Shown one piece after another: positions 1 to 64,000 of a DNA stretch of 64,000 bases. The stretch comes from Bacteroidales bacterium (GTDB taxonomy: Bacteria > Bacteroidota > Bacteroidia > Bacteroidales > UBA1715). Both the position numbers and the translations under genes were made by a program. Every line of letters starts with the position of its first letter. Position 1 is the first letter of the stretch. The notes beneath the pieces are model-generated. The model had not been told where the DNA came from. It saw only the letters and a program-made list of their open reading frames with translations, and did not search any database. The stretch covers positions 2,330-66,329 of the forward strand of contig JAAYPM010000112.1 of assembly GCA_012519815.1 (NCBI GenBank). Reading direction: 5' to 3'.

Positions 1-12
1 ATTAATTACATT

Positions 13-57
13 CAACTTTATCAAAACTTGTTAAAATAGAAAGTTTTGATAAAGTTG
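13..57. repeat. Perfect 17-bp inverted repeat with an 11-nt spacer, able to form a hairpin, 20 bp beyond the stop of the DUF1016 gene
   Basis: Arms CAACTTTATCAAAACTT (13-29) and AAGTTTTGATAAAGTTG (41-57) are exact reverse complements. There is no clean U-tract on the minus strand, so a terminator role is unproven. Confidence 0.7.
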
Positions 58-76
58 TGGGATTTTTATATAGTAA

Positions 77-1087
77 TTATATCTCTTTTTTCTTTTCAAA
101 ATTTTCCAATTTCTTATTTACTTCTTCTAATAATTGCTGTTCTGTTGGTAGATATAATTCGTATTGGCTTGCTATGATTTGTTGTTGATTTTCGGGTAGT
201 GTGAATTTCACAACCCCATCATTCTTGTTGGCACAAAGCAAAATACCAATGGTCGGGGTTTCGTGTGGTAGTTTTTCTATACGGTCGTAATAGTTCACAT
301 ACATTTGTAACTGCCCAATGTCCTGATGTGTTAATTTAGTAGTTTTGATTTCAATAATGACAAAACATTGCAAAATGCGGTTGTAAAATACCAAATCTAC
401 AAAAAACTCATCGCCCTCAATGTGTATTCTTTTCTGCCGTGCTACAAAAGAAAATCCATTTCCTAACTCCAATAAAAACTCCTGTAAGTGTGTGATAATA
501 GCGCTTTCCAAATCTTTTTCGTAGTAAGATGCTTCACGTTTTAGCCCTAAAAATTCTAAATACATTGGGTCTTTGATGATTTCTTTGGCATCGGAGGGTT
601 GTTTTTCGTTTTTAGCTACTGCCAAAACGCTTTCTTTATCATTGCTCAACAAAAGGCGTTCATAAAGACTGCTGTAAATTTGTCTTTCTAATTGGCGTAC
701 CGTCCAATTATTTTTTACAGTTTCAGCAATATAAAACTCTCTTTTATCCTGACTATCAACACTTAAAAGCAGTTTGTATTGGCTCCAACTCAATTGCGCA
801 TACAGTGTATGCACATTCTTGAATGTGCGGTAAAATTGTCGATAAAGGTTTATTTGTCTTACTGAAAAACCACTTCCGTATTCGGGTTGCAGCTGTTCTG
901 AAAGATATTTGATAAGAAACGTTCCATATTCTGCACGCTCTTTTCCCTCTTGTTCTTCTTCAAAAATACGTTTGCCAATATGCCAATACATCAGCGTTCG
1001 CTGGTGGTCAACGGCACGTATAGCCTTTTCTTTTGACTGGGCTATAATGGCTTTAATATCTGTTATAATAGACTGGTTTATAAGCAT
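77..1087 (-). CDS. PDDEXK-nuclease-fold protein, DUF1016/YhcG family
   Basis: 336-aa ORF. The N-terminal helical region (HQRTLMYWHIGKRI, GFSVRQINLYRQFY) and the C-terminal endonuclease-like core (EFFVDLVFYN...FVIIEIKT) are typical of YhcG/DUF1016. Confidence 0.75.
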   Translation of the reverse strand: MLINQSIITDIKAIIAQSKEKAIRAVDHQRTLMYWHIGKRIFEEEQEGKERAEYGTFLIKYLSEQLQPEYGSGFSVRQINLYRQFYRTFKNVHTLYAQLSWSQYKLLLSVDSQDKREFYIAETVKNNWTVRQLERQIYSSLYERLLLSNDKESVLAVAKNEKQPSDAKEIIKDPMYLEFLGLKREASYYEKDLESAIITHLQEFLLELGNGFSFVARQKRIHIEGDEFFVDLVFYNRILQCFVIIEIKTTKLTHQDIGQLQMYVNYYDRIEKLPHETPTIGILLCANKNDGVVKFTLPENQQQIIASQYELYLPTEQQLLEEVNKKLENFEKKKEI

Positions 1088-1367
1088 CTGAAAATTTTAT
1101 TCTTATTTGTTTTTTTATGGTTTGCCTTGAAAGTTCTTACGCACAAATATATAGTATTTTTTATAGTTTGCTGCTATGTACCTTATGTGTGTTGCAATTT
1201 GTTTGATTTTTAATCAGTAAGAAATAAATGTTGAATGTGCTGACGGTTAGGTGTTAAGTACTCATCGCTCCACATTATTATGTTTTGCTTTTTTATTACT
1301 GACGGTACTCTATGGAAAATTTCTCCGTATATTTGAATAAAATTTTTGATTAACACATTCTATTATA

Positions 1368-2834
1368 ATGACCAAAAAAACAGCAATGAAACGTTTTCTG
1401 TATCTTTTTTTTATATTAAGTATATTTGTTGGTAATAAAACATATGCCCATGCAGGCAAGTCAAGTTACCATGTGTTTATTGATAGCGATTGTGCTATTG
1501 ACGATTTTCGTGCTATAACAATGCTTTTGGCAGGACATGATATTCGCGTGTTGGGAATTACGGCGTCTTCGGGTTCGCTTCCTGCACATATAGGAACACA
1601 AAAAATATCTGAATTATGTGCAGATTTATATCATGAAGGTGTTCCGCAAGGTAAAGGAGATGAGGTACATATTCCAAAAGCTGAATGGGAAGATTTTGCA
1701 AAATCAATACAATGGGGAACTGCAATAAAAAAAGATGAAGAACAATCGGCAATGCAGGTGTTGTATACTGCCATACATTCGTATCAATATCCTGTAACGC
1801 TAATAGCACTTGGCTCGCTTACTACTTATGCGCAGTTTTTGCAAAAACATCCACAATACACAAAAAATATAGATAAAATTATATGGTATAATTCTATGCC
1901 TATTGAACAGGGATATAATTATGTGCTCGACACTGCAAGTTATTCGTTCATTGCAAAAAGCGGTGTTCCTTTGCATATTGTTTCAAACACGCGTGCCGAT
2001 TTAGTTTGTTCGAATGATTATATTTCTAAAATTTCAAAATCAGAATCAAAATATGCAAAAAAAATAGCAACTGTTCACACACAAAATACTGTTCAAAAAC
2101 GTATGAAACAAAATCATTTGCATTTGTGGGATGATTTAATTCCCTTATATCTTACAAATCCAATATTATTTACAAGCACAACAAATGGTTCAATAACTTT
2201 ATCTGAACTTTCTGCAAGTATTCCACTCGAATTTATTTATGAATCTATTGCTCTCATACTTGAATCATCGCAAGAATATGAAAATCGTGTGTTTTCGCAT
2301 TTTCCTATAGAATCGCATCTGTATAAAAAAGAATATGCTGATTTGCTCGAAAATATTTATGAAAAATATGGAGTTGAGGAATGGAAAGCGGTTGTTTTAA
2401 CAAATGAAATACACGGACACACAGGCATTTACTCAATAATTGGGGCGAAAATGGGAATACGTGCGTGTGAATATTTTAATGTGGGAGTAAATAATATATA
2501 TGTAACTACATATGTAGGAAGTTTGCCGCCTTTGAGTTGTTTTAATGATGGTGTTCAAATAAGTACTGGTGCTACTATCGGGCAGGGATTAATAAGAATT
2601 TCGGACACGGTATACGCTACGCCAACGGTTGCATTTACTTGTAATAATAAAACTGTGTATATGTCAATACGCGAAGATGTTGCTCAGAAAATTAGAGATG
2701 ATATTGCCTTTGGTGTGAAAAATTACGGACTTGAAAGCCTAAAATATTGGGATTATATAGAAGAATTAGCATTAGTGTATTGGCGTGATTTTGATAAAAG
2801 AGATATTTTTAACATATATACTACTCTTGAATAA
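1368..2834 (+). CDS. Secreted fusion protein: nucleoside hydrolase-like N-terminal domain plus FmdE-like C-terminal domain
   Basis: 488 aa with an N-terminal signal-like segment (FLYLFFILSIFVGNKTYA). The IU-nucleoside-hydrolase Asp cluster DSDCAIDD (DxDxxxDD) lies near aa 39-46. The C-terminal ~150 aa show FmdE landmarks (HGHTGIYSIIGAKMG, CFNDGVQISTGATIGQGLI), but several of the usual Cys positions are replaced. Confidence 0.6.
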   Translation: MTKKTAMKRFLYLFFILSIFVGNKTYAHAGKSSYHVFIDSDCAIDDFRAITMLLAGHDIRVLGITASSGSLPAHIGTQKISELCADLYHEGVPQGKGDEVHIPKAEWEDFAKSIQWGTAIKKDEEQSAMQVLYTAIHSYQYPVTLIALGSLTTYAQFLQKHPQYTKNIDKIIWYNSMPIEQGYNYVLDTASYSFIAKSGVPLHIVSNTRADLVCSNDYISKISKSESKYAKKIATVHTQNTVQKRMKQNHLHLWDDLIPLYLTNPILFTSTTNGSITLSELSASIPLEFIYESIALILESSQEYENRVFSHFPIESHLYKKEYADLLENIYEKYGVEEWKAVVLTNEIHGHTGIYSIIGAKMGIRACEYFNVGVNNIYVTTYVGSLPPLSCFNDGVQISTGATIGQGLIRISDTVYATPTVAFTCNNKTVYMSIREDVAQKIRDDIAFGVKNYGLESLKYWDYIEELALVYWRDFDKRDIFNIYTTLE

Positions 2835-2882
2835 ACTATATAAATGTGTTTGAAAACAGAATTGAGTAAGAGGAAGGCAGTG

Positions 2883-2914
2883 TTGTTAACTTACCAGTAA
2901 ATATTCTATATTTG
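2883..2914 (+). promoter_or_regulatory. Bacteroidota-type promoter for tgt (TTG -33, TATATTTG -7)
   Basis: TTG at 2883-2885, a 21-nt spacer, then TAnnTTTG match TATATTTG at 2907-2914, 15 nt upstream of the tgt ATG. Confidence 0.5.
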
Positions 2915-2929
2915 TGAAAAATTTATTTC

Positions 2930-4060
2930 ATGAAATTTGAAATTCATAATTCTGATACAAATTCACACGCACGAGCTGGAACTATTACAACAGACCATGG
3001 GAATATTCAAACGCCTGTTTTTATGCCTGTTGGTACCTTAGGTTCGGTTAAAGGGGTGCATTTTAAAGATTTAGAGCATGATATTCGTGCTCAAATTATT
3101 CTTGGAAATACATATCATTTATATTTACGCCCCGGACTTTCTACCATTGAAAAAGCGGGTGGATTACATTCATTTATTGGGTGGAATAAACCTATTTTAA
3201 CAGATAGTGGAGGATTTCAAGTTTTTTCGCTTTCCGATACACGAAAAATTACCGAAGAAGGTGCTATATTCAAATCGCATATTGACGGCTCTAAACACAT
3301 ATTTACACCCGAAAATGTTGTTGATACACAAAGAATTATAGGTGCAGACATTATAATGGCGTTTGATGAGTGCACTCCTTATCCATGTGATTATGAGTAT
3401 GCAAAAAAATCCATGCTTTTAACACATCGTTGGCTTGAACGAGGAATACATCATTTTAAAAACACACAGAATTTATATAATCATTCGCAAGCTTTTTTCC
3501 CTATAGTACAAGGTAGTATGCATAAAGATTTACGTCTTTGTTCTGCGGAATTTGTTGCCTCGCAAGATATGAAAGGTAATGCTATTGGCGGACTTAGTGT
3601 AGGCGAACCTGAAGAAAAAATGTATGAAATGTTGGCTGTGGTTACTAATGTTTTGCCTGTTCAAAAACCTCGTTATTTAATGGGAGTTGGAACGCCTGTA
3701 AATATTCTGAATGCAATAGAATTAGGGGTTGATATGTTTGACTGTGTGATGCCTACACGTAACGGCAGAAACGGAATGTTGTTTACATGGGACGGCATTA
3801 TTAACATAAAAAATAAAAAATGGGAACAAGATTATAGTCCCTTAGATCCCAAAGGAACTTCGTTTGTTGACAGTGCATACACAAAAGCGTATGTTCGGCA
3901 TTTAATTCATTCAGGTGAAATGCTCGGTGCTCAAATTGCAAGTATTCACAATCTTGCATTTTATATTTCGTTAGTTACCGAAGCTCGTAAACATATATGT
4001 AATGGAACGTTTTATGAGTGGAAAAAATCTATAATTACTAATCTATCTCAACGATTGTAA
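2930..4060 (+). CDS. tgt: tRNA-guanine transglycosylase (queuine tRNA-ribosyltransferase)
   Basis: 376 aa with canonical Tgt motifs: TPVFMPVGT, LTDSGGFQVFS, MAFDEC, DMFDCVMPTRNGRNG. Confidence 0.95.
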   Translation: MKFEIHNSDTNSHARAGTITTDHGNIQTPVFMPVGTLGSVKGVHFKDLEHDIRAQIILGNTYHLYLRPGLSTIEKAGGLHSFIGWNKPILTDSGGFQVFSLSDTRKITEEGAIFKSHIDGSKHIFTPENVVDTQRIIGADIIMAFDECTPYPCDYEYAKKSMLLTHRWLERGIHHFKNTQNLYNHSQAFFPIVQGSMHKDLRLCSAEFVASQDMKGNAIGGLSVGEPEEKMYEMLAVVTNVLPVQKPRYLMGVGTPVNILNAIELGVDMFDCVMPTRNGRNGMLFTWDGIINIKNKKWEQDYSPLDPKGTSFVDSAYTKAYVRHLIHSGEMLGAQIASIHNLAFYISLVTEARKHICNGTFYEWKKSIITNLSQRL

Positions 4061-4063
4061 CGT

Positions 4064-5143
4064 ATGTTTAAAAAATTAGATTTTTATATAATTCGTAGGT
4101 TTCTTGGAACGTTTTTTTTCTCGATAGTTATTATAATGGCTATTGCTATTGTATTTGATATTCAAGAGAAATTTGACGATTTTATTACAAAAAAGGCTCC
4201 GCTTAACGAAATCGTTTTTGATTATTATCTTAATTTTATTCCGTATTATGTAAATCTATTTAGCAGCTTATTTGTATTTATTTCGGTTATTTATTTTACC
4301 TCAAAAATGGCAAATGATAGCGAAATTATTGCAATTCATGCAAGTGGTATAAGTTTTAACCGTTTTTTACGCCCCTACATATTTGCCTCATTTATTTTAG
4401 CGGTATTGTCGTGGTTATTAATCATGTATGTAATTCCCGATTCTAATAAAATTCGCTTAGAATTTGAAGATAAATATGTGTTTTCTCGTATGCAAAATTG
4501 GGAACAAGATATTCATCGGCAGGTGCGACCGGGCATTTTTATTTATATTCGAAACTATAATGTTGACACAGAAAGTGCTTTTCAATTTTCTATGGAAAAA
4601 TTTGAAAACGGAAAATTAGTGTCAAAATTAAATAGTGCTCATGCACGCTGGAATGCCGAAATAGAAAAATGGCAGGTGTATGATTATTACATTCGTAACA
4701 TTACTGCTCATGGCGATTCTATTATAAAAGGGAGCGTAATAGATACGGTGTTTTATTTAACGCCCGAGGATTTTAAACAACGTACGGTGTATGTAGAAAA
4801 ACTAACATTAACAGAATTAAATGAGCAAATAGAAATTCAAACACTACAAGGCACAAGTACTGTAAATTTATTGTTGGTGAATAAATATCAACGTTGGGCG
4901 TATCCATTTTCTACGTTTATTCTCACAATTTTAGGCGTAAGTTTAGTTAATAAAAAACGAAGAGGTAGTACGGTAATAAATGTAGTTATAGGACTTATGC
5001 TTATGTTTACATATATTTTATTTATGCAAATTTCCACCACTTTTACTATCAAAGCCAGTCTTAATCCAATAATTGCAGTGTGGATTCCTAATATTGTATA
5101 TGCATGTATTGCATTATATTTATATGTAAAGGCTAAAATTTAA
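4064..5143 (+). CDS. LptF/LptG-family (YjgP/YjgQ) LPS export permease
   Basis: 359 aa with multiple TM segments and a large central periplasmic loop. It starts 4 nt after the tgt stop. Family pattern recognised by eye. Confidence 0.8.
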   Translation: MFKKLDFYIIRRFLGTFFFSIVIIMAIAIVFDIQEKFDDFITKKAPLNEIVFDYYLNFIPYYVNLFSSLFVFISVIYFTSKMANDSEIIAIHASGISFNRFLRPYIFASFILAVLSWLLIMYVIPDSNKIRLEFEDKYVFSRMQNWEQDIHRQVRPGIFIYIRNYNVDTESAFQFSMEKFENGKLVSKLNSAHARWNAEIEKWQVYDYYIRNITAHGDSIIKGSVIDTVFYLTPEDFKQRTVYVEKLTLTELNEQIEIQTLQGTSTVNLLLVNKYQRWAYPFSTFILTILGVSLVNKKRRGSTVINVVIGLMLMFTYILFMQISTTFTIKASLNPIIAVWIPNIVYACIALYLYVKAKI

Positions 5144-5193
5144 TTACCACATAAACATAATTCAAGTAAATAGCATTAGCATATAACAATGTG

Positions 5194-6432
5194 CTAATTT
5201 GTTAGCATATGTGCAAAATCACGATAGTTTTTTTCCGCATTATAGCGTGTTTGCCATGTTGCGTATGCATTATTTCGCATATGAGTTTTTTGCTGAGAAT
5301 CTAATGTGGCAATACGTGTAATTGCATCTGCTATTTCTTGCACACTTGTTTGAGCAGGAAGCAAATAACCATTATGCGAGTCGGAAATAATTTCATTCAC
5401 CCCACCTACATCTGTACCAATACAAGGAATGCCAAAACTCATGGCTTCCATTATTGATACTGGAATGCCTTCTGATGAACTCACATTAATAAATACATCA
5501 ACATGATTTTTTGCATAAAATTCTAAAACTTCTTGATTTGTTTTTTGCCCTGCAAATGTATATGAGCAATTAGTTTTTTCTGTAAGATATTTTGCACTAA
5601 GAGATTCTAAATCACCTCTAAGATGCCCATCGCCAAAGTGAATCCATTCAATAGGCAGAGAGTCAATGTTTGCAAGAGCTTCAATAATTTTGTGCACTTG
5701 TTTTACAGGAATAAGATTAGAACACGATATTATACGAATTGTAGTGTCGGTTTTGGACGGACAAACGCCAGCAGATAGTACTCCTAAACGCGACATATAC
5801 ATTTTATGACGAAGATTTGGAAATAGCTGAGAATAATACTGTTCCCCTGCATTTGAAATAAACCAAATACCATCTGAATGTTCTAAAATATAGTGCCGAA
5901 ACGGTAAATATTGAGCAACATTTGCTTCAAAATATACATCCCACCCATGTGCTCGTGAAATACAGCGAGTAAACGCATGTTTTGTGTGGAGTTTTGTAAG
6001 CGTACATGCCATATCGTTTGCCCAATACGAATATGCATACAGAGCATCAGATTTATGTGTACATGCACTAATAATTTTAGAAATTTTAGAACCAATAACC
6101 TTTGTTTTATGAAGTGTTTGCAGTGCCGTTAAAATCTGCAGTTTAGAAAACGATTTTTTATATGTTCGTCTAATAATTCGTAATTCTTTATAAAAAAGCG
6201 GATTACATAATTGTATAAACGACATGCATTTTTGTATGCGCGATAATTCATATGAAACTTGTGTACATGTAACAGTATCAGGCACATTTCGAGTAATAGT
6301 GTCGTGAGTATTGTTTGAAATCAGTATAATACGGTCAAATGTTTCGGCAAGATACTGTATTTCATGTTCAATAAATGTTTCTCCTGTGCCGTACGGAAAT
6401 GTTGCAGTGCAAAAAATAAGAACGCGAGCCAT
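5194..6432 (-). CDS. Glycosyltransferase, GT-B fold (family 4-like)
   Basis: 412 aa. C-terminal donor-binding motif EGIPVSIMEAMSFGIPCIGTDVGGVNEII. Confidence 0.8.
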   Translation of the reverse strand: MARVLIFCTATFPYGTGETFIEHEIQYLAETFDRIILISNNTHDTITRNVPDTVTCTQVSYELSRIQKCMSFIQLCNPLFYKELRIIRRTYKKSFSKLQILTALQTLHKTKVIGSKISKIISACTHKSDALYAYSYWANDMACTLTKLHTKHAFTRCISRAHGWDVYFEANVAQYLPFRHYILEHSDGIWFISNAGEQYYSQLFPNLRHKMYMSRLGVLSAGVCPSKTDTTIRIISCSNLIPVKQVHKIIEALANIDSLPIEWIHFGDGHLRGDLESLSAKYLTEKTNCSYTFAGQKTNQEVLEFYAKNHVDVFINVSSSEGIPVSIMEAMSFGIPCIGTDVGGVNEIISDSHNGYLLPAQTSVQEIADAITRIATLDSQQKTHMRNNAYATWQTRYNAEKNYRDFAHMLTN

Positions 6433-6697
6433 ATATATAAATTATTGTACAAATTATATAAAAATATTTGAAATTATTGGTAAATAAAAAAAAATTTATA
6501 TGTTTGCAACTGCAATACACATGATGCTATGAATTTTTTTATACAATGTAATATGTTTACTTGATATGAAGAACTTTTTGTTTTTCTCATATACTATATA
6601 TTGGAAAAATAGGGAGTTTATATTTTCTTCTCTCGTACTCATCGAAAATACCACGGTACCTGCCGCAAAAACAAGTATAAACATAAAAAAAATCACC

Positions 6698-7489
6698 ATG
6701 AAAAAAATTTGTTTTTTTATAAGTATTGTATGCTTTTTTCAGTGTAAACATGATGCTGGTCTTTTAGGTGAAGACAGCGGTAATTTTGCATTGGTAATAT
6801 CATATGATAAAGAAATGATATCACATCAAAATAATTCTCAAATAACTGATACTTCATTACTTAGCTTTTCTGATAAAATGAAAGAGACTCCTCAAATTTC
6901 TCGTGAATATTGGGACATAAAAGTGAGGAAAAATGGAACATGTAGAATGGAAATGACACAAAGAACGCCTACCATCTCATTTGGAGAAACTCCAAGCCTT
7001 GCACGTGATATGAATGCCGAAATTCATAAAATTATATATGATAACAATGAAGCGTATGTGTTTAATAATTCAAATCGCCTTATGTACACATTTCCATTTG
7101 AATGTCCTGATATGACAGACGTTCTTGAACGATATCAAGGAGTTTGTGCAGATACATATACTGCTTCTAACGAAGTATTAAAAAGTAGAGTGATTCCTGC
7201 ATCTCATATTCAAATAACTGATAATCAGTTTTATTCTGAATCTATGGGAAATTTAACAGAACGTGTTTTTTATGACACCGTTGCACAAGTTCTTGTAAAG
7301 AGCGAATTGTATGATTCTGTGTTTACCATGATAGGAAAAGATACCGTTGCATATGAAGAGCTTGCTCCCGGTCATTTTGTGCCCATATTTGAGGGTTATA
7401 CATCGTATCTTGTAAATACGTTTGGACAACCATATACTCATGAAAGCTTTACTACTTATTTGAATGTTACTGTAGTTTCAAATGAATAA
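6698..7489 (+). CDS. Hypothetical lipoprotein
   Basis: Lipoprotein signal MKKICFFISIVCFFQC at the internal Met. The ORF-track start at 6566 adds 44 non-signal residues. No recognisable domain. Confidence 0.6.
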   Translation: MKKICFFISIVCFFQCKHDAGLLGEDSGNFALVISYDKEMISHQNNSQITDTSLLSFSDKMKETPQISREYWDIKVRKNGTCRMEMTQRTPTISFGETPSLARDMNAEIHKIIYDNNEAYVFNNSNRLMYTFPFECPDMTDVLERYQGVCADTYTASNEVLKSRVIPASHIQITDNQFYSESMGNLTERVFYDTVAQVLVKSELYDSVFTMIGKDTVAYEELAPGHFVPIFEGYTSYLVNTFGQPYTHESFTTYLNVTVVSNE

Positions 7490-7519
7490 AAAGTATGTGC
7501 AATTTTAAAATATAAAGAA

Positions 7520-8935
7520 ATGAAAAAAAGATATATATCAATTATAGTGGCCTTATTATCATGTGTTTATGGCGCAATGGCACAAGGCGTAGACAATGCT
7601 CCAGCAGTTGTATTTCTTCATGGTATGAATGGAAGTGCATCAAGTCTTATGTTTCATTATTATCGAATCAATAATTATCAAAAAATACACTTAATTAATC
7701 GTGCAACAAAAATATATAGTCCTATAGAATATCGTTCGGTTATGGGTGTTGAAACATCTGCTTCTGATGTGGAAAATGTTATATATGGTTTTGATCGGAA
7801 TTTTTATAATCGTCCCAAACGAATTATTATTGCTCATAGTATGGGAGGACTTGTTGCTCGAAAATGGCAAGTAAATAAAAAATTTTCCTCAAATAAACAG
7901 GCTTACACGGGGCTTATTACTCTTGCAACGCCACATTCTGGGACTGCAATTGCGTCTCTTTTAAATTCAGAGCAAGGGGCACGTACTTTTCAAAGTAATA
8001 TGGAGTCTGCAACTAAAAGTATTCTTGAAGGAGCTATAAAAAACCCTGTAAATGCTATTTCAACAATTGTTAACGCAAAAATATGGGTAGCTATTCGAGC
8101 GACAACTGCATTGTTGCCTGGTTTAGAAAGATTGATTGGAAAAACATTTGAACGAGGAATAGAAGCAGCATTTAATTATATAAATTTATATGAAAATTAT
8201 ATTGTGCCAAAAGTTACCGGTTCTCATAGAGTGTTACGTGACTTGGCGTATAACTCAGATATTATTAAAACAATTCAAACTCACGATAAAAATGCGTGCT
8301 CCTTTCAATATGATACACTTACTTATAAAATAGCATTGTATGGTGATGAGATTGCACCGAGCGTGTTTCGTATGATTTCCGCATCGTTTTGGATAGATAA
8401 AAATAAACATAGATATGATGTTATGCCACATGATAAAATAGATGAAGATTTAATACATTTATTTAATGAACTGTCAGCATTTTTTCGTGTGAATGCCGAG
8501 CAAAACTTGCAAAGTATAAAATGGTATATGTTACCTAAAAAACGAGATGACTATAAAGAAAAATCAGCAGCTTGGACAAGAAGTGCAGATTATCTTAATT
8601 ATTCATTTCACTCTGTTTGGCAAAATTTATTAGGTTTAATTACGGTAAAGTATGAAACAAAGACAGTAACAAGTATCATTGGAGGCAGTAAAACTTATAG
8701 TATTCCACGAATTACAGAACTTCCTAATGATGGACTTGTGATTAAAGAATCTCAAATTGCAATGCAGGGTGCGTATGAGAAAAAATTAGTTGAAATTAAT
8801 CATGAAGAAATGAAAGTGCATAACGATGCTGGAAATGCATTAGAGAGAATTCTTTATGGACGAGACGAAGGATTGAGTCGGAATCCACAATTAAGTAAGC
8901 ATAAAGAATTTTTTCAATTATATGGTAAAAAATAA
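7520..8935 (+). CDS. Secreted alpha/beta-hydrolase, lipase-like, with a large internal insertion
   Basis: 471 aa with a signal peptide. Contains the oxyanion-type VVFLHGMNGS, the nucleophile elbow AHSMGG (Ser107) and LITLATPHSG. The candidate acid and base residues appear only near the C-terminus: NDGLV (Asp404) and INHEEM (His428). Confidence 0.65.
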   Translation: MKKRYISIIVALLSCVYGAMAQGVDNAPAVVFLHGMNGSASSLMFHYYRINNYQKIHLINRATKIYSPIEYRSVMGVETSASDVENVIYGFDRNFYNRPKRIIIAHSMGGLVARKWQVNKKFSSNKQAYTGLITLATPHSGTAIASLLNSEQGARTFQSNMESATKSILEGAIKNPVNAISTIVNAKIWVAIRATTALLPGLERLIGKTFERGIEAAFNYINLYENYIVPKVTGSHRVLRDLAYNSDIIKTIQTHDKNACSFQYDTLTYKIALYGDEIAPSVFRMISASFWIDKNKHRYDVMPHDKIDEDLIHLFNELSAFFRVNAEQNLQSIKWYMLPKKRDDYKEKSAAWTRSADYLNYSFHSVWQNLLGLITVKYETKTVTSIIGGSKTYSIPRITELPNDGLVIKESQIAMQGAYEKKLVEINHEEMKVHNDAGNALERILYGRDEGLSRNPQLSKHKEFFQLYGKK

Positions 8936-8968
8936 TTATTCTTTATTAATAATGTTAACACTTTAAAT

Positions 8969-10252
8969 ATGAATAAGTTTTTATTGTTTTACATCTGTTT
9001 TTTGTTAGCCTCGTGCACAGCGTGTAAAGAAAAACCTATAGAACCGTTTCAGTATAAAACAGAAATGGATTCTTTGTATTATAGAAATGGAATTTTGATG
9101 CAAATTCCGTATAAATGGCGTACTCCTATTTCTGACGAATATTATAAACGAGGGTATATTGATCAACCTACGTATTATAACAATGCCGCATTATCTTGTT
9201 TAACGTTTGATGGGAAAATACATTATGCAATGCTTGATGCTGCCAATGGAGAAAAACAATGGATGTCGTGTTTATCCGAACCTTATATTTATTATGAAAA
9301 TGCATTATTAAATTTTTCGCCTTTTTATCATGATAATGAAACCGTGATTTATAGTTATGATGATGTTATGTATAATCTTGATTTACGCACTGGCACTCAT
9401 GTGTGGGAAATTACACATCCAGAAGTGAGAAGTTGGGCTTCATTTTATCCAAGAATTACCGGAATAGATTCTGTGTTTTTTATTGCAGCTTGTCAAGCTT
9501 CTATTCCGCATAGAGTTGCAAATGCTATGTTTCGAGGAAATAAAGCAACAGGGGAGTTGGAGAAATTATTTATTGTAGAACAATTTGATTCAATTTATTC
9601 AGAAGCAATTGACATAACGCTTTCATTTCCTGCCAAAATTAATGATACTGTGTATCTTATGTGTGGTTACGAATTTCAAGGAGATGGTCGTATGGGACTG
9701 TTTAATACAGAAACAAAAACTTGGGTCTATAAAGATATAGACACTCCCGGACATGGTTTTATGGCTTCACATTATGTTGAGGGCGATAAATGTTATGTAT
9801 CAATGGCGGGCGCCACAATGCTTCAAATGGATATTATGACGGGCGAAATTCTGTGGGAAAATTTATTGGATTCGTTTATAAGTAATGTTGTGATTGTAGG
9901 GGATTATATTATGTGTGCGCAACCCGAATTTTGTTCTGACCCCGAACTTTGTCCAGAATCTGGACGTTATGCAGCTGTTAATAAACATACAGGAGAAACA
10001 GTGTGGGTGCGTACGGATATTTCTTCTGTATCGGTAAATTATTATTTACAGGAATTAAATGGAGTTGTGTATCATACTAATGGGCTTTTAGTTGCTGTTG
10101 ATGCCGAAACAGGAGAAATATTTTGGGAACTAAAACCAAATGATGGAGGTAGATTTAGTGATTATACGGTGGTTCCTGGTGTAAATGGGAAAAAAGGTCG
10201 TGTAATTGCACGGAGCGAACGATATGCATATTGTTATGAAGCAGTACGCTAA
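8969..10252 (+). CDS. PQQ-like (BamB-type) beta-propeller repeat lipoprotein
   Basis: Lipobox LLASC. Blade motifs recur: LDAANGEKQW, DLRTGTHVWE, DIMTGEILWE, NKHTGETVWV, DAETGEIFWE. Confidence 0.7.
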   Translation: MNKFLLFYICFLLASCTACKEKPIEPFQYKTEMDSLYYRNGILMQIPYKWRTPISDEYYKRGYIDQPTYYNNAALSCLTFDGKIHYAMLDAANGEKQWMSCLSEPYIYYENALLNFSPFYHDNETVIYSYDDVMYNLDLRTGTHVWEITHPEVRSWASFYPRITGIDSVFFIAACQASIPHRVANAMFRGNKATGELEKLFIVEQFDSIYSEAIDITLSFPAKINDTVYLMCGYEFQGDGRMGLFNTETKTWVYKDIDTPGHGFMASHYVEGDKCYVSMAGATMLQMDIMTGEILWENLLDSFISNVVIVGDYIMCAQPEFCSDPELCPESGRYAAVNKHTGETVWVRTDISSVSVNYYLQELNGVVYHTNGLLVAVDAETGEIFWELKPNDGGRFSDYTVVPGVNGKKGRVIARSERYAYCYEAVR

Positions 10253-10273
10253 GTAATGCGAATAGAAAGGTGT

Positions 10274-10825
10274 ATGAAAAAAAAGGTGCACGTTTTTGTG
10301 CTGATATTTGTTGTAATGCCAATGATTGGATTTGCTCAAAAACAAGATACTGAGTTTATACATATAGATATTCATCCGTTTGTTGCACATGGAAGATATA
10401 GTATAATTCAATTGCAAAATCCAGAATTGTACGATAAATTATATGCAAGTGGCGATATGTTTGGTGGTATTCAATTACGAACGAAAACAAATGTAAATAT
10501 TCATGTACTTGTGGGGTATGAGTCTGCACATCCTTCACTTGTAGGGGCATCAAGTTCGCCAGATTTTTTTGTGAAAACTAAATACGCGGGAGTAGGGGTT
10601 GAATATGAGTATATTGCACGTAAAAAACAACTGTGGTATTTAGGGTTTTCGTCTTTATTGCTTTACACTCATAAACATCTGCATATTGAAAAAAGTAAGA
10701 CTTTTTCACATTCATATAATCTTACTATTGTAGGATGGCGATATTCATTTGCAAAACGTGCGTCTCTTTTTTTTGAAGCAGGAGCTGGTGAATCTGGCTT
10801 TATTCGTGGAGGTGTTTGTTTGTAG
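10274..10825 (+). CDS. Small putative outer-membrane beta-barrel protein
   Basis: 183 aa from the internal Met, with signal peptide MKKKVHVFVLIFVVMPMIGFAQ. The sequence shows alternating hydrophobic beta-strand patterns and glycine/aromatic-rich segments. Confidence 0.45.
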   Translation: MKKKVHVFVLIFVVMPMIGFAQKQDTEFIHIDIHPFVAHGRYSIIQLQNPELYDKLYASGDMFGGIQLRTKTNVNIHVLVGYESAHPSLVGASSSPDFFVKTKYAGVGVEYEYIARKKQLWYLGFSSLLLYTHKHLHIEKSKTFSHSYNLTIVGWRYSFAKRASLFFEAGAGESGFIRGGVCL

Positions 10826-10885
10826 TGTATTGAGTTTTGCAAATCTTGATAAAACAAATGATATAATTGTACAACATATTAAAAA

Positions 10886-10928
10886 CAAAAGCGAGATTGA
10901 ATGTTTTTCAGTATCAATCTCGCTTTTA
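10886..10928. terminator. Bidirectional rho-independent terminator between convergent genes
   Basis: 11-bp stem AGCGAGATTGA (10890-10900) / TCAATCTCGCT (10914-10924), with an A-run upstream and a T-run downstream. Confidence 0.7.
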
Positions 10929-10952
10929 CGTATAATGTAAACTATGAGAGTT

Positions 10953-11450
10953 TTATTCTGTAGGTTTACCAGATGCTATATTTTTACTACGTTCTATTGA
11001 TTGAAGAGCTAAATAATTATCACCAAATTTTGTAAGATTATCTATTTCAGTGTCGTATTGGTCGTAATGGCGTTCTTCGTCTTCTACTAATGCTTCAAAA
11101 ATTTTTTTAGATACAGAATCTGCATTTTTTGAACATTCATTTGCCCATATATTATAATCTCTCACACTATCACTTTCCATTTCAGCAGCTTTTTCAAGCA
11201 TTTTTCTTACATCGTGAATTTTTTGAACGTCATGAGCAACTTTCATTTCCACTTCTCCTTTAAGAAATAAAACTCGTTCAGCAAGTTCTTCAACATGCAC
11301 CATTTCTTCTATTGCTGTACGTTTAAATAGATTTGACAATAAATCATATCCTAAATCATCACAACGAAAATGAAAATACATATATTGATGAACGGCTGCT
11401 AATTCATCAGCAATTGCTTTGTTTAATAATTCTATACTTTTTTCTTTCAT
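10953..11450 (-). CDS. Bacterioferritin-like ferritin-family protein
   Basis: 165 aa that aligns by eye to Bfr. Di-iron ligand pattern: ADELAAVHQY, IEEMVHVEE, EMESDS, VEDEERH. A Met is present at the position of the Bfr haem ligand (EEMVH). Confidence 0.75.
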   Translation of the reverse strand: MKEKSIELLNKAIADELAAVHQYMYFHFRCDDLGYDLLSNLFKRTAIEEMVHVEELAERVLFLKGEVEMKVAHDVQKIHDVRKMLEKAAEMESDSVRDYNIWANECSKNADSVSKKIFEALVEDEERHYDQYDTEIDNLTKFGDNYLALQSIERSKNIASGKPTE

Positions 11451-11468
11451 ATTTGTATGTTTTTAATA

Positions 11469-12941
11469 TTAATTAATTTCACTCATTGCTATTCCTAACG
11501 CAGACGCTACTCCTTTTCCATATTTTTCGTCTGCTTTTAAACAATTACACACATGTCTCACTTTTATTTCTTTTGGAGCATCGCCCATTGCTCTTGCAGT
11601 ATTTTCAAATAGCACTTGTTGTTGAGCGGCACTCATTAATCTAAATAAATCACCTGTTTGTGCATAATCATCGCCGTCATCGTCTCTATGGTTCCAATGA
11701 TCGGCGGAGCCATCTAACTCTAATGGAGGTTCTTTAAATTCGGGTTGTTCTTGCCATTCTCCGTAACTATTTGGTTCATATCCTAATGTTGCTCCATAAT
11801 TTCCGTCTGTTCTCATTTGTCCATCACGATGAAACATATTTAAAAAAGGACATTTTGATTTGTTTACTGGTATAAGATGGTGATTTACGCCAAGTCTATA
11901 GCGTTGTGCATCACCATACGAAAATAATCTACCTTGTAACATTTTGTCAGGCGAAAACCCAATTCCGGGGACAATATTTGCTGGATTGAATGCTGCTTGT
12001 TCAACATCTGCAAAATAGTTTTCAGGATTTACATTCAATTCCATTACACCCACATCAATTAATGGAAATTCTTTTTGCGACCAAACTTTTGTCAAATCAA
12101 AAGGATTATGTTTATGTTTTTTAGCTTGATCATCAGTCATTACTTGAATCTTCATCGTCCATTTTGGAAAATCTCCTTTTTCAATACTGTCAAATAAATC
12201 ACGTTGATGGCTTTCGCGACATTTTCCAATTAATGCTTCTGCTTCTTGGTCGGTAAGATTTTTAATTCCTTGCTGAGTATGAAGATGGAATTTAACCCAA
12301 ATTCTTTCATTTTTAGCATTATACATGCTAAACGTGTGACTACCATATCCATGCATGTGCCGATATGATGCAGGAATACCTCTATCACTCATTGTAATGG
12401 TTACTTGATGTAGAGCTTCGGGTAATAGTGTCCAAAAATCCCAGTTGTTTTTTGCACTTCGTAAATTTGTTTTCGGATCACGTTTTACAGCATGGTTCAA
12501 ATCGGGAAATTTTAAAGGGTCTTTTAAAAAGAACACCGGTGTATTGTTGCCTACTAAATCCCAATTGCCTTCTTCGGTATAAAATTTTACTGCAAATCCA
12601 CGAATATCTCTTTCTGCGTCTGCAGCACCTCGTTCGCCTGCAACGGTAGAAAAACGAGCAAATAATTCTGTTTTTTTGCCTATTTCCGAAAAGATTTTTG
12701 CTTTTGTATATTTTGTAATATCATGTGTTACCGTAAATGTACCAAATGCTCCTGAGCCTTTTGCATGCATACGTCTTTCGGGTATTACTTCTCTATCAAA
12801 ATGTGCTAATTTTTCAAGAAACCAAATGTCTTGTAAAAGCATTGGACCTCGTGGTCCTGCTGTCATAGCATTTTGATTGTCAACAATAGGAGCGCCCGAG
12901 CTACTTGTTAATTTTTTTTCATCCATTTCATATGTTTTCAT
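11469..12941 (-). CDS. Monofunctional haem catalase (small-subunit type)
   Basis: 490 aa with catalase core motifs: [61 protein letters not shown]. Confidence 0.95.
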
Positions 12942-13189
12942 TTTTATGTTGAAACTATTATATATGTTATGTATTTATCAAAATCTCTTATTTTTTAAGG
13001 AATCATTTATTTCAAAAAACAATGATATATACCACATAGTTTAACAAATATAAACAAAAGAGAATAAAGAAAAAACAGAAGTGTTTAAAAAACGTATTTT
13101 AGTATAGAAATAAACATACACACAATTCTATTTTTTATCACAAAACGTATAGCTTGTAACATTCACTTAATTAATATGTTGTAAAAAAA

Positions 13190-14554
13190 TTACGAATATT
13201 TTTCTAATAAATATTTTTTAAATGTAGCATAATTTCCTTGCACTCTATCAAATTGTTCGGGGAGTGTGTCTAAGTTTTGCAAACTTGGTGGCAGTTCTGG
13301 ATTTACACCTGTTTGTTCAATAATTGCCTGCGGAAATTTAGCAGGATGTGCTGTTTCTAATGAAACTATAAGTGCATTGTTTTCTGTTGGATTTTGTGCA
13401 CAATATTCTTCTACACACCGCCAACCTACTGCTCCATGGGGTTCTAATAAAACATTATATTGTTCCCATGTGCGAGCAATTGTTTGTTTTGTTAGTTCAT
13501 CACTTACACTTACTGCAAAAAAATCATTTTGCAACAATGTATAATCAGGATTTTTTGTAATTATGCCTTTTTCGTCCATATTTCCGCCGTAAAGCTCAAT
13601 AACACGTGCAAGATTGCTTGGATGTCCAACATTCATAGCATTTGAAATACAGTTAATAGAAGGTTCAATTTTAGCATACTTTTGTGTGCGAAGCAGTGTT
13701 TCAAATTCATTGTTTTGATTTACCGCAATAAGAATTTTTTTCACTGGTAATCCCATTTTTGAAGCAAGTACGCATCCCATCATATCTCCAAAATTTCCTG
13801 ATGGAATAGAAAATAGTATTGGTTGATCTTTTGATGTAGCCAAACGAGAATATGCATATATATAATACACAATTTGCGGAATAAGTCGCCCAATATTAAT
13901 AGAATTTGCACTTGTAAGCTCAAGATGACGGAGGTCTGGGTCAGAAAATGCTTCTTTTACCATTGCTTGTGCATCGTCAAATTTACCATCAATAGCAATT
14001 ATTTGAATATTTTTACCAAGTGTGGTCATTTGTTTCCGTTGACGGTCAGACACTTCTGATTCTGGAAAAAGCACAGCAATTTGAATGTTTGAACGCTTAT
14101 AAAAAGCATGAGCAACAGCACTCCCCGTATCTCCAGAGGTTGCGGTAAGAATAAGTTTATGAGCATTGTTTTTTTGTAAAAAAAACTGCATTAATCGCCC
14201 CATCATTTGTCCCGCAAAATCTTTAAACGATGCGGTTGGACCTTGATCAAGACGCATTATATATTTATTGTCAACAACAGCTTCTAAAGGAATATCAAAT
14301 GTATATGCTTCTTGGCACATAGTTTTGAGCGTGTTTGCAGGCACTTCATTCCCAAAAAACTTTGAAAATACTGCAAATGCAATTTCTGCATATGGTTTTT
14401 GAGAAAAACCTGTAATTTCTTCAGAAGAAAATACAGGAATAGCATCGGGCATATATAGTCCTTTATCGGGAGCTAAACCTTGTAACAATGCGTCGCCAAA
14501 CGAAATTTTTGGAGCAGCGTGATTTGTAGAATAATATAAAATTGATTGTGCCAT
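13190..14554 (-). CDS. thrC: Threonine synthase
   Basis: PLP-Lys motif GPTASFKDFAGQ and an overall ThrC pattern. The start at 14554 (MAQSILYY) is preferred; an upstream ATG at 14578 is possible. Confidence 0.9.
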   Translation of the reverse strand: MAQSILYYSTNHAAPKISFGDALLQGLAPDKGLYMPDAIPVFSSEEITGFSQKPYAEIAFAVFSKFFGNEVPANTLKTMCQEAYTFDIPLEAVVDNKYIMRLDQGPTASFKDFAGQMMGRLMQFFLQKNNAHKLILTATSGDTGSAVAHAFYKRSNIQIAVLFPESEVSDRQRKQMTTLGKNIQIIAIDGKFDDAQAMVKEAFSDPDLRHLELTSANSINIGRLIPQIVYYIYAYSRLATSKDQPILFSIPSGNFGDMMGCVLASKMGLPVKKILIAVNQNNEFETLLRTQKYAKIEPSINCISNAMNVGHPSNLARVIELYGGNMDEKGIITKNPDYTLLQNDFFAVSVSDELTKQTIARTWEQYNVLLEPHGAVGWRCVEEYCAQNPTENNALIVSLETAHPAKFPQAIIEQTGVNPELPPSLQNLDTLPEQFDRVQGNYATFKKYLLEKYS

Positions 14555-14664
14555 AGTATAATTATTTACTTTCAGCAAAAATACATGATTTGCGTATATT
14601 GAATACTATTTAGGAGACTTTTTTTGTGTATGTTAGTTTTTGATAGAACAATAAAGAAAGATAA

Positions 14665-14699
14665 CAAAAAAACGGCAGTCTGTAGAAGGCTGCCGTTTT
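14665..14699 (-). terminator. Rho-independent terminator of gapA
   Basis: Stem AACGGCAG (14671-14678) / CTGCCGTT (14690-14697). Read on the minus strand, the stem is followed by a T-run (the A-run at 14665-14672 on the plus strand). Confidence 0.7.
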
Positions 14700-14724
14700 A
14701 TATAATGTAGTAAAAAATAACGTA

Positions 14725-15735
<1,011 letters not shown>

Positions 15736-15774
15736 TTATAATTTATATTAATTAATATGTTTTTTTTACGTTGA

Positions 15775-15804
15775 CAAAATTATATAAAAATATGTAATTG
15801 CCAA
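15775..15804 (-). promoter_or_regulatory. Bacteroidota-type promoter for gapA
   Basis: On the minus strand: TTG (complement of 15802-15804), a 19-nt spacer, then TAATTTTG (complement of 15775-15782), about 45 nt upstream of the ATG. Confidence 0.45.
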
Positions 15805-16031
15805 ATCATTACGTTGCTAAATATTGAACGAGAAACTATAAAATTACTCATTTTTTTACCTGATGAAAGACCTGTATTGTAAAATCGCAGGTGTTTTATA
15901 AATAAAAAATACTATGTTTGTAGATAGTAAAAATGTATATGTACTTATGCTATTACATGGCAATACCCAAAAAAAAACAGGCTTTGTTTTTTTGGAAAAT
16001 ATACATATTATAGTGCGAAAAAATACTTTTT

Positions 16032-16802
16032 ATGCAATTTATAAATACTCATTCTCACCTGTATGTTCAAGAATTTGATGCCGATAGACATGAAGTTATT
16101 GAACGGGCTAAACAGGCAGGGGTTTCTCATATTTTATTACCCGATATTAATGCGCAAAAAAGACCGCATCTTCAAGCCTTAGTAGCACAATATCCTGATA
16201 TGTGTGTGCCTATGATTGGTGTGCACCCTACGTATATTAAGCAAAACTACAAAGAAGAGTTAGATGCGTTTGAAACTGCATTTGAATCTGCCAAACATAT
16301 ATGTGCAATTGGTGAAATTGGCATTGATTTATATAGAGATACCACCTTTGTTGCTGAACAAAAAGATGCGTTTTTATATCAAGTTCGTTTTGCTCAAAAA
16401 CATAACTTGCCGATAGTAATTCATGCTCGCAATGCCTTTCCGCATATATTTGATATGTTATCGGAATTGCCAAATCAAACATTTCGTGGAGTGTTTCATT
16501 GTTTTTCGGGAACTCTTAAAGATGCTCACAAGGCTATTCAATTAGGATTTCACATAGGTATAGGTGGCGTTGTTACCTATAAAAATTCTGAATTACCTTC
16601 TATTATTTCAGAAATTGATATGTCGCATATTTTATTAGAAACCGATGATCCGTGGTTACCTCCCGTGCCTTTTCGCGGGAAACGCAACGAACCTTCGTAT
16701 ATTATATATATAGCACAAAAAGTTGCAGAAATAAAACAATGTTCATTACTTGAAGTTTCTCAAAAAACTACTCAAAATGCTATACAATTATTTTCGTTAT
16801 GA
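16032..16802 (+). CDS. TatD-family metal-dependent hydrolase/DNase
   Basis: 256 aa. Contains the N-terminal HSHL metal motif, IGEIGIDLYR, VIHARNAF and LLETDDPWL. Confidence 0.85.
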   Translation: MQFINTHSHLYVQEFDADRHEVIERAKQAGVSHILLPDINAQKRPHLQALVAQYPDMCVPMIGVHPTYIKQNYKEELDAFETAFESAKHICAIGEIGIDLYRDTTFVAEQKDAFLYQVRFAQKHNLPIVIHARNAFPHIFDMLSELPNQTFRGVFHCFSGTLKDAHKAIQLGFHIGIGGVVTYKNSELPSIISEIDMSHILLETDDPWLPPVPFRGKRNEPSYIIYIAQKVAEIKQCSLLEVSQKTTQNAIQLFSL

Positions 16803-18061
16803 GTACTTCACAGTTTGCTGATACATACTTTGCCCGCTTTCAAGCAAATCCTCCGTATATTACACAAAAACCCGCTTCTAACGTGTCTCTTGTGGTTGTT
16901 ATTCCCTGTTATTTTGAACCAGATATTGTATTTACATTACAATCGCTCTGTGCTTGTGAAAAACCAAAAGGAAGTGTGGAAATTATTGTTGTAATAAATC
17001 ATAGCGAATCGGACACAAAAGAAACAGCAGAATTTAACGAGCAGACATATAGTACATTACAGAAATTTGCACGAGAAATAAATATTCCATGGCTTACTAT
17101 TTTTCCTCTTTATGTTCCAAATCTACCCAAAAAACATGCAGGTGTTGGACTTGCTCGTAAAATTGGCATGGACGAGGCGGTACGGAGGTTTTCGCAACTA
17201 CATGCTCCACACGGAATTATTGCTGCCTGCGATTCAGATACTTTGGTTCAAAAGAATTTTTTTACTGCATTAGAATCTTTTTTTACACAAAATCCTTTAT
17301 GTGGCGTTGCAAATATTCATTTTGAACACCCTCTTAGTGGCGATTTACCTTTACACATGTATGCTGCAATTGCACAATATGAATTACATCTTAGATTGTA
17401 TGTGCGTGCTCTTGAGTCAATTGGATTTATATATCCCTATCATACCGTTGGTTCGAGCATGGCAGTTACTGCCGAAGCGTATTGCAGAGTTGGAGGAATG
17501 AATAAACGCCAAGCTGGCGAAGATTTTTATTTTTTGCAAAAATTATTTCAATCAGAACGTATAGGAATAATTGCTGACACTATTATTATACCATCATCTC
17601 GTGTGTCGCATAGAGTTCCTTTTGGAACGGGGCATGCTATGGCAACATTGGCACAGTCAGAAACTAAGACATTTTACAGTTATTGTCCAGAAAGTTATGA
17701 AGTGCTTCGTCAATTTATACAACCATATACATATAGAGAGCTTTCTCAGATTGAATTGGCAAAAAAATATGCAGCATTTCATCCTTCTTTACAAGAATTT
17801 ATGAGTGAACATGATTTTATTTCCAAAATTCAAGAAATAAAACAACATACTTCAAATGCAAACATGTTTAAAAAACGATTTTTTACGTGGATACATGCAT
17901 TTTTTATACTCCGATTTTTAAATACTGCACATACGTCATATTTTCAAAAAATTCCAATTAAAGATGCTGCACAAATCTTTTTGAACCTCTCTCATACCAC
18001 CTCAGTTGTTGATATGTTGCAATTTCTTAGAATTGAACAAAAACAAACACAATTGTGGTAA
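16799..18061 (+). CDS. Glycosyltransferase family 2-like protein
   Basis: 420 aa. Contains VVIPCYFEPDIV, an acidic DSD motif (ACDSDT) and QAGEDFYF. It overlaps the TatD stop by 4 nt (ATGA). Confidence 0.7.
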   Translation: MSTSQFADTYFARFQANPPYITQKPASNVSLVVVIPCYFEPDIVFTLQSLCACEKPKGSVEIIVVINHSESDTKETAEFNEQTYSTLQKFAREINIPWLTIFPLYVPNLPKKHAGVGLARKIGMDEAVRRFSQLHAPHGIIAACDSDTLVQKNFFTALESFFTQNPLCGVANIHFEHPLSGDLPLHMYAAIAQYELHLRLYVRALESIGFIYPYHTVGSSMAVTAEAYCRVGGMNKRQAGEDFYFLQKLFQSERIGIIADTIIIPSSRVSHRVPFGTGHAMATLAQSETKTFYSYCPESYEVLRQFIQPYTYRELSQIELAKKYAAFHPSLQEFMSEHDFISKIQEIKQHTSNANMFKKRFFTWIHAFFILRFLNTAHTSYFQKIPIKDAAQIFLNLSHTTSVVDMLQFLRIEQKQTQLW

Positions 18062-18117
18062 TTTTTTATAATAATAGATATATGTGCAAGAAAACGTGTT
18101 GTTTAACGCACATTCAT

Positions 18118-18147
18118 TTGTTTTTTGAAAACTTTCTTATATATTTG
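18118..18147 (+). promoter_or_regulatory. Bacteroidota-type promoter for hup
   Basis: TTG at 18118-18120, a 19-nt spacer, then TATATTTG at 18140-18147. Confidence 0.5.
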
Positions 18148-18190
18148 CACATACACGTTAAATAAGTATTAACTATAAATTTTTAGAACT

Positions 18191-18463
18191 ATGAACAAAG
18201 CAGAATTAATTGACCAAATTGCAACCGGTTCTGGATTATCAAAAACTGATTCAAAAAAAGCATTAGATGCTTGCGTAAGTGCTATTACAGGAGCGTTAAA
18301 AAAAGGTGATAAAGTAGCTTTGGTTGGGTTTGGAACATTCTCTGTTTCAGCTCGTTCGGCACGAACTGGAAGAAATCCACAAACAGGAAAAACAATTGCA
18401 ATCTCTGCAAAAAAAGTGGCAAAATTTAAAGCTGGAAAAGAACTCGCAGATGCGGTAAACTAA
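18191..18463 (+). CDS. hup: HU-family DNA-binding protein
   Basis: 90 aa. Contains MNKAELI, GFGTFSV and the RNPQTG arm motif. Confidence 0.95.
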
Positions 18464-18487
18464 TTGCTTTAAAGAATATATTAAAAA

Positions 18488-18517
18488 GGGAGTGTATATT
18501 ATGCTCCCTTTTTTTTT
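18488..18517 (+). terminator. Rho-independent terminator of hup
   Basis: Stem GGGAG (18488-18492) / CTCCC (18504-18508), extendable with flanking A/T pairs, followed by a 9-T run. Confidence 0.75.
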
Positions 18518-18660
18518 GTTAAAAAAAAACAATACCTCGCAAGCTTTCAAGTAAAAACAATGTTTTTTTATATAAATTTAACATAAATTTAACATAGCGA
18601 ATTATATTTTTTTAAATTAAAATAGTTTTGTTTGTATAATAAATGTTAAAATTTACATCT

Positions 18661-19665
18661 ATGAAACAAAGATTTTTACTTTTGTGTATGTGTGTTGCCG
18701 TTTCAATAGGCATATTTGCACAAGAATCTGACACTTTTGTTCCAAACGGAAAAGTATCTGCAACAATTTTCTCAAATTATCATACGCAATTTACTTCAGA
18801 AAAGGTAAATTCTGTTGGATTTAACTTAGAACGTGCGTATTTTGGATATGCATATAATATAAGCAAAGAATTTTCTGCCCAACTTATGGTAGATGTAGGT
18901 TCGCCAAATGAGATGTCGATAGGGGCATCGAAAAGTCAACTTATACGCCTCCGAAATGCGTATGGAACATATTCTCTTGATAATTCAACAACAATTAGTT
19001 TCGGTTTAATTGACTTAATGACATGTCAATTACAAGAAGATTTTTGGGGATATCGATATGTGTATAAAACCTTTTTGCAAGAACATAACATAGGAAAAAA
19101 AACTGATTTAGGTGTAATTCTAAAACATTCGGTAAGTGAACAACTCGATTTTGATATTGCAATTACCAATGGTGAAGAATTTACAAATGTACAAGCCGAT
19201 ATGGATTTTTTATATGGATTTGGAGCTACTATAAAACCAACAAATGAATTTTTATTTCGTGTGTATGGCGATTATTCACGCCTTTCAAATAATCCTGTGA
19301 ATCTTAATTCTTTAGTATCAATTACACCAAATGATAAAATTTCATGGAATGCAGAATATATGTATTCGTTTAATAATAAAAATATTGACAAACATGATTT
19401 GGCAGGATTCTCATTATATACAACATATAAAATAGATGAACAAATAAAAGTATTTGCTCGCTTTGATAAATTATGGTCAAATGTTGTAGAAAATGAAATT
19501 GACCCATGGAATGAAGCAAAAGACGGAAACGCAATAATTGGCGGCTTGGAATATACCCCTATCAAAAACTTGCGGATTTCATTAAATTATGCAGGCTGGA
19601 TTTTTGACAACAGCTCATATAAAACTAAAAACAGAATTGGTATTTATACCGAAATTACATTTTAA
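18661..19665 (+). CDS. Putative outer-membrane porin, possibly anion/phosphate-selective
   Basis: Signal peptide MKQRFLLLCMCVAVSIGIFAQ, beta-strand-rich sequence and a C-terminal aromatic residue (ITF). It lies directly upstream of the phosphate transporter. The alternative start is 18643. Confidence 0.55.
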   Translation: MKQRFLLLCMCVAVSIGIFAQESDTFVPNGKVSATIFSNYHTQFTSEKVNSVGFNLERAYFGYAYNISKEFSAQLMVDVGSPNEMSIGASKSQLIRLRNAYGTYSLDNSTTISFGLIDLMTCQLQEDFWGYRYVYKTFLQEHNIGKKTDLGVILKHSVSEQLDFDIAITNGEEFTNVQADMDFLYGFGATIKPTNEFLFRVYGDYSRLSNNPVNLNSLVSITPNDKISWNAEYMYSFNNKNIDKHDLAGFSLYTTYKIDEQIKVFARFDKLWSNVVENEIDPWNEAKDGNAIIGGLEYTPIKNLRISLNYAGWIFDNSSYKTKNRIGIYTEITF

Positions 19666-19725
19666 TTAATTATTATTTTTTACACATATAAAACTTTGCG
19701 TGAGCCTCATTTTATTTAGAATTTT

Positions 19726-21960
19726 ATGGAACATTATTACATTATATTAGTTGGGATATTATTTATTTTTGCTGTTTTTAATTTAGTTGTTGGGGTTTCA
19801 AATGATGCTGCAAATTTTTTAAGTTCTGCAATTGGAGCAAAAGCAGCACCTTTTTGGGTAGTTATTTTAATAGCTTCATTCGGTATCTTAGGCGGCGTAC
19901 TCTCTTCTGATGGAATGATGGAGGTGGTTCGAAGCGGTATCTTTATTCCCAGTATGTTTAGTTTTCATGATATTATGATAATTTTCATAGCTGTTATGAT
20001 TACGAATGTATTATTGTTTGAGGCATTTAACACACTTGGATTACCAACTTCAACAACTGTTTCTATTGTATTTGAACTCCTTGGTGGTGCTGTTGCCATA
20101 GCTGTAATAAGACTTAATACAGCTCAACAACCACTTATGAATTTATTTGAATATATAAATACAGCAAACGCAATTCGTATTATTATTGGTATTTTTACCT
20201 CAATAATTGTTGCCTTCTTTTTTGGTTTGCTTGTGCAATGGATTGTGCGATTTATTTTTTCATTTAATTATGAAAAAGCAATGCAACGATTTGGTTCTTT
20301 GTTTGGAGGAATAGCAATAACGGTGCTTGTATATTTTATGATTATTAAAGGTGCAAAACATGCTCAGTTTTTAACTGATTCTGTAAAAGACTTTATTCAA
20401 GAAAATATGTCTCATTTATGGATATATAGTATTATTGTTTTTACAATTATTATTAAACTTTTACAATTATTATTCAAAATTAATGTACTTAAATTAGTGG
20501 TTTTGGTAGGTACGTTTGCTTTAGCTCTTGCATTTGCCGGAAACGACCTTGTTAATTTTATAGGCGTGCCGCTTGCTGGTTTACATTCATTTCAAGTTTT
20601 TATGACAAATGGAGCAGCAAACGATACGTTTGCCATGGATGCACTTATGGGAAATGTGGTTACTCCTTCAATTTTTTTACTTATTGCAGGAATGATAATG
20701 GTGCTTACGTTATGGCTATCTAAAAAAGCAAAACATGTTACGCAAACTACAATTAATCTTAGCGACCAATCGCAAGGACCCAAACAATTTGGATCCTCTC
20801 TTATAGCACGTATTATTGTGCGTTCGGCAACTCGCTTTTCGGAACGGGTTTCTTCTTTTGTTCCACAACGAATAGCAGCATTCGTAAATTCACGTTTCCA
20901 ACCAAAAGATGTAGAAGGAGATGTAAGCAATGTTGCTTCGTTTGACTTATTACGTGCATCTATAAACCTTATGGTTGCAAGTATGCTTATAACTGTTGGA
21001 ACTTCATATAAACTCCCACTTTCTACTACGTATGTTATATTCATGGTAGCTATGGCAAGTTCTTTTGCCGACGGTGCGTGGGGACGAGAATCGGCGGTAT
21101 ATCGAATTACTGGCGTACTAACTGTTATTTCTGGATGGTTTTTAACAGCCTTTATTGCGTTTATTACAACAGCTATTATGGTGTTTGTGATAAATAAAGG
21201 CGAAATGTACGCATTAATCCCTCTCATTTTTATTACTTTATTTGTGATTACACGTTCGCAAATATTTAAATCACAATATAAGAAAAAGCAAGATGCATTA
21301 AATGCTCAAAAAATTGATGTGTATGAATCAAATATTGTTACACGCTCTTTTGCAAACGTAAATTCTGTATTACTTCAAATAAATGATATTATTTCTCAAG
21401 TGTATGCTGGATTTGACCATTATAATCATCATGAATTAAAACGTGCAAAGCAGCGTGCAAAACAACTTGATGCAAATGCTAAAGATTTAAAAGATAATGT
21501 AAATGTTGTTTTACAAGAAATAAGCACTGATAATTTAGAGGTAAACTATAATTATGTGCAATTACTTGATTATCTCCGAGAAATGGCACGAAGTCTTACG
21601 TTTATAGCAAACCCTTCGTTTACACATGTGAATAATAATCACCGACCGCTTATTGATGAACAAAAGGTTGAACTGCATGACATTAAAACGCAACTTAATG
21701 TATATTTTAATGCAATTATTGAAAATATTGAATCTCAAGATTTTTCGAGCCTCGAATTAATAGCAGATTTACAAGCTGAATTGTTCGAAACAATTAATAA
21801 AACACGCAAAAAACAAATGAAGCGTATGAAATCAAAACTTGTGAATACACGCAATAGCCTTTTATATCTTCAATTGTTACATGAAATGAAACAAATTATT
21901 TCTTATTCTATGAATGCGTTTAAATCTCATAGAGATTTGGTTGTTTCTTATAATTCATAA
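19726..21960 (+). CDS. Inorganic phosphate transporter, PiT (PHO4) family, long form with a C-terminal soluble helical domain
   Basis: 744 aa. It has the duplicated PiT signature (GVSNDAANFL near the N-terminus, AGNDLVNFIGVPLAG mid-protein), many TM segments, and a ~230-aa hydrophilic helical C-terminal region. Confidence 0.85.
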   Translation: MEHYYIILVGILFIFAVFNLVVGVSNDAANFLSSAIGAKAAPFWVVILIASFGILGGVLSSDGMMEVVRSGIFIPSMFSFHDIMIIFIAVMITNVLLFEAFNTLGLPTSTTVSIVFELLGGAVAIAVIRLNTAQQPLMNLFEYINTANAIRIIIGIFTSIIVAFFFGLLVQWIVRFIFSFNYEKAMQRFGSLFGGIAITVLVYFMIIKGAKHAQFLTDSVKDFIQENMSHLWIYSIIVFTIIIKLLQLLFKINVLKLVVLVGTFALALAFAGNDLVNFIGVPLAGLHSFQVFMTNGAANDTFAMDALMGNVVTPSIFLLIAGMIMVLTLWLSKKAKHVTQTTINLSDQSQGPKQFGSSLIARIIVRSATRFSERVSSFVPQRIAAFVNSRFQPKDVEGDVSNVASFDLLRASINLMVASMLITVGTSYKLPLSTTYVIFMVAMASSFADGAWGRESAVYRITGVLTVISGWFLTAFIAFITTAIMVFVINKGEMYALIPLIFITLFVITRSQIFKSQYKKKQDALNAQKIDVYESNIVTRSFANVNSVLLQINDIISQVYAGFDHYNHHELKRAKQRAKQLDANAKDLKDNVNVVLQEISTDNLEVNYNYVQLLDYLREMARSLTFIANPSFTHVNNNHRPLIDEQKVELHDIKTQLNVYFNAIIENIESQDFSSLELIADLQAELFETINKTRKKQMKRMKSKLVNTRNSLLYLQLLHEMKQIISYSMNAFKSHRDLVVSYNS

Positions 21961-21995
21961 AAAACACAAACATACCAGTTTGTAATGATGCAAAC

Positions 21996-22601
21996 TTATT
22001 GAGGAAACGACAATGAGAGTTGATTTGAAACCGAAAATGATGTGCGATGATAGGGAGAATAACCATGTGTAAATACAGCATTTCTGTGCTCTAAAGTTGG
22101 ATACCCTTTGTTCTTTTTCCAATTATACACAGGATATTCTTTGTGAATTTTTTGCATGTATTCATCTCTATATGTTTTTGCTAAAATAGAGGCTGCGGCA
22201 ATTGACATATATTTACTATCTCCTTTTACAACACAAGTGTGTGGTATTGCATTAAATGGAGTAAAACGATTTCCGTCAATAAGTATATGTTCTGGAGTAA
22301 CAGATAATTGCTCTAAGGCTTTATGCATTGCTAAAAATGAAGCTCGCAAAATATTAATTTCATCAATTTTTTGTGCATGTACAATTCCAATAGCAAAAGC
22401 AAGGGCATCTTGTTCAATTTGAGTGCGAAGTGCTATTCTTTTTTTTTCTGATAACTTTTTAGAATCGGCAAGTTCACTGTTTGTGTAATCTGCCTGAAAT
22501 ATAACAGCTGCTGCAAATACAGGTCCCGCTAAACAGCCACGCCCAGCCTCATCGCAGCCTGCTTCAATACAGTGTTTTGTATGCCACGCCGCAAGTGTCA
22601 T
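21996..22601 (-). CDS. rnhB: Ribonuclease HII
   Basis: 201 aa. Contains GCDEAGRGCLAGPV and the DSKKLS motif. Confidence 0.93.
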   Translation of the reverse strand: MTLAAWHTKHCIEAGCDEAGRGCLAGPVFAAAVIFQADYTNSELADSKKLSEKKRIALRTQIEQDALAFAIGIVHAQKIDEINILRASFLAMHKALEQLSVTPEHILIDGNRFTPFNAIPHTCVVKGDSKYMSIAAASILAKTYRDEYMQKIHKEYPVYNWKKNKGYPTLEHRNAVFTHGYSPYHRTSFSVSNQLSLSFPQ

Positions 22602-24130
22602 TTCCGACTAATAGTAATATCATGAATTTGTGCAAACAATAAAACCCATTTATCGCCATACACCGCTAAACCCATATGAGAAAATTCTGCTGTCATAATT
22701 TTAGGGCAATTTTGACTAAATCGTGTAGTAATCCATGATTCTACCACCTCTTGAACAAGCGTGTCAATATCTGCCAATTCATAGGTAGAACCCAATGCAA
22801 AACCATGTCCAAGAACTTCGCCAATTTGTAATGCTTTAATATAATATGTGCCACTTAGTGTTTCAACAGTTTGACCACGTAAATGTGTCGAATTTACTCT
22901 ATCCCATGGGTTTTCGCCAGTTACAGCATCAATATTGTTTGTGAAATTATTTGCAAACATACTTTCTGCATGTGATTGTGCAAGGCGAGTTAAGGTGGTA
23001 TCCCAATCAACTTGATACACAGGACGCAAACGAATAACTCTTCCGGTATCACATTGGCAACCAGAGTTTCTCCACGTATTAATAGCACGCAAAGCATATT
23101 CTTGAAAGGCTGCCTGTTCATGTTTAAGTGGTTTTAGATGAAAGCTTATTTCAAATTTTTTTTGTGCTTGTGCAATATTTGCACTTTCTGGAAAAAGTTC
23201 CCTACTCATGCGTATGTATTTTGCCGCATTTCTTAAATATATGGTGTCTTTCCATGTTCGTGAGTTAGAATCGGTGTTTTTAAACAAATCAATTTCTTTA
23301 TCTATCACGTCAAGCCATTGTGTTTCTACATGTTTTACAAACTCTGCATCATCTTTATAAATTCCTAATCCTTGTTTAGAAAAATCGTAAAAGTAATTTT
23401 TTTCTTCTTCGTTTTTTGCCGTATCAATACTTAATAATACGGCTTTTTTGAAGCCAGCACTTATTGCATAATTTGTTTCATATTTTGATTTATAATTGGT
23501 AACCAACCAAAATAAATCACGAAACATCCAATAATTGGCAAGTAAAAGAGCACCTTCGGTTAACGCTTGATAATTTTCGTGCGAACTTGTTATGTTTTCG
23601 GGGGATTTATCGTACAATCGAGAAACTTGCCGCATACATTGTTCATAATTTCCAACTTTTGCATAAATAATAGCAAGGTCTAATGCCCCTGTTTGCACAC
23701 GATACGCCCGCATTAGTCGCTGATACAAAACAATAGCTTTTTCTTGATTTGTGCTTTTTAATTGTTCGGCAACATATTCTGAATAATTATATATAAGTGC
23801 TAATTTTTCTTCGTTTTCCTCAAATATTTCAGATTGAGAATCTTTTGTGCGAATTACCGTTAAAGCACGCAAACATTCCAAAAGAGGGTCGTTTGTAAAA
23901 TCTTTATACCGTTGAGGTAGCTGTGCCATTTCAAAATATGCAATTGCTTTTACATAATATGCTTCTAATTCATGTTCGTTTTTCTTTATAATTTTATCGG
24001 CATGTTCAACGCATTTTACAAATTCACGACTATCATATAAAGTATATAATTTCTTAATAGCTTTTGATTGAGAAAATCCGTGTAAACTTAAGCAACACGT
24101 AATTATAAAAAGAAAAAGAGGTTTTTTCAT
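22598..24130 (-). CDS. Secreted TPR-like plus CAP/SCP (YkwD-like) domain protein
   Basis: Signal peptide at the internal Met (MKKPLFLFIITCCLSLHGFSQ). The middle is helical-repeat. The C-terminal CAP-like region contains LAQSHAESM, GEVLGHGF and HMGLAV. The 5' end of rnhB overlaps this gene's stop by 4 nt. Confidence 0.6.
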   Translation of the reverse strand: MKKPLFLFIITCCLSLHGFSQSKAIKKLYTLYDSREFVKCVEHADKIIKKNEHELEAYYVKAIAYFEMAQLPQRYKDFTNDPLLECLRALTVIRTKDSQSEIFEENEEKLALIYNYSEYVAEQLKSTNQEKAIVLYQRLMRAYRVQTGALDLAIIYAKVGNYEQCMRQVSRLYDKSPENITSSHENYQALTEGALLLANYWMFRDLFWLVTNYKSKYETNYAISAGFKKAVLLSIDTAKNEEEKNYFYDFSKQGLGIYKDDAEFVKHVETQWLDVIDKEIDLFKNTDSNSRTWKDTIYLRNAAKYIRMSRELFPESANIAQAQKKFEISFHLKPLKHEQAAFQEYALRAINTWRNSGCQCDTGRVIRLRPVYQVDWDTTLTRLAQSHAESMFANNFTNNIDAVTGENPWDRVNSTHLRGQTVETLSGTYYIKALQIGEVLGHGFALGSTYELADIDTLVQEVVESWITTRFSQNCPKIMTAEFSHMGLAVYGDKWVLLFAQIHDITISRK

Positions 24131-24335
24131 ATAGCAGATAGATTTATACAAATATAAAAATTCTATTGAAAAACACAACCTAAAATTGAAAGTGTAATTA
24201 TATGAAAAACAAAATTATATGGGAGAGATAAAATTTACTTTTTGCGTAAAATTATTATTATAGATTGCGAATCTTTTAAAAAAATGCATGTGTATATAAA
24301 AAATCAAAAATATTTTCATCTCTTATTTTTACTGT

Positions 24336-24366
24336 TTGCAAACATTAAGTATTTATAGTATTTTTG
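24336..24366 (+). promoter_or_regulatory. Bacteroidota-type promoter for rpoN
   Basis: TTG at 24336-24338, a 20-nt spacer, then TATTTTTG at 24359-24366, 30 nt upstream of the preferred ATG. Confidence 0.45.
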
Positions 24367-24396
24367 ATAAACATTCAGTGTAAAATAGAAACAACT

Positions 24397-25839
24397 ATGT
24401 TGAATCAAAAATTGCAACAAAAATTGCAGCAAAAGCTGTCGCCACAGCAAATTCAAGTAATAAAATTGCTTGAAGTGCCGTCTATGATGCTTGAGCAACG
24501 AATAAAACAAGAAATAGAAGAAAATCCCGCATTAGAAGTAGATGAACCTTTTGAGGATTCGTATGAATCAGATACCGATGATTCTGACGATTCTGATATT
24601 GACGAATTTTCTATTGACGATTATTTTAATGATGATGAATACAATAATTATAAGTATAAAACCAATAATTATGCTGCTGATGAAGGAAATAAAGAAATTC
24701 CATTTTCAGTAGGGAATTCGTTTCAAGAGCATTTACGAATGCAAGCCGGACTGAGAGAGCTTACAGAAGAACAATTAACGCTTGCCGATTTTTTAATTGG
24801 CAATATTGATGAAGATGGATATTTGCGGCGTGATATTGAAAATATTGCCGATGACATTATGCTCACACAAAATATTTCTGTTACCGAAGATGAGCTAAAA
24901 ACAGTTCTCCGCGTTATCCAAAGCCTTGACCCACCGGGTATTGCAGCAACTTCGTTGCAAGAATGTTTGCTGCTACAAGTGATGCGAAAACAAAAAACCG
25001 CCTCAGTTGTTACAGCTACGTATATTTTACGCGATTTTTATGATGAGTTTGTAAAAAAACATTATGATAAAATAATACAAAGGCTTGATATTGAAGAAGA
25101 ACATTTAAAAGATGCTATTGATGTTATTGTAAAACTTAATCCAAAACCGGGTGGCGATATCACTGATCAATACAGTAAAAATTCTACCTATGCCATTATT
25201 CCTGATTTTATTCTTGAAGAACAAAATGGTAATTATGAGGTCATTATGCATGCAAAAAATTCTCCTGACATTCGCGTAAGTAGAGCATATGCCGATATGT
25301 TAGCTGATTTAAGAAAAAAACATACAGCTTCTAAATCTCAAAAGGAAGCAATTCAGTTTGTACGTCAAAAAATAGATTCTGCTCAATGGTTTATTGATGC
25401 AATTCAACAGCGATATTATACATTGTTGGGCACTATGCAAGCAATTTTTGAATATCAAAAAGATTTTTTTATGAGTGGTGATGAGTCTAAGCTTAAACCC
25501 ATGATTTTAAAAGATATAGCCGACAAAACAGAGCTTGATATATCTACTGTTTCGCGTGTTGCTAATAGCAAATACATTCAAACACCGTATGGCATAATTC
25601 CTCTTAAATTCTTTTTTTCAGAAGGTTTGCAAACGGAATCGGGAGATGAGGTTTCATCACGTGAAATTAAAAGTATTTTACAAGATATAATAATGCAAGA
25701 AAATAAGCGAAAACCATATACCGACGAGGAACTTTCGAAAATTTTGCAGGAAAAAGGGTACATTATTGCCCGCAGAACAGTTGCAAAATATCGAGAACAA
25801 TTAGATATACCTGTAGGGCGTTTGCGAAAGGAATTATAA
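24397..25839 (+). CDS. rpoN: RNA polymerase sigma-54 factor
   Basis: Gln/Leu-rich region I (MLNQKLQQKLQQKLSPQQ), acidic region II, HTH, and the RpoN box ARRTVAKYR. The start at 24397 is preferred over the ORF-track start at 24364. Confidence 0.95.
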   Translation: MLNQKLQQKLQQKLSPQQIQVIKLLEVPSMMLEQRIKQEIEENPALEVDEPFEDSYESDTDDSDDSDIDEFSIDDYFNDDEYNNYKYKTNNYAADEGNKEIPFSVGNSFQEHLRMQAGLRELTEEQLTLADFLIGNIDEDGYLRRDIENIADDIMLTQNISVTEDELKTVLRVIQSLDPPGIAATSLQECLLLQVMRKQKTASVVTATYILRDFYDEFVKKHYDKIIQRLDIEEEHLKDAIDVIVKLNPKPGGDITDQYSKNSTYAIIPDFILEEQNGNYEVIMHAKNSPDIRVSRAYADMLADLRKKHTASKSQKEAIQFVRQKIDSAQWFIDAIQQRYYTLLGTMQAIFEYQKDFFMSGDESKLKPMILKDIADKTELDISTVSRVANSKYIQTPYGIIPLKFFFSEGLQTESGDEVSSREIKSILQDIIMQENKRKPYTDEELSKILQEKGYIIARRTVAKYREQLDIPVGRLRKEL

Positions 25840-25842
25840 ACT

Positions 25843-26487
25843 ATGTTTAAAAAAATTGCTACAAAACATACTCCTTTTTCTGTATTTGCGTGGATAATTT
25901 CTATAGTGTTTCATCCTATTGCGTATGCAACTTTTGGTTCTGCTGTTTTGTTATGGATGCTGCCTGAATATTATTTTTTTCATACAGCAGTTAAACAACA
26001 ATTTATTGTATCAATATGTATGATGACATATGTATTGCCCTTGTTGGTTTTTCCTATATATTATGTACTGTTGCAACTTTTAAATACCTCTGTTCGTGAA
26101 CCTCATGCTCGTTTGTTTTTGTTGTTTACAACTACCTGTATATATATATTTACTTATACAAAGTTACTTGTTCACCCTCTTTTTACACCAATTCATACGT
26201 ATATATTATTATGTGCAAGTTTGCTTTCTTTGAGCTTTCTTATTACTTTTTTTTGGAGAATTAGTTTGCATATGATAGGAATAGGTGGATTTATAGGTTT
26301 ATTATTTTCTTTACTCAAAATAACTCATATATATAATGAACTGCTCTTTGTTTTAGCAGTTGCTGTTGCAGGAGTAGTTGCATACTCGCGACTGTTATTA
26401 CAAGCACATTCTCAATCGCAGGTATATGCCGGATTTTTATTAGGTTTTATAGTTTCAGTTGTTTTTTTATATCTGTTGCCTATATGA
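25843..26487 (+). CDS. Polytopic membrane protein, weak PAP2-like resemblance
   Basis: 214 aa with about 6 TM segments. SRLLLQAHSQSQ loosely fits the PAP2 SRx5Hx3D motif, but the final Asp is missing. It starts 4 nt after rpoN. Confidence 0.35.
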   Translation: MFKKIATKHTPFSVFAWIISIVFHPIAYATFGSAVLLWMLPEYYFFHTAVKQQFIVSICMMTYVLPLLVFPIYYVLLQLLNTSVREPHARLFLLFTTTCIYIFTYTKLLVHPLFTPIHTYILLCASLLSLSFLITFFWRISLHMIGIGGFIGLLFSLLKITHIYNELLFVLAVAVAGVVAYSRLLLQAHSQSQVYAGFLLGFIVSVVFLYLLPI

Positions 26488-26658
26488 AAACGCACTGTTA
26501 TTTCTTTTTTTTATTGTTTTTTGTAAACAAATTGAAAAATTATTTTGGTGTTTTCTGTTAAAAATTATAGCCGTAAAGTAATAAAACATAGCAGATTATT
26601 GTATATTCGCATATTAAACAGTATATTTAAATTGTATTTGTATTTAAAATAAGTTTTC

Positions 26659-29600
26659 ATGTTGAGAAAATCAACCTGGTCTTTAATTATAATAGCTGCC
26701 ATTTTTATCTTGCCTGTAACATTATTTACACAAGATGAAAGTTCTACACGTAGTATTTATAAGAGTATGGACAAATTATTATCCATGCAGCAATACGAAC
26801 AGGCAATGCCTCTTATTGAACAATTACTTGAAATAAGTCCTGATAATGCTAATTATAATTTTAAAATGGCATATGCAATTATTCGTTCTGCAAATAAACA
26901 AAGTCCATTGCCATATCTCGAAAAGGCAATTCAAAATATTACTTCTCGGTATCGTTCTCGTGTAAATGAAACCGCCGCTCCAACAGATGCTTTATGGTTT
27001 ATTGGGCAGCATTTTTTTAATGAATATAATTATGAACGCGCCGAAGGTTATTTAACACAATATCTTACACATATAAATTCATTGCATATGAATTATTCAG
27101 CATGCAAAGAAAAAATTGCAAGCTGTAAAACGGGTCTTGAGCTTATGAAAGAACCTGTGCATGTTACAATTTCTGATTTTAGTGAAGCAGTAGGTATTCA
27201 AACATATTTTCATAGTGGATTGTTTTCGCCCGATGAATCAATGTTTATTTTTACTGCCGATTCGTATTTTTACAATGACAATGTAAATAATGGACGAAAA
27301 GCACATAACGACGACATTTACATTATATACAAAAAAAATGATGTGTGGAGTAAGCCAAAACCTTTGAGTTCTAATATTAATTCGGAACTAAAAGAAGCAA
27401 GTGTTGGTATGCATCCTAACGGAAAAATGCTTCTTGTATATCGCGAAGATCCTGAGTGTGGTAATTTGTATTATTCTGATTTAATTGACAGTAGTATATG
27501 GTCGCCATTAAAAAAATTTCCCGCACCAATAAATTCTTCGGCAAATGAAACGCATGCAACAATTTCTGCCGATGGAAAAGTTATATATTTTACTTCGGAT
27601 AGAGAAGGCGGGTATGGAGGATTAGATATTTATATGTCGCGACTAAATCGTGATGGCACTTGGGGAGCAGCAATAAATATGGGAGCAGCAATTAATTCTT
27701 CGCATCACGAGGAAAGTCCACATTTTCAGGCAAATAGCAATCTATTGTATTTTAGTAGTAATCGTCCCGGTGGAATGGGAGGGTTTGATGTGTATAGAGC
27801 AGAAATTTCTCAAGATAGTATTGTGTTAGATGTGAAAAATATGGGATATCCTATAAATACTCCACAATATGATATGTTTTTTAAAACAAGTTATGACGGA
27901 GGAAAAGCCTATTATTCATCAGCTTGCACTGCTACAAATGGCGAATATGATTTGCAAATAGTTGCATTTGAAGACAAAAAATTATATCCGAATGCTATGG
28001 TGCAAGGGCTTGTTATTACTCAAAATAACGATACTCTTAAAAATAAAGATGTATATCTTTTTAATCTTACAACGCGTTCTATAACCGACTCTGCGCAATT
28101 AGATCCTGCAACGGGATATTATGTTTGTAATCTTCATTCAAAAAATTCGTATTTTATTTCGGTTGCTCACGAAGGGTATGTATATTATTCTAAACCGTTT
28201 CAACTTTCAGAATATTTTTCTGATTATACCTTTGAAAATACTATTATTCTTGACCCGATTTATATAACAGATTCTACCTTACGCCAAAATGAAGGAATGT
28301 TTACGGTGTTTAAAAATAATCTTACAGTAGATGATGATGATGCGCTATATGATACGGTAACGAATGTGTTTGCAGTTTCGCATTCAATACAACCACAAAA
28401 ATTGTCGCGTTTGCAAACAACTATAGACGAAGAAGCTCAAAAACAACATTATGATTATGTTTTAGCACAAGAAAATGTGATTGTACCCACACTCATACCA
28501 GAAAACAACGAACTCATTTCTGATTATCCTACACATCCTCCTGATACTATTGATGAACTATCTTCTATAATGCAAGTAGTGCAGGGAGCCGAAAATCAAC
28601 CTTTGCCACGAAAATCCCAACAAAAATCTATACCAAAAGTTGTTGATGCCGCATTTGCTGATTCTCTTCTTACAAGCGGAGTTGCAAACCTTCAATTTGG
28701 ACAATATAATGCTTCTGAAAATGATTTGCGTAAAGCAAAATATTTGTATGATTCCTTGCAAGATGTGTCAAAACAATTAGTGTGTTTGGATTATTTAACA
28801 GAAAACCAACGAAATATTGGGCAATTAAATAACGCTCTTGAGCTTCAATTAGAATCTCTTTCGTTAATGGAAAAAAATGCAAGTGAACAAGAAATTGCTG
28901 CAAAACAAAAACAGTTAGCGTATATGTACGATGAACTTTGGTATAAAGATGAGGCAATAGATTTGTTTGAAAAAAATTTAGAAGCACAAAAAAAACAAAA
29001 TAATAAAGAGGGTGTTACCGATGCGTATTTTGATATTGCAGATGTGTATATGCAACATAACGAACAAGAAAAAGCAATTGCGTTGCTCAAAGAATCCCTT
29101 GAACATATAGCTTCTCAAAAAAAACAAGCCGAAGCGTATAATAAAATAGGAGTTTCATATCATCAATTATATGAATATGTACAGGCAATTGGGTACTATA
29201 ACAAAGCTATTTTAACAGCAGATGCAATTAATGATTTAGAAGGATTAACATTATATCATACTAATATTGGAAATGCGTTTTATGATAACAACGATTTTCA
29301 AACCGCTATGCATCATTATGATATTTCTTTAGAATTATATACAACTTTACGTAATGAGCGAGGAATTGCAATTGCGTATTATAATATTGGAAATGTAAAT
29401 AAAGAACAAAAAAAGCATACTGTTGCAATAGAAAATTTTACACAAAGTATAGAAAGAGCTGCTAAAATAAAAGATAATGCTATTCTTTCAAAAAATTACT
29501 TTGCATTAATGAATGTATATAAATCTCTTGCAAATTATAAATTAGCGTTGTCGTATTATCAAAAATATTATAAACTTCAAAATGTAGGATTTTTGTATGA

Positions 29601-31164
29601 TTCTCAAATTTCAGAAGTGAACCAAAAATATCCAATAAACCAAACACAAATTCAACTTCTTGAAACGCAAATGAAGCGTACTTCTGATTTGTATGCATTT
29701 GAAAAACGAAAATATGAACAAGAATTACATCTTTTATATGAACGTGAAAAATTGCTGTATATATCAAAAATTGCAATTGGTATTGTATTAATTGGTGCTG
29801 TTTTATTGTTGATTTTATTGTTGTTCCGATTTAGAACTCGCCGTAAATACTACACACGTTTGTCGTTGCAAAATGCAGAAATTCTTCAAAAACAAGAGGA
29901 AATTACTGTTCAAAGAGAAAATTTAGAAACGCTTAATTATCAGTTAGAGCAATTATCGATAGTGGCAAGTAAAACTGCAAATGCTGTTGCTATTATTACA
30001 CCAAATGGAGATGTTGAATGGGTAAATGATGCATTTTTGAACTATTATTCTGAACAACCAAAAAACTTTTTTGATTTCTCAAAATCCGAAGATGAAAAAT
30101 CACAACTCACACATTCTATTCAAAATAAAACCTCGGTGTTATACGAGGTGCAACGAGTTCAAAATGAAAGTTTAGTGTGGATTCAATGTATGGTTACTCC
30201 AATAGTTAATAATAATGAATTGTCGAAACTTATAATAATAGAATCTATTATTAATGAATTAAAATTACGCGAAATAGAAATTAAAACACAGCGTGACGAA
30301 ATTCTTGTTCAAGCACAAGAGATTGAAAAACAACGAGATATTGCAGTTTATCAAAATAAAGAAATTCAAAAACAAAAAGAATCTATTGAAAGTTCTTTAG
30401 AAGAATTGCAGATAACTCAAAAGAAATTAATTGAATCCGAAAAAATGGCTTCTTTAGGAAGTTTGGTCGCTGGTATTTCGCATGAAATTAACACTCCCGT
30501 TGGTATTGGTGTTGCTGCAACAAGTTCGCTCAGTTCTAATACAGAATCATTAAAAGAATTATTTGAATCACGAAAAATGAAACAATCTGATTTGCAAAAT
30601 TATATTGTTTCAACGCAAGAAGCAACAAATCTTATTCGCTCAAATCTTGAACGTACAGGCGAATTGGTGAAAAGTTTTAAACGCATTTCGGTTGATGAAA
30701 TGACAGATCAAAAAAGACTGTTTAATATGCGTGAATATATACACGAAGTGCTTACAAGTTTAACGGCAGAAACCGCAGAACGTACTATTCAATATAATAT
30801 TGACTGTCCTGATGATATTGAAATTACTAATTATCCTGCTGCCTTTGCAAAAATTATTTCGAATATGATGAAAAATGTGTTGCTGCATGCTTATACAAAA
30901 GAGCAAACACATGAAATTTCTATAGTGGTTCGCATAATTGATAATTCGTTGCATTTCCAATTTTCTGATAAAGGAAAAGGAATGTCTCCTGATGTTGTGC
31001 AAAAAGTGTTTAATCCTTTTTTTACAACAAATATGCAGCTTGGTAAGGGGTTAGGAATGAGTGTGGTATATAACACTGTAACAAATCAATTAAAGGGTGA
31101 AATTTCATGTGAAAGTGCCGAAAATGAAGGCACAAGCTATCATATTATTGCTCCCTTATTATAA
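26659..31164 (+). CDS. Giant sensor histidine kinase: signal, TPR, PD40/TolB-like repeats, CarboxypepD_reg-like domain, long TPR array, one TM, PAS, coiled coil, HisKA, HATPase
   Basis: 1501 aa. PD40-type motifs are ISADGKVIYFTSDREGGYGGLDIY and LLYFSSNRPGGMGGFDVY. The TM is at about aa 1036-1058 (IAIGIVLIGAVLLLILLLF). The H-box is AGISHEINTPVG (His ~1275). The C-terminal ATPase has the G-box-like GKGLGMSV. Confidence 0.85.
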   Translation: MLRKSTWSLIIIAAIFILPVTLFTQDESSTRSIYKSMDKLLSMQQYEQAMPLIEQLLEISPDNANYNFKMAYAIIRSANKQSPLPYLEKAIQNITSRYRSRVNETAAPTDALWFIGQHFFNEYNYERAEGYLTQYLTHINSLHMNYSACKEKIASCKTGLELMKEPVHVTISDFSEAVGIQTYFHSGLFSPDESMFIFTADSYFYNDNVNNGRKAHNDDIYIIYKKNDVWSKPKPLSSNINSELKEASVGMHPNGKMLLVYREDPECGNLYYSDLIDSSIWSPLKKFPAPINSSANETHATISADGKVIYFTSDREGGYGGLDIYMSRLNRDGTWGAAINMGAAINSSHHEESPHFQANSNLLYFSSNRPGGMGGFDVYRAEISQDSIVLDVKNMGYPINTPQYDMFFKTSYDGGKAYYSSACTATNGEYDLQIVAFEDKKLYPNAMVQGLVITQNNDTLKNKDVYLFNLTTRSITDSAQLDPATGYYVCNLHSKNSYFISVAHEGYVYYSKPFQLSEYFSDYTFENTIILDPIYITDSTLRQNEGMFTVFKNNLTVDDDDALYDTVTNVFAVSHSIQPQKLSRLQTTIDEEAQKQHYDYVLAQENVIVPTLIPENNELISDYPTHPPDTIDELSSIMQVVQGAENQPLPRKSQQKSIPKVVDAAFADSLLTSGVANLQFGQYNASENDLRKAKYLYDSLQDVSKQLVCLDYLTENQRNIGQLNNALELQLESLSLMEKNASEQEIAAKQKQLAYMYDELWYKDEAIDLFEKNLEAQKKQNNKEGVTDAYFDIADVYMQHNEQEKAIALLKESLEHIASQKKQAEAYNKIGVSYHQLYEYVQAIGYYNKAILTADAINDLEGLTLYHTNIGNAFYDNNDFQTAMHHYDISLELYTTLRNERGIAIAYYNIGNVNKEQKKHTVAIENFTQSIERAAKIKDNAILSKNYFALMNVYKSLANYKLALSYYQKYYKLQNVGFLYDSQISEVNQKYPINQTQIQLLETQMKRTSDLYAFEKRKYEQELHLLYEREKLLYISKIAIGIVLIGAVLLLILLLFRFRTRRKYYTRLSLQNAEILQKQEEITVQRENLETLNYQLEQLSIVASKTANAVAIITPNGDVEWVNDAFLNYYSEQPKNFFDFSKSEDEKSQLTHSIQNKTSVLYEVQRVQNESLVWIQCMVTPIVNNNELSKLIIIESIINELKLREIEIKTQRDEILVQAQEIEKQRDIAVYQNKEIQKQKESIESSLEELQITQKKLIESEKMASLGSLVAGISHEINTPVGIGVAATSSLSSNTESLKELFESRKMKQSDLQNYIVSTQEATNLIRSNLERTGELVKSFKRISVDEMTDQKRLFNMREYIHEVLTSLTAETAERTIQYNIDCPDDIEITNYPAAFAKIISNMMKNVLLHAYTKEQTHEISIVVRIIDNSLHFQFSDKGKGMSPDVVQKVFNPFFTTNMQLGKGLGMSVVYNTVTNQLKGEISCESAENEGTSYHIIAPLL

Positions 31165-31179
31165 TAAAATATCCTTATT

Positions 31180-31671
31180 TTAGATATTGTGTTTTTTAAC
31201 TTTACGTGTATCAGTGCATGCAGCTAACAGTTCTAATTGTGTTTTTTGTAATATAGGATGAATAAAATCAGGAACACATTCCACAAGTGGCAACAATACA
31301 AATTTTCTATTTTGAATATACGGATGAGGAATTGTGAGAGTTTCTGAATCTATAATCTGCGAATCATAATATAGTATGTCAATATCAATAGTGCGAGATT
31401 CATAACCATGAAATGATGAGCGTTCACGCCCATGCAAGCTTTCTATATGCAAACATTGATGCAAACACTCATGAGGCGACAATGTTGTTGTGATAATAAG
31501 GAGCTGATTAAAAAAAAAATGTGAGTCATCAAATCCCCAAGGTTCACTTTCAAAAACACTTGATTGCAAAATAATATTTCCTATGGTATGGTGCATTTCA
31601 TTACGCACATTTTCAAATGTTTGTAATATATTACCTCTATTAGCTCCTAAAATAACAATAAGCGTATGCAT
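31180..31671 (-). CDS. folK: 2-amino-4-hydroxy-6-hydroxymethyldihydropteridine diphosphokinase
   Basis: 163 aa. Contains RTIDIDILYY and LTIPHPYIQNRKFVLLPL. Confidence 0.9.
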   Translation of the reverse strand: MHTLIVILGANRGNILQTFENVRNEMHHTIGNIILQSSVFESEPWGFDDSHFFFNQLLIITTTLSPHECLHQCLHIESLHGRERSSFHGYESRTIDIDILYYDSQIIDSETLTIPHPYIQNRKFVLLPLVECVPDFIHPILQKTQLELLAACTDTRKVKKHNI

Positions 31672-31764
31672 GTACTATAATGATTATAACTCTTTGATTA
31701 TTTCGATAAGAAAACTACCTTTGTATAGTTCAAAGTATAGACAAAATTCAACAAAAAAAACGAA

Positions 31765-33543
31765 ATGAAAAAATTTTTGAAATATGTATTTGCCACTTTT
31801 ACGGGCACTGTGTTAGGAATTTTTGTGATTGTATTAGTTATAGGTGGTGTTATATTGAGTACATCTGGATTGTTTAAAGAACAAACAATTACAATTCCCG
31901 ATAATGCTGTATTAGTAATTTCACTGCAAGAAAAAATAAGCGAAAAAACAATTCATAATCCTTTTGATTCATTTTCGCCAACCGAAAATTCTTCAACTAT
32001 TGGGGTGTTTGATATTTGCCAAAGTATTCAAAATGCAGCAAAAAACGATAAAATTAAAGGTATTGTGCTTTTGCCGAATGTTATAACTGCACAATATTCA
32101 AGTGTGCAAGAAATTCATAAAGCTTTAGTAGATTTTAAACAAAGTGGAAAATTTATATATAGTTATGCCGACATATACTCTCAAAAGGGATATTTATTAG
32201 CAAGTGTTGCCGATAAAATATTTATGAACCCAGAAGGTATGTTTGAACTTAAGGGCATTGTGTCAAATACAATTTTTATTACAGATGTGTTAGAAAAAAT
32301 AGGTATTGAACCCGTTCTTTTCCGTGCTGGAAAATATAAAAGTGCTGCCGAAAATATTACACGTACAAATATGAGCAAGGAAAATCGCGAACAGACGTTT
32401 GCGTTTATTTCTGATGTTTGGAAACAGTATCAACTAAGTATTACAACAAATCGCCCAGCATTATGTGATAATTTTTCAACTATTGTTGATTCATTATTAG
32501 TTTGGAATGCAGAAAGTGCTCATACGTATGGATTTATTGATTCAATTGCATATTATGATTCGTTTCTTTCACATGTTCGAGCAGAGCTTGCAATTAATGA
32601 GACGAAAAAAATTCCTCAAATATCGCTTCAGGATTATATTTCATATATGCAACAGCAACAAACTTTAAAAACAAAATCAGAAGGGAAAATTGCACTTATT
32701 ATTGCAGAAGGTTCTATAGATATGGGCGAAGGCGATGATTCCAGTATTGGTAGCTCGGTATATACTCGTATTATTCGTAATGCTCGACAAGATACAACTA
32801 TACAGGCAATTGTGCTTCGTATTAATTCGGGAGGTGGGTCGGCTCTTGCTTCAGAAATAATTTGGCGCGAGGTGGCATTAGCAGCTCAAACAAAACCTGT
32901 AGTTGTTTCTATGGGCGATTATGCCGCATCGGGAGGATACTATATTGCAACCCATGCCCATACAATTGTAGCAGAGCCATCAACACTTACAGGCTCTATT
33001 GGCGTGTTTGGTATGTATATGAAAACAAATAGTCTTATGCAAAAAATAGGTGTTCATATAGATACTGTAAAAACAAATACTTTTTCTGATTTTGGTTCTA
33101 CAACACGCGATATGCATTCTCGAGAAATTGCGGTAATTACTACCAGTATTGATTCAATATATTCTACGTTTAAACAACGTGTTTCTGAAGGTAGAAATTT
33201 ATCTCTTTCTACAGTTGAGGCTCTTGCTCAGGGCAGAATATGGAGCGGCACACAGGCTCTTGATCTTGGATTAATAGACTCTTTGGGAGGCGTTTTTACA
33301 GCAATTACTATTGCTGCCGAAAAAGCAAATATTGTAGATGATTATTCAATTCAAATATTCCCAAAATCTAAAAGCTATATAGAAATGCTTACGGAAAGTT
33401 TTATGGATTCTAACAATGCGTTTTATGCACATATTGAATCAATTTTTGGAAATGATACGCGTGCCATATATTCATATTTGAAATATATTCCTAAAAAAAA
33501 TGGAGTATATATGCAAGCACCATATACACTTACAATTGAATAA
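31765..33543 (+). CDS. sppA: Signal peptide peptidase SppA, 67K type
   Basis: 592 aa with an N-terminal TM and two tandem S49 (ClpP/crotonase-like) halves. Contains GDYAASGGYYIA and LTGSIGVFG. Confidence 0.9.
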   Translation: MKKFLKYVFATFTGTVLGIFVIVLVIGGVILSTSGLFKEQTITIPDNAVLVISLQEKISEKTIHNPFDSFSPTENSSTIGVFDICQSIQNAAKNDKIKGIVLLPNVITAQYSSVQEIHKALVDFKQSGKFIYSYADIYSQKGYLLASVADKIFMNPEGMFELKGIVSNTIFITDVLEKIGIEPVLFRAGKYKSAAENITRTNMSKENREQTFAFISDVWKQYQLSITTNRPALCDNFSTIVDSLLVWNAESAHTYGFIDSIAYYDSFLSHVRAELAINETKKIPQISLQDYISYMQQQQTLKTKSEGKIALIIAEGSIDMGEGDDSSIGSSVYTRIIRNARQDTTIQAIVLRINSGGGSALASEIIWREVALAAQTKPVVVSMGDYAASGGYYIATHAHTIVAEPSTLTGSIGVFGMYMKTNSLMQKIGVHIDTVKTNTFSDFGSTTRDMHSREIAVITTSIDSIYSTFKQRVSEGRNLSLSTVEALAQGRIWSGTQALDLGLIDSLGGVFTAITIAAEKANIVDDYSIQIFPKSKSYIEMLTESFMDSNNAFYAHIESIFGNDTRAIYSYLKYIPKKNGVYMQAPYTLTIE

Positions 33544-33544
33544 T

Positions 33545-34600
33545 ATGCGAATAATTCGATATGTGTTGTTTCCTTTTTCGTGCATTTATTGGTGCATTAC
33601 TTATATTCGAAATGTGATGTTTGATAAAGGAATTATTTCGCAATCGGCATTTCCAATTCCCATTATTTCATTTGGCAATATTACCGTAGGAGGAACAGGG
33701 AAAACGCCTCATACACAGTATCTTATTTCTAAATTGCAACATACACATTCTGTGGCAACATTAAGCAGAGGGTATAAACGTAAAACAAAAGGATATGTTG
33801 ATACAACACAAACAGAAATAACTCCTCAAATTATTGGTGACGAGGCTTTTATGACTCACAAAAATTTTCCAAATTGCATTGTTGCGGTTTGTGAAAAACG
33901 TGTTGTTGGAGTGCAATCAATTCTTACAAAGCATCCTCATATAAATTGTATAATTCTTGATGATGCGTTTCAGCATCGGCATATTTTACCCGGTTATCAA
34001 ATTCTTCTTGTTGATTATACTCGTCCTATTTGGAACGATTTTGTGTTTCCAACAGGGAATTTACGCGAAGGAACATATGCTGTTGCTCGTGCACATGCAG
34101 TTATAGTAACAAAATGCCCGTTTATTACCGATGATATAAAAAAAATGTGGAGAAAAAAATTGCGATTACAAGCACATCAAAAACTCTTTTTTTCATCTAT
34201 TTCGTACGGAAAACCATATGCAATGTTTTCAAAAAAACATGTTGATTCTTTATCAAAACTTCTTGAAAATAAGCATGTAATACTTATAACAGGTTTAGCA
34301 CGTGCCGATTCATTGTATCAATATATACAAACATATACCGCAAATTTAGTTCATTTTGAATATCCCGACCATTATGAATATACCACAACCGATATTGCTG
34401 ATATTGTGAATGCAACTAAAAATATATCGGAATATGTTATAGTAACTACCGAAAAAGACATGCATAAATTACATTTTGCAGGTTTGCCTGATACCGTTAA
34501 CGGATATGTGATACCAATAGAACCTACGTTTGACGATGAATCAGCTTTTTTACAGGAAATTACCAATTATCTTTCACAAAATTCACTTAAAAACCAATGA
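33545..34600 (+). CDS. lpxK: Tetraacyldisaccharide 4'-kinase
   Basis: P-loop GNITVGGTGKTP and ILDDAFQH. The start at 33545 (MRIIRYVLFPFS) is preferred over the ORF-track start at 33500, which overlaps sppA. Confidence 0.9.
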   Translation: MRIIRYVLFPFSCIYWCITYIRNVMFDKGIISQSAFPIPIISFGNITVGGTGKTPHTQYLISKLQHTHSVATLSRGYKRKTKGYVDTTQTEITPQIIGDEAFMTHKNFPNCIVAVCEKRVVGVQSILTKHPHINCIILDDAFQHRHILPGYQILLVDYTRPIWNDFVFPTGNLREGTYAVARAHAVIVTKCPFITDDIKKMWRKKLRLQAHQKLFFSSISYGKPYAMFSKKHVDSLSKLLENKHVILITGLARADSLYQYIQTYTANLVHFEYPDHYEYTTTDIADIVNATKNISEYVIVTTEKDMHKLHFAGLPDTVNGYVIPIEPTFDDESAFLQEITNYLSQNSLKNQ

Positions 34601-35181
34601 ACTTTTTAGCACATTCATTTTTATCGGGACAAAATAATTTTATACTTATTGGTAATTTTATTGGAGATTTTGTAAAAGGGAAACAGCACGAAACATATCA
34701 AAAAGAAATACAACAAGGTATTCTTTTACACAGATTTATTGATAGTTTTACCGACAACTCGGCTATTACAAAAGAAAGTAAAAAAATATTTGCTTCAGTG
34801 TATGGAAAATACGCTGGAATAATTGTAGATATTATATATGATCACTGTTTATCGGTGCATTGGAATTCTTATACACATGTTCCTCGCAAATTATTTATTG
34901 CACATGTGTATAAAACTTTATCGGTCTATCATCATATTTTGCCGCTTCGGGCACAGCAACTTATTATTTCAATAATACATCATAACTGGATGCAATATTA
35001 TGTGTCATTTTATGGTATAAAAACCGTGTTGCAAAAAATGGCAACTCGCACAACTTTACCAGAACATTCAGATGAATGTGTTCAAATTTTGAGAGATAAT
35101 TATGCAATTTTGAATGAACAATTTCAAGAGTTTTTTCACTCTATTCTATTAGAACTCAATTTTACAACAACGAAAACGTAG
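34597..35181 (+). CDS. acpH: Acyl carrier protein phosphodiesterase
   Basis: 194 aa. N-terminus MNFLAHSFLSG...GNFIGDFVKG is typical of AcpH. It overlaps the lpxK stop by 4 nt. Its last 161 bp lie inside direct-repeat copy A. Confidence 0.85.
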   Translation: MNFLAHSFLSGQNNFILIGNFIGDFVKGKQHETYQKEIQQGILLHRFIDSFTDNSAITKESKKIFASVYGKYAGIIVDIIYDHCLSVHWNSYTHVPRKLFIAHVYKTLSVYHHILPLRAQQLIISIIHHNWMQYYVSFYGIKTVLQKMATRTTLPEHSDECVQILRDNYAILNEQFQEFFHSILLELNFTTTKT

Positions 35182-35246
35182 ATAAAATTTCAATGATTTT
35201 GTCCTTTTTAATAGGTTTTGCAATATAATCGTAGCAACCTAAATCT
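35021..35246. repeat. Direct repeat copy A (226 bp): functional acpH 3' end plus an orphaned copy of the hybrid-kinase 3' end
   Basis: Aligns without gaps to 39392-39617 at a constant offset of 4371, with 9 mismatches (about 96% identity). Confidence 0.95.
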
Positions 35247-35963
35247 CCTGACTTCGTCAATGCGACACCCATTTAAGATTGATTCCAAAAATCAATTTCA
35301 AACAGTTTAGAAATTAATTTGTGTTTTTCTATTATTAGCATAGTTTTAGAGATTGTTTCGTTGCTTTCTTGTGTTTTATCCTTCTGAGTGTCAGAGAGCT
35401 AATCTAAATAACGATAAATCTTATTTAAATCAATATTTTCATCAAAATAAGACTTTAAATAATCGACTGTGGCAACTTTGCTTTGTGGTTGACATATACG
35501 AGATACAACTAAATGCTTCAGGATATCGTCGTTAATTTGATCAAAACCAATGTTTTTATAAATAGGATTTAATATTAATTGAGTTCCGTTTATTAAAATG
35601 TGTTTTATCTTATTTAAAAGGCCTTCTACAACAAGTTTTTCTTCTTCTTGACGAATATGGTCTAAGAACATATCACGTCCTTTAGTCTGTTCCGAAACCC
35701 ATTTTTTTCCTTGTGAATATAGATTATCAATTTCAACAGGATTAGAGTTTGTACCAATTGTTTTAAGATAGCGAATCTTGCCGTTACGTTTCTCGACAAT
35801 TACAACGGTTGTGCTTCCTGATCTATTTGGTTTTTTGCGAACATACATTCTCCAAATTTAGCTGATTTTTTCTTGCGACACCCAAAAAGGTACCGCAAAA
35901 TTTGCAATCCCTTAGTAATCATAACATTATAAATTTATAGAAAAATAAGTGATAAAGTCAGGA
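35246..35963 (-). mobile_element. Internally deleted IS remnant with terminal inverted repeats (IS1634/IS4-like)
   Basis: Tips TCCTGACTT (35246-35254) and AAGTCAGGA (35955-35963) are exact reverse complements. Only 718 bp lie between them, encoding a 149-codon transposase stump. Confidence 0.75.
35399..35848 (-). pseudogene. Truncated DDE transposase (N-terminal 149 aa only), IS1634/IS4-like
   Basis: The N-terminus MYVRKKPNRSGSTTVVIVEKRNGKIRYLKTIGTNSNPVEI resembles Bacteroidota IS1634-family transposases, which are several-fold longer. No DDE core is present. Confidence 0.6.
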
Positions 35964-35978
35964 GGTTGGATTTTCTGA

Positions 35979-36047
35979 CTTGGATATTTTAGTGCCTGCT
36001 TTTTTAAACGCTATGGTATAAAACCATCAGACTATATACGCAAATAA
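35979..36047 (+). pseudogene. C-terminal fragment of an AraC-family HTH regulator gene
   Basis: Translates to LGYFSACFFKRYGIKPSDYIRK*, the characteristic AraC second-helix tail. It is preceded by an in-frame stop and has no start codon. Confidence 0.5.
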
Positions 36048-36296
36048 ACAGTCCTCCATTTTAGTATAGACACCTTGTGTGTAAAATTGCGTGTTGTTAT
36101 TTTTTTGAAAATATTTTGTAGTCGCAAAGAATAATTTTATATTTATTGAAACAAATACCAAAGTCTGTTTTATGCGAAATCAAATAAAAATGATTAAATA
36201 TAAAATTAGATCACCTTAAAAAATAAAATTATTTAACAAAATAATTTTATGTGTAAAAGCTATTATATATAAGTAAAAATTTTTAAATTTTATAAC

Positions 36297-37358
36297 ATGA
36301 AAAAATATATTTCCATATGTTTATTAATGTTTAATATAACATTTATCTATTCTCAAATTCCTGAAAATGATGATAATTGGCAGCTTGAATTTGAGGATGA
36401 ATTTACTATACCAACATTATTAGATACTTATTATTCTCCTAGAGTTTATGTTAATTCTCTAATACATGGGGATTGTGCTGTGAGTTGTACACAAGAACTT
36501 CAATGCTATCAAAAAGCAAATATTGAATATCAAGATGGAATTTTAAAATTGGTTGCTAAAAAAGAAAGAATCTATGAAAGATTAAATGTATTTGAACCAG
36601 AAACCGCTATTTTAAGTGATGGTATACAAAACAAAAGATGGTTTGATTATACCTCTGGAGCAATAATGACACATTCCAGAGAATCCTATGGTTATTTTGA
36701 AATTCGATGCAAAATACCAAAAGGAAAAGGTTTTTGGCCTGCATTTTGGTTATATCACGATCCTGGTTGTAATAAAGGTCGGGAAATAGATATCTTAGAG
36801 TTAAATGGAGAAGCTTCTATTACTGCTAATAATTATGGTGCGACTATACATTATTCATATATTTCTGGTACTGAATGTAAAGGCGGTTCAAGTGGTATGC
36901 AAATTCAGAATTTACCAGATTTGTCACTAGATTATCATACATATTCTGTAGAATGGACTCCTAGTAAAGTATTGTTCTATTTAGATAATAAATTAGTGAG
37001 ATTTTTAAATCATACATACGTACCTTCTGAAGGTATGCATATTATCGTAAATTTAGCAATTGACCCATGGTATTCTCCAAATTTTTCTAATTTCGTATCG
37101 AAATCATTAGATATTGATTATATTAAATATTATAAACTAAAAATGGATTGTGGAGATCCAATTACCTCAAGCGAAGGTAATAACTTCAATTTCTCAAATT
37201 TTGATTATAAAGTAAAAAAATCATTTTCAATAAATAATTCAACACTAATTATAGGCTCTAAAGTTACATTAAGAGCAACAGATTTTATTGAATTTACTCA
37301 GAATTTTAATGTTCCAATTGGTGCTGAATTCAATGCAATTACAGTTCCGTGTCACTAA
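36297..37358 (+). CDS. Secreted glycoside hydrolase family 16 (beta-glucanase/laminarinase-like)
   Basis: Signal peptide, GFWPAFWLY, and the catalytic ExDxxE motif in GREIDILELNGE. The ~80-aa C-terminal extension ends VTLRATDFIEFTQNFNVPIGAEFNAI. Confidence 0.85.
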   Translation: MKKYISICLLMFNITFIYSQIPENDDNWQLEFEDEFTIPTLLDTYYSPRVYVNSLIHGDCAVSCTQELQCYQKANIEYQDGILKLVAKKERIYERLNVFEPETAILSDGIQNKRWFDYTSGAIMTHSRESYGYFEIRCKIPKGKGFWPAFWLYHDPGCNKGREIDILELNGEASITANNYGATIHYSYISGTECKGGSSGMQIQNLPDLSLDYHTYSVEWTPSKVLFYLDNKLVRFLNHTYVPSEGMHIIVNLAIDPWYSPNFSNFVSKSLDIDYIKYYKLKMDCGDPITSSEGNNFNFSNFDYKVKKSFSINNSTLIIGSKVTLRATDFIEFTQNFNVPIGAEFNAITVPCH

Positions 37359-37384
37359 TTAAATAATTTTAAAACTAAAGAAAA

Positions 37385-38369
37385 ATGAAAACAATTAATA
37401 TATTAATTACAACAGTAATTTTATTAATCAATGTAGATTTATATTCTCAAATCAATGTGGATAATGTTGGAGATGTCTCAATTGGACAGGTAATTTACAC
37501 AAAAAAACATAACTTAGGTTATCGTACAATAGAACTAAAATCTCCTAATTGGGATGGGGGATTTATAATTGATAAGTCAGGATATAATAGTATGTCAACC
37601 TTTAGACCTAATACAACTTGGTATGGGTCTCTAGGTACAAGTTCTTATCATTTTGGTGTTGGGTATATTGAACATATATATACTTGGATTTTAACGAATT
37701 ATTCAGATGAGCGATTGAAGGAAAACATTGAAAATATCGAAACTCCATTAGAAAAAATAATAAAATTAAATGGAGTCACATATAATTTGAAAGATTCTAA
37801 TAATATAGAACTTGAATCCAGCGAATATAAAGATCAATCTTTTAAAAAAAAGCAAATTGGTTTTCTTGCTCAAGATTTACAGACGGTTTTTCCTGATCTT
37901 GTTTTTCAAGAATCTGATTCTTCAGAATATTGTATTAATTATATTGGTTTAATTCCTGTGCTTGTTGAATCAATTAAAGAACAACAATCTATGTTAAATT
38001 GAGCAGGAACAGAAGATTAATGAGCTTACAAATTTGTGTAATAATAAAGATAAACAATTAAAAAGTGAAACTAATACAGAAATATTTGAAGATAATAAAA
38101 ATCAATTAAATGCTATTTTATATCAAAATCGTCCAAATCCTTTTGATAGTAAAACAGAAATATTGTGTACTATTCCATTAAATGCATCCTCCGCACAGTT
38201 ATTTGTATATAATTTAGAAGGAATGCAATTAAAAAAAATTGAGATTTTAGACAAGGGTGTTACAAGTATTATTATAGATGGTTCCGCATTGAAAGCAGGA
38301 ATGTATTTGTATACATTAGTTGTTGATAACCTTGAGATTGCAACAAAAAGAATGATTTTAACTAAATAA
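37385..38369 (+). pseudogene. Frameshifted gene: signal peptide, S74 intramolecular-chaperone (tail-fibre C-terminal) domain, coiled coil and T9SS type-A C-terminal sorting domain
   Basis: ORF 37385-38002 carries YSDERLKENIENI...GVTYNLKD...IGFLAQDLQTVFPDLV...LIPVLVESIKEQQ (S74 chaperone domain). Its natural continuation, IEQEQKINELTNL..., runs in the adjacent frame from 37998. ORF 38034-38369 in that frame ends with a T9SS CTD (LYQNRPNPFDSKTEI...LFVYNLEGMQL...GMYLYTLVV...KRMILTK). Confidence 0.7.
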
Positions 38370-38380
38370 TTAAATTAATT

Positions 38381-38941
38381 ATGAAAACTTTAATAAACCT
38401 TTCTCTAATTACACTCGTGTTTTTATGTTTTTTTTCATGCGATGAAAAAGTAGCCCCCCCCAAAAAAACTTATAATTATTTAAAATATAATCCACCAAAA
38501 GTATTGTATCCTAATGATTCAATTCTAATTGATTTAAACAACGATAATTTTAATGATGTGATAATTAAATCATTTTTATTTATAGACTTACCTGATACGA
38601 TACTTAAAAATACCATTTCTATTATTGATACTAGTTTTAAATTAAGTTATGGTCAAAGATATAGTAGTTATTTTGAATTTATTTTAAATGGTGATAGGGT
38701 AAATCCGCAGAATGTTCATTGGTCACAAGAAATACCTATAAGTGGCTATATTAATAGTGTGTCAACGGGTATCTGGAATGATAATAATAATGAAGATAAA
38801 TATTTAGCAATTTTAAAGTGTGATAATGAATTAGTAAAAATGGGTTGGTTAATGTTATCATGTACAGATTCTTCTATAACTTTAAAAGAATTTTATATGA
38901 ATAATATTTCTAATTCTCAAATTATTATTGGAACAAAATAG
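38381..38941 (+). CDS. Hypothetical lipoprotein
   Basis: 186 aa. Signal plus lipobox (LVFLCFFSC). No recognisable domain. Confidence 0.55.
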   Translation: MKTLINLSLITLVFLCFFSCDEKVAPPKKTYNYLKYNPPKVLYPNDSILIDLNNDNFNDVIIKSFLFIDLPDTILKNTISIIDTSFKLSYGQRYSSYFEFILNGDRVNPQNVHWSQEIPISGYINSVSTGIWNDNNNEDKYLAILKCDNELVKMGWLMLSCTDSSITLKEFYMNNISNSQIIIGTK

Positions 38942-38954
38942 CCATAATACATAG

Positions 38955-39131
38955 CTAAAACCGTTATGGGCAAGCTTTAAAAAACTCCTTTCAAAAACAG
39001 ACGATGAATGGTTTGACATAGTATGTGAATTAATTAACAATAAAAACACACGAAAAACAATAATTGAACGCTATTCTATTGATGCGTTTGTAGAAAAATA
39101 TATTGTTTTATTTCATAAACTTGTACAATAA
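38955..39131 (+). pseudogene. C-terminal fragment of a glycosyltransferase-like gene
   Basis: A 58-codon open frame without a start codon: ...DEWFDIVCELINNKNTRKTIIERYSIDAFVEKYIVLFHKLVQ*. It resembles the C-terminal tail of GT-B glycosyltransferases. Confidence 0.35.
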
Positions 39132-39190
39132 AGAAATCTTTATCGTATTTCTGAAATACTCCCTATTGTTAGGACAGTTTTGTTATCTTT

Positions 39191-39391
39191 TTAAGATAGC
39201 GAATCTTTCCGTTGCGTTTCTCGACAATCACAACGATTGTGCTTCCTTATCTATTTGGTTTTTTGCGAATATACATTCTACAAAATTAGCTGATTTTTAT
39301 TTGCGACACCCAAAAAGGTGTCGCAAAATTTACAAGTCCTTAGTAATCAGAGCATTATAAATTGACAGAAAAATAAGTGATAAAGTCAGGA
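39191..39391 (-). mobile_element. Second, 201-bp fragment of the same IS end (transposase 5' end plus terminal repeat), same orientation as the first
   Basis: Aligns without gaps to 35763-35963 (offset 3428) at roughly 90% identity. It ends in the same tip AAGTCAGGA (39383-39391), directly abutting repeat copy B. The transposase ATG is retained at 39276, but a stop occurs at codon 10. Confidence 0.85.
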
Positions 39392-39617
39392 AAACCGTGT
39401 TGCAAAAAATGGCAACTCGCACAACTTTACCAGAACATTCAGATGAATGTATTCAAATTTTGAGAGATAATTATGCAATTTTGAATGAACAATTTCAAGA
39501 GTTTTTTCATTCTATTCTATTAGAACTCAATTTTACAATAACGAAAATGTAGATAAAATTTCAATAATTTTATCTTTTTTAATAGGTTTTGCAATATAAT
39601 CGTAGCACCCTATATCT
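39392..39617. repeat. Direct repeat copy B (226 bp): orphaned acpH 3' end plus the functional hybrid-kinase 3' end
   Basis: See copy A. This copy supplies the last 28 codons and stop of the 39533-43129 gene. Confidence 0.95.
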
Positions 39618-42600
39618 TCAGCAATTGCACGTTCAGCATTCAAATCAAATGCCGAAAGAATTACAATAGAAACATTTTTATTATGGCGTAAAATTTCTTT
39701 GCTTGCTTCAAAACCGTCCATAACGGGCATTTTAATATCCATAAATATAAGTTGAATAGTAGGGTTTTTTAGAAACAATTCAACAGCCTCTTTTCCTGTA
39801 TGTGCACGTATAACGTGTATGTGAGCAAAAGCAAGAAGAGTTTGTATATATAAAAAATTTATATCATCATCTTCGGCAACCAACACTGTGTGTTCATCTT
39901 GTGTAGCAATTTGAGTGTCTTTTGTTGCTGTTTTTGTTTCTGTGAATGTGTAAGGAATAGTAAAATAAAATGTTGAACCTTCCCCTTCTGTTGATTCAAC
40001 CCACATTGTTCCACCTAAAAGAGAAGCAATTTTATATGAAATTGCCAAGCCTAAACCTGTGCCTCCATATTGCTTTGTTTGTGCATCTGTAATCTGCTGA
40101 AAACGTTCAAAAATAGCACTTTGATATTTTTGTGGTATTCCAATACCTGTATCTTTTACAAAAAATACAATGTGCTTATTTTCCAATACATATCCCACTT
40201 CAATAGAGCCAGAATCGGTAAATTTAATGGCATTACTCATTAAATTTAAAACAATTTGTTTTATGCGAGTTTTGTCAGATATAATTGAAGCTTCAGTGTT
40301 TTTTAATCCATGAGAAATACGTAGTTGCAAATTTTTTTCTTGTATTTGAGGAGCAAAAAAATCGGTAGTTTCTTGAATGAGTTCATGTATATTTACTGTT
40401 TCTGAATGAATATACAATGTATTGCTTTCAATTCGGGATATATCTAAAATATCATTTACAACTACCAATAATTGTTTACTGCTGCTAATTACTATGTCAG
40501 CATATTTTTTGCGTAATTCAAAACTCAAATAGGGGTCTTTTAAAAATTCGGCAAAGCCAACTATACCGTTCATTGGAGTGCGGATTTCATGGCTGATATT
40601 TGCTAAGAAAACCGATTTTAATCTATCACTTTCTTCTGCTTTTTCTTTTGCTGACACAAGGTCTTCGAGCAATAATTTTTTTTCAGTTACATCTTCATTA
40701 ATAGCAACAAAATGAGTTATTTCTCCTTCGGCGTTAATAATAGGGGTAATTAAACCTTTTTCCCAATACAGTTCGCCTGTTTTTTTTATGGTTTGAAATT
40801 CGCCTTCCCAATCGTTTCCTGAAGTAACCGTTTCCCAAATATTTTTATAAAATGCTTCTGATTGTGTTTCTACCTTAAAAAAAGAAGGTTTTGTTCCGAG
40901 TACCTCATCAATTGTATAGCCACTTATTTCACAAAATTTTGCATTTACATATTCTATATCTCCATTATTATTTGTAATAATAGTACTTACCGGACTTTGC
41001 TCAATAGCTTTACTTTGTAAAATAGTTTGTTTAAGTGCTTCTTTTTTGTCGGTTACATCATGCACAATAGAATGTGTATATACCGTTCCTTTTATTTCAA
41101 TAGGACTGCTATATACTTCTACATCACGAATTGTTCCATCTGCTTTTCGGTGCTGAAAATCAAAAAAAGTGAGGTTTTTATCTTGTGCTTCAACAACTTT
41201 TTCCACAATTTTGTCATACGAAAGTGTATCAACTTCGGTGATTTTCATTTTTAAAAACTGTGCTTTATCCCACCCGTAATAATCAACAGCAGCTTTATTT
41301 ACATTAATAATATCGCCGCTCATAGGTTCAACAAGAAATTGAATAGCGGTATGGTCTTCAAATTGTTTTCTATATATTTCTTCGCTTTCTAAAAGTGCTA
41401 ATTCTGTTTGTTTCCGTTCAGATATATCTTCTATATATCCTTCAATAGCAATTATGTTTCCATGTTTATCAAATACACCATTTCCACGTTCCCATACCCA
41501 TTTTATGGTTTCGTTTTTACACACAATTCTGTATTCAAGCAAAAAGCTCTCTTTATTTTTAATAGCAGTTTTAATTACTTTATTTACATATTCAGCATCA
41601 TCTTTATGGGTAATTGAATTGTATGTTACTGATTTACTTATAAAATCAAAAGGAGTATATCCAGTTAGTTCGGTAACCCCAGAACTAACAAATTCCATAT
41701 GCCAATTTTCATCATACGTACCATGATAAAACATTCCCGGCAAATTAGAAAACAGCGACTCTAATTTACGATTGCTTTCTTCGAGTTCTTGTAATATTTG
41801 TCGTTCTTTAGTTTGATTATGAATCACAAATACAAGTCCGGTAATTACAGAATTATTGTCTCTAATAGGAGCAATACTTTCGTTTATAGGAATACTTTGT
41901 TGTTGATGTGTGCGCAGTTGAGCATGATATAGTGTGTGTTTTTTTCCTGTTGTTATTACATGTTGTATAATTTCGGAATGTGTGCTATTATTTTGTTCTT
42001 GTGTTATCGTAAATAAATCATCAATATATTTATGCTTAGCCTTTGCTTCAGTACAACCTATTAATTCTTCGGCTATACCATTCACATTTTGTACTATACC
42101 TAATTCATTTGTTACAATTACAGCATCGCCAATACTATACAACATAGTTTTATATTGTTCTTGTAGCATATACATTTTTTTATACATGCTTTGCTTTTTA
42201 TTTGACTTTTGCAGCAAAAACACAAACACAAAAAGCAACACCACAACAATGAAAAGAACAATTATATATATTTGAGATTCAATTTGTTGGGCATAAAATT
42301 CATCGGCAGGTAAAATAGTATATATATAAAGATTTGTATGCTTTATATTATGTACCACAAATAAATCTTGTTTTTTAAATAATGAGTTTTTTTGAGAAAC
42401 TTGCCCTGTATATAAATTGTTTTTTTTAATAGAATCAAGTACGCTATACGACATAAAAAAGGAATCATGCGAATAGCGTTCGATTTTATGTGTTGCATAA
42501 TTATAGTGTACTAAAGAAGAATTTGCTTGAAAAAATATATTTGTGAATGTACTTCGAGATACATCTGTAAGTGTTTTTTGTGCAAGTGTTTTTTTGATTG

Positions 42601-43129
42601 TTTGAGAAACAGCATGTTGAAAAACCAAAAAACCTAATCGTTCATCTGCTTCGGAAAATAAAGGCACCACAAAATCAACTACTATAAGTGAGTCTGTATT
42701 ATAGTATATATCAGAAACATGTACGGTTTGTTTCGAAATAGTTTCATATTTTACATCATAGTTAAATTGCAATTTTGCTATTCTTTCTGATTCTGAAGAA
42801 AAAGAAGAGTCTATAAAAAAGATACTTGCAATATCATGTTCTTCGGCTATAAGAGAAAGGAATTTTTTTATTTGTACATAATTTTTCTCAGAAAAATATT
42901 GAGAAACAAATGTTTGTATATATGGATTCTGAGCCAGTAACTTAGCATCGGCAATTTCATCCATATACCAATCAGATATTTGCTTCGATTTTAATGAATT
43001 AACAGCCGAAATATATGAATACGTGTTTGATTTAAATGCAGCATTTTGATGTTGAATATATACCCAAACACCTCCACATAAAAGTAGAAAAACAGCAATA
43101 AATATGAATGTTGTTTTATTACGAAACAT
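39533..43129 (-). CDS. Hybrid sensor histidine kinase/response regulator with a periplasmic sensor domain and multiple PAS domains
   Basis: 1198 aa. Two TM segments flank a ~260-aa periplasmic region, followed by about four PAS/PAC units, the H-box ANISHEIRTPMNGI, an HATPase (GGTGLGLAISYKI) and a C-terminal receiver (LIFMDIKMPVMDG). No DNA-binding output domain. Confidence 0.9.
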   Translation of the reverse strand: MFRNKTTFIFIAVFLLLCGGVWVYIQHQNAAFKSNTYSYISAVNSLKSKQISDWYMDEIADAKLLAQNPYIQTFVSQYFSEKNYVQIKKFLSLIAEEHDIASIFFIDSSFSSESERIAKLQFNYDVKYETISKQTVHVSDIYYNTDSLIVVDFVVPLFSEADERLGFLVFQHAVSQTIKKTLAQKTLTDVSRSTFTNIFFQANSSLVHYNYATHKIERYSHDSFFMSYSVLDSIKKNNLYTGQVSQKNSLFKKQDLFVVHNIKHTNLYIYTILPADEFYAQQIESQIYIIVLFIVVVLLFVFVFLLQKSNKKQSMYKKMYMLQEQYKTMLYSIGDAVIVTNELGIVQNVNGIAEELIGCTEAKAKHKYIDDLFTITQEQNNSTHSEIIQHVITTGKKHTLYHAQLRTHQQQSIPINESIAPIRDNNSVITGLVFVIHNQTKERQILQELEESNRKLESLFSNLPGMFYHGTYDENWHMEFVSSGVTELTGYTPFDFISKSVTYNSITHKDDAEYVNKVIKTAIKNKESFLLEYRIVCKNETIKWVWERGNGVFDKHGNIIAIEGYIEDISERKQTELALLESEEIYRKQFEDHTAIQFLVEPMSGDIINVNKAAVDYYGWDKAQFLKMKITEVDTLSYDKIVEKVVEAQDKNLTFFDFQHRKADGTIRDVEVYSSPIEIKGTVYTHSIVHDVTDKKEALKQTILQSKAIEQSPVSTIITNNNGDIEYVNAKFCEISGYTIDEVLGTKPSFFKVETQSEAFYKNIWETVTSGNDWEGEFQTIKKTGELYWEKGLITPIINAEGEITHFVAINEDVTEKKLLLEDLVSAKEKAEESDRLKSVFLANISHEIRTPMNGIVGFAEFLKDPYLSFELRKKYADIVISSSKQLLVVVNDILDISRIESNTLYIHSETVNIHELIQETTDFFAPQIQEKNLQLRISHGLKNTEASIISDKTRIKQIVLNLMSNAIKFTDSGSIEVGYVLENKHIVFFVKDTGIGIPQKYQSAIFERFQQITDAQTKQYGGTGLGLAISYKIASLLGGTMWVESTEGEGSTFYFTIPYTFTETKTATKDTQIATQDEHTVLVAEDDDINFLYIQTLLAFAHIHVIRAHTGKEAVELFLKNPTIQLIFMDIKMPVMDGFEASKEILRHNKNVSIVILSAFDLNAERAIAEDIGCYDYIAKPIKKDKIIEILSTFSLL

Positions 43130-43305
43130 TATTAAAATATATGCATAAATTATTTAAATAGTTTCAAATATATTATAAAGTACCGAAAAAACAACTATAT
43201 TTACGAGAGATTTATATGTGTAAATTTACTTGAATTTTATATTTATTTTGTTTCTAAAAAAAAAACAATTATTTTTAAACAAAAATAGGGTATTCAATAC
43301 AAAAT

Positions 43306-46300
43306 ATGAGAGTAATTAGTCTACTACTTTGTTTAAGTATAGGGAGTGTTGCTGTGTCGCAGGTATATTACCATACTGATTTTGAAACAAATCCTGTAGG
43401 AACTTCCTACGAACGAGCTGTGTGGGCTGCAGATGGATTTAATCCTGACACATGGGATAATGGCTTGGGAACACGCACTTATCTTGATAATTCTACATCG
43501 GTTTCGGGAACAAAATCTTTGCGTGTAACATATCCTGCCGGAGAATTTGGTACTGGTCCAAATGGCACGCAAATTCCTTTATTATTTGCTCCACAAAACG
43601 AAGTGTATATGTCGTATTGGCTTAAATTTTCTGATAATTTTAGCTGGGGAACTACAAGCGAAGGCGGAAAATTACCCGGTTTAGCGGGCGGACAACGATG
43701 CAGTGGGTGTGCCACATGCACTGGTTCTAATGGGTTTTCAGCACGGCTCATGTGGCGACCGGGAGGGCAGGCTGTCCTTTATTTATATCATATGGATAAA
43801 GTAAATGCCTGTGGCGATAATCTTAATTTAGTATATCCTTCAGGCAATAATGTTATTTTTAATAAAGGTGAATGGTATCATATAATGCAGCGTGTCCGAG
43901 TTAATTCTAACGGAAGTACTGCCGATGGCGAAGTAGAAGTTTGGGTAAACGGACAACAAGTGTTGCTCACAACAGGATATAGATTTACTTCAAATGGCGA
44001 TAAGGTAGATAATTTATATTTTTCTACATTCCATGGCGGTTCAGATGCTTCTTGGGCTCCAACCGAAACGTGTTATACATGGTTTGATGATGTGAAAATA
44101 TCATCGAATCCAGAAGATGTGAAATATAAAAAATGTATAGGTCCAGATTTAGGTCCAAATACAAGTTTATGCGGAGTTTCTTCGGTTGAATTGAACGCAC
44201 ATGTGAGCGAAACAAATGCAACATTTCAATGGATTAAAGATAATGTTACACTTGGAACATCTGCAAATCTTACTGTAACAACGCCCGGAACGTATGTGCT
44301 TATATATGATAGCCTTGGCTGCATACAACGTGATACAATTATAGTTTCATTGTATTTACAACCAAATCTGGGTGCAGATAAGGAAATATGTAACACTTCG
44401 TTCGAAATGCTTGACGCACAGGATTCGGGCGTTGGATATACGTATATATGGGAAAAAGATGGCGCGGTGATTTTAGGTGCTACTAACCGAACATATTCGG
44501 CTTTTCAAGCAGGGAAATATGGTGTGACTGTTTCTGCCCCAGGCTGTGCCGATGCGTATGATGAAATTACTCTTACTTCTGGCTTATTACATGTACCAAA
44601 TGTTAGTGGAAACGAAGGGCAAAGTGTAACAATTACCGTACAAGAAACAGGCGAGAATTATGGTTGGTTTTTAGCTCCCGAAGGAGGTAGCACGCTTGCA
44701 AGTTCGTCATCATATACTACAACAATTGGAGCTGCTAATTCATTTTTATATGTACAAGATTTAGGTGGATTTACAGGGCTTGTTGGTAAAAAAAATGCAG
44801 CTATTACATATACCGATAATCGTTTTGACCGTAGAATGAAATTTGAAGTGTTTCGAAATTTGAGCATTGATTCAATAACTATTTATGTAGTTGCACAACA
44901 AAATGTTACAATTAACATTTTAGATGAGAATCAAGCAAATATTTTATTTACAAAAACGTGGACAAATGTACCGGCAGGGGAGCAACGAATTGCATTACAT
45001 GCTCAACTCACTGCGGGAACATATTATATGGACGCAATGGGTTCAACCGGAAGTCTCCGTCATTCATACGAAGCTGATACGGATATTTCTTTTCCCTATA
45101 CAATAGATGGACTGATTTCTATTCTTGGTTCAAATCTCGCATGGATAGATGATAAACCGTATTATTTGTTTTTTTATAATTGGCGTGTTTCTGCCGGAAA
45201 TACCTGTGCCCGAACACCTGTATTGCTCGAAAAAATAGAAACACCTGTGGGTTATGAATATGAAGCAGAAGATGCAACACTCACGAATATGACTGTTGTA
45301 ACAACGCCTGCAGGATATTCAGGAACAGGAGCTGCCAAAATGGACGACACGGGAAGTGTATCGTTTGTGGTTTCGCTGCCTGAATCAGGTTCGTACAATG
45401 CAGTGCTTCGTGTTGCTACTCCAAATGGAAATAAAGACCAAGATTTATATGTGAATGGGGCATTTTATTCAACGTTAAAGTTTCCTGCACATGCAAATTA
45501 TTTTGATTTTTCAATGGGAACGTTATTTTTACAAGGTGGAACAAATACTATTGAAATTCGTGCAAATTGGGGTTGGATGACGTTTGATAAACTTACTCTT
45601 TCAAAAGCAGAACCTATTGATTATACAACGGTAACAGAGAATCTTATAGATACTCTCGCAAATGCTAAAACGGTGCATCTATATAAGTATCTTACATCTG
45701 AATATGGTTCAAATATAATTTCGGGACAAACTGCCTATTGGAATGAACTTATTGCACTTAGTTCAAAAAGTCCTGTTGTGCGATGTTTTGATTTTCAGTC
45801 ATATACGCAAGGATATTCATATGTGTGGGATAATGCAACTAATGGACATACGTTTGGCTGGTTTGATAATGGAGCTACACAAGAAGCTATTGATTGGTAT
45901 AACGAAACACATGGAAAGGGAATTGTGAGTTTTCAATGGCATTGGCATTCTCCTAATGGCGGTACGGCGGGTACAAATACATTTTATACTAATTCTACTA
46001 CATTTAATGCTTCTCTTTCGGTTATTCCTGGAACAACGGAATATACTAATATAATTAAAGATATTGATTCCATCGCATCGCAACTTAAACGCCTTGATAA
46101 TGCGGGTATTCCAGTGCTATGGCGACCGCTGCACGAGGCTGGTGGAGCTTGGTTTTGGTGGGGTGCTCAAGGGGCGGCAGTATGCTTGCAATTATATGAT
46201 ATTTTATACGATAGACTAACAAATTATCATAATTTACATAATCTTATCTGGGTGTGGTCAACTCCCGAAGAGGATTGGTATCCGGGAAATGCAAAGGTTG

Positions 46301-47061
46301 ATATTATTGGATATGATTCGTATCCGGGTGCGTATAATTATGCAACACAAAAAACAATATTTGACCAACTATATGCAATTGTTGAAGGAGAAAAAATGAT
46401 TGCAATGACAGAAAATGGACCTATTCCCAATATTGATGATTGTATTGAACAGGATGCTATGTGGCTCTATTTTTCGTCGTGGAGCGATTTGGTTGCCGAA
46501 CAAAATACTCCCGAACATATTCAAACTGTGTTTGCTCATAAAAATGTAATTACTCTTGATGATGTAATACATAAAACTACACAAACGATATCTCTTGAAC
46601 AAGGTTGGAATTTGATTTCGATTTCGGTTTCGGTACAATGCGTTGACAATAATTTAAATGCAGATTCGTGTAAAATTTCAACAATCTTTGAAAATTGTGA
46701 TGTGGAGGTTGTGAAAAACACTGAAGGTTTTTGGAAAGCAAATCAAGCAGATAAATTAAATTCATTACACAGTTTGGAACCAAACAAAGGGTATTTAGTG
46801 TATATGAATACAAACGCTACAATAGAAATTACAGGAATTGTATCTATGCAATCAGTATCTACATTACCGCTGCAAAACGGCTGGAATATGATAGGATACC
46901 CTTGTGCAGAGGAATCGTTGCAACCTATAATTATTTCTGATTATTTTAATGCAACAAATTGTAAAACTATAAAAAATTTTAATGGATTTTGGGAGCCAAA
47001 TAATTCAATGAATAGTATTCAAAAATTATATGCGGGCGAAGGATACTTTTTATATAAATAA
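43306..47061 (+). CDS. Secreted multidomain CAZyme: PL14-like lyase fold, 3 Ig-like domains, an unassigned beta-sandwich-like module, CBM6/35-like module, GH26 mannanase-like domain and an unassigned C-terminal tandem module
   Basis: 1251 aa with a signal peptide. PL14-like: GGKLPGLAGGQRCSGC...GFSARLMWRPGGQAVLYLY (aa ~20-267). CBM: YEAEDATL...GYSGTGAA...YNAVLRVA...LYVNG (aa ~648-765). GH26: WRPLHEAGGAWFWWG, IIGYDSYP, AMTENG (aa ~775-1085). Confidence 0.75.
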   Translation: MRVISLLLCLSIGSVAVSQVYYHTDFETNPVGTSYERAVWAADGFNPDTWDNGLGTRTYLDNSTSVSGTKSLRVTYPAGEFGTGPNGTQIPLLFAPQNEVYMSYWLKFSDNFSWGTTSEGGKLPGLAGGQRCSGCATCTGSNGFSARLMWRPGGQAVLYLYHMDKVNACGDNLNLVYPSGNNVIFNKGEWYHIMQRVRVNSNGSTADGEVEVWVNGQQVLLTTGYRFTSNGDKVDNLYFSTFHGGSDASWAPTETCYTWFDDVKISSNPEDVKYKKCIGPDLGPNTSLCGVSSVELNAHVSETNATFQWIKDNVTLGTSANLTVTTPGTYVLIYDSLGCIQRDTIIVSLYLQPNLGADKEICNTSFEMLDAQDSGVGYTYIWEKDGAVILGATNRTYSAFQAGKYGVTVSAPGCADAYDEITLTSGLLHVPNVSGNEGQSVTITVQETGENYGWFLAPEGGSTLASSSSYTTTIGAANSFLYVQDLGGFTGLVGKKNAAITYTDNRFDRRMKFEVFRNLSIDSITIYVVAQQNVTINILDENQANILFTKTWTNVPAGEQRIALHAQLTAGTYYMDAMGSTGSLRHSYEADTDISFPYTIDGLISILGSNLAWIDDKPYYLFFYNWRVSAGNTCARTPVLLEKIETPVGYEYEAEDATLTNMTVVTTPAGYSGTGAAKMDDTGSVSFVVSLPESGSYNAVLRVATPNGNKDQDLYVNGAFYSTLKFPAHANYFDFSMGTLFLQGGTNTIEIRANWGWMTFDKLTLSKAEPIDYTTVTENLIDTLANAKTVHLYKYLTSEYGSNIISGQTAYWNELIALSSKSPVVRCFDFQSYTQGYSYVWDNATNGHTFGWFDNGATQEAIDWYNETHGKGIVSFQWHWHSPNGGTAGTNTFYTNSTTFNASLSVIPGTTEYTNIIKDIDSIASQLKRLDNAGIPVLWRPLHEAGGAWFWWGAQGAAVCLQLYDILYDRLTNYHNLHNLIWVWSTPEEDWYPGNAKVDIIGYDSYPGAYNYATQKTIFDQLYAIVEGEKMIAMTENGPIPNIDDCIEQDAMWLYFSSWSDLVAEQNTPEHIQTVFAHKNVITLDDVIHKTTQTISLEQGWNLISISVSVQCVDNNLNADSCKISTIFENCDVEVVKNTEGFWKANQADKLNSLHSLEPNKGYLVYMNTNATIEITGIVSMQSVSTLPLQNGWNMIGYPCAEESLQPIIISDYFNATNCKTIKNFNGFWEPNNSMNSIQKLYAGEGYFLYK
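46579..47058 (+). other. Unassigned C-terminal tandem module (two ~65-80-aa repeats), copy in the first CAZyme
   Basis: Repeat 1: LEQGWNLIS...VVKNTEGFWK...LEPNKGYLVYMN. Repeat 2: LQNGWNMIGYPC...TIKNFNGFWE...AGEGYFLYK (end of protein). About 50% identical to 50584-51033. Confidence 0.7.
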
Positions 47062-47130
47062 AATTCCTTTTAGGGAAAATACATGTTTATTTGTCATTTG
47101 ATATACAATGTTTAAATTTAATTCTTACGT

Positions 47131-50100
47131 ATGAAAACAAAACAATCGTTGCTTTTTTTAGTGCTAATGTGCGTAACATTTATTTCACATGCAACAAAAT
47201 TAGTTGAGGTAAAAGTGCTTGATAAAGACTATATTATGCTTTATTTTTTAGATGGAGAAGTGGTGTTCCCCGAAAATGTTGCACAATTAGGATCGCGTTT
47301 ATATACAAGTTCTACACATGCAAACGATAATGAACTTATAACATACGGTACAGCATTAAATACAACAAATGCAGCAGCTACTACTAATTGGAGAATAAAA
47401 TCTAATGATGATAGTAATTTTGGTACTGTAGGTAAAACTCCTTTAAATGTATATCGAAAATCAAAACTTTCTGGAATGTCGCAAGAAAATTGGAACACCG
47501 GAACCAATGATTATAATTACGACTGGGCATATGAACATGTTGTTTTTCTTCGTCTTCCAAATTCTATGCAACAGGGTAAAACCTATACTGTCGAAATAAA
47601 TGCAAATACAAATTCTGATATAACATCAAAAACATTTGTATATGATATTTTTTCATCAAAATCAGAAGCTGTTCGGGTTAATATTGCGGGATATCTTTCA
47701 AATGAAAGTATTAAATCTGCCGATGTGTATATGTGGATGGGAGACGGTGGGGCACGTGATTATGCAGCGTTTGAAGGCAACGATGTTTTTATCTATGATG
47801 TACATGCTAAAACAAGTCAAAAAGTTGGAAATGTAAGTTTTTGGAAAGCAAGTGCTGGAGAAACTACGCATGGTCATCAAATGATTCGTAGCAATGTTTG
47901 GAATGCCGATTTTACTGGCTTTTTTACACCCGGAACATATCGTCTTGCAGTTGAGGGAATTGGATGTAGCGAGGAGTTTGAAATTAAAGCCGATGCATAT
48001 TCCGACCCATTTCGTATTAGTACGCTTGGATTTTTTTATATGCGTATTGGTCAAGATAATCTTGATATGACTCCTGTACCACGCCGCCCTTTATATATAC
48101 CTGGGGTTTCTCCTGCAAATACTGTTGTGTATATAACAACAATGCACCCATATCATGCAAATTGGGATAATTTGTGTGGTGGCGATAAGTGGGATTGTAA
48201 AGATGAATGGGCAGCATATTCCACAGGAAGAACAAATCCAAATGCATATGGTGGGCATAGTGATGCTCTTGATTGGGATAGACATTTAGGACATGTGAGT
48301 ATTATTTATGACTTATTGCTTCCCTATTTTTTAAGTGATGGTGCTCTTTCTGACGATGATATGGGAATTGCTGAAAGTGGAAACGGTATTCCTGATGTGT
48401 TAGATGAGGCTCGTAACGAAGTGGATTTTTGGTTGCGTTTACGAGACGGAAAAGGATACAGTCATGGACTTAATAATCCAAATAACTCAAATGTATTATA
48501 TCAAGGTGGAAATACTGCGGTAGCGGCATGGGCAAATGCGGCAAATGCAAGTATGTTGGCAAACTGTTTCCAAATAGCAGGAAATACTACACTCTTTGAA
48601 ACATATCGCGATAGTGCTATAAATGCCTACACGTATGCAAGCGGACTTACTGACCAAATGCTAAACAAGACACAAGGTATTGGTGCTGGAGATATACGAG
48701 GACGAGATTTAAAAGCTACGGCTGCTGCGTTTCTTTATAATATTACTGGGAATACAACATACGAAAATGACTTGAATTCCTTGAGTAGTTGTACTTCAAC
48801 AACTTCAACAATACAAAGTGGCTCGCAAAATCAATTATATGCAGTTGCAGCATATTTATTTACTAAACAAACAGTAAATTATCCTACTTTATATAATAAT
48901 ATGAAAGCTTCGCTTATTGCAGAAGCAAAAAATTATGAGGCAAATTACTCCACTGTCCGTCCTTCACGACGAGCAACTGATAATGCACAAGGTTGGTTTG
49001 TTACCGAAATGGTTATTCAACGCACAATTATTGCTCATGCTATTTCTGAAGCGGGAGCTAATAAAACCTTATTTGAAAATGCTCTTATTCTTGAAGCAGA
49101 TTGGACACTCGGACGGAATCCTTTAAATATGATTCAAATGACAACTGCAACAACTAATTTAGCACATAAAAAAAGTGTGCCTAATGCCTATACAAGCGGT
49201 TGGAATGATGGTACTCCGGGCGTGCACCCCGGACATACTCCTTATATGAATATTGATAATTGGGGCGGCGGAATGGTAATGGGAAATCCAACATGGATGA
49301 CTGATAAAAATTATCCTTCTACTAAAGATTATTGGCCTTATGGCGAAATGTATTATAATACACGATATGTGTATGCAGCAAACGAATTTACACCACAGCA
49401 AACTATGCGTGGAAAACAAGCCTTATATGGTTATTTACACGCAATTAGCCCTGCAGCACAACAAGGCTGTGCAACGCCAATACTTACAGCTCCTACTTCA
49501 ATTTGTGGACTTACATCGGCAGTGTTAGAAACAGGGCTAACTCCGGGAGGGAAAACTATTACATGGTACAAAGATGATGTGATTATTCCCGGACAAACAA
49601 ATACTACACTCACAATTACCGAAGGTGGAGTGTATAAAGTAAAGGTAGATAGTCTTGGCTGTGTAAAAACGGCTCAAAAATCAATTGCTTCGCATATAAA
49701 TGTACAATTAGGTGATAATAAAAATTTATGTGCCGAAACAGAATTTGTGCTTGATGCTGGTAATGCAACAATACCAAATGTAACGTATCAATGGAGCACA
49801 GGAGCTACTACTCAAACTATAACGGTTACAAAACCAGGAACTTATAGTGTAACTGTTACTGCCGCAAATTGTCCAAATGCGTCTGATCAAATTACTATAA
49901 CCTCTCAATTACTTAATGTAATTGGCGATACTATTTGCGAAGCTGGAACTGCAACATTGCAAATACTTGGCACTGAAAATTATGCATGGTTTACAAATGC
50001 AACAGGAGGTGTGGCTGTAGAAATAGGCAACACATTTACTCCTATAGTGAGTGAAACAACTACATTTTATGCCGCAGAGTCGGGCGGATTTAGTGCAAAT

Positions 50101-51036
50101 TTGGGAAAACTTACACAAAGTTCTGGAGAAAAATGGAATATGGGAAATGATTTTGAAAGTGAAGATAAAATGAATAAAGTAACTGTTTTAAAGGCTGTTA
50201 CACTCGAAAGTATTGCGGTTTTTGTTACTGCTAATAATACAAATGTTACTATTAATATGACGCAAAATGGAACAGTTGTACATACTGCTACTGTAACAGG
50301 ATTATCAATAGGTAAACAAACAATTCCTCTTAATTTTTTCCTTATCCCCGGAGAGTATTTAATAGATGCTGTTGGCTCAACAGGAGGTATCTCATTTGAG
50401 GCTTCTGACGCAAATTTCCCATATTCATATGCAGAATATATTTCATTTACCTATAATATTAGTTGGCAAAGTGGTTGGTATGGTTTTTTTTATGACTGGA
50501 AAATAGCAATTGGCTCTGCCTGTGCTCGCACACCTGTTGTTGCTGTAGTTGACCCAACTCATGCTTCGTGTAGTGGAGATAAAACACAAAATATTGCATT
50601 ACAAAAAGGATGGAATTTGATTTCTACCTATATTGATGCATCTGATAAATCAATAGGAACTTTATTTGCGGGATTAGATGTGGCGTTTGTTAAAAATGCA
50701 GATGTGTTTTGGAAACAAGGACTTGCTTCTGAATTAAATCTTTTAAAAAATATTGAACCCGGAAAAGGTTATTTAGTATATATGAATTCAGCAGGTGTTT
50801 TTTCTATAACAGGAAGTGTGTCGGTAGAATCATCGTATATTACATCTTTACATAATGGTTGGAATATGATAGGTTCTCCCTGTACAAATGAATTAACTTC
50901 AATTCCCTTTTCTCATTATTTTAATGCTGCAAATAGCCAAACCATTAAAAATTTTGAAGGATTTTGGAGCGAAAACGACCCTTTATCGTCAATACATAAT
51001 TTTGAACCCGGAAAAGGTTATTTTATTTTAAAATAA
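47131..51036 (+). CDS. Secreted multidomain CAZyme: N-terminal domain, CelD_N-type Ig domain, GH9-like (alpha/alpha)6 domain, 3 Ig-like domains, an unassigned beta-sandwich-like module and an unassigned C-terminal tandem module
   Basis: 1301 aa with a signal peptide. Ig: VRVNIAGY...PGTYRLAVEGIG.SEEFEI. GH9-like: GGHSDALDWDRH (compare DAGD), AESGNGIPDVLDEARNEVDFWLRL, WTLGRNPL, YVYAANEFT. The C-terminal 520 aa are paralogous to the upstream gene. Confidence 0.7.
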   Translation: MKTKQSLLFLVLMCVTFISHATKLVEVKVLDKDYIMLYFLDGEVVFPENVAQLGSRLYTSSTHANDNELITYGTALNTTNAAATTNWRIKSNDDSNFGTVGKTPLNVYRKSKLSGMSQENWNTGTNDYNYDWAYEHVVFLRLPNSMQQGKTYTVEINANTNSDITSKTFVYDIFSSKSEAVRVNIAGYLSNESIKSADVYMWMGDGGARDYAAFEGNDVFIYDVHAKTSQKVGNVSFWKASAGETTHGHQMIRSNVWNADFTGFFTPGTYRLAVEGIGCSEEFEIKADAYSDPFRISTLGFFYMRIGQDNLDMTPVPRRPLYIPGVSPANTVVYITTMHPYHANWDNLCGGDKWDCKDEWAAYSTGRTNPNAYGGHSDALDWDRHLGHVSIIYDLLLPYFLSDGALSDDDMGIAESGNGIPDVLDEARNEVDFWLRLRDGKGYSHGLNNPNNSNVLYQGGNTAVAAWANAANASMLANCFQIAGNTTLFETYRDSAINAYTYASGLTDQMLNKTQGIGAGDIRGRDLKATAAAFLYNITGNTTYENDLNSLSSCTSTTSTIQSGSQNQLYAVAAYLFTKQTVNYPTLYNNMKASLIAEAKNYEANYSTVRPSRRATDNAQGWFVTEMVIQRTIIAHAISEAGANKTLFENALILEADWTLGRNPLNMIQMTTATTNLAHKKSVPNAYTSGWNDGTPGVHPGHTPYMNIDNWGGGMVMGNPTWMTDKNYPSTKDYWPYGEMYYNTRYVYAANEFTPQQTMRGKQALYGYLHAISPAAQQGCATPILTAPTSICGLTSAVLETGLTPGGKTITWYKDDVIIPGQTNTTLTITEGGVYKVKVDSLGCVKTAQKSIASHINVQLGDNKNLCAETEFVLDAGNATIPNVTYQWSTGATTQTITVTKPGTYSVTVTAANCPNASDQITITSQLLNVIGDTICEAGTATLQILGTENYAWFTNATGGVAVEIGNTFTPIVSETTTFYAAESGGFSANLGKLTQSSGEKWNMGNDFESEDKMNKVTVLKAVTLESIAVFVTANNTNVTINMTQNGTVVHTATVTGLSIGKQTIPLNFFLIPGEYLIDAVGSTGGISFEASDANFPYSYAEYISFTYNISWQSGWYGFFYDWKIAIGSACARTPVVAVVDPTHASCSGDKTQNIALQKGWNLISTYIDASDKSIGTLFAGLDVAFVKNADVFWKQGLASELNLLKNIEPGKGYLVYMNSAGVFSITGSVSVESSYITSLHNGWNMIGSPCTNELTSIPFSHYFNAANSQTIKNFEGFWSENDPLSSIHNFEPGKGYFILK
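50584..51033 (+). other. Unassigned C-terminal tandem module, copy in the second CAZyme
   Basis: Repeat 1: LQKGWNLIS...FVKNADVFWK...IEPGKGYLVYMN. Repeat 2: LHNGWNMIGSPC...TIKNFEGFWS...FEPGKGYFILK (end of protein). Confidence 0.7.
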
Positions 51037-51086
51037 AAATTAAAAGTATATTGCACTCTATTTGTTTTTATATATAAAAATTATTC

Positions 51087-51956
51087 ATGCAATTTTTTAC
51101 GCCTCGTATATGGAGTGAGTATCAATTAATTGATTCTGGAAACTTTGAAAAACTTGAACGATTTGGGAAAATAATTTTACAACGACCAGAAACTAATGCT
51201 ATATGGAATAAATCTCTTTCAGATAATGAATGGAAAAAACAAGCACATATTCGTTTTAATGAAACATCAACTAATAGCGGTGAATGGATAAAAGCAGATT
51301 CTATTCCTGATGCTTGGCAAATTTCTTATGATTTGTTTTCAGTTACTTGCAATTTAAAACTTACGGCATTTAAACATATAGGTATATTTCCAGAACAGGC
51401 TGTAAATTGGGAGTATATTCATACAATTTGTAAAAAAAATCAAAATGTACGTGTTTTAAACTTATTTGGATATACCGGAATTGCATCTGTTGTAGCACGT
51501 GCTGCTGGTGCACATGTTACTCATTTAGATTCTATTAAACAGGTGGTGCATTGGACACGAAAAAATATGGAAGATTCAAATCAATCTGATATTCGATGGA
51601 TTATTGAAGATGCACGAAAATTTGTGAGCAAAGAAATAAAACGAGGCAACACATATAATGGAATTATTATGGATCCTCCTGCATTTGGAAGAGGTACGCA
51701 TGGAGAAGAATGGAAATTAGAACGTGATTTGCATAATTTATTAAAAGATGTTGAGAGAATTTTAGATAAAAAAAACTATTTTTTTATCCTTAATACATAT
51801 TCTCAGGGATTTACGCCTTTTATTATTAAAGATTTATTGCATTCAATTTTCATAAATCATGCTGCTCCAAAGGAATTTGGAGAATTATACATACCTGATA
51901 CATTTCAAAAAAAATTACCCTTAGGCGTTATCGGACGATTTACAAATTTACTGTAA
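51087..51956 (+). CDS. Class I SAM-dependent methyltransferase (RlmI/RlmK-like)
   Basis: 289 aa. Motif I-like LNLFGYTGIASV and motif IV IIMDPPAFGRG. Confidence 0.7.
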   Translation: MQFFTPRIWSEYQLIDSGNFEKLERFGKIILQRPETNAIWNKSLSDNEWKKQAHIRFNETSTNSGEWIKADSIPDAWQISYDLFSVTCNLKLTAFKHIGIFPEQAVNWEYIHTICKKNQNVRVLNLFGYTGIASVVARAAGAHVTHLDSIKQVVHWTRKNMEDSNQSDIRWIIEDARKFVSKEIKRGNTYNGIIMDPPAFGRGTHGEEWKLERDLHNLLKDVERILDKKNYFFILNTYSQGFTPFIIKDLLHSIFINHAAPKEFGELYIPDTFQKKLPLGVIGRFTNLL

Positions 51957-51975
51957 AAATATACAAGGAAAACAG

Positions 51976-51983
51976 TATATTTG
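51976..51983 (+). promoter_or_regulatory. -7 box (TATATTTG) upstream of polA
   Basis: Exact TAnnTTTG match 25 nt upstream of the polA ATG. No clear -33 TTG at the expected spacing. Confidence 0.35.
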
Positions 51984-52008
51984 TTACGTACTGAAAAAAC
52001 TATTTTTT

Positions 52009-54795
52009 ATGTCTCAACAAAAAACATTATTCTTAATTGATGGACATGCTATGCTCTATCGCTCATATTTTGCATTTATTAATAATCCGCGAATTAATTC
52101 AAAAGGTGTAAACACTTCGGGTATTTTTGGATTTGTAAATACCTTGCTCGAATTGTTAAAAACACAAAATCCTACGCATATTGGAGTTGTTTTTGACCCG
52201 AAAGGAAAAACGTTTCGATATGAAATGTATGAACAATATAAGGCTAACAGACAAGAAGCTCCAGAGGATTTACGGGCCTCTATTCCTCATATAATTGATA
52301 TTATTCAGGGGTTTAATATACCTGTTATTCAAGTTGAAGGATTTGAAGCTGATGATGTAATAGGTACCCTGGCAAAACAAGCTGTAAAACATGATTTTAC
52401 GGTATATATGGCTACGCCTGATAAGGATTATTGTCAACTTGTTGAAGATAAAATATTTATGTATCGCCCTAAAAGTTTTGGTGGAGGAATAGAAATTTTA
52501 GGAGTGCTCGAAGTGTGCAAAAAATTTGAAGTTACGAAGCCTTCACAAGTAATAGATATTTTAGGATTGTGGGGCGATAGTTCCGATAATGTGCCTGGTG
52601 CACCCGGTGTTGGAGAAAAAACAGCAAAAAAACTTATTGCTGCATATAAAAGTATCGAAGGAATATATGAACATATTGATGATTTAAAAGGGAAACAAAA
52701 AGAAAGACTTATTGAAAATAAAGAGTTGGTTTTACTTTCAAAACAATTAGTTACTATTGATATTAATGTACCAGTGTCGTTTGAAAATTATAATTTTGAG
52801 AGAGAGGATATAAATACGGCAATTTTGCAAGAAAAATTTAAAGAACTTGAATTTCAAAATTTAGCACAACGTATTTTGCAACCAACTCAAACATCAGTAT
52901 CTGAATCTAAAACAACACCTCCCCAGTCTCAACAATTAGATTTATTTAGTCAACCTGCTGAAGAACAAACATATACTTCTTTGTATGAAACGATTGAAAC
53001 AGTTACACATGCATATTATATTGTTGATACTCCAACGCTTTTAGAACGTTTACTTTCTGATTTGCAATCTGTTCCGGAATTTTGTTTTGACGTAGAAACT
53101 ACTTCTCTCAATAGTATAAATGCAGAATTATGTGGTATTGCGTTTTCGTGGGAACCTCATAAGGCTTTTTATGTTCCTTTTCCTGTAAATCAAGAGCAAG
53201 CACAGGAATTTGCTAAGAAATTTATTCCTGTTTTTAATTCTCCATCAAAAAAAATTGGGCAAAATCTTAAGTTTGATATTTCTGTACTTGCAAATTATGA
53301 TATTTCTGTTTCTGGAGAATTATTCGACACCCTGCTTGCTCATTATATTATTCAACCCGAAGGCAGACATAGATTGGAATCGCTTGCTCAGAAATATTTA
53401 AATTATGAAATGCTTCCTATCGAAAAACTTATTGGTAAAAAAGGAGCAACACAAGCTTCGTTTCGCGATGTGCCACTTGATATAGCAAAAGAATATGCTG
53501 CTGAGGATGCGGATATTACATTTCAATTGTATCCTATTTTAAAACAAGAATTAGAACAACGAAAACAATATGAATTATTTGCTACTATTGAAACTCCTTT
53601 GATTCCCGTTTTGTGTGCTATGGAACGAGCAGGTGTTTCAATTGATTCAAAAGCTCTTGGCGATTTTTCTGAAACGCTTACACATGAAATTCGGGCAATT
53701 GAAACAAAAATTTATGAGTATGCTGAACAGGAATTTAATATTGCCTCGCCAAAACAACTTGGTGAAATTTTATTTGATAAATTAGCAATTACCGATAAGG
53801 CTAAAAAAACAAAAACAAAACAATATGCTACGGGCGAAAATGTGCTGCAAAAACTTATTCATCTTCATCCTATTATTCCTAATATACTTGAATATAGAGA
53901 ATTAAAAAAATTGCTTTCAACCTATGTAGATGCATTGCCTTTATTGGTTCATGAACGCACAAAAAAAATACATGCCTCATTTAATCAGGCAGTTGTAGCA
54001 ACAGGGCGTTTAAGTTCAACAAATCCAAATTTGCAAAATATTCCTATTAAAACTGCTAAGGGGCGAGAAATACGACGAGCTTTTATACCTTCTGATGAAA
54101 ATCATGTTTTTGTATCTGCCGATTATTCACAAATTGAATTGCGAATAGTTGCACATATGAGTGAGGATAAAAATCTTATTCAAGCGTTTTTACATAACGA
54201 AGATATACATACCGCAACAGCATCTAAAATTTTTCAACTTTCTCAAGATGAGGTAACTCCAGAGCAACGGCGACAGGCAAAATCGGCAAACTTTGCAATT
54301 ATATATGGTTCGTCGGCATTTGGATTATCGCAATCGCTTGATATTTCAAGAACTGATGCACAATTTCTTATTGATGGATATTTTGCATCATATCCGAATG
54401 TGAAAAACTTTATGGATATGCAGATACAAAAAGCACGTGAAACGGGATATGTGGAAACGCTGTTTGCTCGCAGACGATATGTGCCTGATATAAATTCTCA
54501 GAATGCTACTGTTCGTGGGTATGCTGAACGAAATGCTATAAATGCTCCTATTCAGGGGACTGCTGCCGATATTATGAAAATTGCAATGATTCGAATTTAT
54601 AATGAAATGCGTGCTAAAAAGCTCAAAAGCACACTTATTATGCAGGTGCATGATGAGTTAAATTTTGATGTGTGTATTTCTGAACTTGAAATTATGAAAC
54701 GCATTATTACCGAACATATGCAACAAGCGGTTACGCTTTCTGTTCCCTTATTAGTGGAACTTGGAGTAGGTAATAATTGGTTGGAAGCACATTAA
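52009..54795 (+). CDS. polA: DNA polymerase I
   Basis: 928 aa. It has a 5'-3' exonuclease N-terminus, a 3'-5' exonuclease region (FDVETTSL), and polymerase motifs DYSQIELRIVAH, RRQAKSANFAIIYG and QVHDEL. Confidence 0.97.
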   Translation: MSQQKTLFLIDGHAMLYRSYFAFINNPRINSKGVNTSGIFGFVNTLLELLKTQNPTHIGVVFDPKGKTFRYEMYEQYKANRQEAPEDLRASIPHIIDIIQGFNIPVIQVEGFEADDVIGTLAKQAVKHDFTVYMATPDKDYCQLVEDKIFMYRPKSFGGGIEILGVLEVCKKFEVTKPSQVIDILGLWGDSSDNVPGAPGVGEKTAKKLIAAYKSIEGIYEHIDDLKGKQKERLIENKELVLLSKQLVTIDINVPVSFENYNFEREDINTAILQEKFKELEFQNLAQRILQPTQTSVSESKTTPPQSQQLDLFSQPAEEQTYTSLYETIETVTHAYYIVDTPTLLERLLSDLQSVPEFCFDVETTSLNSINAELCGIAFSWEPHKAFYVPFPVNQEQAQEFAKKFIPVFNSPSKKIGQNLKFDISVLANYDISVSGELFDTLLAHYIIQPEGRHRLESLAQKYLNYEMLPIEKLIGKKGATQASFRDVPLDIAKEYAAEDADITFQLYPILKQELEQRKQYELFATIETPLIPVLCAMERAGVSIDSKALGDFSETLTHEIRAIETKIYEYAEQEFNIASPKQLGEILFDKLAITDKAKKTKTKQYATGENVLQKLIHLHPIIPNILEYRELKKLLSTYVDALPLLVHERTKKIHASFNQAVVATGRLSSTNPNLQNIPIKTAKGREIRRAFIPSDENHVFVSADYSQIELRIVAHMSEDKNLIQAFLHNEDIHTATASKIFQLSQDEVTPEQRRQAKSANFAIIYGSSAFGLSQSLDISRTDAQFLIDGYFASYPNVKNFMDMQIQKARETGYVETLFARRRYVPDINSQNATVRGYAERNAINAPIQGTAADIMKIAMIRIYNEMRAKKLKSTLIMQVHDELNFDVCISELEIMKRIITEHMQQAVTLSVPLLVELGVGNNWLEAH

Positions 54796-54803
54796 ATAAA
54801 AAA

Positions 54804-54837
54804 GAGAGTGTACAAAATTTGTACACTCTCTTTTTTT
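54804..54837. terminator. Bidirectional rho-independent terminator between polA and the convergent membrane-protein gene
   Basis: Near-perfect palindrome GAGAGTGTACAAA-A-TTTGTACACTCTC (54804-54830), flanked by an A-run and a 7-T run. Confidence 0.8.
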
Positions 54838-54856
54838 ATTACTAGTATAAATTATA

Positions 54857-55627
54857 TTAATCTCTATTTGCAAACATTGAAAGTAATCTAAGAATTTCAA
54901 TATATAACCAAATTAATGTTAGCATTAGTCCAAAAGCTGCGTACCATTCCATAAATTTTGGAGCTTCTTGTTGCACACCATCTTCAATAAATTTAAAATC
55001 TAAAATAAGATTTAAGGCTGCTATTGCAACAATTACTAAACTCACAACAATTCCAATAGGACCGCCACTATGTAAAAAAGGTATGTTAACTCCAAAAAGT
55101 CCCATAATAAGATTTACAAAATATAAAAGAGCAATGGCACCTGTTGCTGCTACTACTCCTAATATAAATTTTTTGGTGGGTTTAATAATTTGATTTCTGT
55201 AGAGTAAAAACATTAATAAAAATACTGCAAATGTTAAAGCTACAGCTTTCATTACAATTCCAGATTGGGTAGTTGCTGCACCTGTTTCGGTAACCAAAAA
55301 ACTTGCTTCAATAAAAGCAGATAATCCTCCTAAAAATAGCCCTTGAAAAACGGCATAGAGAGGTGCGGTAATATGTGCCCATTCTTTTTTGAAGATAGTT
55401 ACTAATGAAAAAATAAAGCCTAAAATAAGCCCAGTTGTCATAATTCCTCCAACTGACGTATTGCCTTGAAATACCATATTCCAAGTAAATGATGCTGCAA
55501 CTACTACTAATAATAAAAGCAGAATACTTTTATTCATGGTGCCTTGCATTGTCATAACACCTTGTGTCGCTGTGTGTGTGGTGAAGTTTGCTTTTGCAAA
55601 AGCTGGATTTGATGATTTGTTAAACAT
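54857..55627 (-). CDS. Bax inhibitor-1/YccA-like membrane protein
   Basis: 256 aa. N-terminus MFNKSSNPAF followed by about 7 TM segments, the pattern of the BaxI_1 family. Confidence 0.6.
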   Translation of the reverse strand: MFNKSSNPAFAKANFTTHTATQGVMTMQGTMNKSILLLLLVVVAASFTWNMVFQGNTSVGGIMTTGLILGFIFSLVTIFKKEWAHITAPLYAVFQGLFLGGLSAFIEASFLVTETGAATTQSGIVMKAVALTFAVFLLMFLLYRNQIIKPTKKFILGVVAATGAIALLYFVNLIMGLFGVNIPFLHSGGPIGIVVSLVIVAIAALNLILDFKFIEDGVQQEAPKFMEWYAAFGLMLTLIWLYIEILRLLSMFANRD

Positions 55628-55687
55628 AATTTTTGTGTTTTTTTATAATTATTACTTTTAATAAACGCTTTCGATATCGTTTTAGTA

Positions 55688-56350
55688 TTAACAATAATTT
55701 AATACCTGAAGCATATCTTTTGCAAGCAGTTCAAACTCTGTTCCTTCGTTTTTTGCAAGTACACGTTTTGTAGCCTGCTCAATTGGTCCTTTAAGACCAG
55801 GATTTCGGAATGCCACTTCTTGAAAAGCATTTATAACGGCATTTCTTACAAAAAAACTGCCATGAGTAAAATCGCGTTCATATTCGGGTAAAAACTTAGA
55901 TAAATCTCTAAAACTGACATGTTTTATACGATTTGCAACCCTATTTGCTAGCATGTAGCCTGTCATTTTGACAAATTCACGCTCGTCTTGAATCCATTCG
56001 TATGCTCTGTCAATAGCAAATGGAATATGAGGAAGCAAATGTAATGATGCTATTTCAACCATTTCATGATTAGTAAATGAATAAATGATTGATTGCAATT
56101 CTTGAATTTCTATTGTTTTTGGGTCGGCAAGCATAAGTGCAAGAAGTTTTGCTTCTCTAAAATCTTGTTCCCACAGTTTGCGAGAAAGTTCTTGATTTTT
56201 AGGGTGTTTTTTTGCATAATCATATAATAATGATGACGAAACACCATATATCATATTGTATTGCAACCCTCTGTATCTGAGCATTTCTGCAACTTCACCA
56301 TCTTGATGATGTTTAATAAATGCAATAGCTTCTGAAAATTGTTTTTGCAT
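55688..56350 (-). CDS. HEAT-repeat DNA alkylation repair (AlkD-like) protein
   Basis: 220 aa from the internal Met (MQKQFSEAIAFIK). All-helical, with a weak resemblance to PF08713-type proteins. The ORF-track start at 56425 adds a low-complexity extension. Confidence 0.45.
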   Translation of the reverse strand: MQKQFSEAIAFIKHHQDGEVAEMLRYRGLQYNMIYGVSSSLLYDYAKKHPKNQELSRKLWEQDFREAKLLALMLADPKTIEIQELQSIIYSFTNHEMVEIASLHLLPHIPFAIDRAYEWIQDEREFVKMTGYMLANRVANRIKHVSFRDLSKFLPEYERDFTHGSFFVRNAVINAFQEVAFRNPGLKGPIEQATKRVLAKNEGTEFELLAKDMLQVLNYC

Positions 56351-56433
56351 GTTTTTTTTATTTTGGGTATAAAAATAACAAAAGTATATGACATTCTTAC
56401 TGTAAGATTTCTTATTTTTATACAATAAATAAG

Positions 56434-57201
56434 ATGTTTTTTATGACAACCTACGGATTATCATTAAGTGGTGGCGGTGCTCGTGCAATTATACAGTTGG
56501 GCGTGTTGCAAGCCTTGTATGAACGCAATATTCGTCCGTCTGTAGTGGCTGGCACAAGTATGGGAGCAGTTATAGGCGTTTTTATTGCCGCAGGATTTGA
56601 GCCAAATGCTATCCGTACTATTTTTAAAAAAAATATAGAAACACTTTCGTTTTCATGGCTTTCGCTTTTACATTCACGACATCGGAGTCTTGCAACACTT
56701 TTAAATGTATTGAAAGAATATATACCAAAAAATAATTTCGAAACGCTTTCTTTGCCTTTATATGTGTCGGTTACAAATTTAAATACGGGAAAAAATGAGG
56801 TGATTTCATCGGGTAAATTATTTGAATTTATTATTGCTTCGGCAACAATACCTGTTTTATTTAAACCAAAAATTATTGATGGAATATTTTACGTAGATGG
56901 TGGAGTTACTAATAATTTCCCCGCACGAATATTACAAGGAAAAGCAGATAAAATTATTGGTATTCATGTAAATTATATTGCAGCTGAAGATACGTTTAAT
57001 GGTGTTATTGATATTGCCGAACGAATATATCAAGTGAGTATGTACAATACGGTGCATAATAAAATTCATTTATGCGATTATTTTTTAGACCCACCACAAG
57101 CTCGAAAATACAATACATTTGATTTTGAAAAAATTGATGAAATTTATAATCTTGGATATACTGTAGGTGTTCCATTTGCGAAAAAAATTTGTGCTGTGTA
57201 A
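56434..57201 (+). CDS. Patatin-like phospholipase
   Basis: 255 aa. Contains the oxyanion motif GGGARAIIQLGVL, the nucleophile GTSMGA and the catalytic Asp motif VDGG. Confidence 0.9.
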   Translation: MFFMTTYGLSLSGGGARAIIQLGVLQALYERNIRPSVVAGTSMGAVIGVFIAAGFEPNAIRTIFKKNIETLSFSWLSLLHSRHRSLATLLNVLKEYIPKNNFETLSLPLYVSVTNLNTGKNEVISSGKLFEFIIASATIPVLFKPKIIDGIFYVDGGVTNNFPARILQGKADKIIGIHVNYIAAEDTFNGVIDIAERIYQVSMYNTVHNKIHLCDYFLDPPQARKYNTFDFEKIDEIYNLGYTVGVPFAKKICAV

Positions 57202-57325
57202 TAGATTTATCATGCAGTATTACACCTAAATCTATTTACATCTATTATTTTAATTTTTTACTAAAAAGCAAATAAATATATCCACATACTTGGAAAACAG
57301 GTGTGTAATAGCGTACATTTGTTGT

Positions 57326-57651
57326 GCAGAAAATCGTTCTATCGCTCCGAATAGGAGAGGAAAGTCCGGACAACGCAGGGCATCGTACTGTTGAAAGAAC
57401 AGATACTTGTGAAAGTATAGTATGGTAGAAGAAAATAACCGTCTGCCTTTGGTAGATAAGGGTGAGAAGGTGGGGTAAAAGCCCACCGGTATTACGTGCG
57501 AACGTAATAGCCGTACCACTTACGAGTTGCAAGACCATGTAAACCAACGCTTGAGAGCTGCCCGCTCGATGTTGGAGGGTAGGTTGCATTAGATAAATGA
57601 TAGAAAATTTGCATTATGCAAATTACAGAATCTGGCTTATAGATTTTCTGC
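57326..57651 (+). ncRNA. rnpB: RNase P RNA, bacterial type A
   Basis: Plus-strand conserved blocks: GAGGAAAGTCCGGAC, GGGTGAGAAGGTGGGGTAAAAGCCCACC and ACAGAATCTGGCTTAT. The P1 stem GCAGAAAATC (57326-57335) pairs with GATTTTCTGC (57642-57651), followed by a T-run. Confidence 0.92.
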
Positions 57652-57706
57652 TTTTTTATAGTCCTTTTTTAGCATGCAAAATAAAGCACACTTTATTTTA
57701 CATGTG

Positions 57707-59107
57707 TTATTTAGAAATATATGTTCTAAAAATTTTTGCAATATCGGTATTATCAATCATGCCTTGAAATGCTTCGCTGCCAGCACCAATAGAAATTAAT
57801 GGAACTTGAATGCCTGAATGTGCATGGGTTGTCCAACCTATTCCTGCTTTTTCGGCAATAATTCTATTCATAGTGATACAAAATGCTGACACATTTTTTT
57901 GCCTTTCGTTTGCAGGTTTTGAAATAGAATACAATCGTTGTGCAAGTTCTGGAGCAGGAACTTTGGTGAGTGTAATAAAATCATAGGCTGCTTGTAATCG
58001 AGAAATGTCTTCGGTATTTAATTCAATTTCATCAAGCATATAATATCGACTTACAGTGTCCATAATTGTTTTAAAAGAAACCTGCGGATTTTGAGTAAAC
58101 ATTTCACCTAACAGTTGCTCAAACATAGAATATGAAATATGTTGATGTTGTAATATGCTCATATTTGTAGCATATGGATAATTAGCTGAACCTAAAGCCA
58201 TACCTCCCGTTTCATGGTCGGCAGTTATAACTATAAGTGTTTCGTCGGGATTTTGAGCGTAAAAGGCAAGTGCTTCTTTAATAGCATTATCAAGTTCAAT
58301 AACTTCGTGAATTACAGTAGCTACATCATTTGCATGTGAAGCCCAATCAATTTTACCACTTTCAATAACAAGTACAAATCCATTTTCGTTTGAAAGACAC
58401 GATAAGGCACTGCGTGTAACATCAGAAAGTTTAAATCCATTGTGTGGATTGTCAATTCTATATGGAAATACTCCTTCTGTATTATATGCTAGTATATTCG
58501 AAAATTCGTGAGCGTATGCAAGGCTATCGGCATTTGAAATTAAAACATATCCTTTTTTACGAGCGTTTTCGTATGCGTTTACACCATCTTTTTCAGGATC
58601 TATAAATCCACCTCCTGCAAAAAAATCAAAATGAGCATCTGGAAGTTGTAGAGAAATTTCATGATAATTATTTCGACTTGTTGAATGTGCATAAAAAGAT
58701 GCTGGTGTAGCGTGGTCAATACTTACACAAGAAACAACACCTACTTTTTTGCCAGCACGTTTTGCATCAAGAGTAAAGCTATACAGCGTATCTATTTCAT
58801 TTGAAGCCATGCCTAACAGTCCGTTATTTGTTTTTGTTCCTGTAGAAATTGCTGTTCCTGCTGCCGACGAACAAGTAATATATGAGTTTGCCGAATGTGT
58901 TGTTATAAAACCTTTGCCGGGTAAATATAAAAAACCTAAACTATCTTGAGACGTAGCCCGTAAATACGCATCAGCAGCTTGTATATGTGCTAAACCCATG
59001 CCGTCGCCAATAAAAAGAATGAGGTTTTTTGGTTGTTTTTCTACGGTAGAATGAGTACATGATTGAAAAAAACAAGCAAAAATAGAAAGTATCAATATAA
59101 ATTTCAT
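57707..59107 (-). CDS. Alkaline phosphatase (PhoA family), secreted lipoprotein
   Basis: Start at the internal Met with signal/lipobox MKFILILSIFACFFQSC. Contains the metal site FIGDGMGLAH, the active-site Ser region TCSSAAGTAISTG, and ADHETGG. Confidence 0.9.
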   Translation of the reverse strand: MKFILILSIFACFFQSCTHSTVEKQPKNLILFIGDGMGLAHIQAADAYLRATSQDSLGFLYLPGKGFITTHSANSYITCSSAAGTAISTGTKTNNGLLGMASNEIDTLYSFTLDAKRAGKKVGVVSCVSIDHATPASFYAHSTSRNNYHEISLQLPDAHFDFFAGGGFIDPEKDGVNAYENARKKGYVLISNADSLAYAHEFSNILAYNTEGVFPYRIDNPHNGFKLSDVTRSALSCLSNENGFVLVIESGKIDWASHANDVATVIHEVIELDNAIKEALAFYAQNPDETLIVITADHETGGMALGSANYPYATNMSILQHQHISYSMFEQLLGEMFTQNPQVSFKTIMDTVSRYYMLDEIELNTEDISRLQAAYDFITLTKVPAPELAQRLYSISKPANERQKNVSAFCITMNRIIAEKAGIGWTTHAHSGIQVPLISIGAGSEAFQGMIDNTDIAKIFRTYISK

Positions 59108-59191
59108 CGTATTTAATTTTAAGTTATAGTTCAAAAGTATAACTTTACTTTGTTTTAAAAAATTTTTACACAAAAGAAAAAAAATTAATAA

Positions 59192-59656
59192 ATGAGTACA
59201 GTTCGAATAACGAAAGAATTTGTTTTTGACATGGCACATGCATTATATAAATATGATGGGCTTTGTAAAAATATTCATGGACACACCTATAAATTGCAAG
59301 TAACATTGCAAGGTGAAATAAACACAGATGAAAATTCAACTAAAAATGGAATGGTGATTGATTTTGGTGAATTAAAAAATATTGTAAAGCCCGAAATTGT
59401 TGATAAATTTGATCATGCACTTGTGGTAAATGTTGCTCACGATATGAAAGCGGATATATCTCATTATCAAGAAGCAGATAAATTTATTGAATTGCCGTTT
59501 CAACCAACTACCGAAAATCTTGTTGTGTATTTTGCATCTATTATTCAAAATAAATTACCACAACATGTACGAGTTTTTAGTATTCGTTTATACGAAACTC
59601 CAACATCATGGGCAGAATGGTTTGCTGATGATAATGCGCATTCTAAAAATCTATAA
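59192..59656 (+). CDS. queD: 6-carboxy-5,6,7,8-tetrahydropterin synthase (PTPS family)
   Basis: 154 aa. Contains FDMAHAL, the CKNIHGHTYKL zinc/catalytic motif, and ENL...ETP. Confidence 0.88.
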   Translation: MSTVRITKEFVFDMAHALYKYDGLCKNIHGHTYKLQVTLQGEINTDENSTKNGMVIDFGELKNIVKPEIVDKFDHALVVNVAHDMKADISHYQEADKFIELPFQPTTENLVVYFASIIQNKLPQHVRVFSIRLYETPTSWAEWFADDNAHSKNL

Positions 59657-59667
59657 ATTAATGTATT

Positions 59668-61413
59668 ATGAGCACAGAATCTATTAAAACAAATTATCCT
59701 GCTTTATACACTCTTGTTATTATATTTTTTTTCTGGGGATTTATTGCGGCTGGAAATACTGTTTTTATCCCATTTTGCAAGCATTATTTTTCACTCGATC
59801 AATTTCAATCACAATTAATAGAATTTGCGTTTTATACTGCATATTATATTGGAGCACTTGGTTTATTCGCATATAGTTCGTTTACACAGAGTGATTTAGT
59901 TGGCAGATGGGGATATAAACGAAGCATTGTGTATGGATTACTTTTTTCTGCACTTGGAGCTGTTGCTATGATATTTGCCGTATTATCAAATATGTATGTA
60001 AGTATGCTTGTAGGATTGTTTATTGTAGCACTCGGTTTTTCGTTACAACAAACCGCTGCCAATCCGTTTGCTGTTTTGTTGGGCGACCCAAAAACAGGCA
60101 GCAGTAGAATTAATCTTACTGGAGGGGTAAATTCATTAGGAACAACTATAGGACCTATCATATTAGGATTGGCTTTGTTTGGAGGAATAACTGAAATAAC
60201 AAATGAGCAAATTATTCATTTAGAACTCGATAAAGTGGTGTTGTTATATGTGGGAGTGGGTATTTTGTTTTTGTTTGCAGCTGCACTGTTCTTTTTTTCA
60301 AAAAAAGTACCGAGTGGTTTTCAAACAGAAAAAATTGAAAATGCTCATAAAGCATTAAAAATGTTGTTTGTAGTAACGGCATTGCTGTTTATAATGTTTA
60401 TTCCTGTGTTTAATTCATACAAAAGTGATGATGTAAAACAAATTGAAACTATAGAAATGCACATATCTGATTTACAGCTTTTACGTGAAAATACAACGCA
60501 GGAAAATCAACACGAATATTCTACACAAATAGCTGATTTGCAGCAACAAAAAAACAGCATATCGGAACCGCTTGAACAAAAACGCATGTTTTTACTCATA
60601 GGTGCATTTTGTGCAGTGGTGGGAGGTTTATTATTTGCTAAAAAAAGGTCAAAACATGCTGCTGCAGGATGGGGAGCTATGCAATATCCTCAATTAATCT
60701 TAGGAATGGTAGCTATTTTTATGTACGTAGGTGTTGAGGTGGGCATAGGCAGTAATTTAGGAGAACTTATGAATAAAACGTTTGGATACGAATCGTCGCA
60801 AATAGCACCGTTTATTTCAATGTTTTGGGGAAGCCTTATGATTGGTCGTTGGGCAGGAGCTGTGCATGTATTTAATTTGAAAAAAACAACACAAACAATT
60901 GCTCTTATTGCTGCACCGCTTGTTGCATTTTTTTTAATACTTGGCTTAAACATACTTTCTGGACATAATGTGCAAATACTTTATTATTATATAGTGTGTG
61001 TATGTGTGCAAATTATTGCGTTTTTATGGTGCAAAGGAAAACCAATACGAAGTTTATTTGTGTTTGCAACGCTTGGTATAATTGCTATGACTATTGGTCT
61101 TGTAACAGAAGGAACAGTAGCAATATATGCGTTTTTATCGGGAGGATTATTTTGCAGTATTATGTGGCCTTCAATTTTTAGTTTATCTATTATTGGACTT
61201 GGGAAATACACTTCGCAAGGGTCTGCATTTTTAGTTATGATGATTTTAGGAGGAGGTATTATTCCCTCAATTCAAGGTAAATTAGCCGATATTATAGGAA
61301 TTCATCAATCGTATATTATTCCAATTATATGCTTTGCATACATTGCTTTTTTTGCTTTTGCGGTGCGTAAGGTGTTGCAAAAACAAAAAATTGATGTTGA
61401 TAGTGTTGAATAA
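59668..61413 (+). CDS. MFS sugar transporter, FHS (fucose/glucose-galactose permease) family, with an enlarged central region
   Basis: 581 aa. The N-terminus FFFWGFIAAGNTVFIPFCK and the overall FHS pattern are recognised. About 130 extra residues lie in the middle. Confidence 0.75.
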   Translation: MSTESIKTNYPALYTLVIIFFFWGFIAAGNTVFIPFCKHYFSLDQFQSQLIEFAFYTAYYIGALGLFAYSSFTQSDLVGRWGYKRSIVYGLLFSALGAVAMIFAVLSNMYVSMLVGLFIVALGFSLQQTAANPFAVLLGDPKTGSSRINLTGGVNSLGTTIGPIILGLALFGGITEITNEQIIHLELDKVVLLYVGVGILFLFAAALFFFSKKVPSGFQTEKIENAHKALKMLFVVTALLFIMFIPVFNSYKSDDVKQIETIEMHISDLQLLRENTTQENQHEYSTQIADLQQQKNSISEPLEQKRMFLLIGAFCAVVGGLLFAKKRSKHAAAGWGAMQYPQLILGMVAIFMYVGVEVGIGSNLGELMNKTFGYESSQIAPFISMFWGSLMIGRWAGAVHVFNLKKTTQTIALIAAPLVAFFLILGLNILSGHNVQILYYYIVCVCVQIIAFLWCKGKPIRSLFVFATLGIIAMTIGLVTEGTVAIYAFLSGGLFCSIMWPSIFSLSIIGLGKYTSQGSAFLVMMILGGGIIPSIQGKLADIIGIHQSYIIPIICFAYIAFFAFAVRKVLQKQKIDVDSVE

Positions 61414-61442
61414 TAGTGTAATATCGTGCGTTTGCTGTAAGA

Positions 61443-61463
61443 TGTGTATATGAATTATACACA
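61443..61463 (+). terminator. Possible weak terminator hairpin after the MFS gene
   Basis: TGTGTATA (61443-61450) / TATACACA (61456-61463) with a 5-nt loop. The downstream sequence is AT-rich but there is no strong T-run. Confidence 0.3.
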
Positions 61464-61498
61464 ATAAATTGCTGTTTTTATAGGAAAATACAAGTAAA

Positions 61499-62746
61499 AT
61501 GAAATTTGAACAATACGCTATAAGTCGTAAAATTAAAGATAGTTTGCGTGAACTGTCGTTTGTGAAACCTACTGATATTCAATATAAAGCTATTCCTTCT
61601 ATTTTAAAAGGCGAAGATGTTTTGGCAATTGCACAAACTGGAACTGGAAAAACAGCAGCATTTGCAATTCCTGCAATTAATATATTATATACACAAAAGC
61701 GGTCATCTTCATTTAAAGGAGTTCGATGTGTGGTAATGGAACCAACTCGTGAATTAGTAATTCAAACAGCACGAAATTTTCAATTAATTGGAAAATATAC
61801 CAACATATCTATTTTAGGACTGTTTGGCGGAGTTGAACAAGACCCACAAATTGCGAAATTAAAAAAAGGTGTTGATGTATTAATTGCAACACCCGGACGA
61901 TTATTTGATTTAATAAGTCAGGGATATGTTGATTTGCGAGCATTACAATTGCTTATTCTTGACGAAGCTGATCATATGCTTGATTTAGGATTTATTGATG
62001 ATATTCGTCAACTTATTCGATATCTTCCTCAAAAACGACAAACTCTTTTCTTTTCGGCTACAATTAATCCTGAAATTAAAAAATTAGCATATTCGCTTGT
62101 GCATAAGCCTGTTCGCATTCAAATCTCTCCCAAAGATCCTGTTTCAAAAAATGTTGACCATTATGTGAGTTTTATTCAAAAAGATGATAAACGCTTTTTT
62201 TTAGAACAATGTATAAAAAATAATGCTGAACATAAAATCCTTGTGTTTGTACGCACAAAAGTACGAGCCGAGCGAGTAAAAAAAGCTATGGGACGCGTTG
62301 AAATACAAGCAGAAACAATACATGGTGATAAAGAGCAAAAAGAACGAAGCGCAATAATGAGAAAATTTTCGTCGGGAGAAATTAAAGTATTAATTGCAAC
62401 AGATATTTCGGCACGAGGTATTGATATTGCAAACATTAGCTTTGTTGTTAATTATGATTTGCCCGACATTCCCGAAAATTATGTGCACCGTATTGGACGA
62501 ACGGGGCGAGGAACAAAACGCGGAAATGCTCTGTCATTTTGTAGCACTGAAGAAAAAGAAATTTTGAGTGAAATTGAAACATTCCTTGGAACCCCTATTA
62601 CTATTATTTCATTAGACAAATATCAATATCAAGAAACTATTGAGAGTTCTCACGCAGTAACACATGATATGCAAGCCTTGCTACGCGATGTTGAGAGTTT
62701 TGAAGAGATTGCTCGTAAAAAAGCAAAATCTAAAAAGAAAAAATAA
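61499..62746 (+). CDS. DEAD-box ATP-dependent RNA helicase (RhlE-like)
   Basis: 415 aa. Contains the Q-motif and AQTGTGKT, PTRELV, DEAD, SAT and HRIGRTGRG, plus a Lys-rich tail. Confidence 0.95.
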   Translation: MKFEQYAISRKIKDSLRELSFVKPTDIQYKAIPSILKGEDVLAIAQTGTGKTAAFAIPAINILYTQKRSSSFKGVRCVVMEPTRELVIQTARNFQLIGKYTNISILGLFGGVEQDPQIAKLKKGVDVLIATPGRLFDLISQGYVDLRALQLLILDEADHMLDLGFIDDIRQLIRYLPQKRQTLFFSATINPEIKKLAYSLVHKPVRIQISPKDPVSKNVDHYVSFIQKDDKRFFLEQCIKNNAEHKILVFVRTKVRAERVKKAMGRVEIQAETIHGDKEQKERSAIMRKFSSGEIKVLIATDISARGIDIANISFVVNYDLPDIPENYVHRIGRTGRGTKRGNALSFCSTEEKEILSEIETFLGTPITIISLDKYQYQETIESSHAVTHDMQALLRDVESFEEIARKKAKSKKKK

Positions 62747-62819
62747 ATGTACTATAATTCATGTTTTTTTTATTAGCTCTTCGTATTAAATAAAAAAAGT
62801 GTATTTTTGCACCGTCTTT

Positions 62820-62903
62820 GCCCAGGTGTTGGAACTGGTAGACAAGCATGGTTGAGGGCCATGTGCTCGTACGAGCGTGCAGGTTCAAGTCCTGTTCTGG
62901 GCA
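62820..62903 (+). tRNA. tRNA-Leu (anticodon GAG), type II with a long variable arm
   Basis: Acceptor GCCCAGG/TCTGGGC (one G-U pair), anticodon stem CATGG/CCATG with loop TTGAGGG, variable arm TGCTCGTACGAGCGTG, T-arm GCAGG-TTCAAGT-CCTGT, discriminator A. CCA is not encoded. Confidence 0.93.
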
Positions 62904-63100
62904 CTTTTGTTTGTCTCGCAACACAAAATCACACATAAAAATTTTTCATATTACATCTGTTATAACAATGAAAGAAGGGGGAAGTATTATACTGTTTTTG
63001 TTGATTTTTTAAAGAAATGATGTGTAAGTTCCTTGTATCTGCATAAGAGGGTTTGGGGCATTGAATAATTGAACATATATTTGACCAAAATTTACAGTCT

Positions 63101-63994
63101 ATGTGGTTATTTCTCACCTTTGTTTCTGCTTTTTTTATAGGATTTTACGAACTTGCTAAAAAACATGCTGTGCAGCAAAACGCCGTGTGGTTAGTCTTAC
63201 TCTATACTTCGCTTACGGGAGCTGCCATTTTTGCTCCGTTTATTATATTATCTAAACTCCAAATTCTTTCAGAAGATTTTATTTTATACGTTCCTCCAAT
63301 TACTATACGCGAACACGGATTTATTCTTATAAAAACCTGTTTGGTGCTTACCTCATGGGTGCTTTCGTACTTTGCGCTAAAGCATTTGCCTATTACTATA
63401 GCTGCTCCTATTCGTTCTACCTCGCCACTATGGACTATTTTTGGAGCATTAGTATTGTATGGCGAATTATTATCCCTTCAGCAATGGATTGGCGTAATAG
63501 TTACACTCGGATTTTTCTTTATGTTTTCGTTAGCTGGCAAGCGAGAGGGTATTCATTTTACATCTAATGTGTGGGTGTGGTTGGCTCTATTAGCTACTAT
63601 GTTTTCATCGTCGAGTGCCCTGTTTGATAAGCATCTTATCCGCAATATAGATAAAGTAGCTGTGCAGGCATATTTTACAGTTTATCAGGTAGTTTTGCTA
63701 TTTCCGGTAGTGTTTACTATTCGCCGCCTGCAGCCCAAGCCTCAAACCTTAGATTGGCGTTGGTCTATTCCTATTATAGCTATATTTCTATTACTTGCCG
63801 ACTTTTTCTATTTCGCTGCACTCAATCAGCCCGATTCTTTACTTGCGGTTGTTTCTACTATTAGGCGTGGCAGTGTGCTTATTACCTTTGGATTTGGAGC
63901 ATGGCTGTTTAAAGAAAAAAACGTATGGAGAAAAAGCATCTATCTCATAGGAATTTTAATTGGATTACTTATTTTACTCTTGAGCAATGGATAG
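63101..63994 (+). CDS. EamA/DMT-family transporter
   Basis: 297 aa with about 10 TM segments arranged as two EamA-like halves. Confidence 0.8.
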   Translation: MWLFLTFVSAFFIGFYELAKKHAVQQNAVWLVLLYTSLTGAAIFAPFIILSKLQILSEDFILYVPPITIREHGFILIKTCLVLTSWVLSYFALKHLPITIAAPIRSTSPLWTIFGALVLYGELLSLQQWIGVIVTLGFFFMFSLAGKREGIHFTSNVWVWLALLATMFSSSSALFDKHLIRNIDKVAVQAYFTVYQVVLLFPVVFTIRRLQPKPQTLDWRWSIPIIAIFLLLADFFYFAALNQPDSLLAVVSTIRRGSVLITFGFGAWLFKEKNVWRKSIYLIGILIGLLILLLSNG

Positions 63995-64000
63995 TAAAAA

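Follow-up and report, generated by a model that had tools for sequence, protein, structure and literature searches.

The 64-kb stretch of Bacteroidales DNA analyzed here (the window) carries two convergent, intact genes around an insert of 4,144 bp (35247-39390). On the left lies acpH, encoding an ACP phosphodiesterase (34597-35181, plus strand; PF04336, 211 bits), and on the right the gene of a 1198-aa hybrid sensor kinase/response regulator with PAS, HisKA, HATPase_c and Response_reg domains (39533-43129, minus strand). A repeat search revealed a 227-nt direct repeat (D1) on either side of the insert, with a left copy, TL, at 35020-35246 and a right copy, TR, at 39391-39617. The two copies are 96% identical, with 9 mismatches, no gaps and an offset of 4371. 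Each contains the last 162 nt of acpH and the last 85 nt of the kinase gene. TL thus combines the acpH tail with a non-functional copy of the kinase tail, while TR combines a non-functional acpH tail with the functional kinase tail. The preliminary description had the mismatches, the gap-free alignment, the offset and the kinase share right; its start (35021), its length (226 bp) and its acpH share (161 nt) were each off by one base.

The IS-bounded insert and its cargo

Adjoining the left repeat copy is IS-B, a 717-bp remnant of an IS1634-family element (35247-35962/3, minus strand), in which IS positions 1-598 are fused to positions 1561-1685. Comparison by blastn with full-length relatives (L116, L112, L110, L133 and L148; 78-85% identity) places the internal deletion at about 962 bp. 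The R tip of IS-B at 35247 forms one outer end of the unit, while the L tip, at 35962, lies inside it. The terminal inverted repeat of IS-B, CCTGACTT/AAGTCAGG, is perfect over 8 bp, or 9 bp when the flanking T/A is counted.

IS-B retains a transposase stump of 149 codons, the N-terminal part only (35399-35848, minus strand), which shares 84% identity with the 514-aa transposase of L116 over residues 1-161 of the latter. The only family matched by the stump is the IS1634-family transposase model NF033559 (29.6 bits, E 3.6e-7, positions 3-106 of 483), where as a fragment it scores under the 100-bit cutoff. The L116 transposase reaches 380 bits against the same model. Among homologues of the stump (66-84% identity), the longer ones score 130-205 bits and the full-length relatives 373-380 bits.

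Adjoining the right repeat copy is IS-A, an L-end piece of 202 bp from the same lineage (39189-39390, minus strand; IS positions 1-202). It encodes transposase residues 1-31, and its L tip at 39390 forms the other outer end of the unit. IS-A and IS-B stand in direct orientation and share a 203-nt repeat (D2; 35761-35963 and 39189-39391) at 91% identity. The CCTGACTT/AAGTCAGG tips at 35247, 35962 and 39390 fit C-----YT, the end consensus of the IS1634 family, whose elements measure 1500-2000 bp (PMC2266710). Judged by their sequence, the IS remnants belong to this family. The stump, the terminal inverted repeats and a second piece with the same orientation, the same tip and about 90% identity had all been recognized before; the lengths given then, 718 and 201 bp, become 717 and 202 bp, and the exact 9-bp inverted repeat is reduced to 8 bp without the flanking T/A. 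No intact transposase was detected in the 64-kb window, and searches of the window and of all collections used yielded no close (>85% identical) full-length copy of the IS. Mobilization would therefore have occurred in the past, or by a transposase acting in trans.

The 3.2 kb of cargo between the IS pieces has a GC content of 26.4%, against a background minimum of 29.9%, and lies about 7 SD out in tetranucleotide distance, with 0 of 108 background windows as extreme. The cargo is foreign by both measures, and the earlier reading of the locus as an IS-bounded mosaic insert is confirmed.

The first cargo feature is a frameshifted 3' fragment of an AraC-family regulator (about 28 codons; 35964-36047, plus strand), cut by the L tip of IS-B. 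It matches the C-terminal end of HTH_18/HTH_AraC (E ~1e-5), under the gathering score because the fragment is short, in support of its original annotation. The GH16 glycoside hydrolase gene (36297-37358, plus strand; PF00722, 75 bits) is intact, as described, and its nearest relative outside the locus is 58% identical. Next comes the gene of an S74-domain, T9SS-sorted protein (37385-38369, plus strand; PF13884, PF18962, TIGR04183), which an additional A at 37996 breaks into two parts in the window (37385-38002 and 38034-38369). The frameshift noted previously is present and genuinely polymorphic, since several samples carry the frameshifted gene and several an intact one encoding 327 aa.

Downstream, a 186-aa protein (38381-38941, plus strand) has no Pfam or NCBIfam match. 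It had been called a lipoprotein, and its N-terminus is signal-peptide/lipobox-like. L129 also has a gene in this position, after GH16 and S74. The last feature, a 58-codon ORF fragment (38955-39131, plus strand), had been taken for a glycosyltransferase tail. This assignment is unconfirmed, with no significant match in Pfam, NCBIfam, plasmids or PDB; the best match, to the C-terminus of TarM/GT1, is non-significant (E ~0.9).

Empty sites and haplotypes of the repeat copies

In conspecific strains (L011, L012, L017 and L158-L160) and in a sister lineage (L018-25), the 3' ends of acpH and the kinase gene overlap by exactly 20 nt, which is the single-copy state that had been predicted for the locus. 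A more distant relative (L026-28) also has an uninterrupted convergent junction, with an overlap of 4 nt. These empty sites bear out the view that the repeat is a duplicated target. The AcpH protein of the window is identical in the empty-site contigs L011, L012 and L017. The hybrid kinase has the same length in empty-site loci and a C-terminus identical to that of L018. Both genes are intact after insertion because the duplicated stretch contains the 3' ends of both overlapping genes.

The 4,144-bp insert is traversed by at least five independent assemblies, and L001, from another sample and another strain, is collinear across the whole arrangement. The left junction is spanned by L002/13, L003 and L014-16, and the right junction by L119 and L120. 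The longest exact match between TL and TR is about 60 bp, below the k of 141 suggested by contig names of the form k141_.... The arrangement is not an assembly artefact. The 4,144 bp are either wholly present or wholly absent, and are free of SNPs between strains with about 1.3% divergence in the flanks.

The two repeat copies carry different haplotypes, w in TL and X in TR. TR equals the empty-site contig L158 at 227 of 227 positions, and the identity continues without a mismatch through 43691 (4.3 kb). TL equals the L011-type empty allele except at 35228-9, which is private to L011, and at 35237A and 35242A, which are private to TL. Seven of the nine mismatches between the copies are standing haplotypes, both of which circulate uninterrupted (L011-type and L158-type), and full-length functional AcpH proteins with a C-terminus of the TR type exist. 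The two private changes of TL, at 35237 and 35242, sit beside the IS tip and are not accounted for by either haplotype. In L003, TL carries X alleles at 35139 and 35168, for which gene conversion or a mixed assembly may be responsible. A filled allele in which both repeat copies share one haplotype was not recovered. Mosaicism of the flanks by ordinary recombination is seen all over the locus. Because TL and TR carry different circulating haplotypes, one flank was probably replaced by homologous recombination after insertion. The import of a foreign allele, proposed in the preliminary description, fits in so far as two population haplotypes explain the mismatches; it does not explain the duplication itself.

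Long direct repeats in the IS lineage and the origin of the unit

We surveyed the same IS lineage in Bacteroidota genomes, using 47 full-length copies with flanks and the tips CCTGACTT...AAGTCAGG. The same tips lie about 1.68 kb apart in 58 of 80 genomic loci, and the full-length relatives (1681-1687 bp) carry a DDE_Tnp_1 domain. Direct repeats adjoin both tips in 30 of the 47 copies, with lengths of 31-789 bp (median 99), and 25 of these 30 are perfect; a cross-locus control gave 0/184. Sixteen of the 47 have no direct repeat, so that long repeats are frequent, not universal. A T precedes the L tip in all 47 copies, and an A follows the R tip in 37. The window unit likewise starts with CCTGACTT and ends with AAGTCAGG, is bordered by the same T and A, and is flanked by its 227-bp direct repeat. 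A D-IS-D-IS-D arrangement was observed in Limibacterium fermenti, a cultured host with identical copies of the lineage.

The IS1634 family is the only one with documented long, variable target duplications. Its members IS1634 and IS1549 are known to form direct repeats of 8-514 bp on insertion, the family norm being 5-6 bp (PMC2266710). The 227-bp repeat resembles these atypical long-repeat members, not the norm. The 2008 review of the IS4 and IS1634 families left the mechanism of the long duplications unexplained and recorded no model (PMC2266710). The preliminary description had considered 226 bp far too long for a target-site duplication. Given the membership in the IS1634 family, its published repeats and those of the relatives, this objection falls: 227 bp is not too long.

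Several features of a composite transposon are seen at the locus. The cargo lies between two IS copies, both defective, and the outer L and R tips form an inverted pair. The 227-bp repeat surrounds the whole 4,144-bp unit, and empty sites are known (L011, L012, L017, L018-L028 and L158-L160). We consider it likely that 35247-39390 is a composite, now non-autonomous IS1634-family transposon, that the repeat is the target duplication of one transposition and that one flank was later swapped. For the repeat itself, a target duplication made by one transposition of the composite unit is the most likely origin. We infer, rather than observe, that this duplication goes back to a single transposition event, and also which flank was replaced. 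A search for the unit at a second genomic site, or for a donor locus, found neither, and a metagenome scan with the tip returned other IS insertions only. As the unit is known at one locus, with no donor, we likewise infer its movement as one composite piece.

In its own orientation (the minus strand of the window), the element would run from the L tip through the 202-bp IS-A, the 3.2 kb of foreign cargo and the internally deleted IS-B to the R tip. The cargo would then read as the possible glycosyltransferase tail, the 186-aa gene, the S74/T9SS gene, GH16 and the AraC tail. An IS1634-family transposase, supplied in cis before IS-B lost its ~960 bp or in trans, would have joined the outer L and R tips to two positions in the target, one within acpH and one, 227 bp away, within the convergent kinase gene. 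Repair synthesis would have duplicated the 227 bp between these positions, so that both genes stayed intact. Later homologous recombination, pervasive in the population, would have exchanged one flank for another allele as far as the insert boundary, leaving haplotype w in the left copy and haplotype X in the right.

We regard as unlikely the other origin proposed in the preliminary description, unequal recombination between staggered IS copies. Here two copies in the same orientation would have inserted independently, 227 bp apart, into different chromosomes: an X-type chromosome would have received one in acpH, and a w-type chromosome the other in the kinase tail. Their recombination would then have given acpH-T(w)-IS...IS-T(X)-kinase, restoring both genes. 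Such a history predicts the two haplotypes directly, without later allelic replacement, and its product would be indistinguishable by sequence alone from a long target duplication. However, it needs two gene-disrupting insertions and the DNA of two strains in one cell, together with extra steps to bring in the 3.2 kb of foreign cargo that separates the IS pieces. It also predicts a half-state allele with an IS at one boundary only, and none was seen among more than 30 contigs of the locus. As a general origin of long repeats in the lineage it fails, since 25 of the 30 are perfect and the literature reports their formation upon insertion. Given the behavior of the family it is unnecessary, and the later allele swap assumed under a single composite transposition is cheap, since the flanks of the locus are mosaic.

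We give still less credence to the transposition of a single IS with a long duplication, followed by later arrival of the cargo, for instance by recombination of the resident L-end with a cargo-linked L-end, and no composite movement. The position of the cargo between two direct copies of IS positions 1-202 is the footprint expected of a single crossover there, and the whole unit has no second known location. Yet homologous recombination would work poorly on L-end copies with only 91% identity, and no strain with the IS and without the cargo was found at the acpH/kinase site. Moreover, the AraC fragment adjoins the inner L tip with the family-typical T, a configuration resembling a normal insertion junction that formed at another site and then travelled with the unit.

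It is very improbable that the repeat copies were identical at birth and acquired their nine differences by mutation in place, whether through slow decay or through damage or repair errors in gap filling. All five differences first polarized as TR-specific are GC-to-AT transitions, and two TL-specific differences lie within 10 bp of the IS tip. For seven of the nine sites, however, this reading is refuted by the L158 and L011-type alleles, whose states stand in uninterrupted loci, so that it covers at most the two private changes of TL. The absence of differences from L158 over the next 4.3 kb rightward, the clustering relative to L018 (p ~1e-5) and the lack of SNPs within the unit among strains also argue against it.

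Scarcely credible, finally, is an assembly chimera or a site-specific integrative element with 227-bp att repeats: direct repeats around an insert at gene 3' ends do resemble attL/attR, and short-read contigs do break near the repeats, but several independent assemblies of different samples cross each junction, L001 covers the whole arrangement, no integrase or recombinase domain occurs among the ORFs of the unit, the repeats end exactly at canonical IS1634-lineage tips, and the Logan contig breaks at 35207 fit a graph of k=31, which we take to be the Logan value, first meeting a TL-specific base at 35237.

Relation to known IS1634-family systems

The window case is probably a further example of known IS1634-family behavior, with a foreign three-gene glycan-hydrolase module aboard. 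The evidence leaves evenly poised a broader proposal, in which a widespread Bacteroidota clade of the family (1.68 kb, tips TCCTGACTT...AAGTCAGGA) routinely joins its two ends to the target independently, at T/A-flanked sites separated by as much as about 0.8 kb. If so, insertions would duplicate whole gene ends and could spare genes, as for acpH and the kinase gene. The long repeats would offer portable homology for exact excision, for the exchange of alleles one flank at a time and for amplification, as in the D-IS-D-IS-D arrangement of Limibacterium fermenti. For solving the mechanism of long duplication, the clade would also supply a large set of natural insertions, together with a host in culture whose live copies are identical.

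IS1634 of Mycoplasma mycoides and IS1549 of Mycobacterium smegmatis share with the window element the transposase family, the C-----YT ends and long, variable repeats. Both are simple IS, whereas the window element appears to be a decayed composite with cargo in a Bacteroidota host. The largest repeats among its relatives (743 and 789 bp) exceed the 8-514 bp published for IS1634 and IS1549, and, unlike in those cases, the window copies now differ in haplotype.

A composite transposon of this family, Tn6097 of Paracoccus ferrooxidans, consists of two ISPfe2 copies, and its transposition was captured experimentally (PMC3281130). The window unit resembles it as a composite on IS1634-family ends with passenger genes that presumably moved as one piece. 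The IS copies of Tn6097 are intact and convergent and its duplication measures 6 bp, whereas the window unit has defective pieces in direct orientation and a 227-bp repeat.

In classical compound transposons, and in non-autonomous IS derivatives mobilized in trans, the two outer tips are the sole requirement in cis, and the cargo lies between IS-derived ends. The target duplication of classical compound transposons is 2-14 bp long and flanks the whole unit, and the target gene is disrupted. In contrast, the long duplication in the window regenerates both interrupted gene ends.

The interrupted acpH/kinase junction

A repeat search of the window returned a 227-nt direct repeat at 35020-35246 and 39391-39617, whose two copies align ungapped with nine mismatches; the repeat that the preliminary description placed around an insert is thus real. 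A second repeat (203 nt, 91% identity) pairs 35761-35963 with 39189-39391. The 227-nt repeat contains the last 162 nt of acpH (34597-35181; PF04336; intact) and the last 85 nt of a hybrid kinase gene (39533-43129, minus strand; 1198 aa, intact), so that in the single-copy state the two genes would overlap by 20 nt. Between the copies lies an insert of 4,144 bp (35247-39390). The feature had been described accurately.

The arrangement is no assembly artefact. A 149-aa transposase stump carried by the insert is present on 16 contigs, and a 115-kb contig from another sample (L001) is collinear with the window through the entire arrangement, with 98.8% identity over 20 kb. The left junction is spanned by contigs L002/13, L003 and L014-16, and the right junction by L119 and L120. 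Logan contigs all begin at 35207, a start that fits the first left-copy-specific base at 35237 with a graph k of 31, which we take to be the value used.

The preliminary description proposed looking in related genomes for an empty site with a 20-nt tail overlap, and such sites exist. In L011, L012 and L017, which encode an identical AcpH, the kinase gene overlaps acpH by exactly 20 nt and the junction is empty. The same junction is uninterrupted in a sister lineage (L018-25, eight assemblies, AcpH 93% identical) and, with a 4-nt overlap, in a distant relative (L026-28, 69% identical). The empty-site contigs bear SNPs of their own and did not arise as chimeras of the left and right copies. Because empty sites occur in conspecifics, in the sister lineage and in the distant relative, the insert is derived and polymorphic in the population.

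The IS remnants and their cargo

The stump lies on the minus strand (35848..35399). It has no match in Pfam, and its only NCBIfam match is the N-terminus of NF033559, an IS1634-family transposase model (E 3.6e-7). Against this model, whose cutoff is 100 bits, longer stump homologues (66-84% identical) score 130-205 bits, while full-length relatives of 514 aa score 373-380 bits and contain a DDE_Tnp_1 domain. A scan of species-representative genomes yielded 80 loci of the IS lineage in Bacteroidota (L041-L118), 58 of which share the tips TCCTGACTT...AAGTCAGGA at a spacing of about 1.68 kb. Placed against these relatives, the 717-bp remnant inside the left copy consists of IS positions 1-598 joined to 1561-1685, and the 202-bp piece inside the right copy consists of positions 1-202. 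The window holds no further IS pieces and no intact transposase; CTGACTT at 35975 was considered as an extra tip and rejected, as it belongs to the codons of the conserved AraC 'GFSD' motif. The genome scan and a metagenome scan with the 20-nt tip returned relatives of 78-88% identity and other insertion sites, but no copy of this exact IS that is closer or intact.

Bacteroidales from termite guts and digesters commonly carry remnants of the lineage. The nearest homologue of the stump (P0002 loci L029-L038; 181 aa, 83% identical) is likewise dead; it is fixed in another Bacteroidales genome, where its context is conserved. A further homologue (P0004) is fused to a HepT-toxin fragment. Solo L-end fragments of about 232 and 660 bp, at L151 292-523 and L154 493-1151, resemble the 202-bp piece. 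We also observed a 420-bp MITE-like derivative that has both tips but lacks a direct repeat (L150 198-617), a tandem pair of IS copies separated by 26 bp (L100 127-3519), and an L tip duplicated 19 bp upstream of the true one (L080 4866/4885).

The cargo begins with the 3' end (~28 codons) of an AraC-type regulator gene (35964-36047), cut by the inner L tip, and continues with a GH16 gene, an S74/T9SS gene and a gene for a 186-aa protein. A 58-codon fragment at 38955-39131, a possible glycosyltransferase tail, has no significant match in Pfam, NCBIfam, plasmid tblastn or PDB. Two of the compositional measures suggested in the preliminary description mark the cargo as an outlier. Its GC content is 26.4%, whereas 108 background windows range over 29.9-38.1%, and its tetranucleotide distance is 0.032 against 0.015 ± 0.002. 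The S74/T9SS gene (37385-38369) is split by one extra A at 37996 (AAA versus AA). The split form is found in the window, L119, L120, L122, L123 and L125, and an intact 327-aa gene in L001, L003, L004, L121 and L126. Each allele recurs across samples, and the indel is a real presence/absence-of-function polymorphism within an otherwise SNP-free insert. We found no donor locus, and no GH16 homologue exceeds 58% identity. One of that identity lies in an unrelated metagenome (L129 145-2900), in a trio of GH16, S74/T9SS and ~200-aa-protein genes ordered as in the window; the third of these is not assigned to any family. The recurrence of this trio suggests a conserved secreted glycan-degrading module.

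Two haplotypes and the probable order of events

Polarised against the empty sites, the right copy at first seemed to hold five private GC-to-AT transitions, packed into 63 bp (clustering versus the adjacent kinase gene, p about 1e-5), with the kinase-tail changes all synonymous. The 90% AcpH cluster, however, includes full-length proteins with the exact C-terminus of the right copy (...ECIQ...FTITKM), and their loci (L158, L159, L160) are empty sites. L158 equals the right copy at 227/227 positions and then the window for a further 4,301 bp. In left-copy coordinates, this L158-type haplotype, which we call X, has T at 35139, 35168 and 35177 and A at 35195 and 35201. The left copy equals the L011-type empty haplotype (w) except for 35237A and 35242A. 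At seven of the nine mismatches, therefore, the copies differ by standing alleles of two haplotypes that circulate together. The earlier suggestion that a foreign allele was imported with the insert held in part, in that it anticipated two haplotypes.

The two remaining changes (C>A at 35237 and T>A at 35242) sit at distances of 10 and 5 bp from the R tip of the IS. They belong to the left copy alone, where all filled strains share them, and no empty allele has them. They may reflect junction repair, neutral change in a kinase tail that no longer functions, or a haplotype outside our sample. In L003 (JGI 3300010365), the left copy has X alleles only at the equivalents of 35139 and 35168, through either gene conversion between copies, descent from an X-type left copy, or assembly read mixing.

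The flanks are mosaic among strains at this locus, and the unit itself is without SNPs between strains. On these grounds the simplest reading is that one insertion would have come first, duplicating the 227-bp target, and that allelic replacement would then have exchanged one flank as far as the heterology boundary. Homologous recombination is very active across the locus. At 33748-34543 (lpxK) and 34713-34997 (acpH), otherwise-identical strains are 4-5% apart in sharply bounded tracts, which combine differently in L001, L011, L018 and L158.

Other histories can be weighed against insertion followed by flank replacement. L158 could be a precise-excision revertant, produced by a crossover between the left and right copies in their first 60 bp. 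A staggered double insertion of the IS with subsequent recombination agrees with the sequence but is less parsimonious than a single insertion; it predicts half-state junctions, either ...TTATGGTATA abutting CCTGACTTCG without the left copy or AAGTCAGG abutting TCAGCAATTG without the right copy. A single reciprocal crossover (Campbell-type re-integration of a circle with the unit and one target copy) is refuted, since it needs X to carry A and A at target positions 218 and 223, where L158, L159 and L160 have C/T and T. Decay or repair error in place, by deamination of single-stranded DNA during gap filling, is rejected for seven of the nine sites because X-type empty alleles exist.

Long target duplications in the IS lineage

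The preliminary description regarded 226 bp as too long for a transposase target-site duplication, a premise that the relatives contradict. Of the full-length copies, 47 come with 100 bp or more of flank. In 30 of these, both tips adjoin direct repeats, whose lengths run from 31 to 789 bp with a median of 99, and in 25 of the 30 the repeats are perfect; one other copy has an 18-bp repeat and 16 have none. Left flanks compared with right flanks of other loci gave 0/184 matches. A first control, with both boundaries shifted outward, was discarded (22/123 false matches), being invalid because it still samples long-repeat interiors. A T precedes the L tip in 47/47 copies and an A follows the R tip in 37/47, suggesting the same local preference at both far-apart joining sites. 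On the minus strand, the window unit opens with CCTGACTT and closes with AAGTCAGG; a T precedes it and an A follows it, and its 227-bp repeat has the register of the relatives' repeats. By its length, abutting position, tip-adjoining bases and register, the duplication is typical for the family.

In the complete chromosome of Limibacterium fermenti me31 (L042, NZ_CP159486.1:3198472-3209251), positions 4143-9737 hold a tandem array of three 100%-identical host segments of ~741 bp with two identical 1,685-bp IS copies between them. The array resembles a long target duplication that unequal crossover has amplified, and its inner IS-segment-IS part is a ready-made composite transposon. In this cultured strain, the six IS copies compared are identical or one base apart. 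Apart from this array, the 108 loci contained no other tip-bounded cargo unit with abutting repeats.

A flanking repeat that seemed too long for a transposase thus becomes a textbook-consistent case. The long duplication lets a 4-kb element enter a 20-nt overlap of convergent genes with neither inactivated. In a biogas-reactor population of Bacteroidales, the foreign GH16, S74/T9SS and 186-aa-protein module that the element brought is polymorphic. Of the by-products, the most interesting is how prevalent duplications of 31-789 bp are across the lineage in Bacteroidota. To judge from the survey, duplications that are long and variable are the rule (about 64% of copies) in a whole clade of IS1634-family elements in Bacteroidota, not a two-element oddity; our literature searches gave no description of this for Bacteroidota. 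IS-detection tools and annotation pipelines that expect duplications of at most 15 bp will miss or misread such insertions, and these long repeats break short-read assemblies.

The feature is best read as a decayed composite unit of the IS1634 family, flanked by a long target duplication of the sort typical for that family, and so as a known kind of element. According to De Palmenaer et al. (PMC2266710), a length such as 227 bp is not excessive for the family and the published maximum is 514 bp; two of our surveyed repeats exceed it. Transposition has been demonstrated for Tn6097, an IS1634-family composite transposon, and gave a 6-bp duplication (PMC3281130).

Follow-up and report, generated by a model that had tools for sequence, protein, structure and literature searches.

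IS1634 of Mycoplasma mycoides (Vilei et al. 1999) and IS1549 of Mycobacterium smegmatis (Plikaytis et al. 1998) are the described insertion sequences (ISs) closest to the elements considered here. Both are cited as cases of long repeats, with direct repeats of 8–514 bp, for which, according to the passage of a 2008 paper that deals with them, there was at that time no mechanistic model (PMC2266710). Other members of the IS1634 family, for example, ISGka5 of Geobacillus kaustophilus, make AT-rich duplications of 5–6 bp (PMC2266710, PMC8024623). Nothing relevant on IS1634 in Bacteroidota was found in the searchable literature, and the duplications of 18–789 bp observed around the Bacteroidota clade discussed below were not found described there.

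The locus under study lies in the window (the whole stretch of 64,000 nucleotides of contig JAAYPM010000112.1 that was analysed). A repeat search of the window revealed a direct repeat, with copy A at 35020–35246 and copy B at 39391–39617 (offset 4371, identity 96%); its length is 226/227 bp. The two copies bracket an insert with IS1634-family termini, and the differences between them are concentrated in a place where a dead gene fragment appears to be under selection.

The duplicated ends of acpH and the kinase gene

The repeat involves two convergent genes that overlap by 20 bases. The acpH gene (34597–35181, plus strand) is intact and encodes an acyl carrier protein phosphodiesterase of 194 aa (Pfam ACP_PD, E = 1.9e-62, residues 1–182); its DNA coincides with that of the insert-free contig L001 across 34544–35227 without a mismatch. 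The hybrid sensor histidine kinase gene (39533–43129, minus strand) is also intact; its product of 1198 aa contains PAS domains, HisKA, HATPase_c, and a receiver domain (Pfam), and an exact-protein look-up found the same kinase in six other contigs. Copy A, which is flush with the IS right terminus, takes in the final 54 codons of acpH with the true 3′ end of this gene and, at 35162–35246 on the minus strand, an orphaned C-terminal tail of the kinase, namely 27 codons and a stop without a start codon. Copy B holds the kinase tail that is in use (39533–39617) together with a stranded piece of the acpH 3′ end that extends to 39552. Because the duplication spans both 3′ ends, both genes are complete, and beside each of them lies an orphaned fragment of its neighbour.

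The minus strand of copy A at 35165–35245 translates to DLGCYDYIAKPIKKDKIIEILSTFSLL, followed by a stop codon, while the functional kinase ends in DIGCYDYIAKPIKKDKIIEILSTFSLL. An open frame across 27 codons is uninformative by itself. A functional orphan micro-ORF was considered and rejected, given that the frame has no start codon and an open run of this length is trivial. The orphaned tail is a fossil of the kinase allele carried on that flank.

A base-by-base alignment gives nine mismatches between the copies (35080, 35139, 35168, 35177, 35195, 35201, 35204, 35237, and 35242), seven of which are located in the kinase-tail segment 35162–35246. Six of these seven (35168, 35177, 35195, 35201, 35204, and 35237) are synonymous changes at the third position of kinase codons, whereas 35242 is a first codon position, where copy A reads TTA (Leu) and copy B reads ATA (Ile). 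Read as acpH codons, four sites give V/I, H/H, T/I, and T/M, that is, three nonsynonymous to one synonymous. Both counts agree with the initial annotation of this DNA, which had noted that six of the seven tail differences are at wobble positions, that only Leu/Ile at 35242 alters the protein, and that the acpH frame has the opposite ratio of 3:1.

Formal binomial and dN/dS-type tests indicate that the silent excess in the tail is beyond chance. The probability of at least six of seven mismatches falling at third positions is P = 0.0069; that of at least six of seven being synonymous, given the possible synonymous fraction, is P = 0.0003 if all changes are counted and P = 0.015 if only transitions are. 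By the Nei–Gojobori method, the kinase tail has 16.0 synonymous sites with Sd = 6 and 65.0 nonsynonymous sites with Nd = 1 (pS 0.375 versus pN 0.015; Fisher P = 1.5e-4).

The insert and target duplications of related elements

The insert between the copies is a unit of 4.14 kb, extending from 35247 to 39390/1, with IS1634-family termini at both outer ends. On the minus strand, the order is copy B, the left-end fragment of an IS, passenger DNA, a deleted IS copy, and copy A. The deleted copy (35247–35963, minus strand) is an internally deleted non-autonomous IS1634-family element with its right terminus at 35247–35260 and its left terminus at 35949–35963; within it, an ORF at 35399–35848 encodes 149 N-terminal residues of the transposase. 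The solo fragment at 39189–39391 (minus strand) represents the first ~203 bp of a second IS copy and is 91% identical to 35761–35963; its terminus, with the outer left-terminus motif at 39377–39390, abuts copy B. The IS right end, CCTGACTT, begins at 35247, exactly where copy A stops, and copy B begins exactly at the outer left IS terminus.

A motif scan of the window detected three IS ends only, one of them a right end (35247) and two of them left ends (35962 and 39390); the inverted termini are CCTGACTTCGTCAA at 35247 (plus strand) and CCTGACTTTATCAC at 35962 and 39390 (minus strand). The same scan found no further IS end or IS copy elsewhere in the window, and no intact transposase is present in it, only the 149-aa N-terminal fragment. 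The window copies, of 717 bp (internally deleted) and 203 bp (end fragment), are short of the 1.5–2.0 kb of the family. Since the IS left ends are only 91% identical, the two IS-derived parts come from different IS copies. The layout is that of a compound transposon: the segments 35247–35963 and 39189–39391 bracket passenger genes, and the duplication lies outside both.

The passenger DNA (~3.2 kb, 35964–39188, plus strand) encodes a GH16 glycoside hydrolase (36297–37358), a Peptidase_S74 protein with a T9SS-sorting domain (37385–38369), and a hypothetical protein (38381–38941), all on the plus strand and the first two assigned by Pfam. The Peptidase_S74 gene is split in the window by a frameshift at 37996, where an extra A relative to the L008, L024, and L025 contigs creates a stop and leaves ORFs of 205 and 111 aa. 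These three contigs keep the unsplit gene of 327 aa, and both states occur among metagenome contigs. The right end of the passenger, 38960–39132, resembles by eye the 3′ fragment of a gene (ending in EWFDIVCELINNKNTRKTIIERYSIDAFVEKYIVLFHKLVQ and a stop), possibly the C-terminus of a glycosyltransferase; if so, the passenger segment would have been excised from another locus.

Two further contigs, L027 and L030 (ERZ764730 and JGI 3300025737; positions 1–300), carry the same passenger genes beside an IS that has the undeleted interior from 35365 on, with 98.2% identity to the window. Therefore, the association of the IS with the passenger predates the deletion and exists in a second lineage. The 203-bp repeat shared by the two IS-derived parts was also considered as a second target duplication, made by a transposon consisting of the passenger DNA; this was rejected, as the passenger has no IS termini and one cut would have had to fall exactly on the IS tip.

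The transposase fragment of the window matches the NCBIfam model NF033559 (IS1634) over model positions 3–106 (E = 3.6e-7); its score of 29.6 bits does not reach the cut-off of 100, only 149 N-terminal residues being left. It is 67% identical over all 149 residues to full-length transposases of 514 aa, which themselves score 373–378 bits against the same cut-off. A search for relatives in one genome per species yielded 80 loci. The relatives have an element of 1.68 kb with a 514-aa ORF and the ends TCCTGACTT and AAGTCAGG, matching those in the window.

Three complete genomes are available among them (Limibacterium fermenti me31, an uncultured Bacteroides, and a Bacteroidales MAG), and all 11 IS copies that they contain are bounded by flush direct repeats with 0–3 mismatches each. 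The lengths of these repeats are 72, 75, 76, 194, 205, 244, 324, 486, 517, 609, and 742 bp. Nine further copies on other Bacteroidota contigs have flush repeats of 18–789 bp, while three or four copies with adequate flanks have none. About 20 of the roughly 25 copies with enough flanking sequence bear a duplication. The long repeats were found at loci L051, L053–L056, L061–L064, L077, and L082 and at L066, L072, L074, L081, L083–L085, L094, and L107. A 181-aa protein (P0002, 83% identical) was set aside as a test case for duplication: it belongs to a single fixed IS remnant without a right end. In Limibacterium fermenti me31 (NZ_CP159486.1), positions 3143–8447 of locus L053 form a tandem array T–IS–T–IS–T, in which both the 742-bp duplication (T) and the IS are repeated; this suggests amplification by unequal crossing-over between the long duplications.

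The flush fit with the IS termini, together with the long duplications around relatives, marks the 227-base repeat as a probable long target-site duplication. For this IS clade, a repeat of 226/227 bp would be an ordinary target-site duplication, presumably made by the transposition event itself. Target duplications that are long and vary in length seem to be characteristic of the entire clade; the stronger proposition, that a Bacteroidota-wide clade of the IS1634 family obligatorily makes target duplications of ~20–800 bp, we regard as evenly balanced between true and false. The duplications of the relatives are 99.5–100% identical, and the 96% in the window is what is unusual.

Alleles of the two copies in related contigs

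Contigs of the same population were recovered by exact-protein look-ups, and all of them come from biogas and anaerobic-digester metagenomes. Three contigs with an uninterrupted acpH/kinase junction (L001, L002, and L007) have the copy A alleles at the seven sites from 35080 to 35204; at 35237 and 35242 they have C and T, and they also carry a private GCC codon. Another uninterrupted junction, in the L009 contig, has the copy B alleles at all nine sites. Its acpH is 93% identical to that of the window, and it is a contig of 4.17 kb located between 100-N spacers in a concatenated MAG. The L010 contig, which is insert-free and has window-like flanks, likewise has copy B alleles at nine of nine sites; here the left flank of the window is joined to copy B without any copy A alleles. 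Rather than an independent insert-free genome, this contig may represent an assembly collapse or the outcome of excision, through crossing-over of copies A and B within 35020–35079. The insert-free L001 and L010 contigs differ in haplotype from the insert carriers.

The nearest neighbours of the copies are therefore different, L001, L002, and L007 for copy A and L009 and L010 for copy B. The initial annotation had held that the differences do not reflect neutral decay of a dead copy, and this is borne out, as seven of the nine are alleles in intact genes of other lineages. Its proposal that the copies diverged as functional alleles in different lineages stands for the seven sites at 35080–35204 and does not extend to 35237 and 35242, which are private to the orphan copy; correspondingly, five of the six wobble differences were shown to be inherited, the sixth being that at 35237. 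The two private variants, at distances of 10 and 5 bp from the IS right junction, stand in contrast to the 13.5 kb around them, in which carriers show no substitution. Either the lineage that received the insertion already had these alleles, or they may be gap-filling errors of the duplication.

Insert carriers are known from at least ten assemblies, all in the same A/B state and with one haplotype. One of them, the 115-kb contig L008, spans the whole structure with a sequence identical to that of the window, and no substitution separates the two over 13.5 kb (~34573 to 48073, spanning the insert). With no substitutions in 13.5 kb, the 4% difference between copies A and B cannot stem from in situ mutation. 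A duplicate that diverged in place, with the wobble bias due to chance, mutational bias, or selection on a functional orphan peptide, accordingly has almost no probability in our estimate: although the preference for G/C in copy A and A/T in copy B at seven of the nine sites could suggest AT-biased mutation, seven of the nine differences pre-exist in intact genes elsewhere, their random placement has a probability of 0.0003–0.015, and the orphan has no start codon. In situ neutral decay is contradicted by the same seven alleles.

The contigs also bear on whether the window might be a chimera of co-existing strains formed in metagenome assembly. The data come from metagenomes throughout; L009 is short and belongs to a concatenated MAG, and L010 joins the left flank to copy B with no copy A alleles. 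Moreover, the Logan contigs (L123–L129, L024, and L026) end at 35050 and 39420, ~30 bases into each repeat copy; the identical first 60 bp of the duplication break assemblies with k = 31, and such breaks are a practical sign by which long duplications can be recognised. However, each IS junction is contiguous in multiple independent contigs: copy A with its private alleles adjoins the IS right end in L003–L006, L025, L028, and L029, and copy B adjoins the IS left end in L011, L012, L024, L026, and L034–L036. As L008 covers everything with an identical sequence, an assembly artefact is very improbable.

The proposed history predicts a starting state in which both copies are identical; no carrier of this kind was found among these contigs, and the look-up of the copy-A-type 47-aa acpH fragment, which would mark a carrier with both copies of the A type, was empty. 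No single-site IS insertion occurs among the contigs recovered. In the JGI metagenome collection, a scan with exact 40-mers gave no match, and a protein-based scan found only acpH relatives of 36–39% identity.

The population is mosaic beyond the repeat itself. Relative to L001, the window has no differences over 27476–30900, differs by 4–5% over 30900–34543 (3.6 kb), and is identical again over 34544–35227. The divergent segment, with the HPPK, sppA-like Peptidase_S49, and lpxK genes, exists in at least three haplotypes (window/L010, L001, and L008) that are 4–6% apart. A divergent segment within flanks identical between strains indicates frequent recombination between lineages. The switch seen at 34543 is peculiar to L001 and not to the window, and so does not tell which flank was replaced. 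Short diverged patches inside otherwise identical sequence can also be noted at 47751–48366 (compared with L001) and 49573–51573 (compared with L008). The patch differences from L001 are often spaced by multiples of three, a pattern suggestive of allelic tracts in which most changes are silent.

The L009-type (B-type) allelic tract has a minimum extent of 39451–39676, with 13 differences from L001, and continues 59 bp past the repeat into unique kinase sequence. Elsewhere in the kinase gene, 40016 and 41053 are the only sites at which the window and L001 differ, and L009 and L010 carry the window alleles at all tract sites and at these two positions. The left limit of the tract is between 35058 and 35080 in repeat coordinates, which corresponds to the last 38–60 bp before the IS junction, the point beyond which an insert-free donor has no homologous sequence; its right limit is unrelated to the repeat boundary. 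The initial annotation had supposed that one copy arrived with the insert by recombination. This part is not upheld: the repeat is flush with the IS termini, relatives show duplications of 18–789 bp, and the B-type tract ignores the repeat boundaries, reaching 39676, 40016, and 41053.

The distribution of alleles raises the question of whether the duplication itself arose by inter-lineage recombination, either by a crossover between IS copies inserted at 35020 and 35246 or by import of the insert with a flanking copy. The left flank (acpH and copy A) is of the common, L001 type, and the right flank (copy B, the kinase, 40016, and 41053) is of the L009/L010 type; the two IS-derived parts, being just 91% identical, come from separate IS copies, and the absence of a carrier with identical copies among the recovered contigs fits as well. 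Nevertheless, a crossover between IS copies needs two independent insertions of one and the same IS, equally oriented and separated by 227 bp, both of which would interrupt a gene, whereas one insertion of this IS clade routinely yields flush repeats of this size and the single-site state was not seen. Such a crossover would give the same final map, yet it is much less parsimonious than a single transposition, and we consider recombination as the source of the duplication unlikely.

Proposed history and comparison with known systems

A long target duplication made by one transposition, followed by replacement of a flank from another lineage, is in our judgement the probable history of the locus. 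The 4.14-kb non-autonomous unit, whose outer ends come from two IS1634-family copies (the left terminus from the truncated one, the right terminus from the one with the internal deletion), would have transposed into the overlap of the convergent acpH and hybrid kinase genes. The target would have been cut at positions 226–227 bp apart, at acpH codon 142 and ~28 codons before the kinase stop, and gap filling would have duplicated the whole interval between the cuts, leaving two initially identical copies. Homologous recombination with a different lineage would then have exchanged one of the flanks, with a crossover that fell within the duplication, beside the IS junction at which homology ends. 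That one flank was replaced later is suggested by the A/B identity of 96% compared with 99.5–100% in relatives and by the highly mosaic population. The concentration of differences at wobble positions would follow because purifying selection acted on the kinase genes, functional in each of the separate lineages, while the differences accumulated.

More likely, the kinase side was overwritten by the L009/L010-type allele from about 39430–39451 rightwards; copy A would then have been left as the kinase allele resident at the time of insertion, which may have included Leu at 35242. Against this counts the need for a crossover in the last 38–60 bp of homology beside the IS junction. The acpH side may instead have been the one replaced, but this would involve a crossover within 23–42 bp of the junction and two new mutations. 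The variants at 35237 and 35242 fit the proposed history if they are alleles of an unsampled lineage or gap-filling errors, and otherwise count against it. Instead of transposition of the whole unit, a simple IS insertion may have come first and acquired the passenger DNA afterwards. The layout of the locus, its flush ends, the long duplications of relatives, the shared alleles, and the mosaic population were observed directly, whereas the sequence in which the events took place, which flank was replaced, and the movement of the 4.14-kb unit in one piece are our reconstruction.

If this history is correct, a dead gene fragment that seems to be selected has a simple explanation: the resident allele was preserved in the long target duplication, after which the live copy beside it was changed by recombination. 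Wobble-biased divergence of repeat copies can therefore indicate recombination between lineages and not function. The observations also document a Bacteroidota clade of the IS1634 type with regular duplications of hundreds of bases, and they are relevant to the annotation of pseudogene fragments, to breaks that repeats induce in metagenome assemblies, and to the mechanism of long target duplications. Should such duplication be a property of the whole clade, insertions near gene ends would leave genes undisrupted and would leave datable fossil alleles, while the repeats would offer homology for precise excision (possibly in L010) and for tandem amplification (as in L053 of Limibacterium). In that case, the many natural events and the cultivable host Limibacterium fermenti me31 would be available for the study of the mechanism, which was reported as unknown in 2008 (PMC2266710).

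Compared with IS1634 and IS1549, the window clade has, judged by its full-length members, a transposase of the same family (NF033559) and similarly long, variable flush repeats, 8–514 bp as cited for those elements, 227 bp here, and 18–789 bp in relatives. The differences concern the host, which is here an uncultured Bacteroidales bacterium from biogas reactors, and the element, since the window unit is non-autonomous, 4.14 kb in length, and combines an IS that has lost its interior with passenger genes and the 203-bp left end of another copy. In addition, the window copies are 4% diverged, while those of IS1634 and IS1549 are near-identical. With typical members of the IS1634 family such as ISGka5 (PMC8024623), the window clade shares, on the evidence of its full-length members, a DDE transposase of the same family, and also terminal inverted repeats; those members, however, make AT-rich duplications of 5–6 bp, whereas the duplications of the window clade measure tens to hundreds of bp.

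Compound transposons resemble the window unit in having passenger genes between two IS-derived segments and one target duplication around the whole. Unlike in compound transposons, the IS segments of the window are in direct orientation, 9% diverged, and neither is intact; therefore, the transposase must come in trans. Finally, mosaic recombination alleles of bacterial populations show the same sharp switches from 0% to 4–7% divergence, with mostly synonymous differences. What distinguishes the window from ordinary mosaic alleles is that the tract ends inside a duplication, so that the old and the new 227-bp alleles coexist in one genome.
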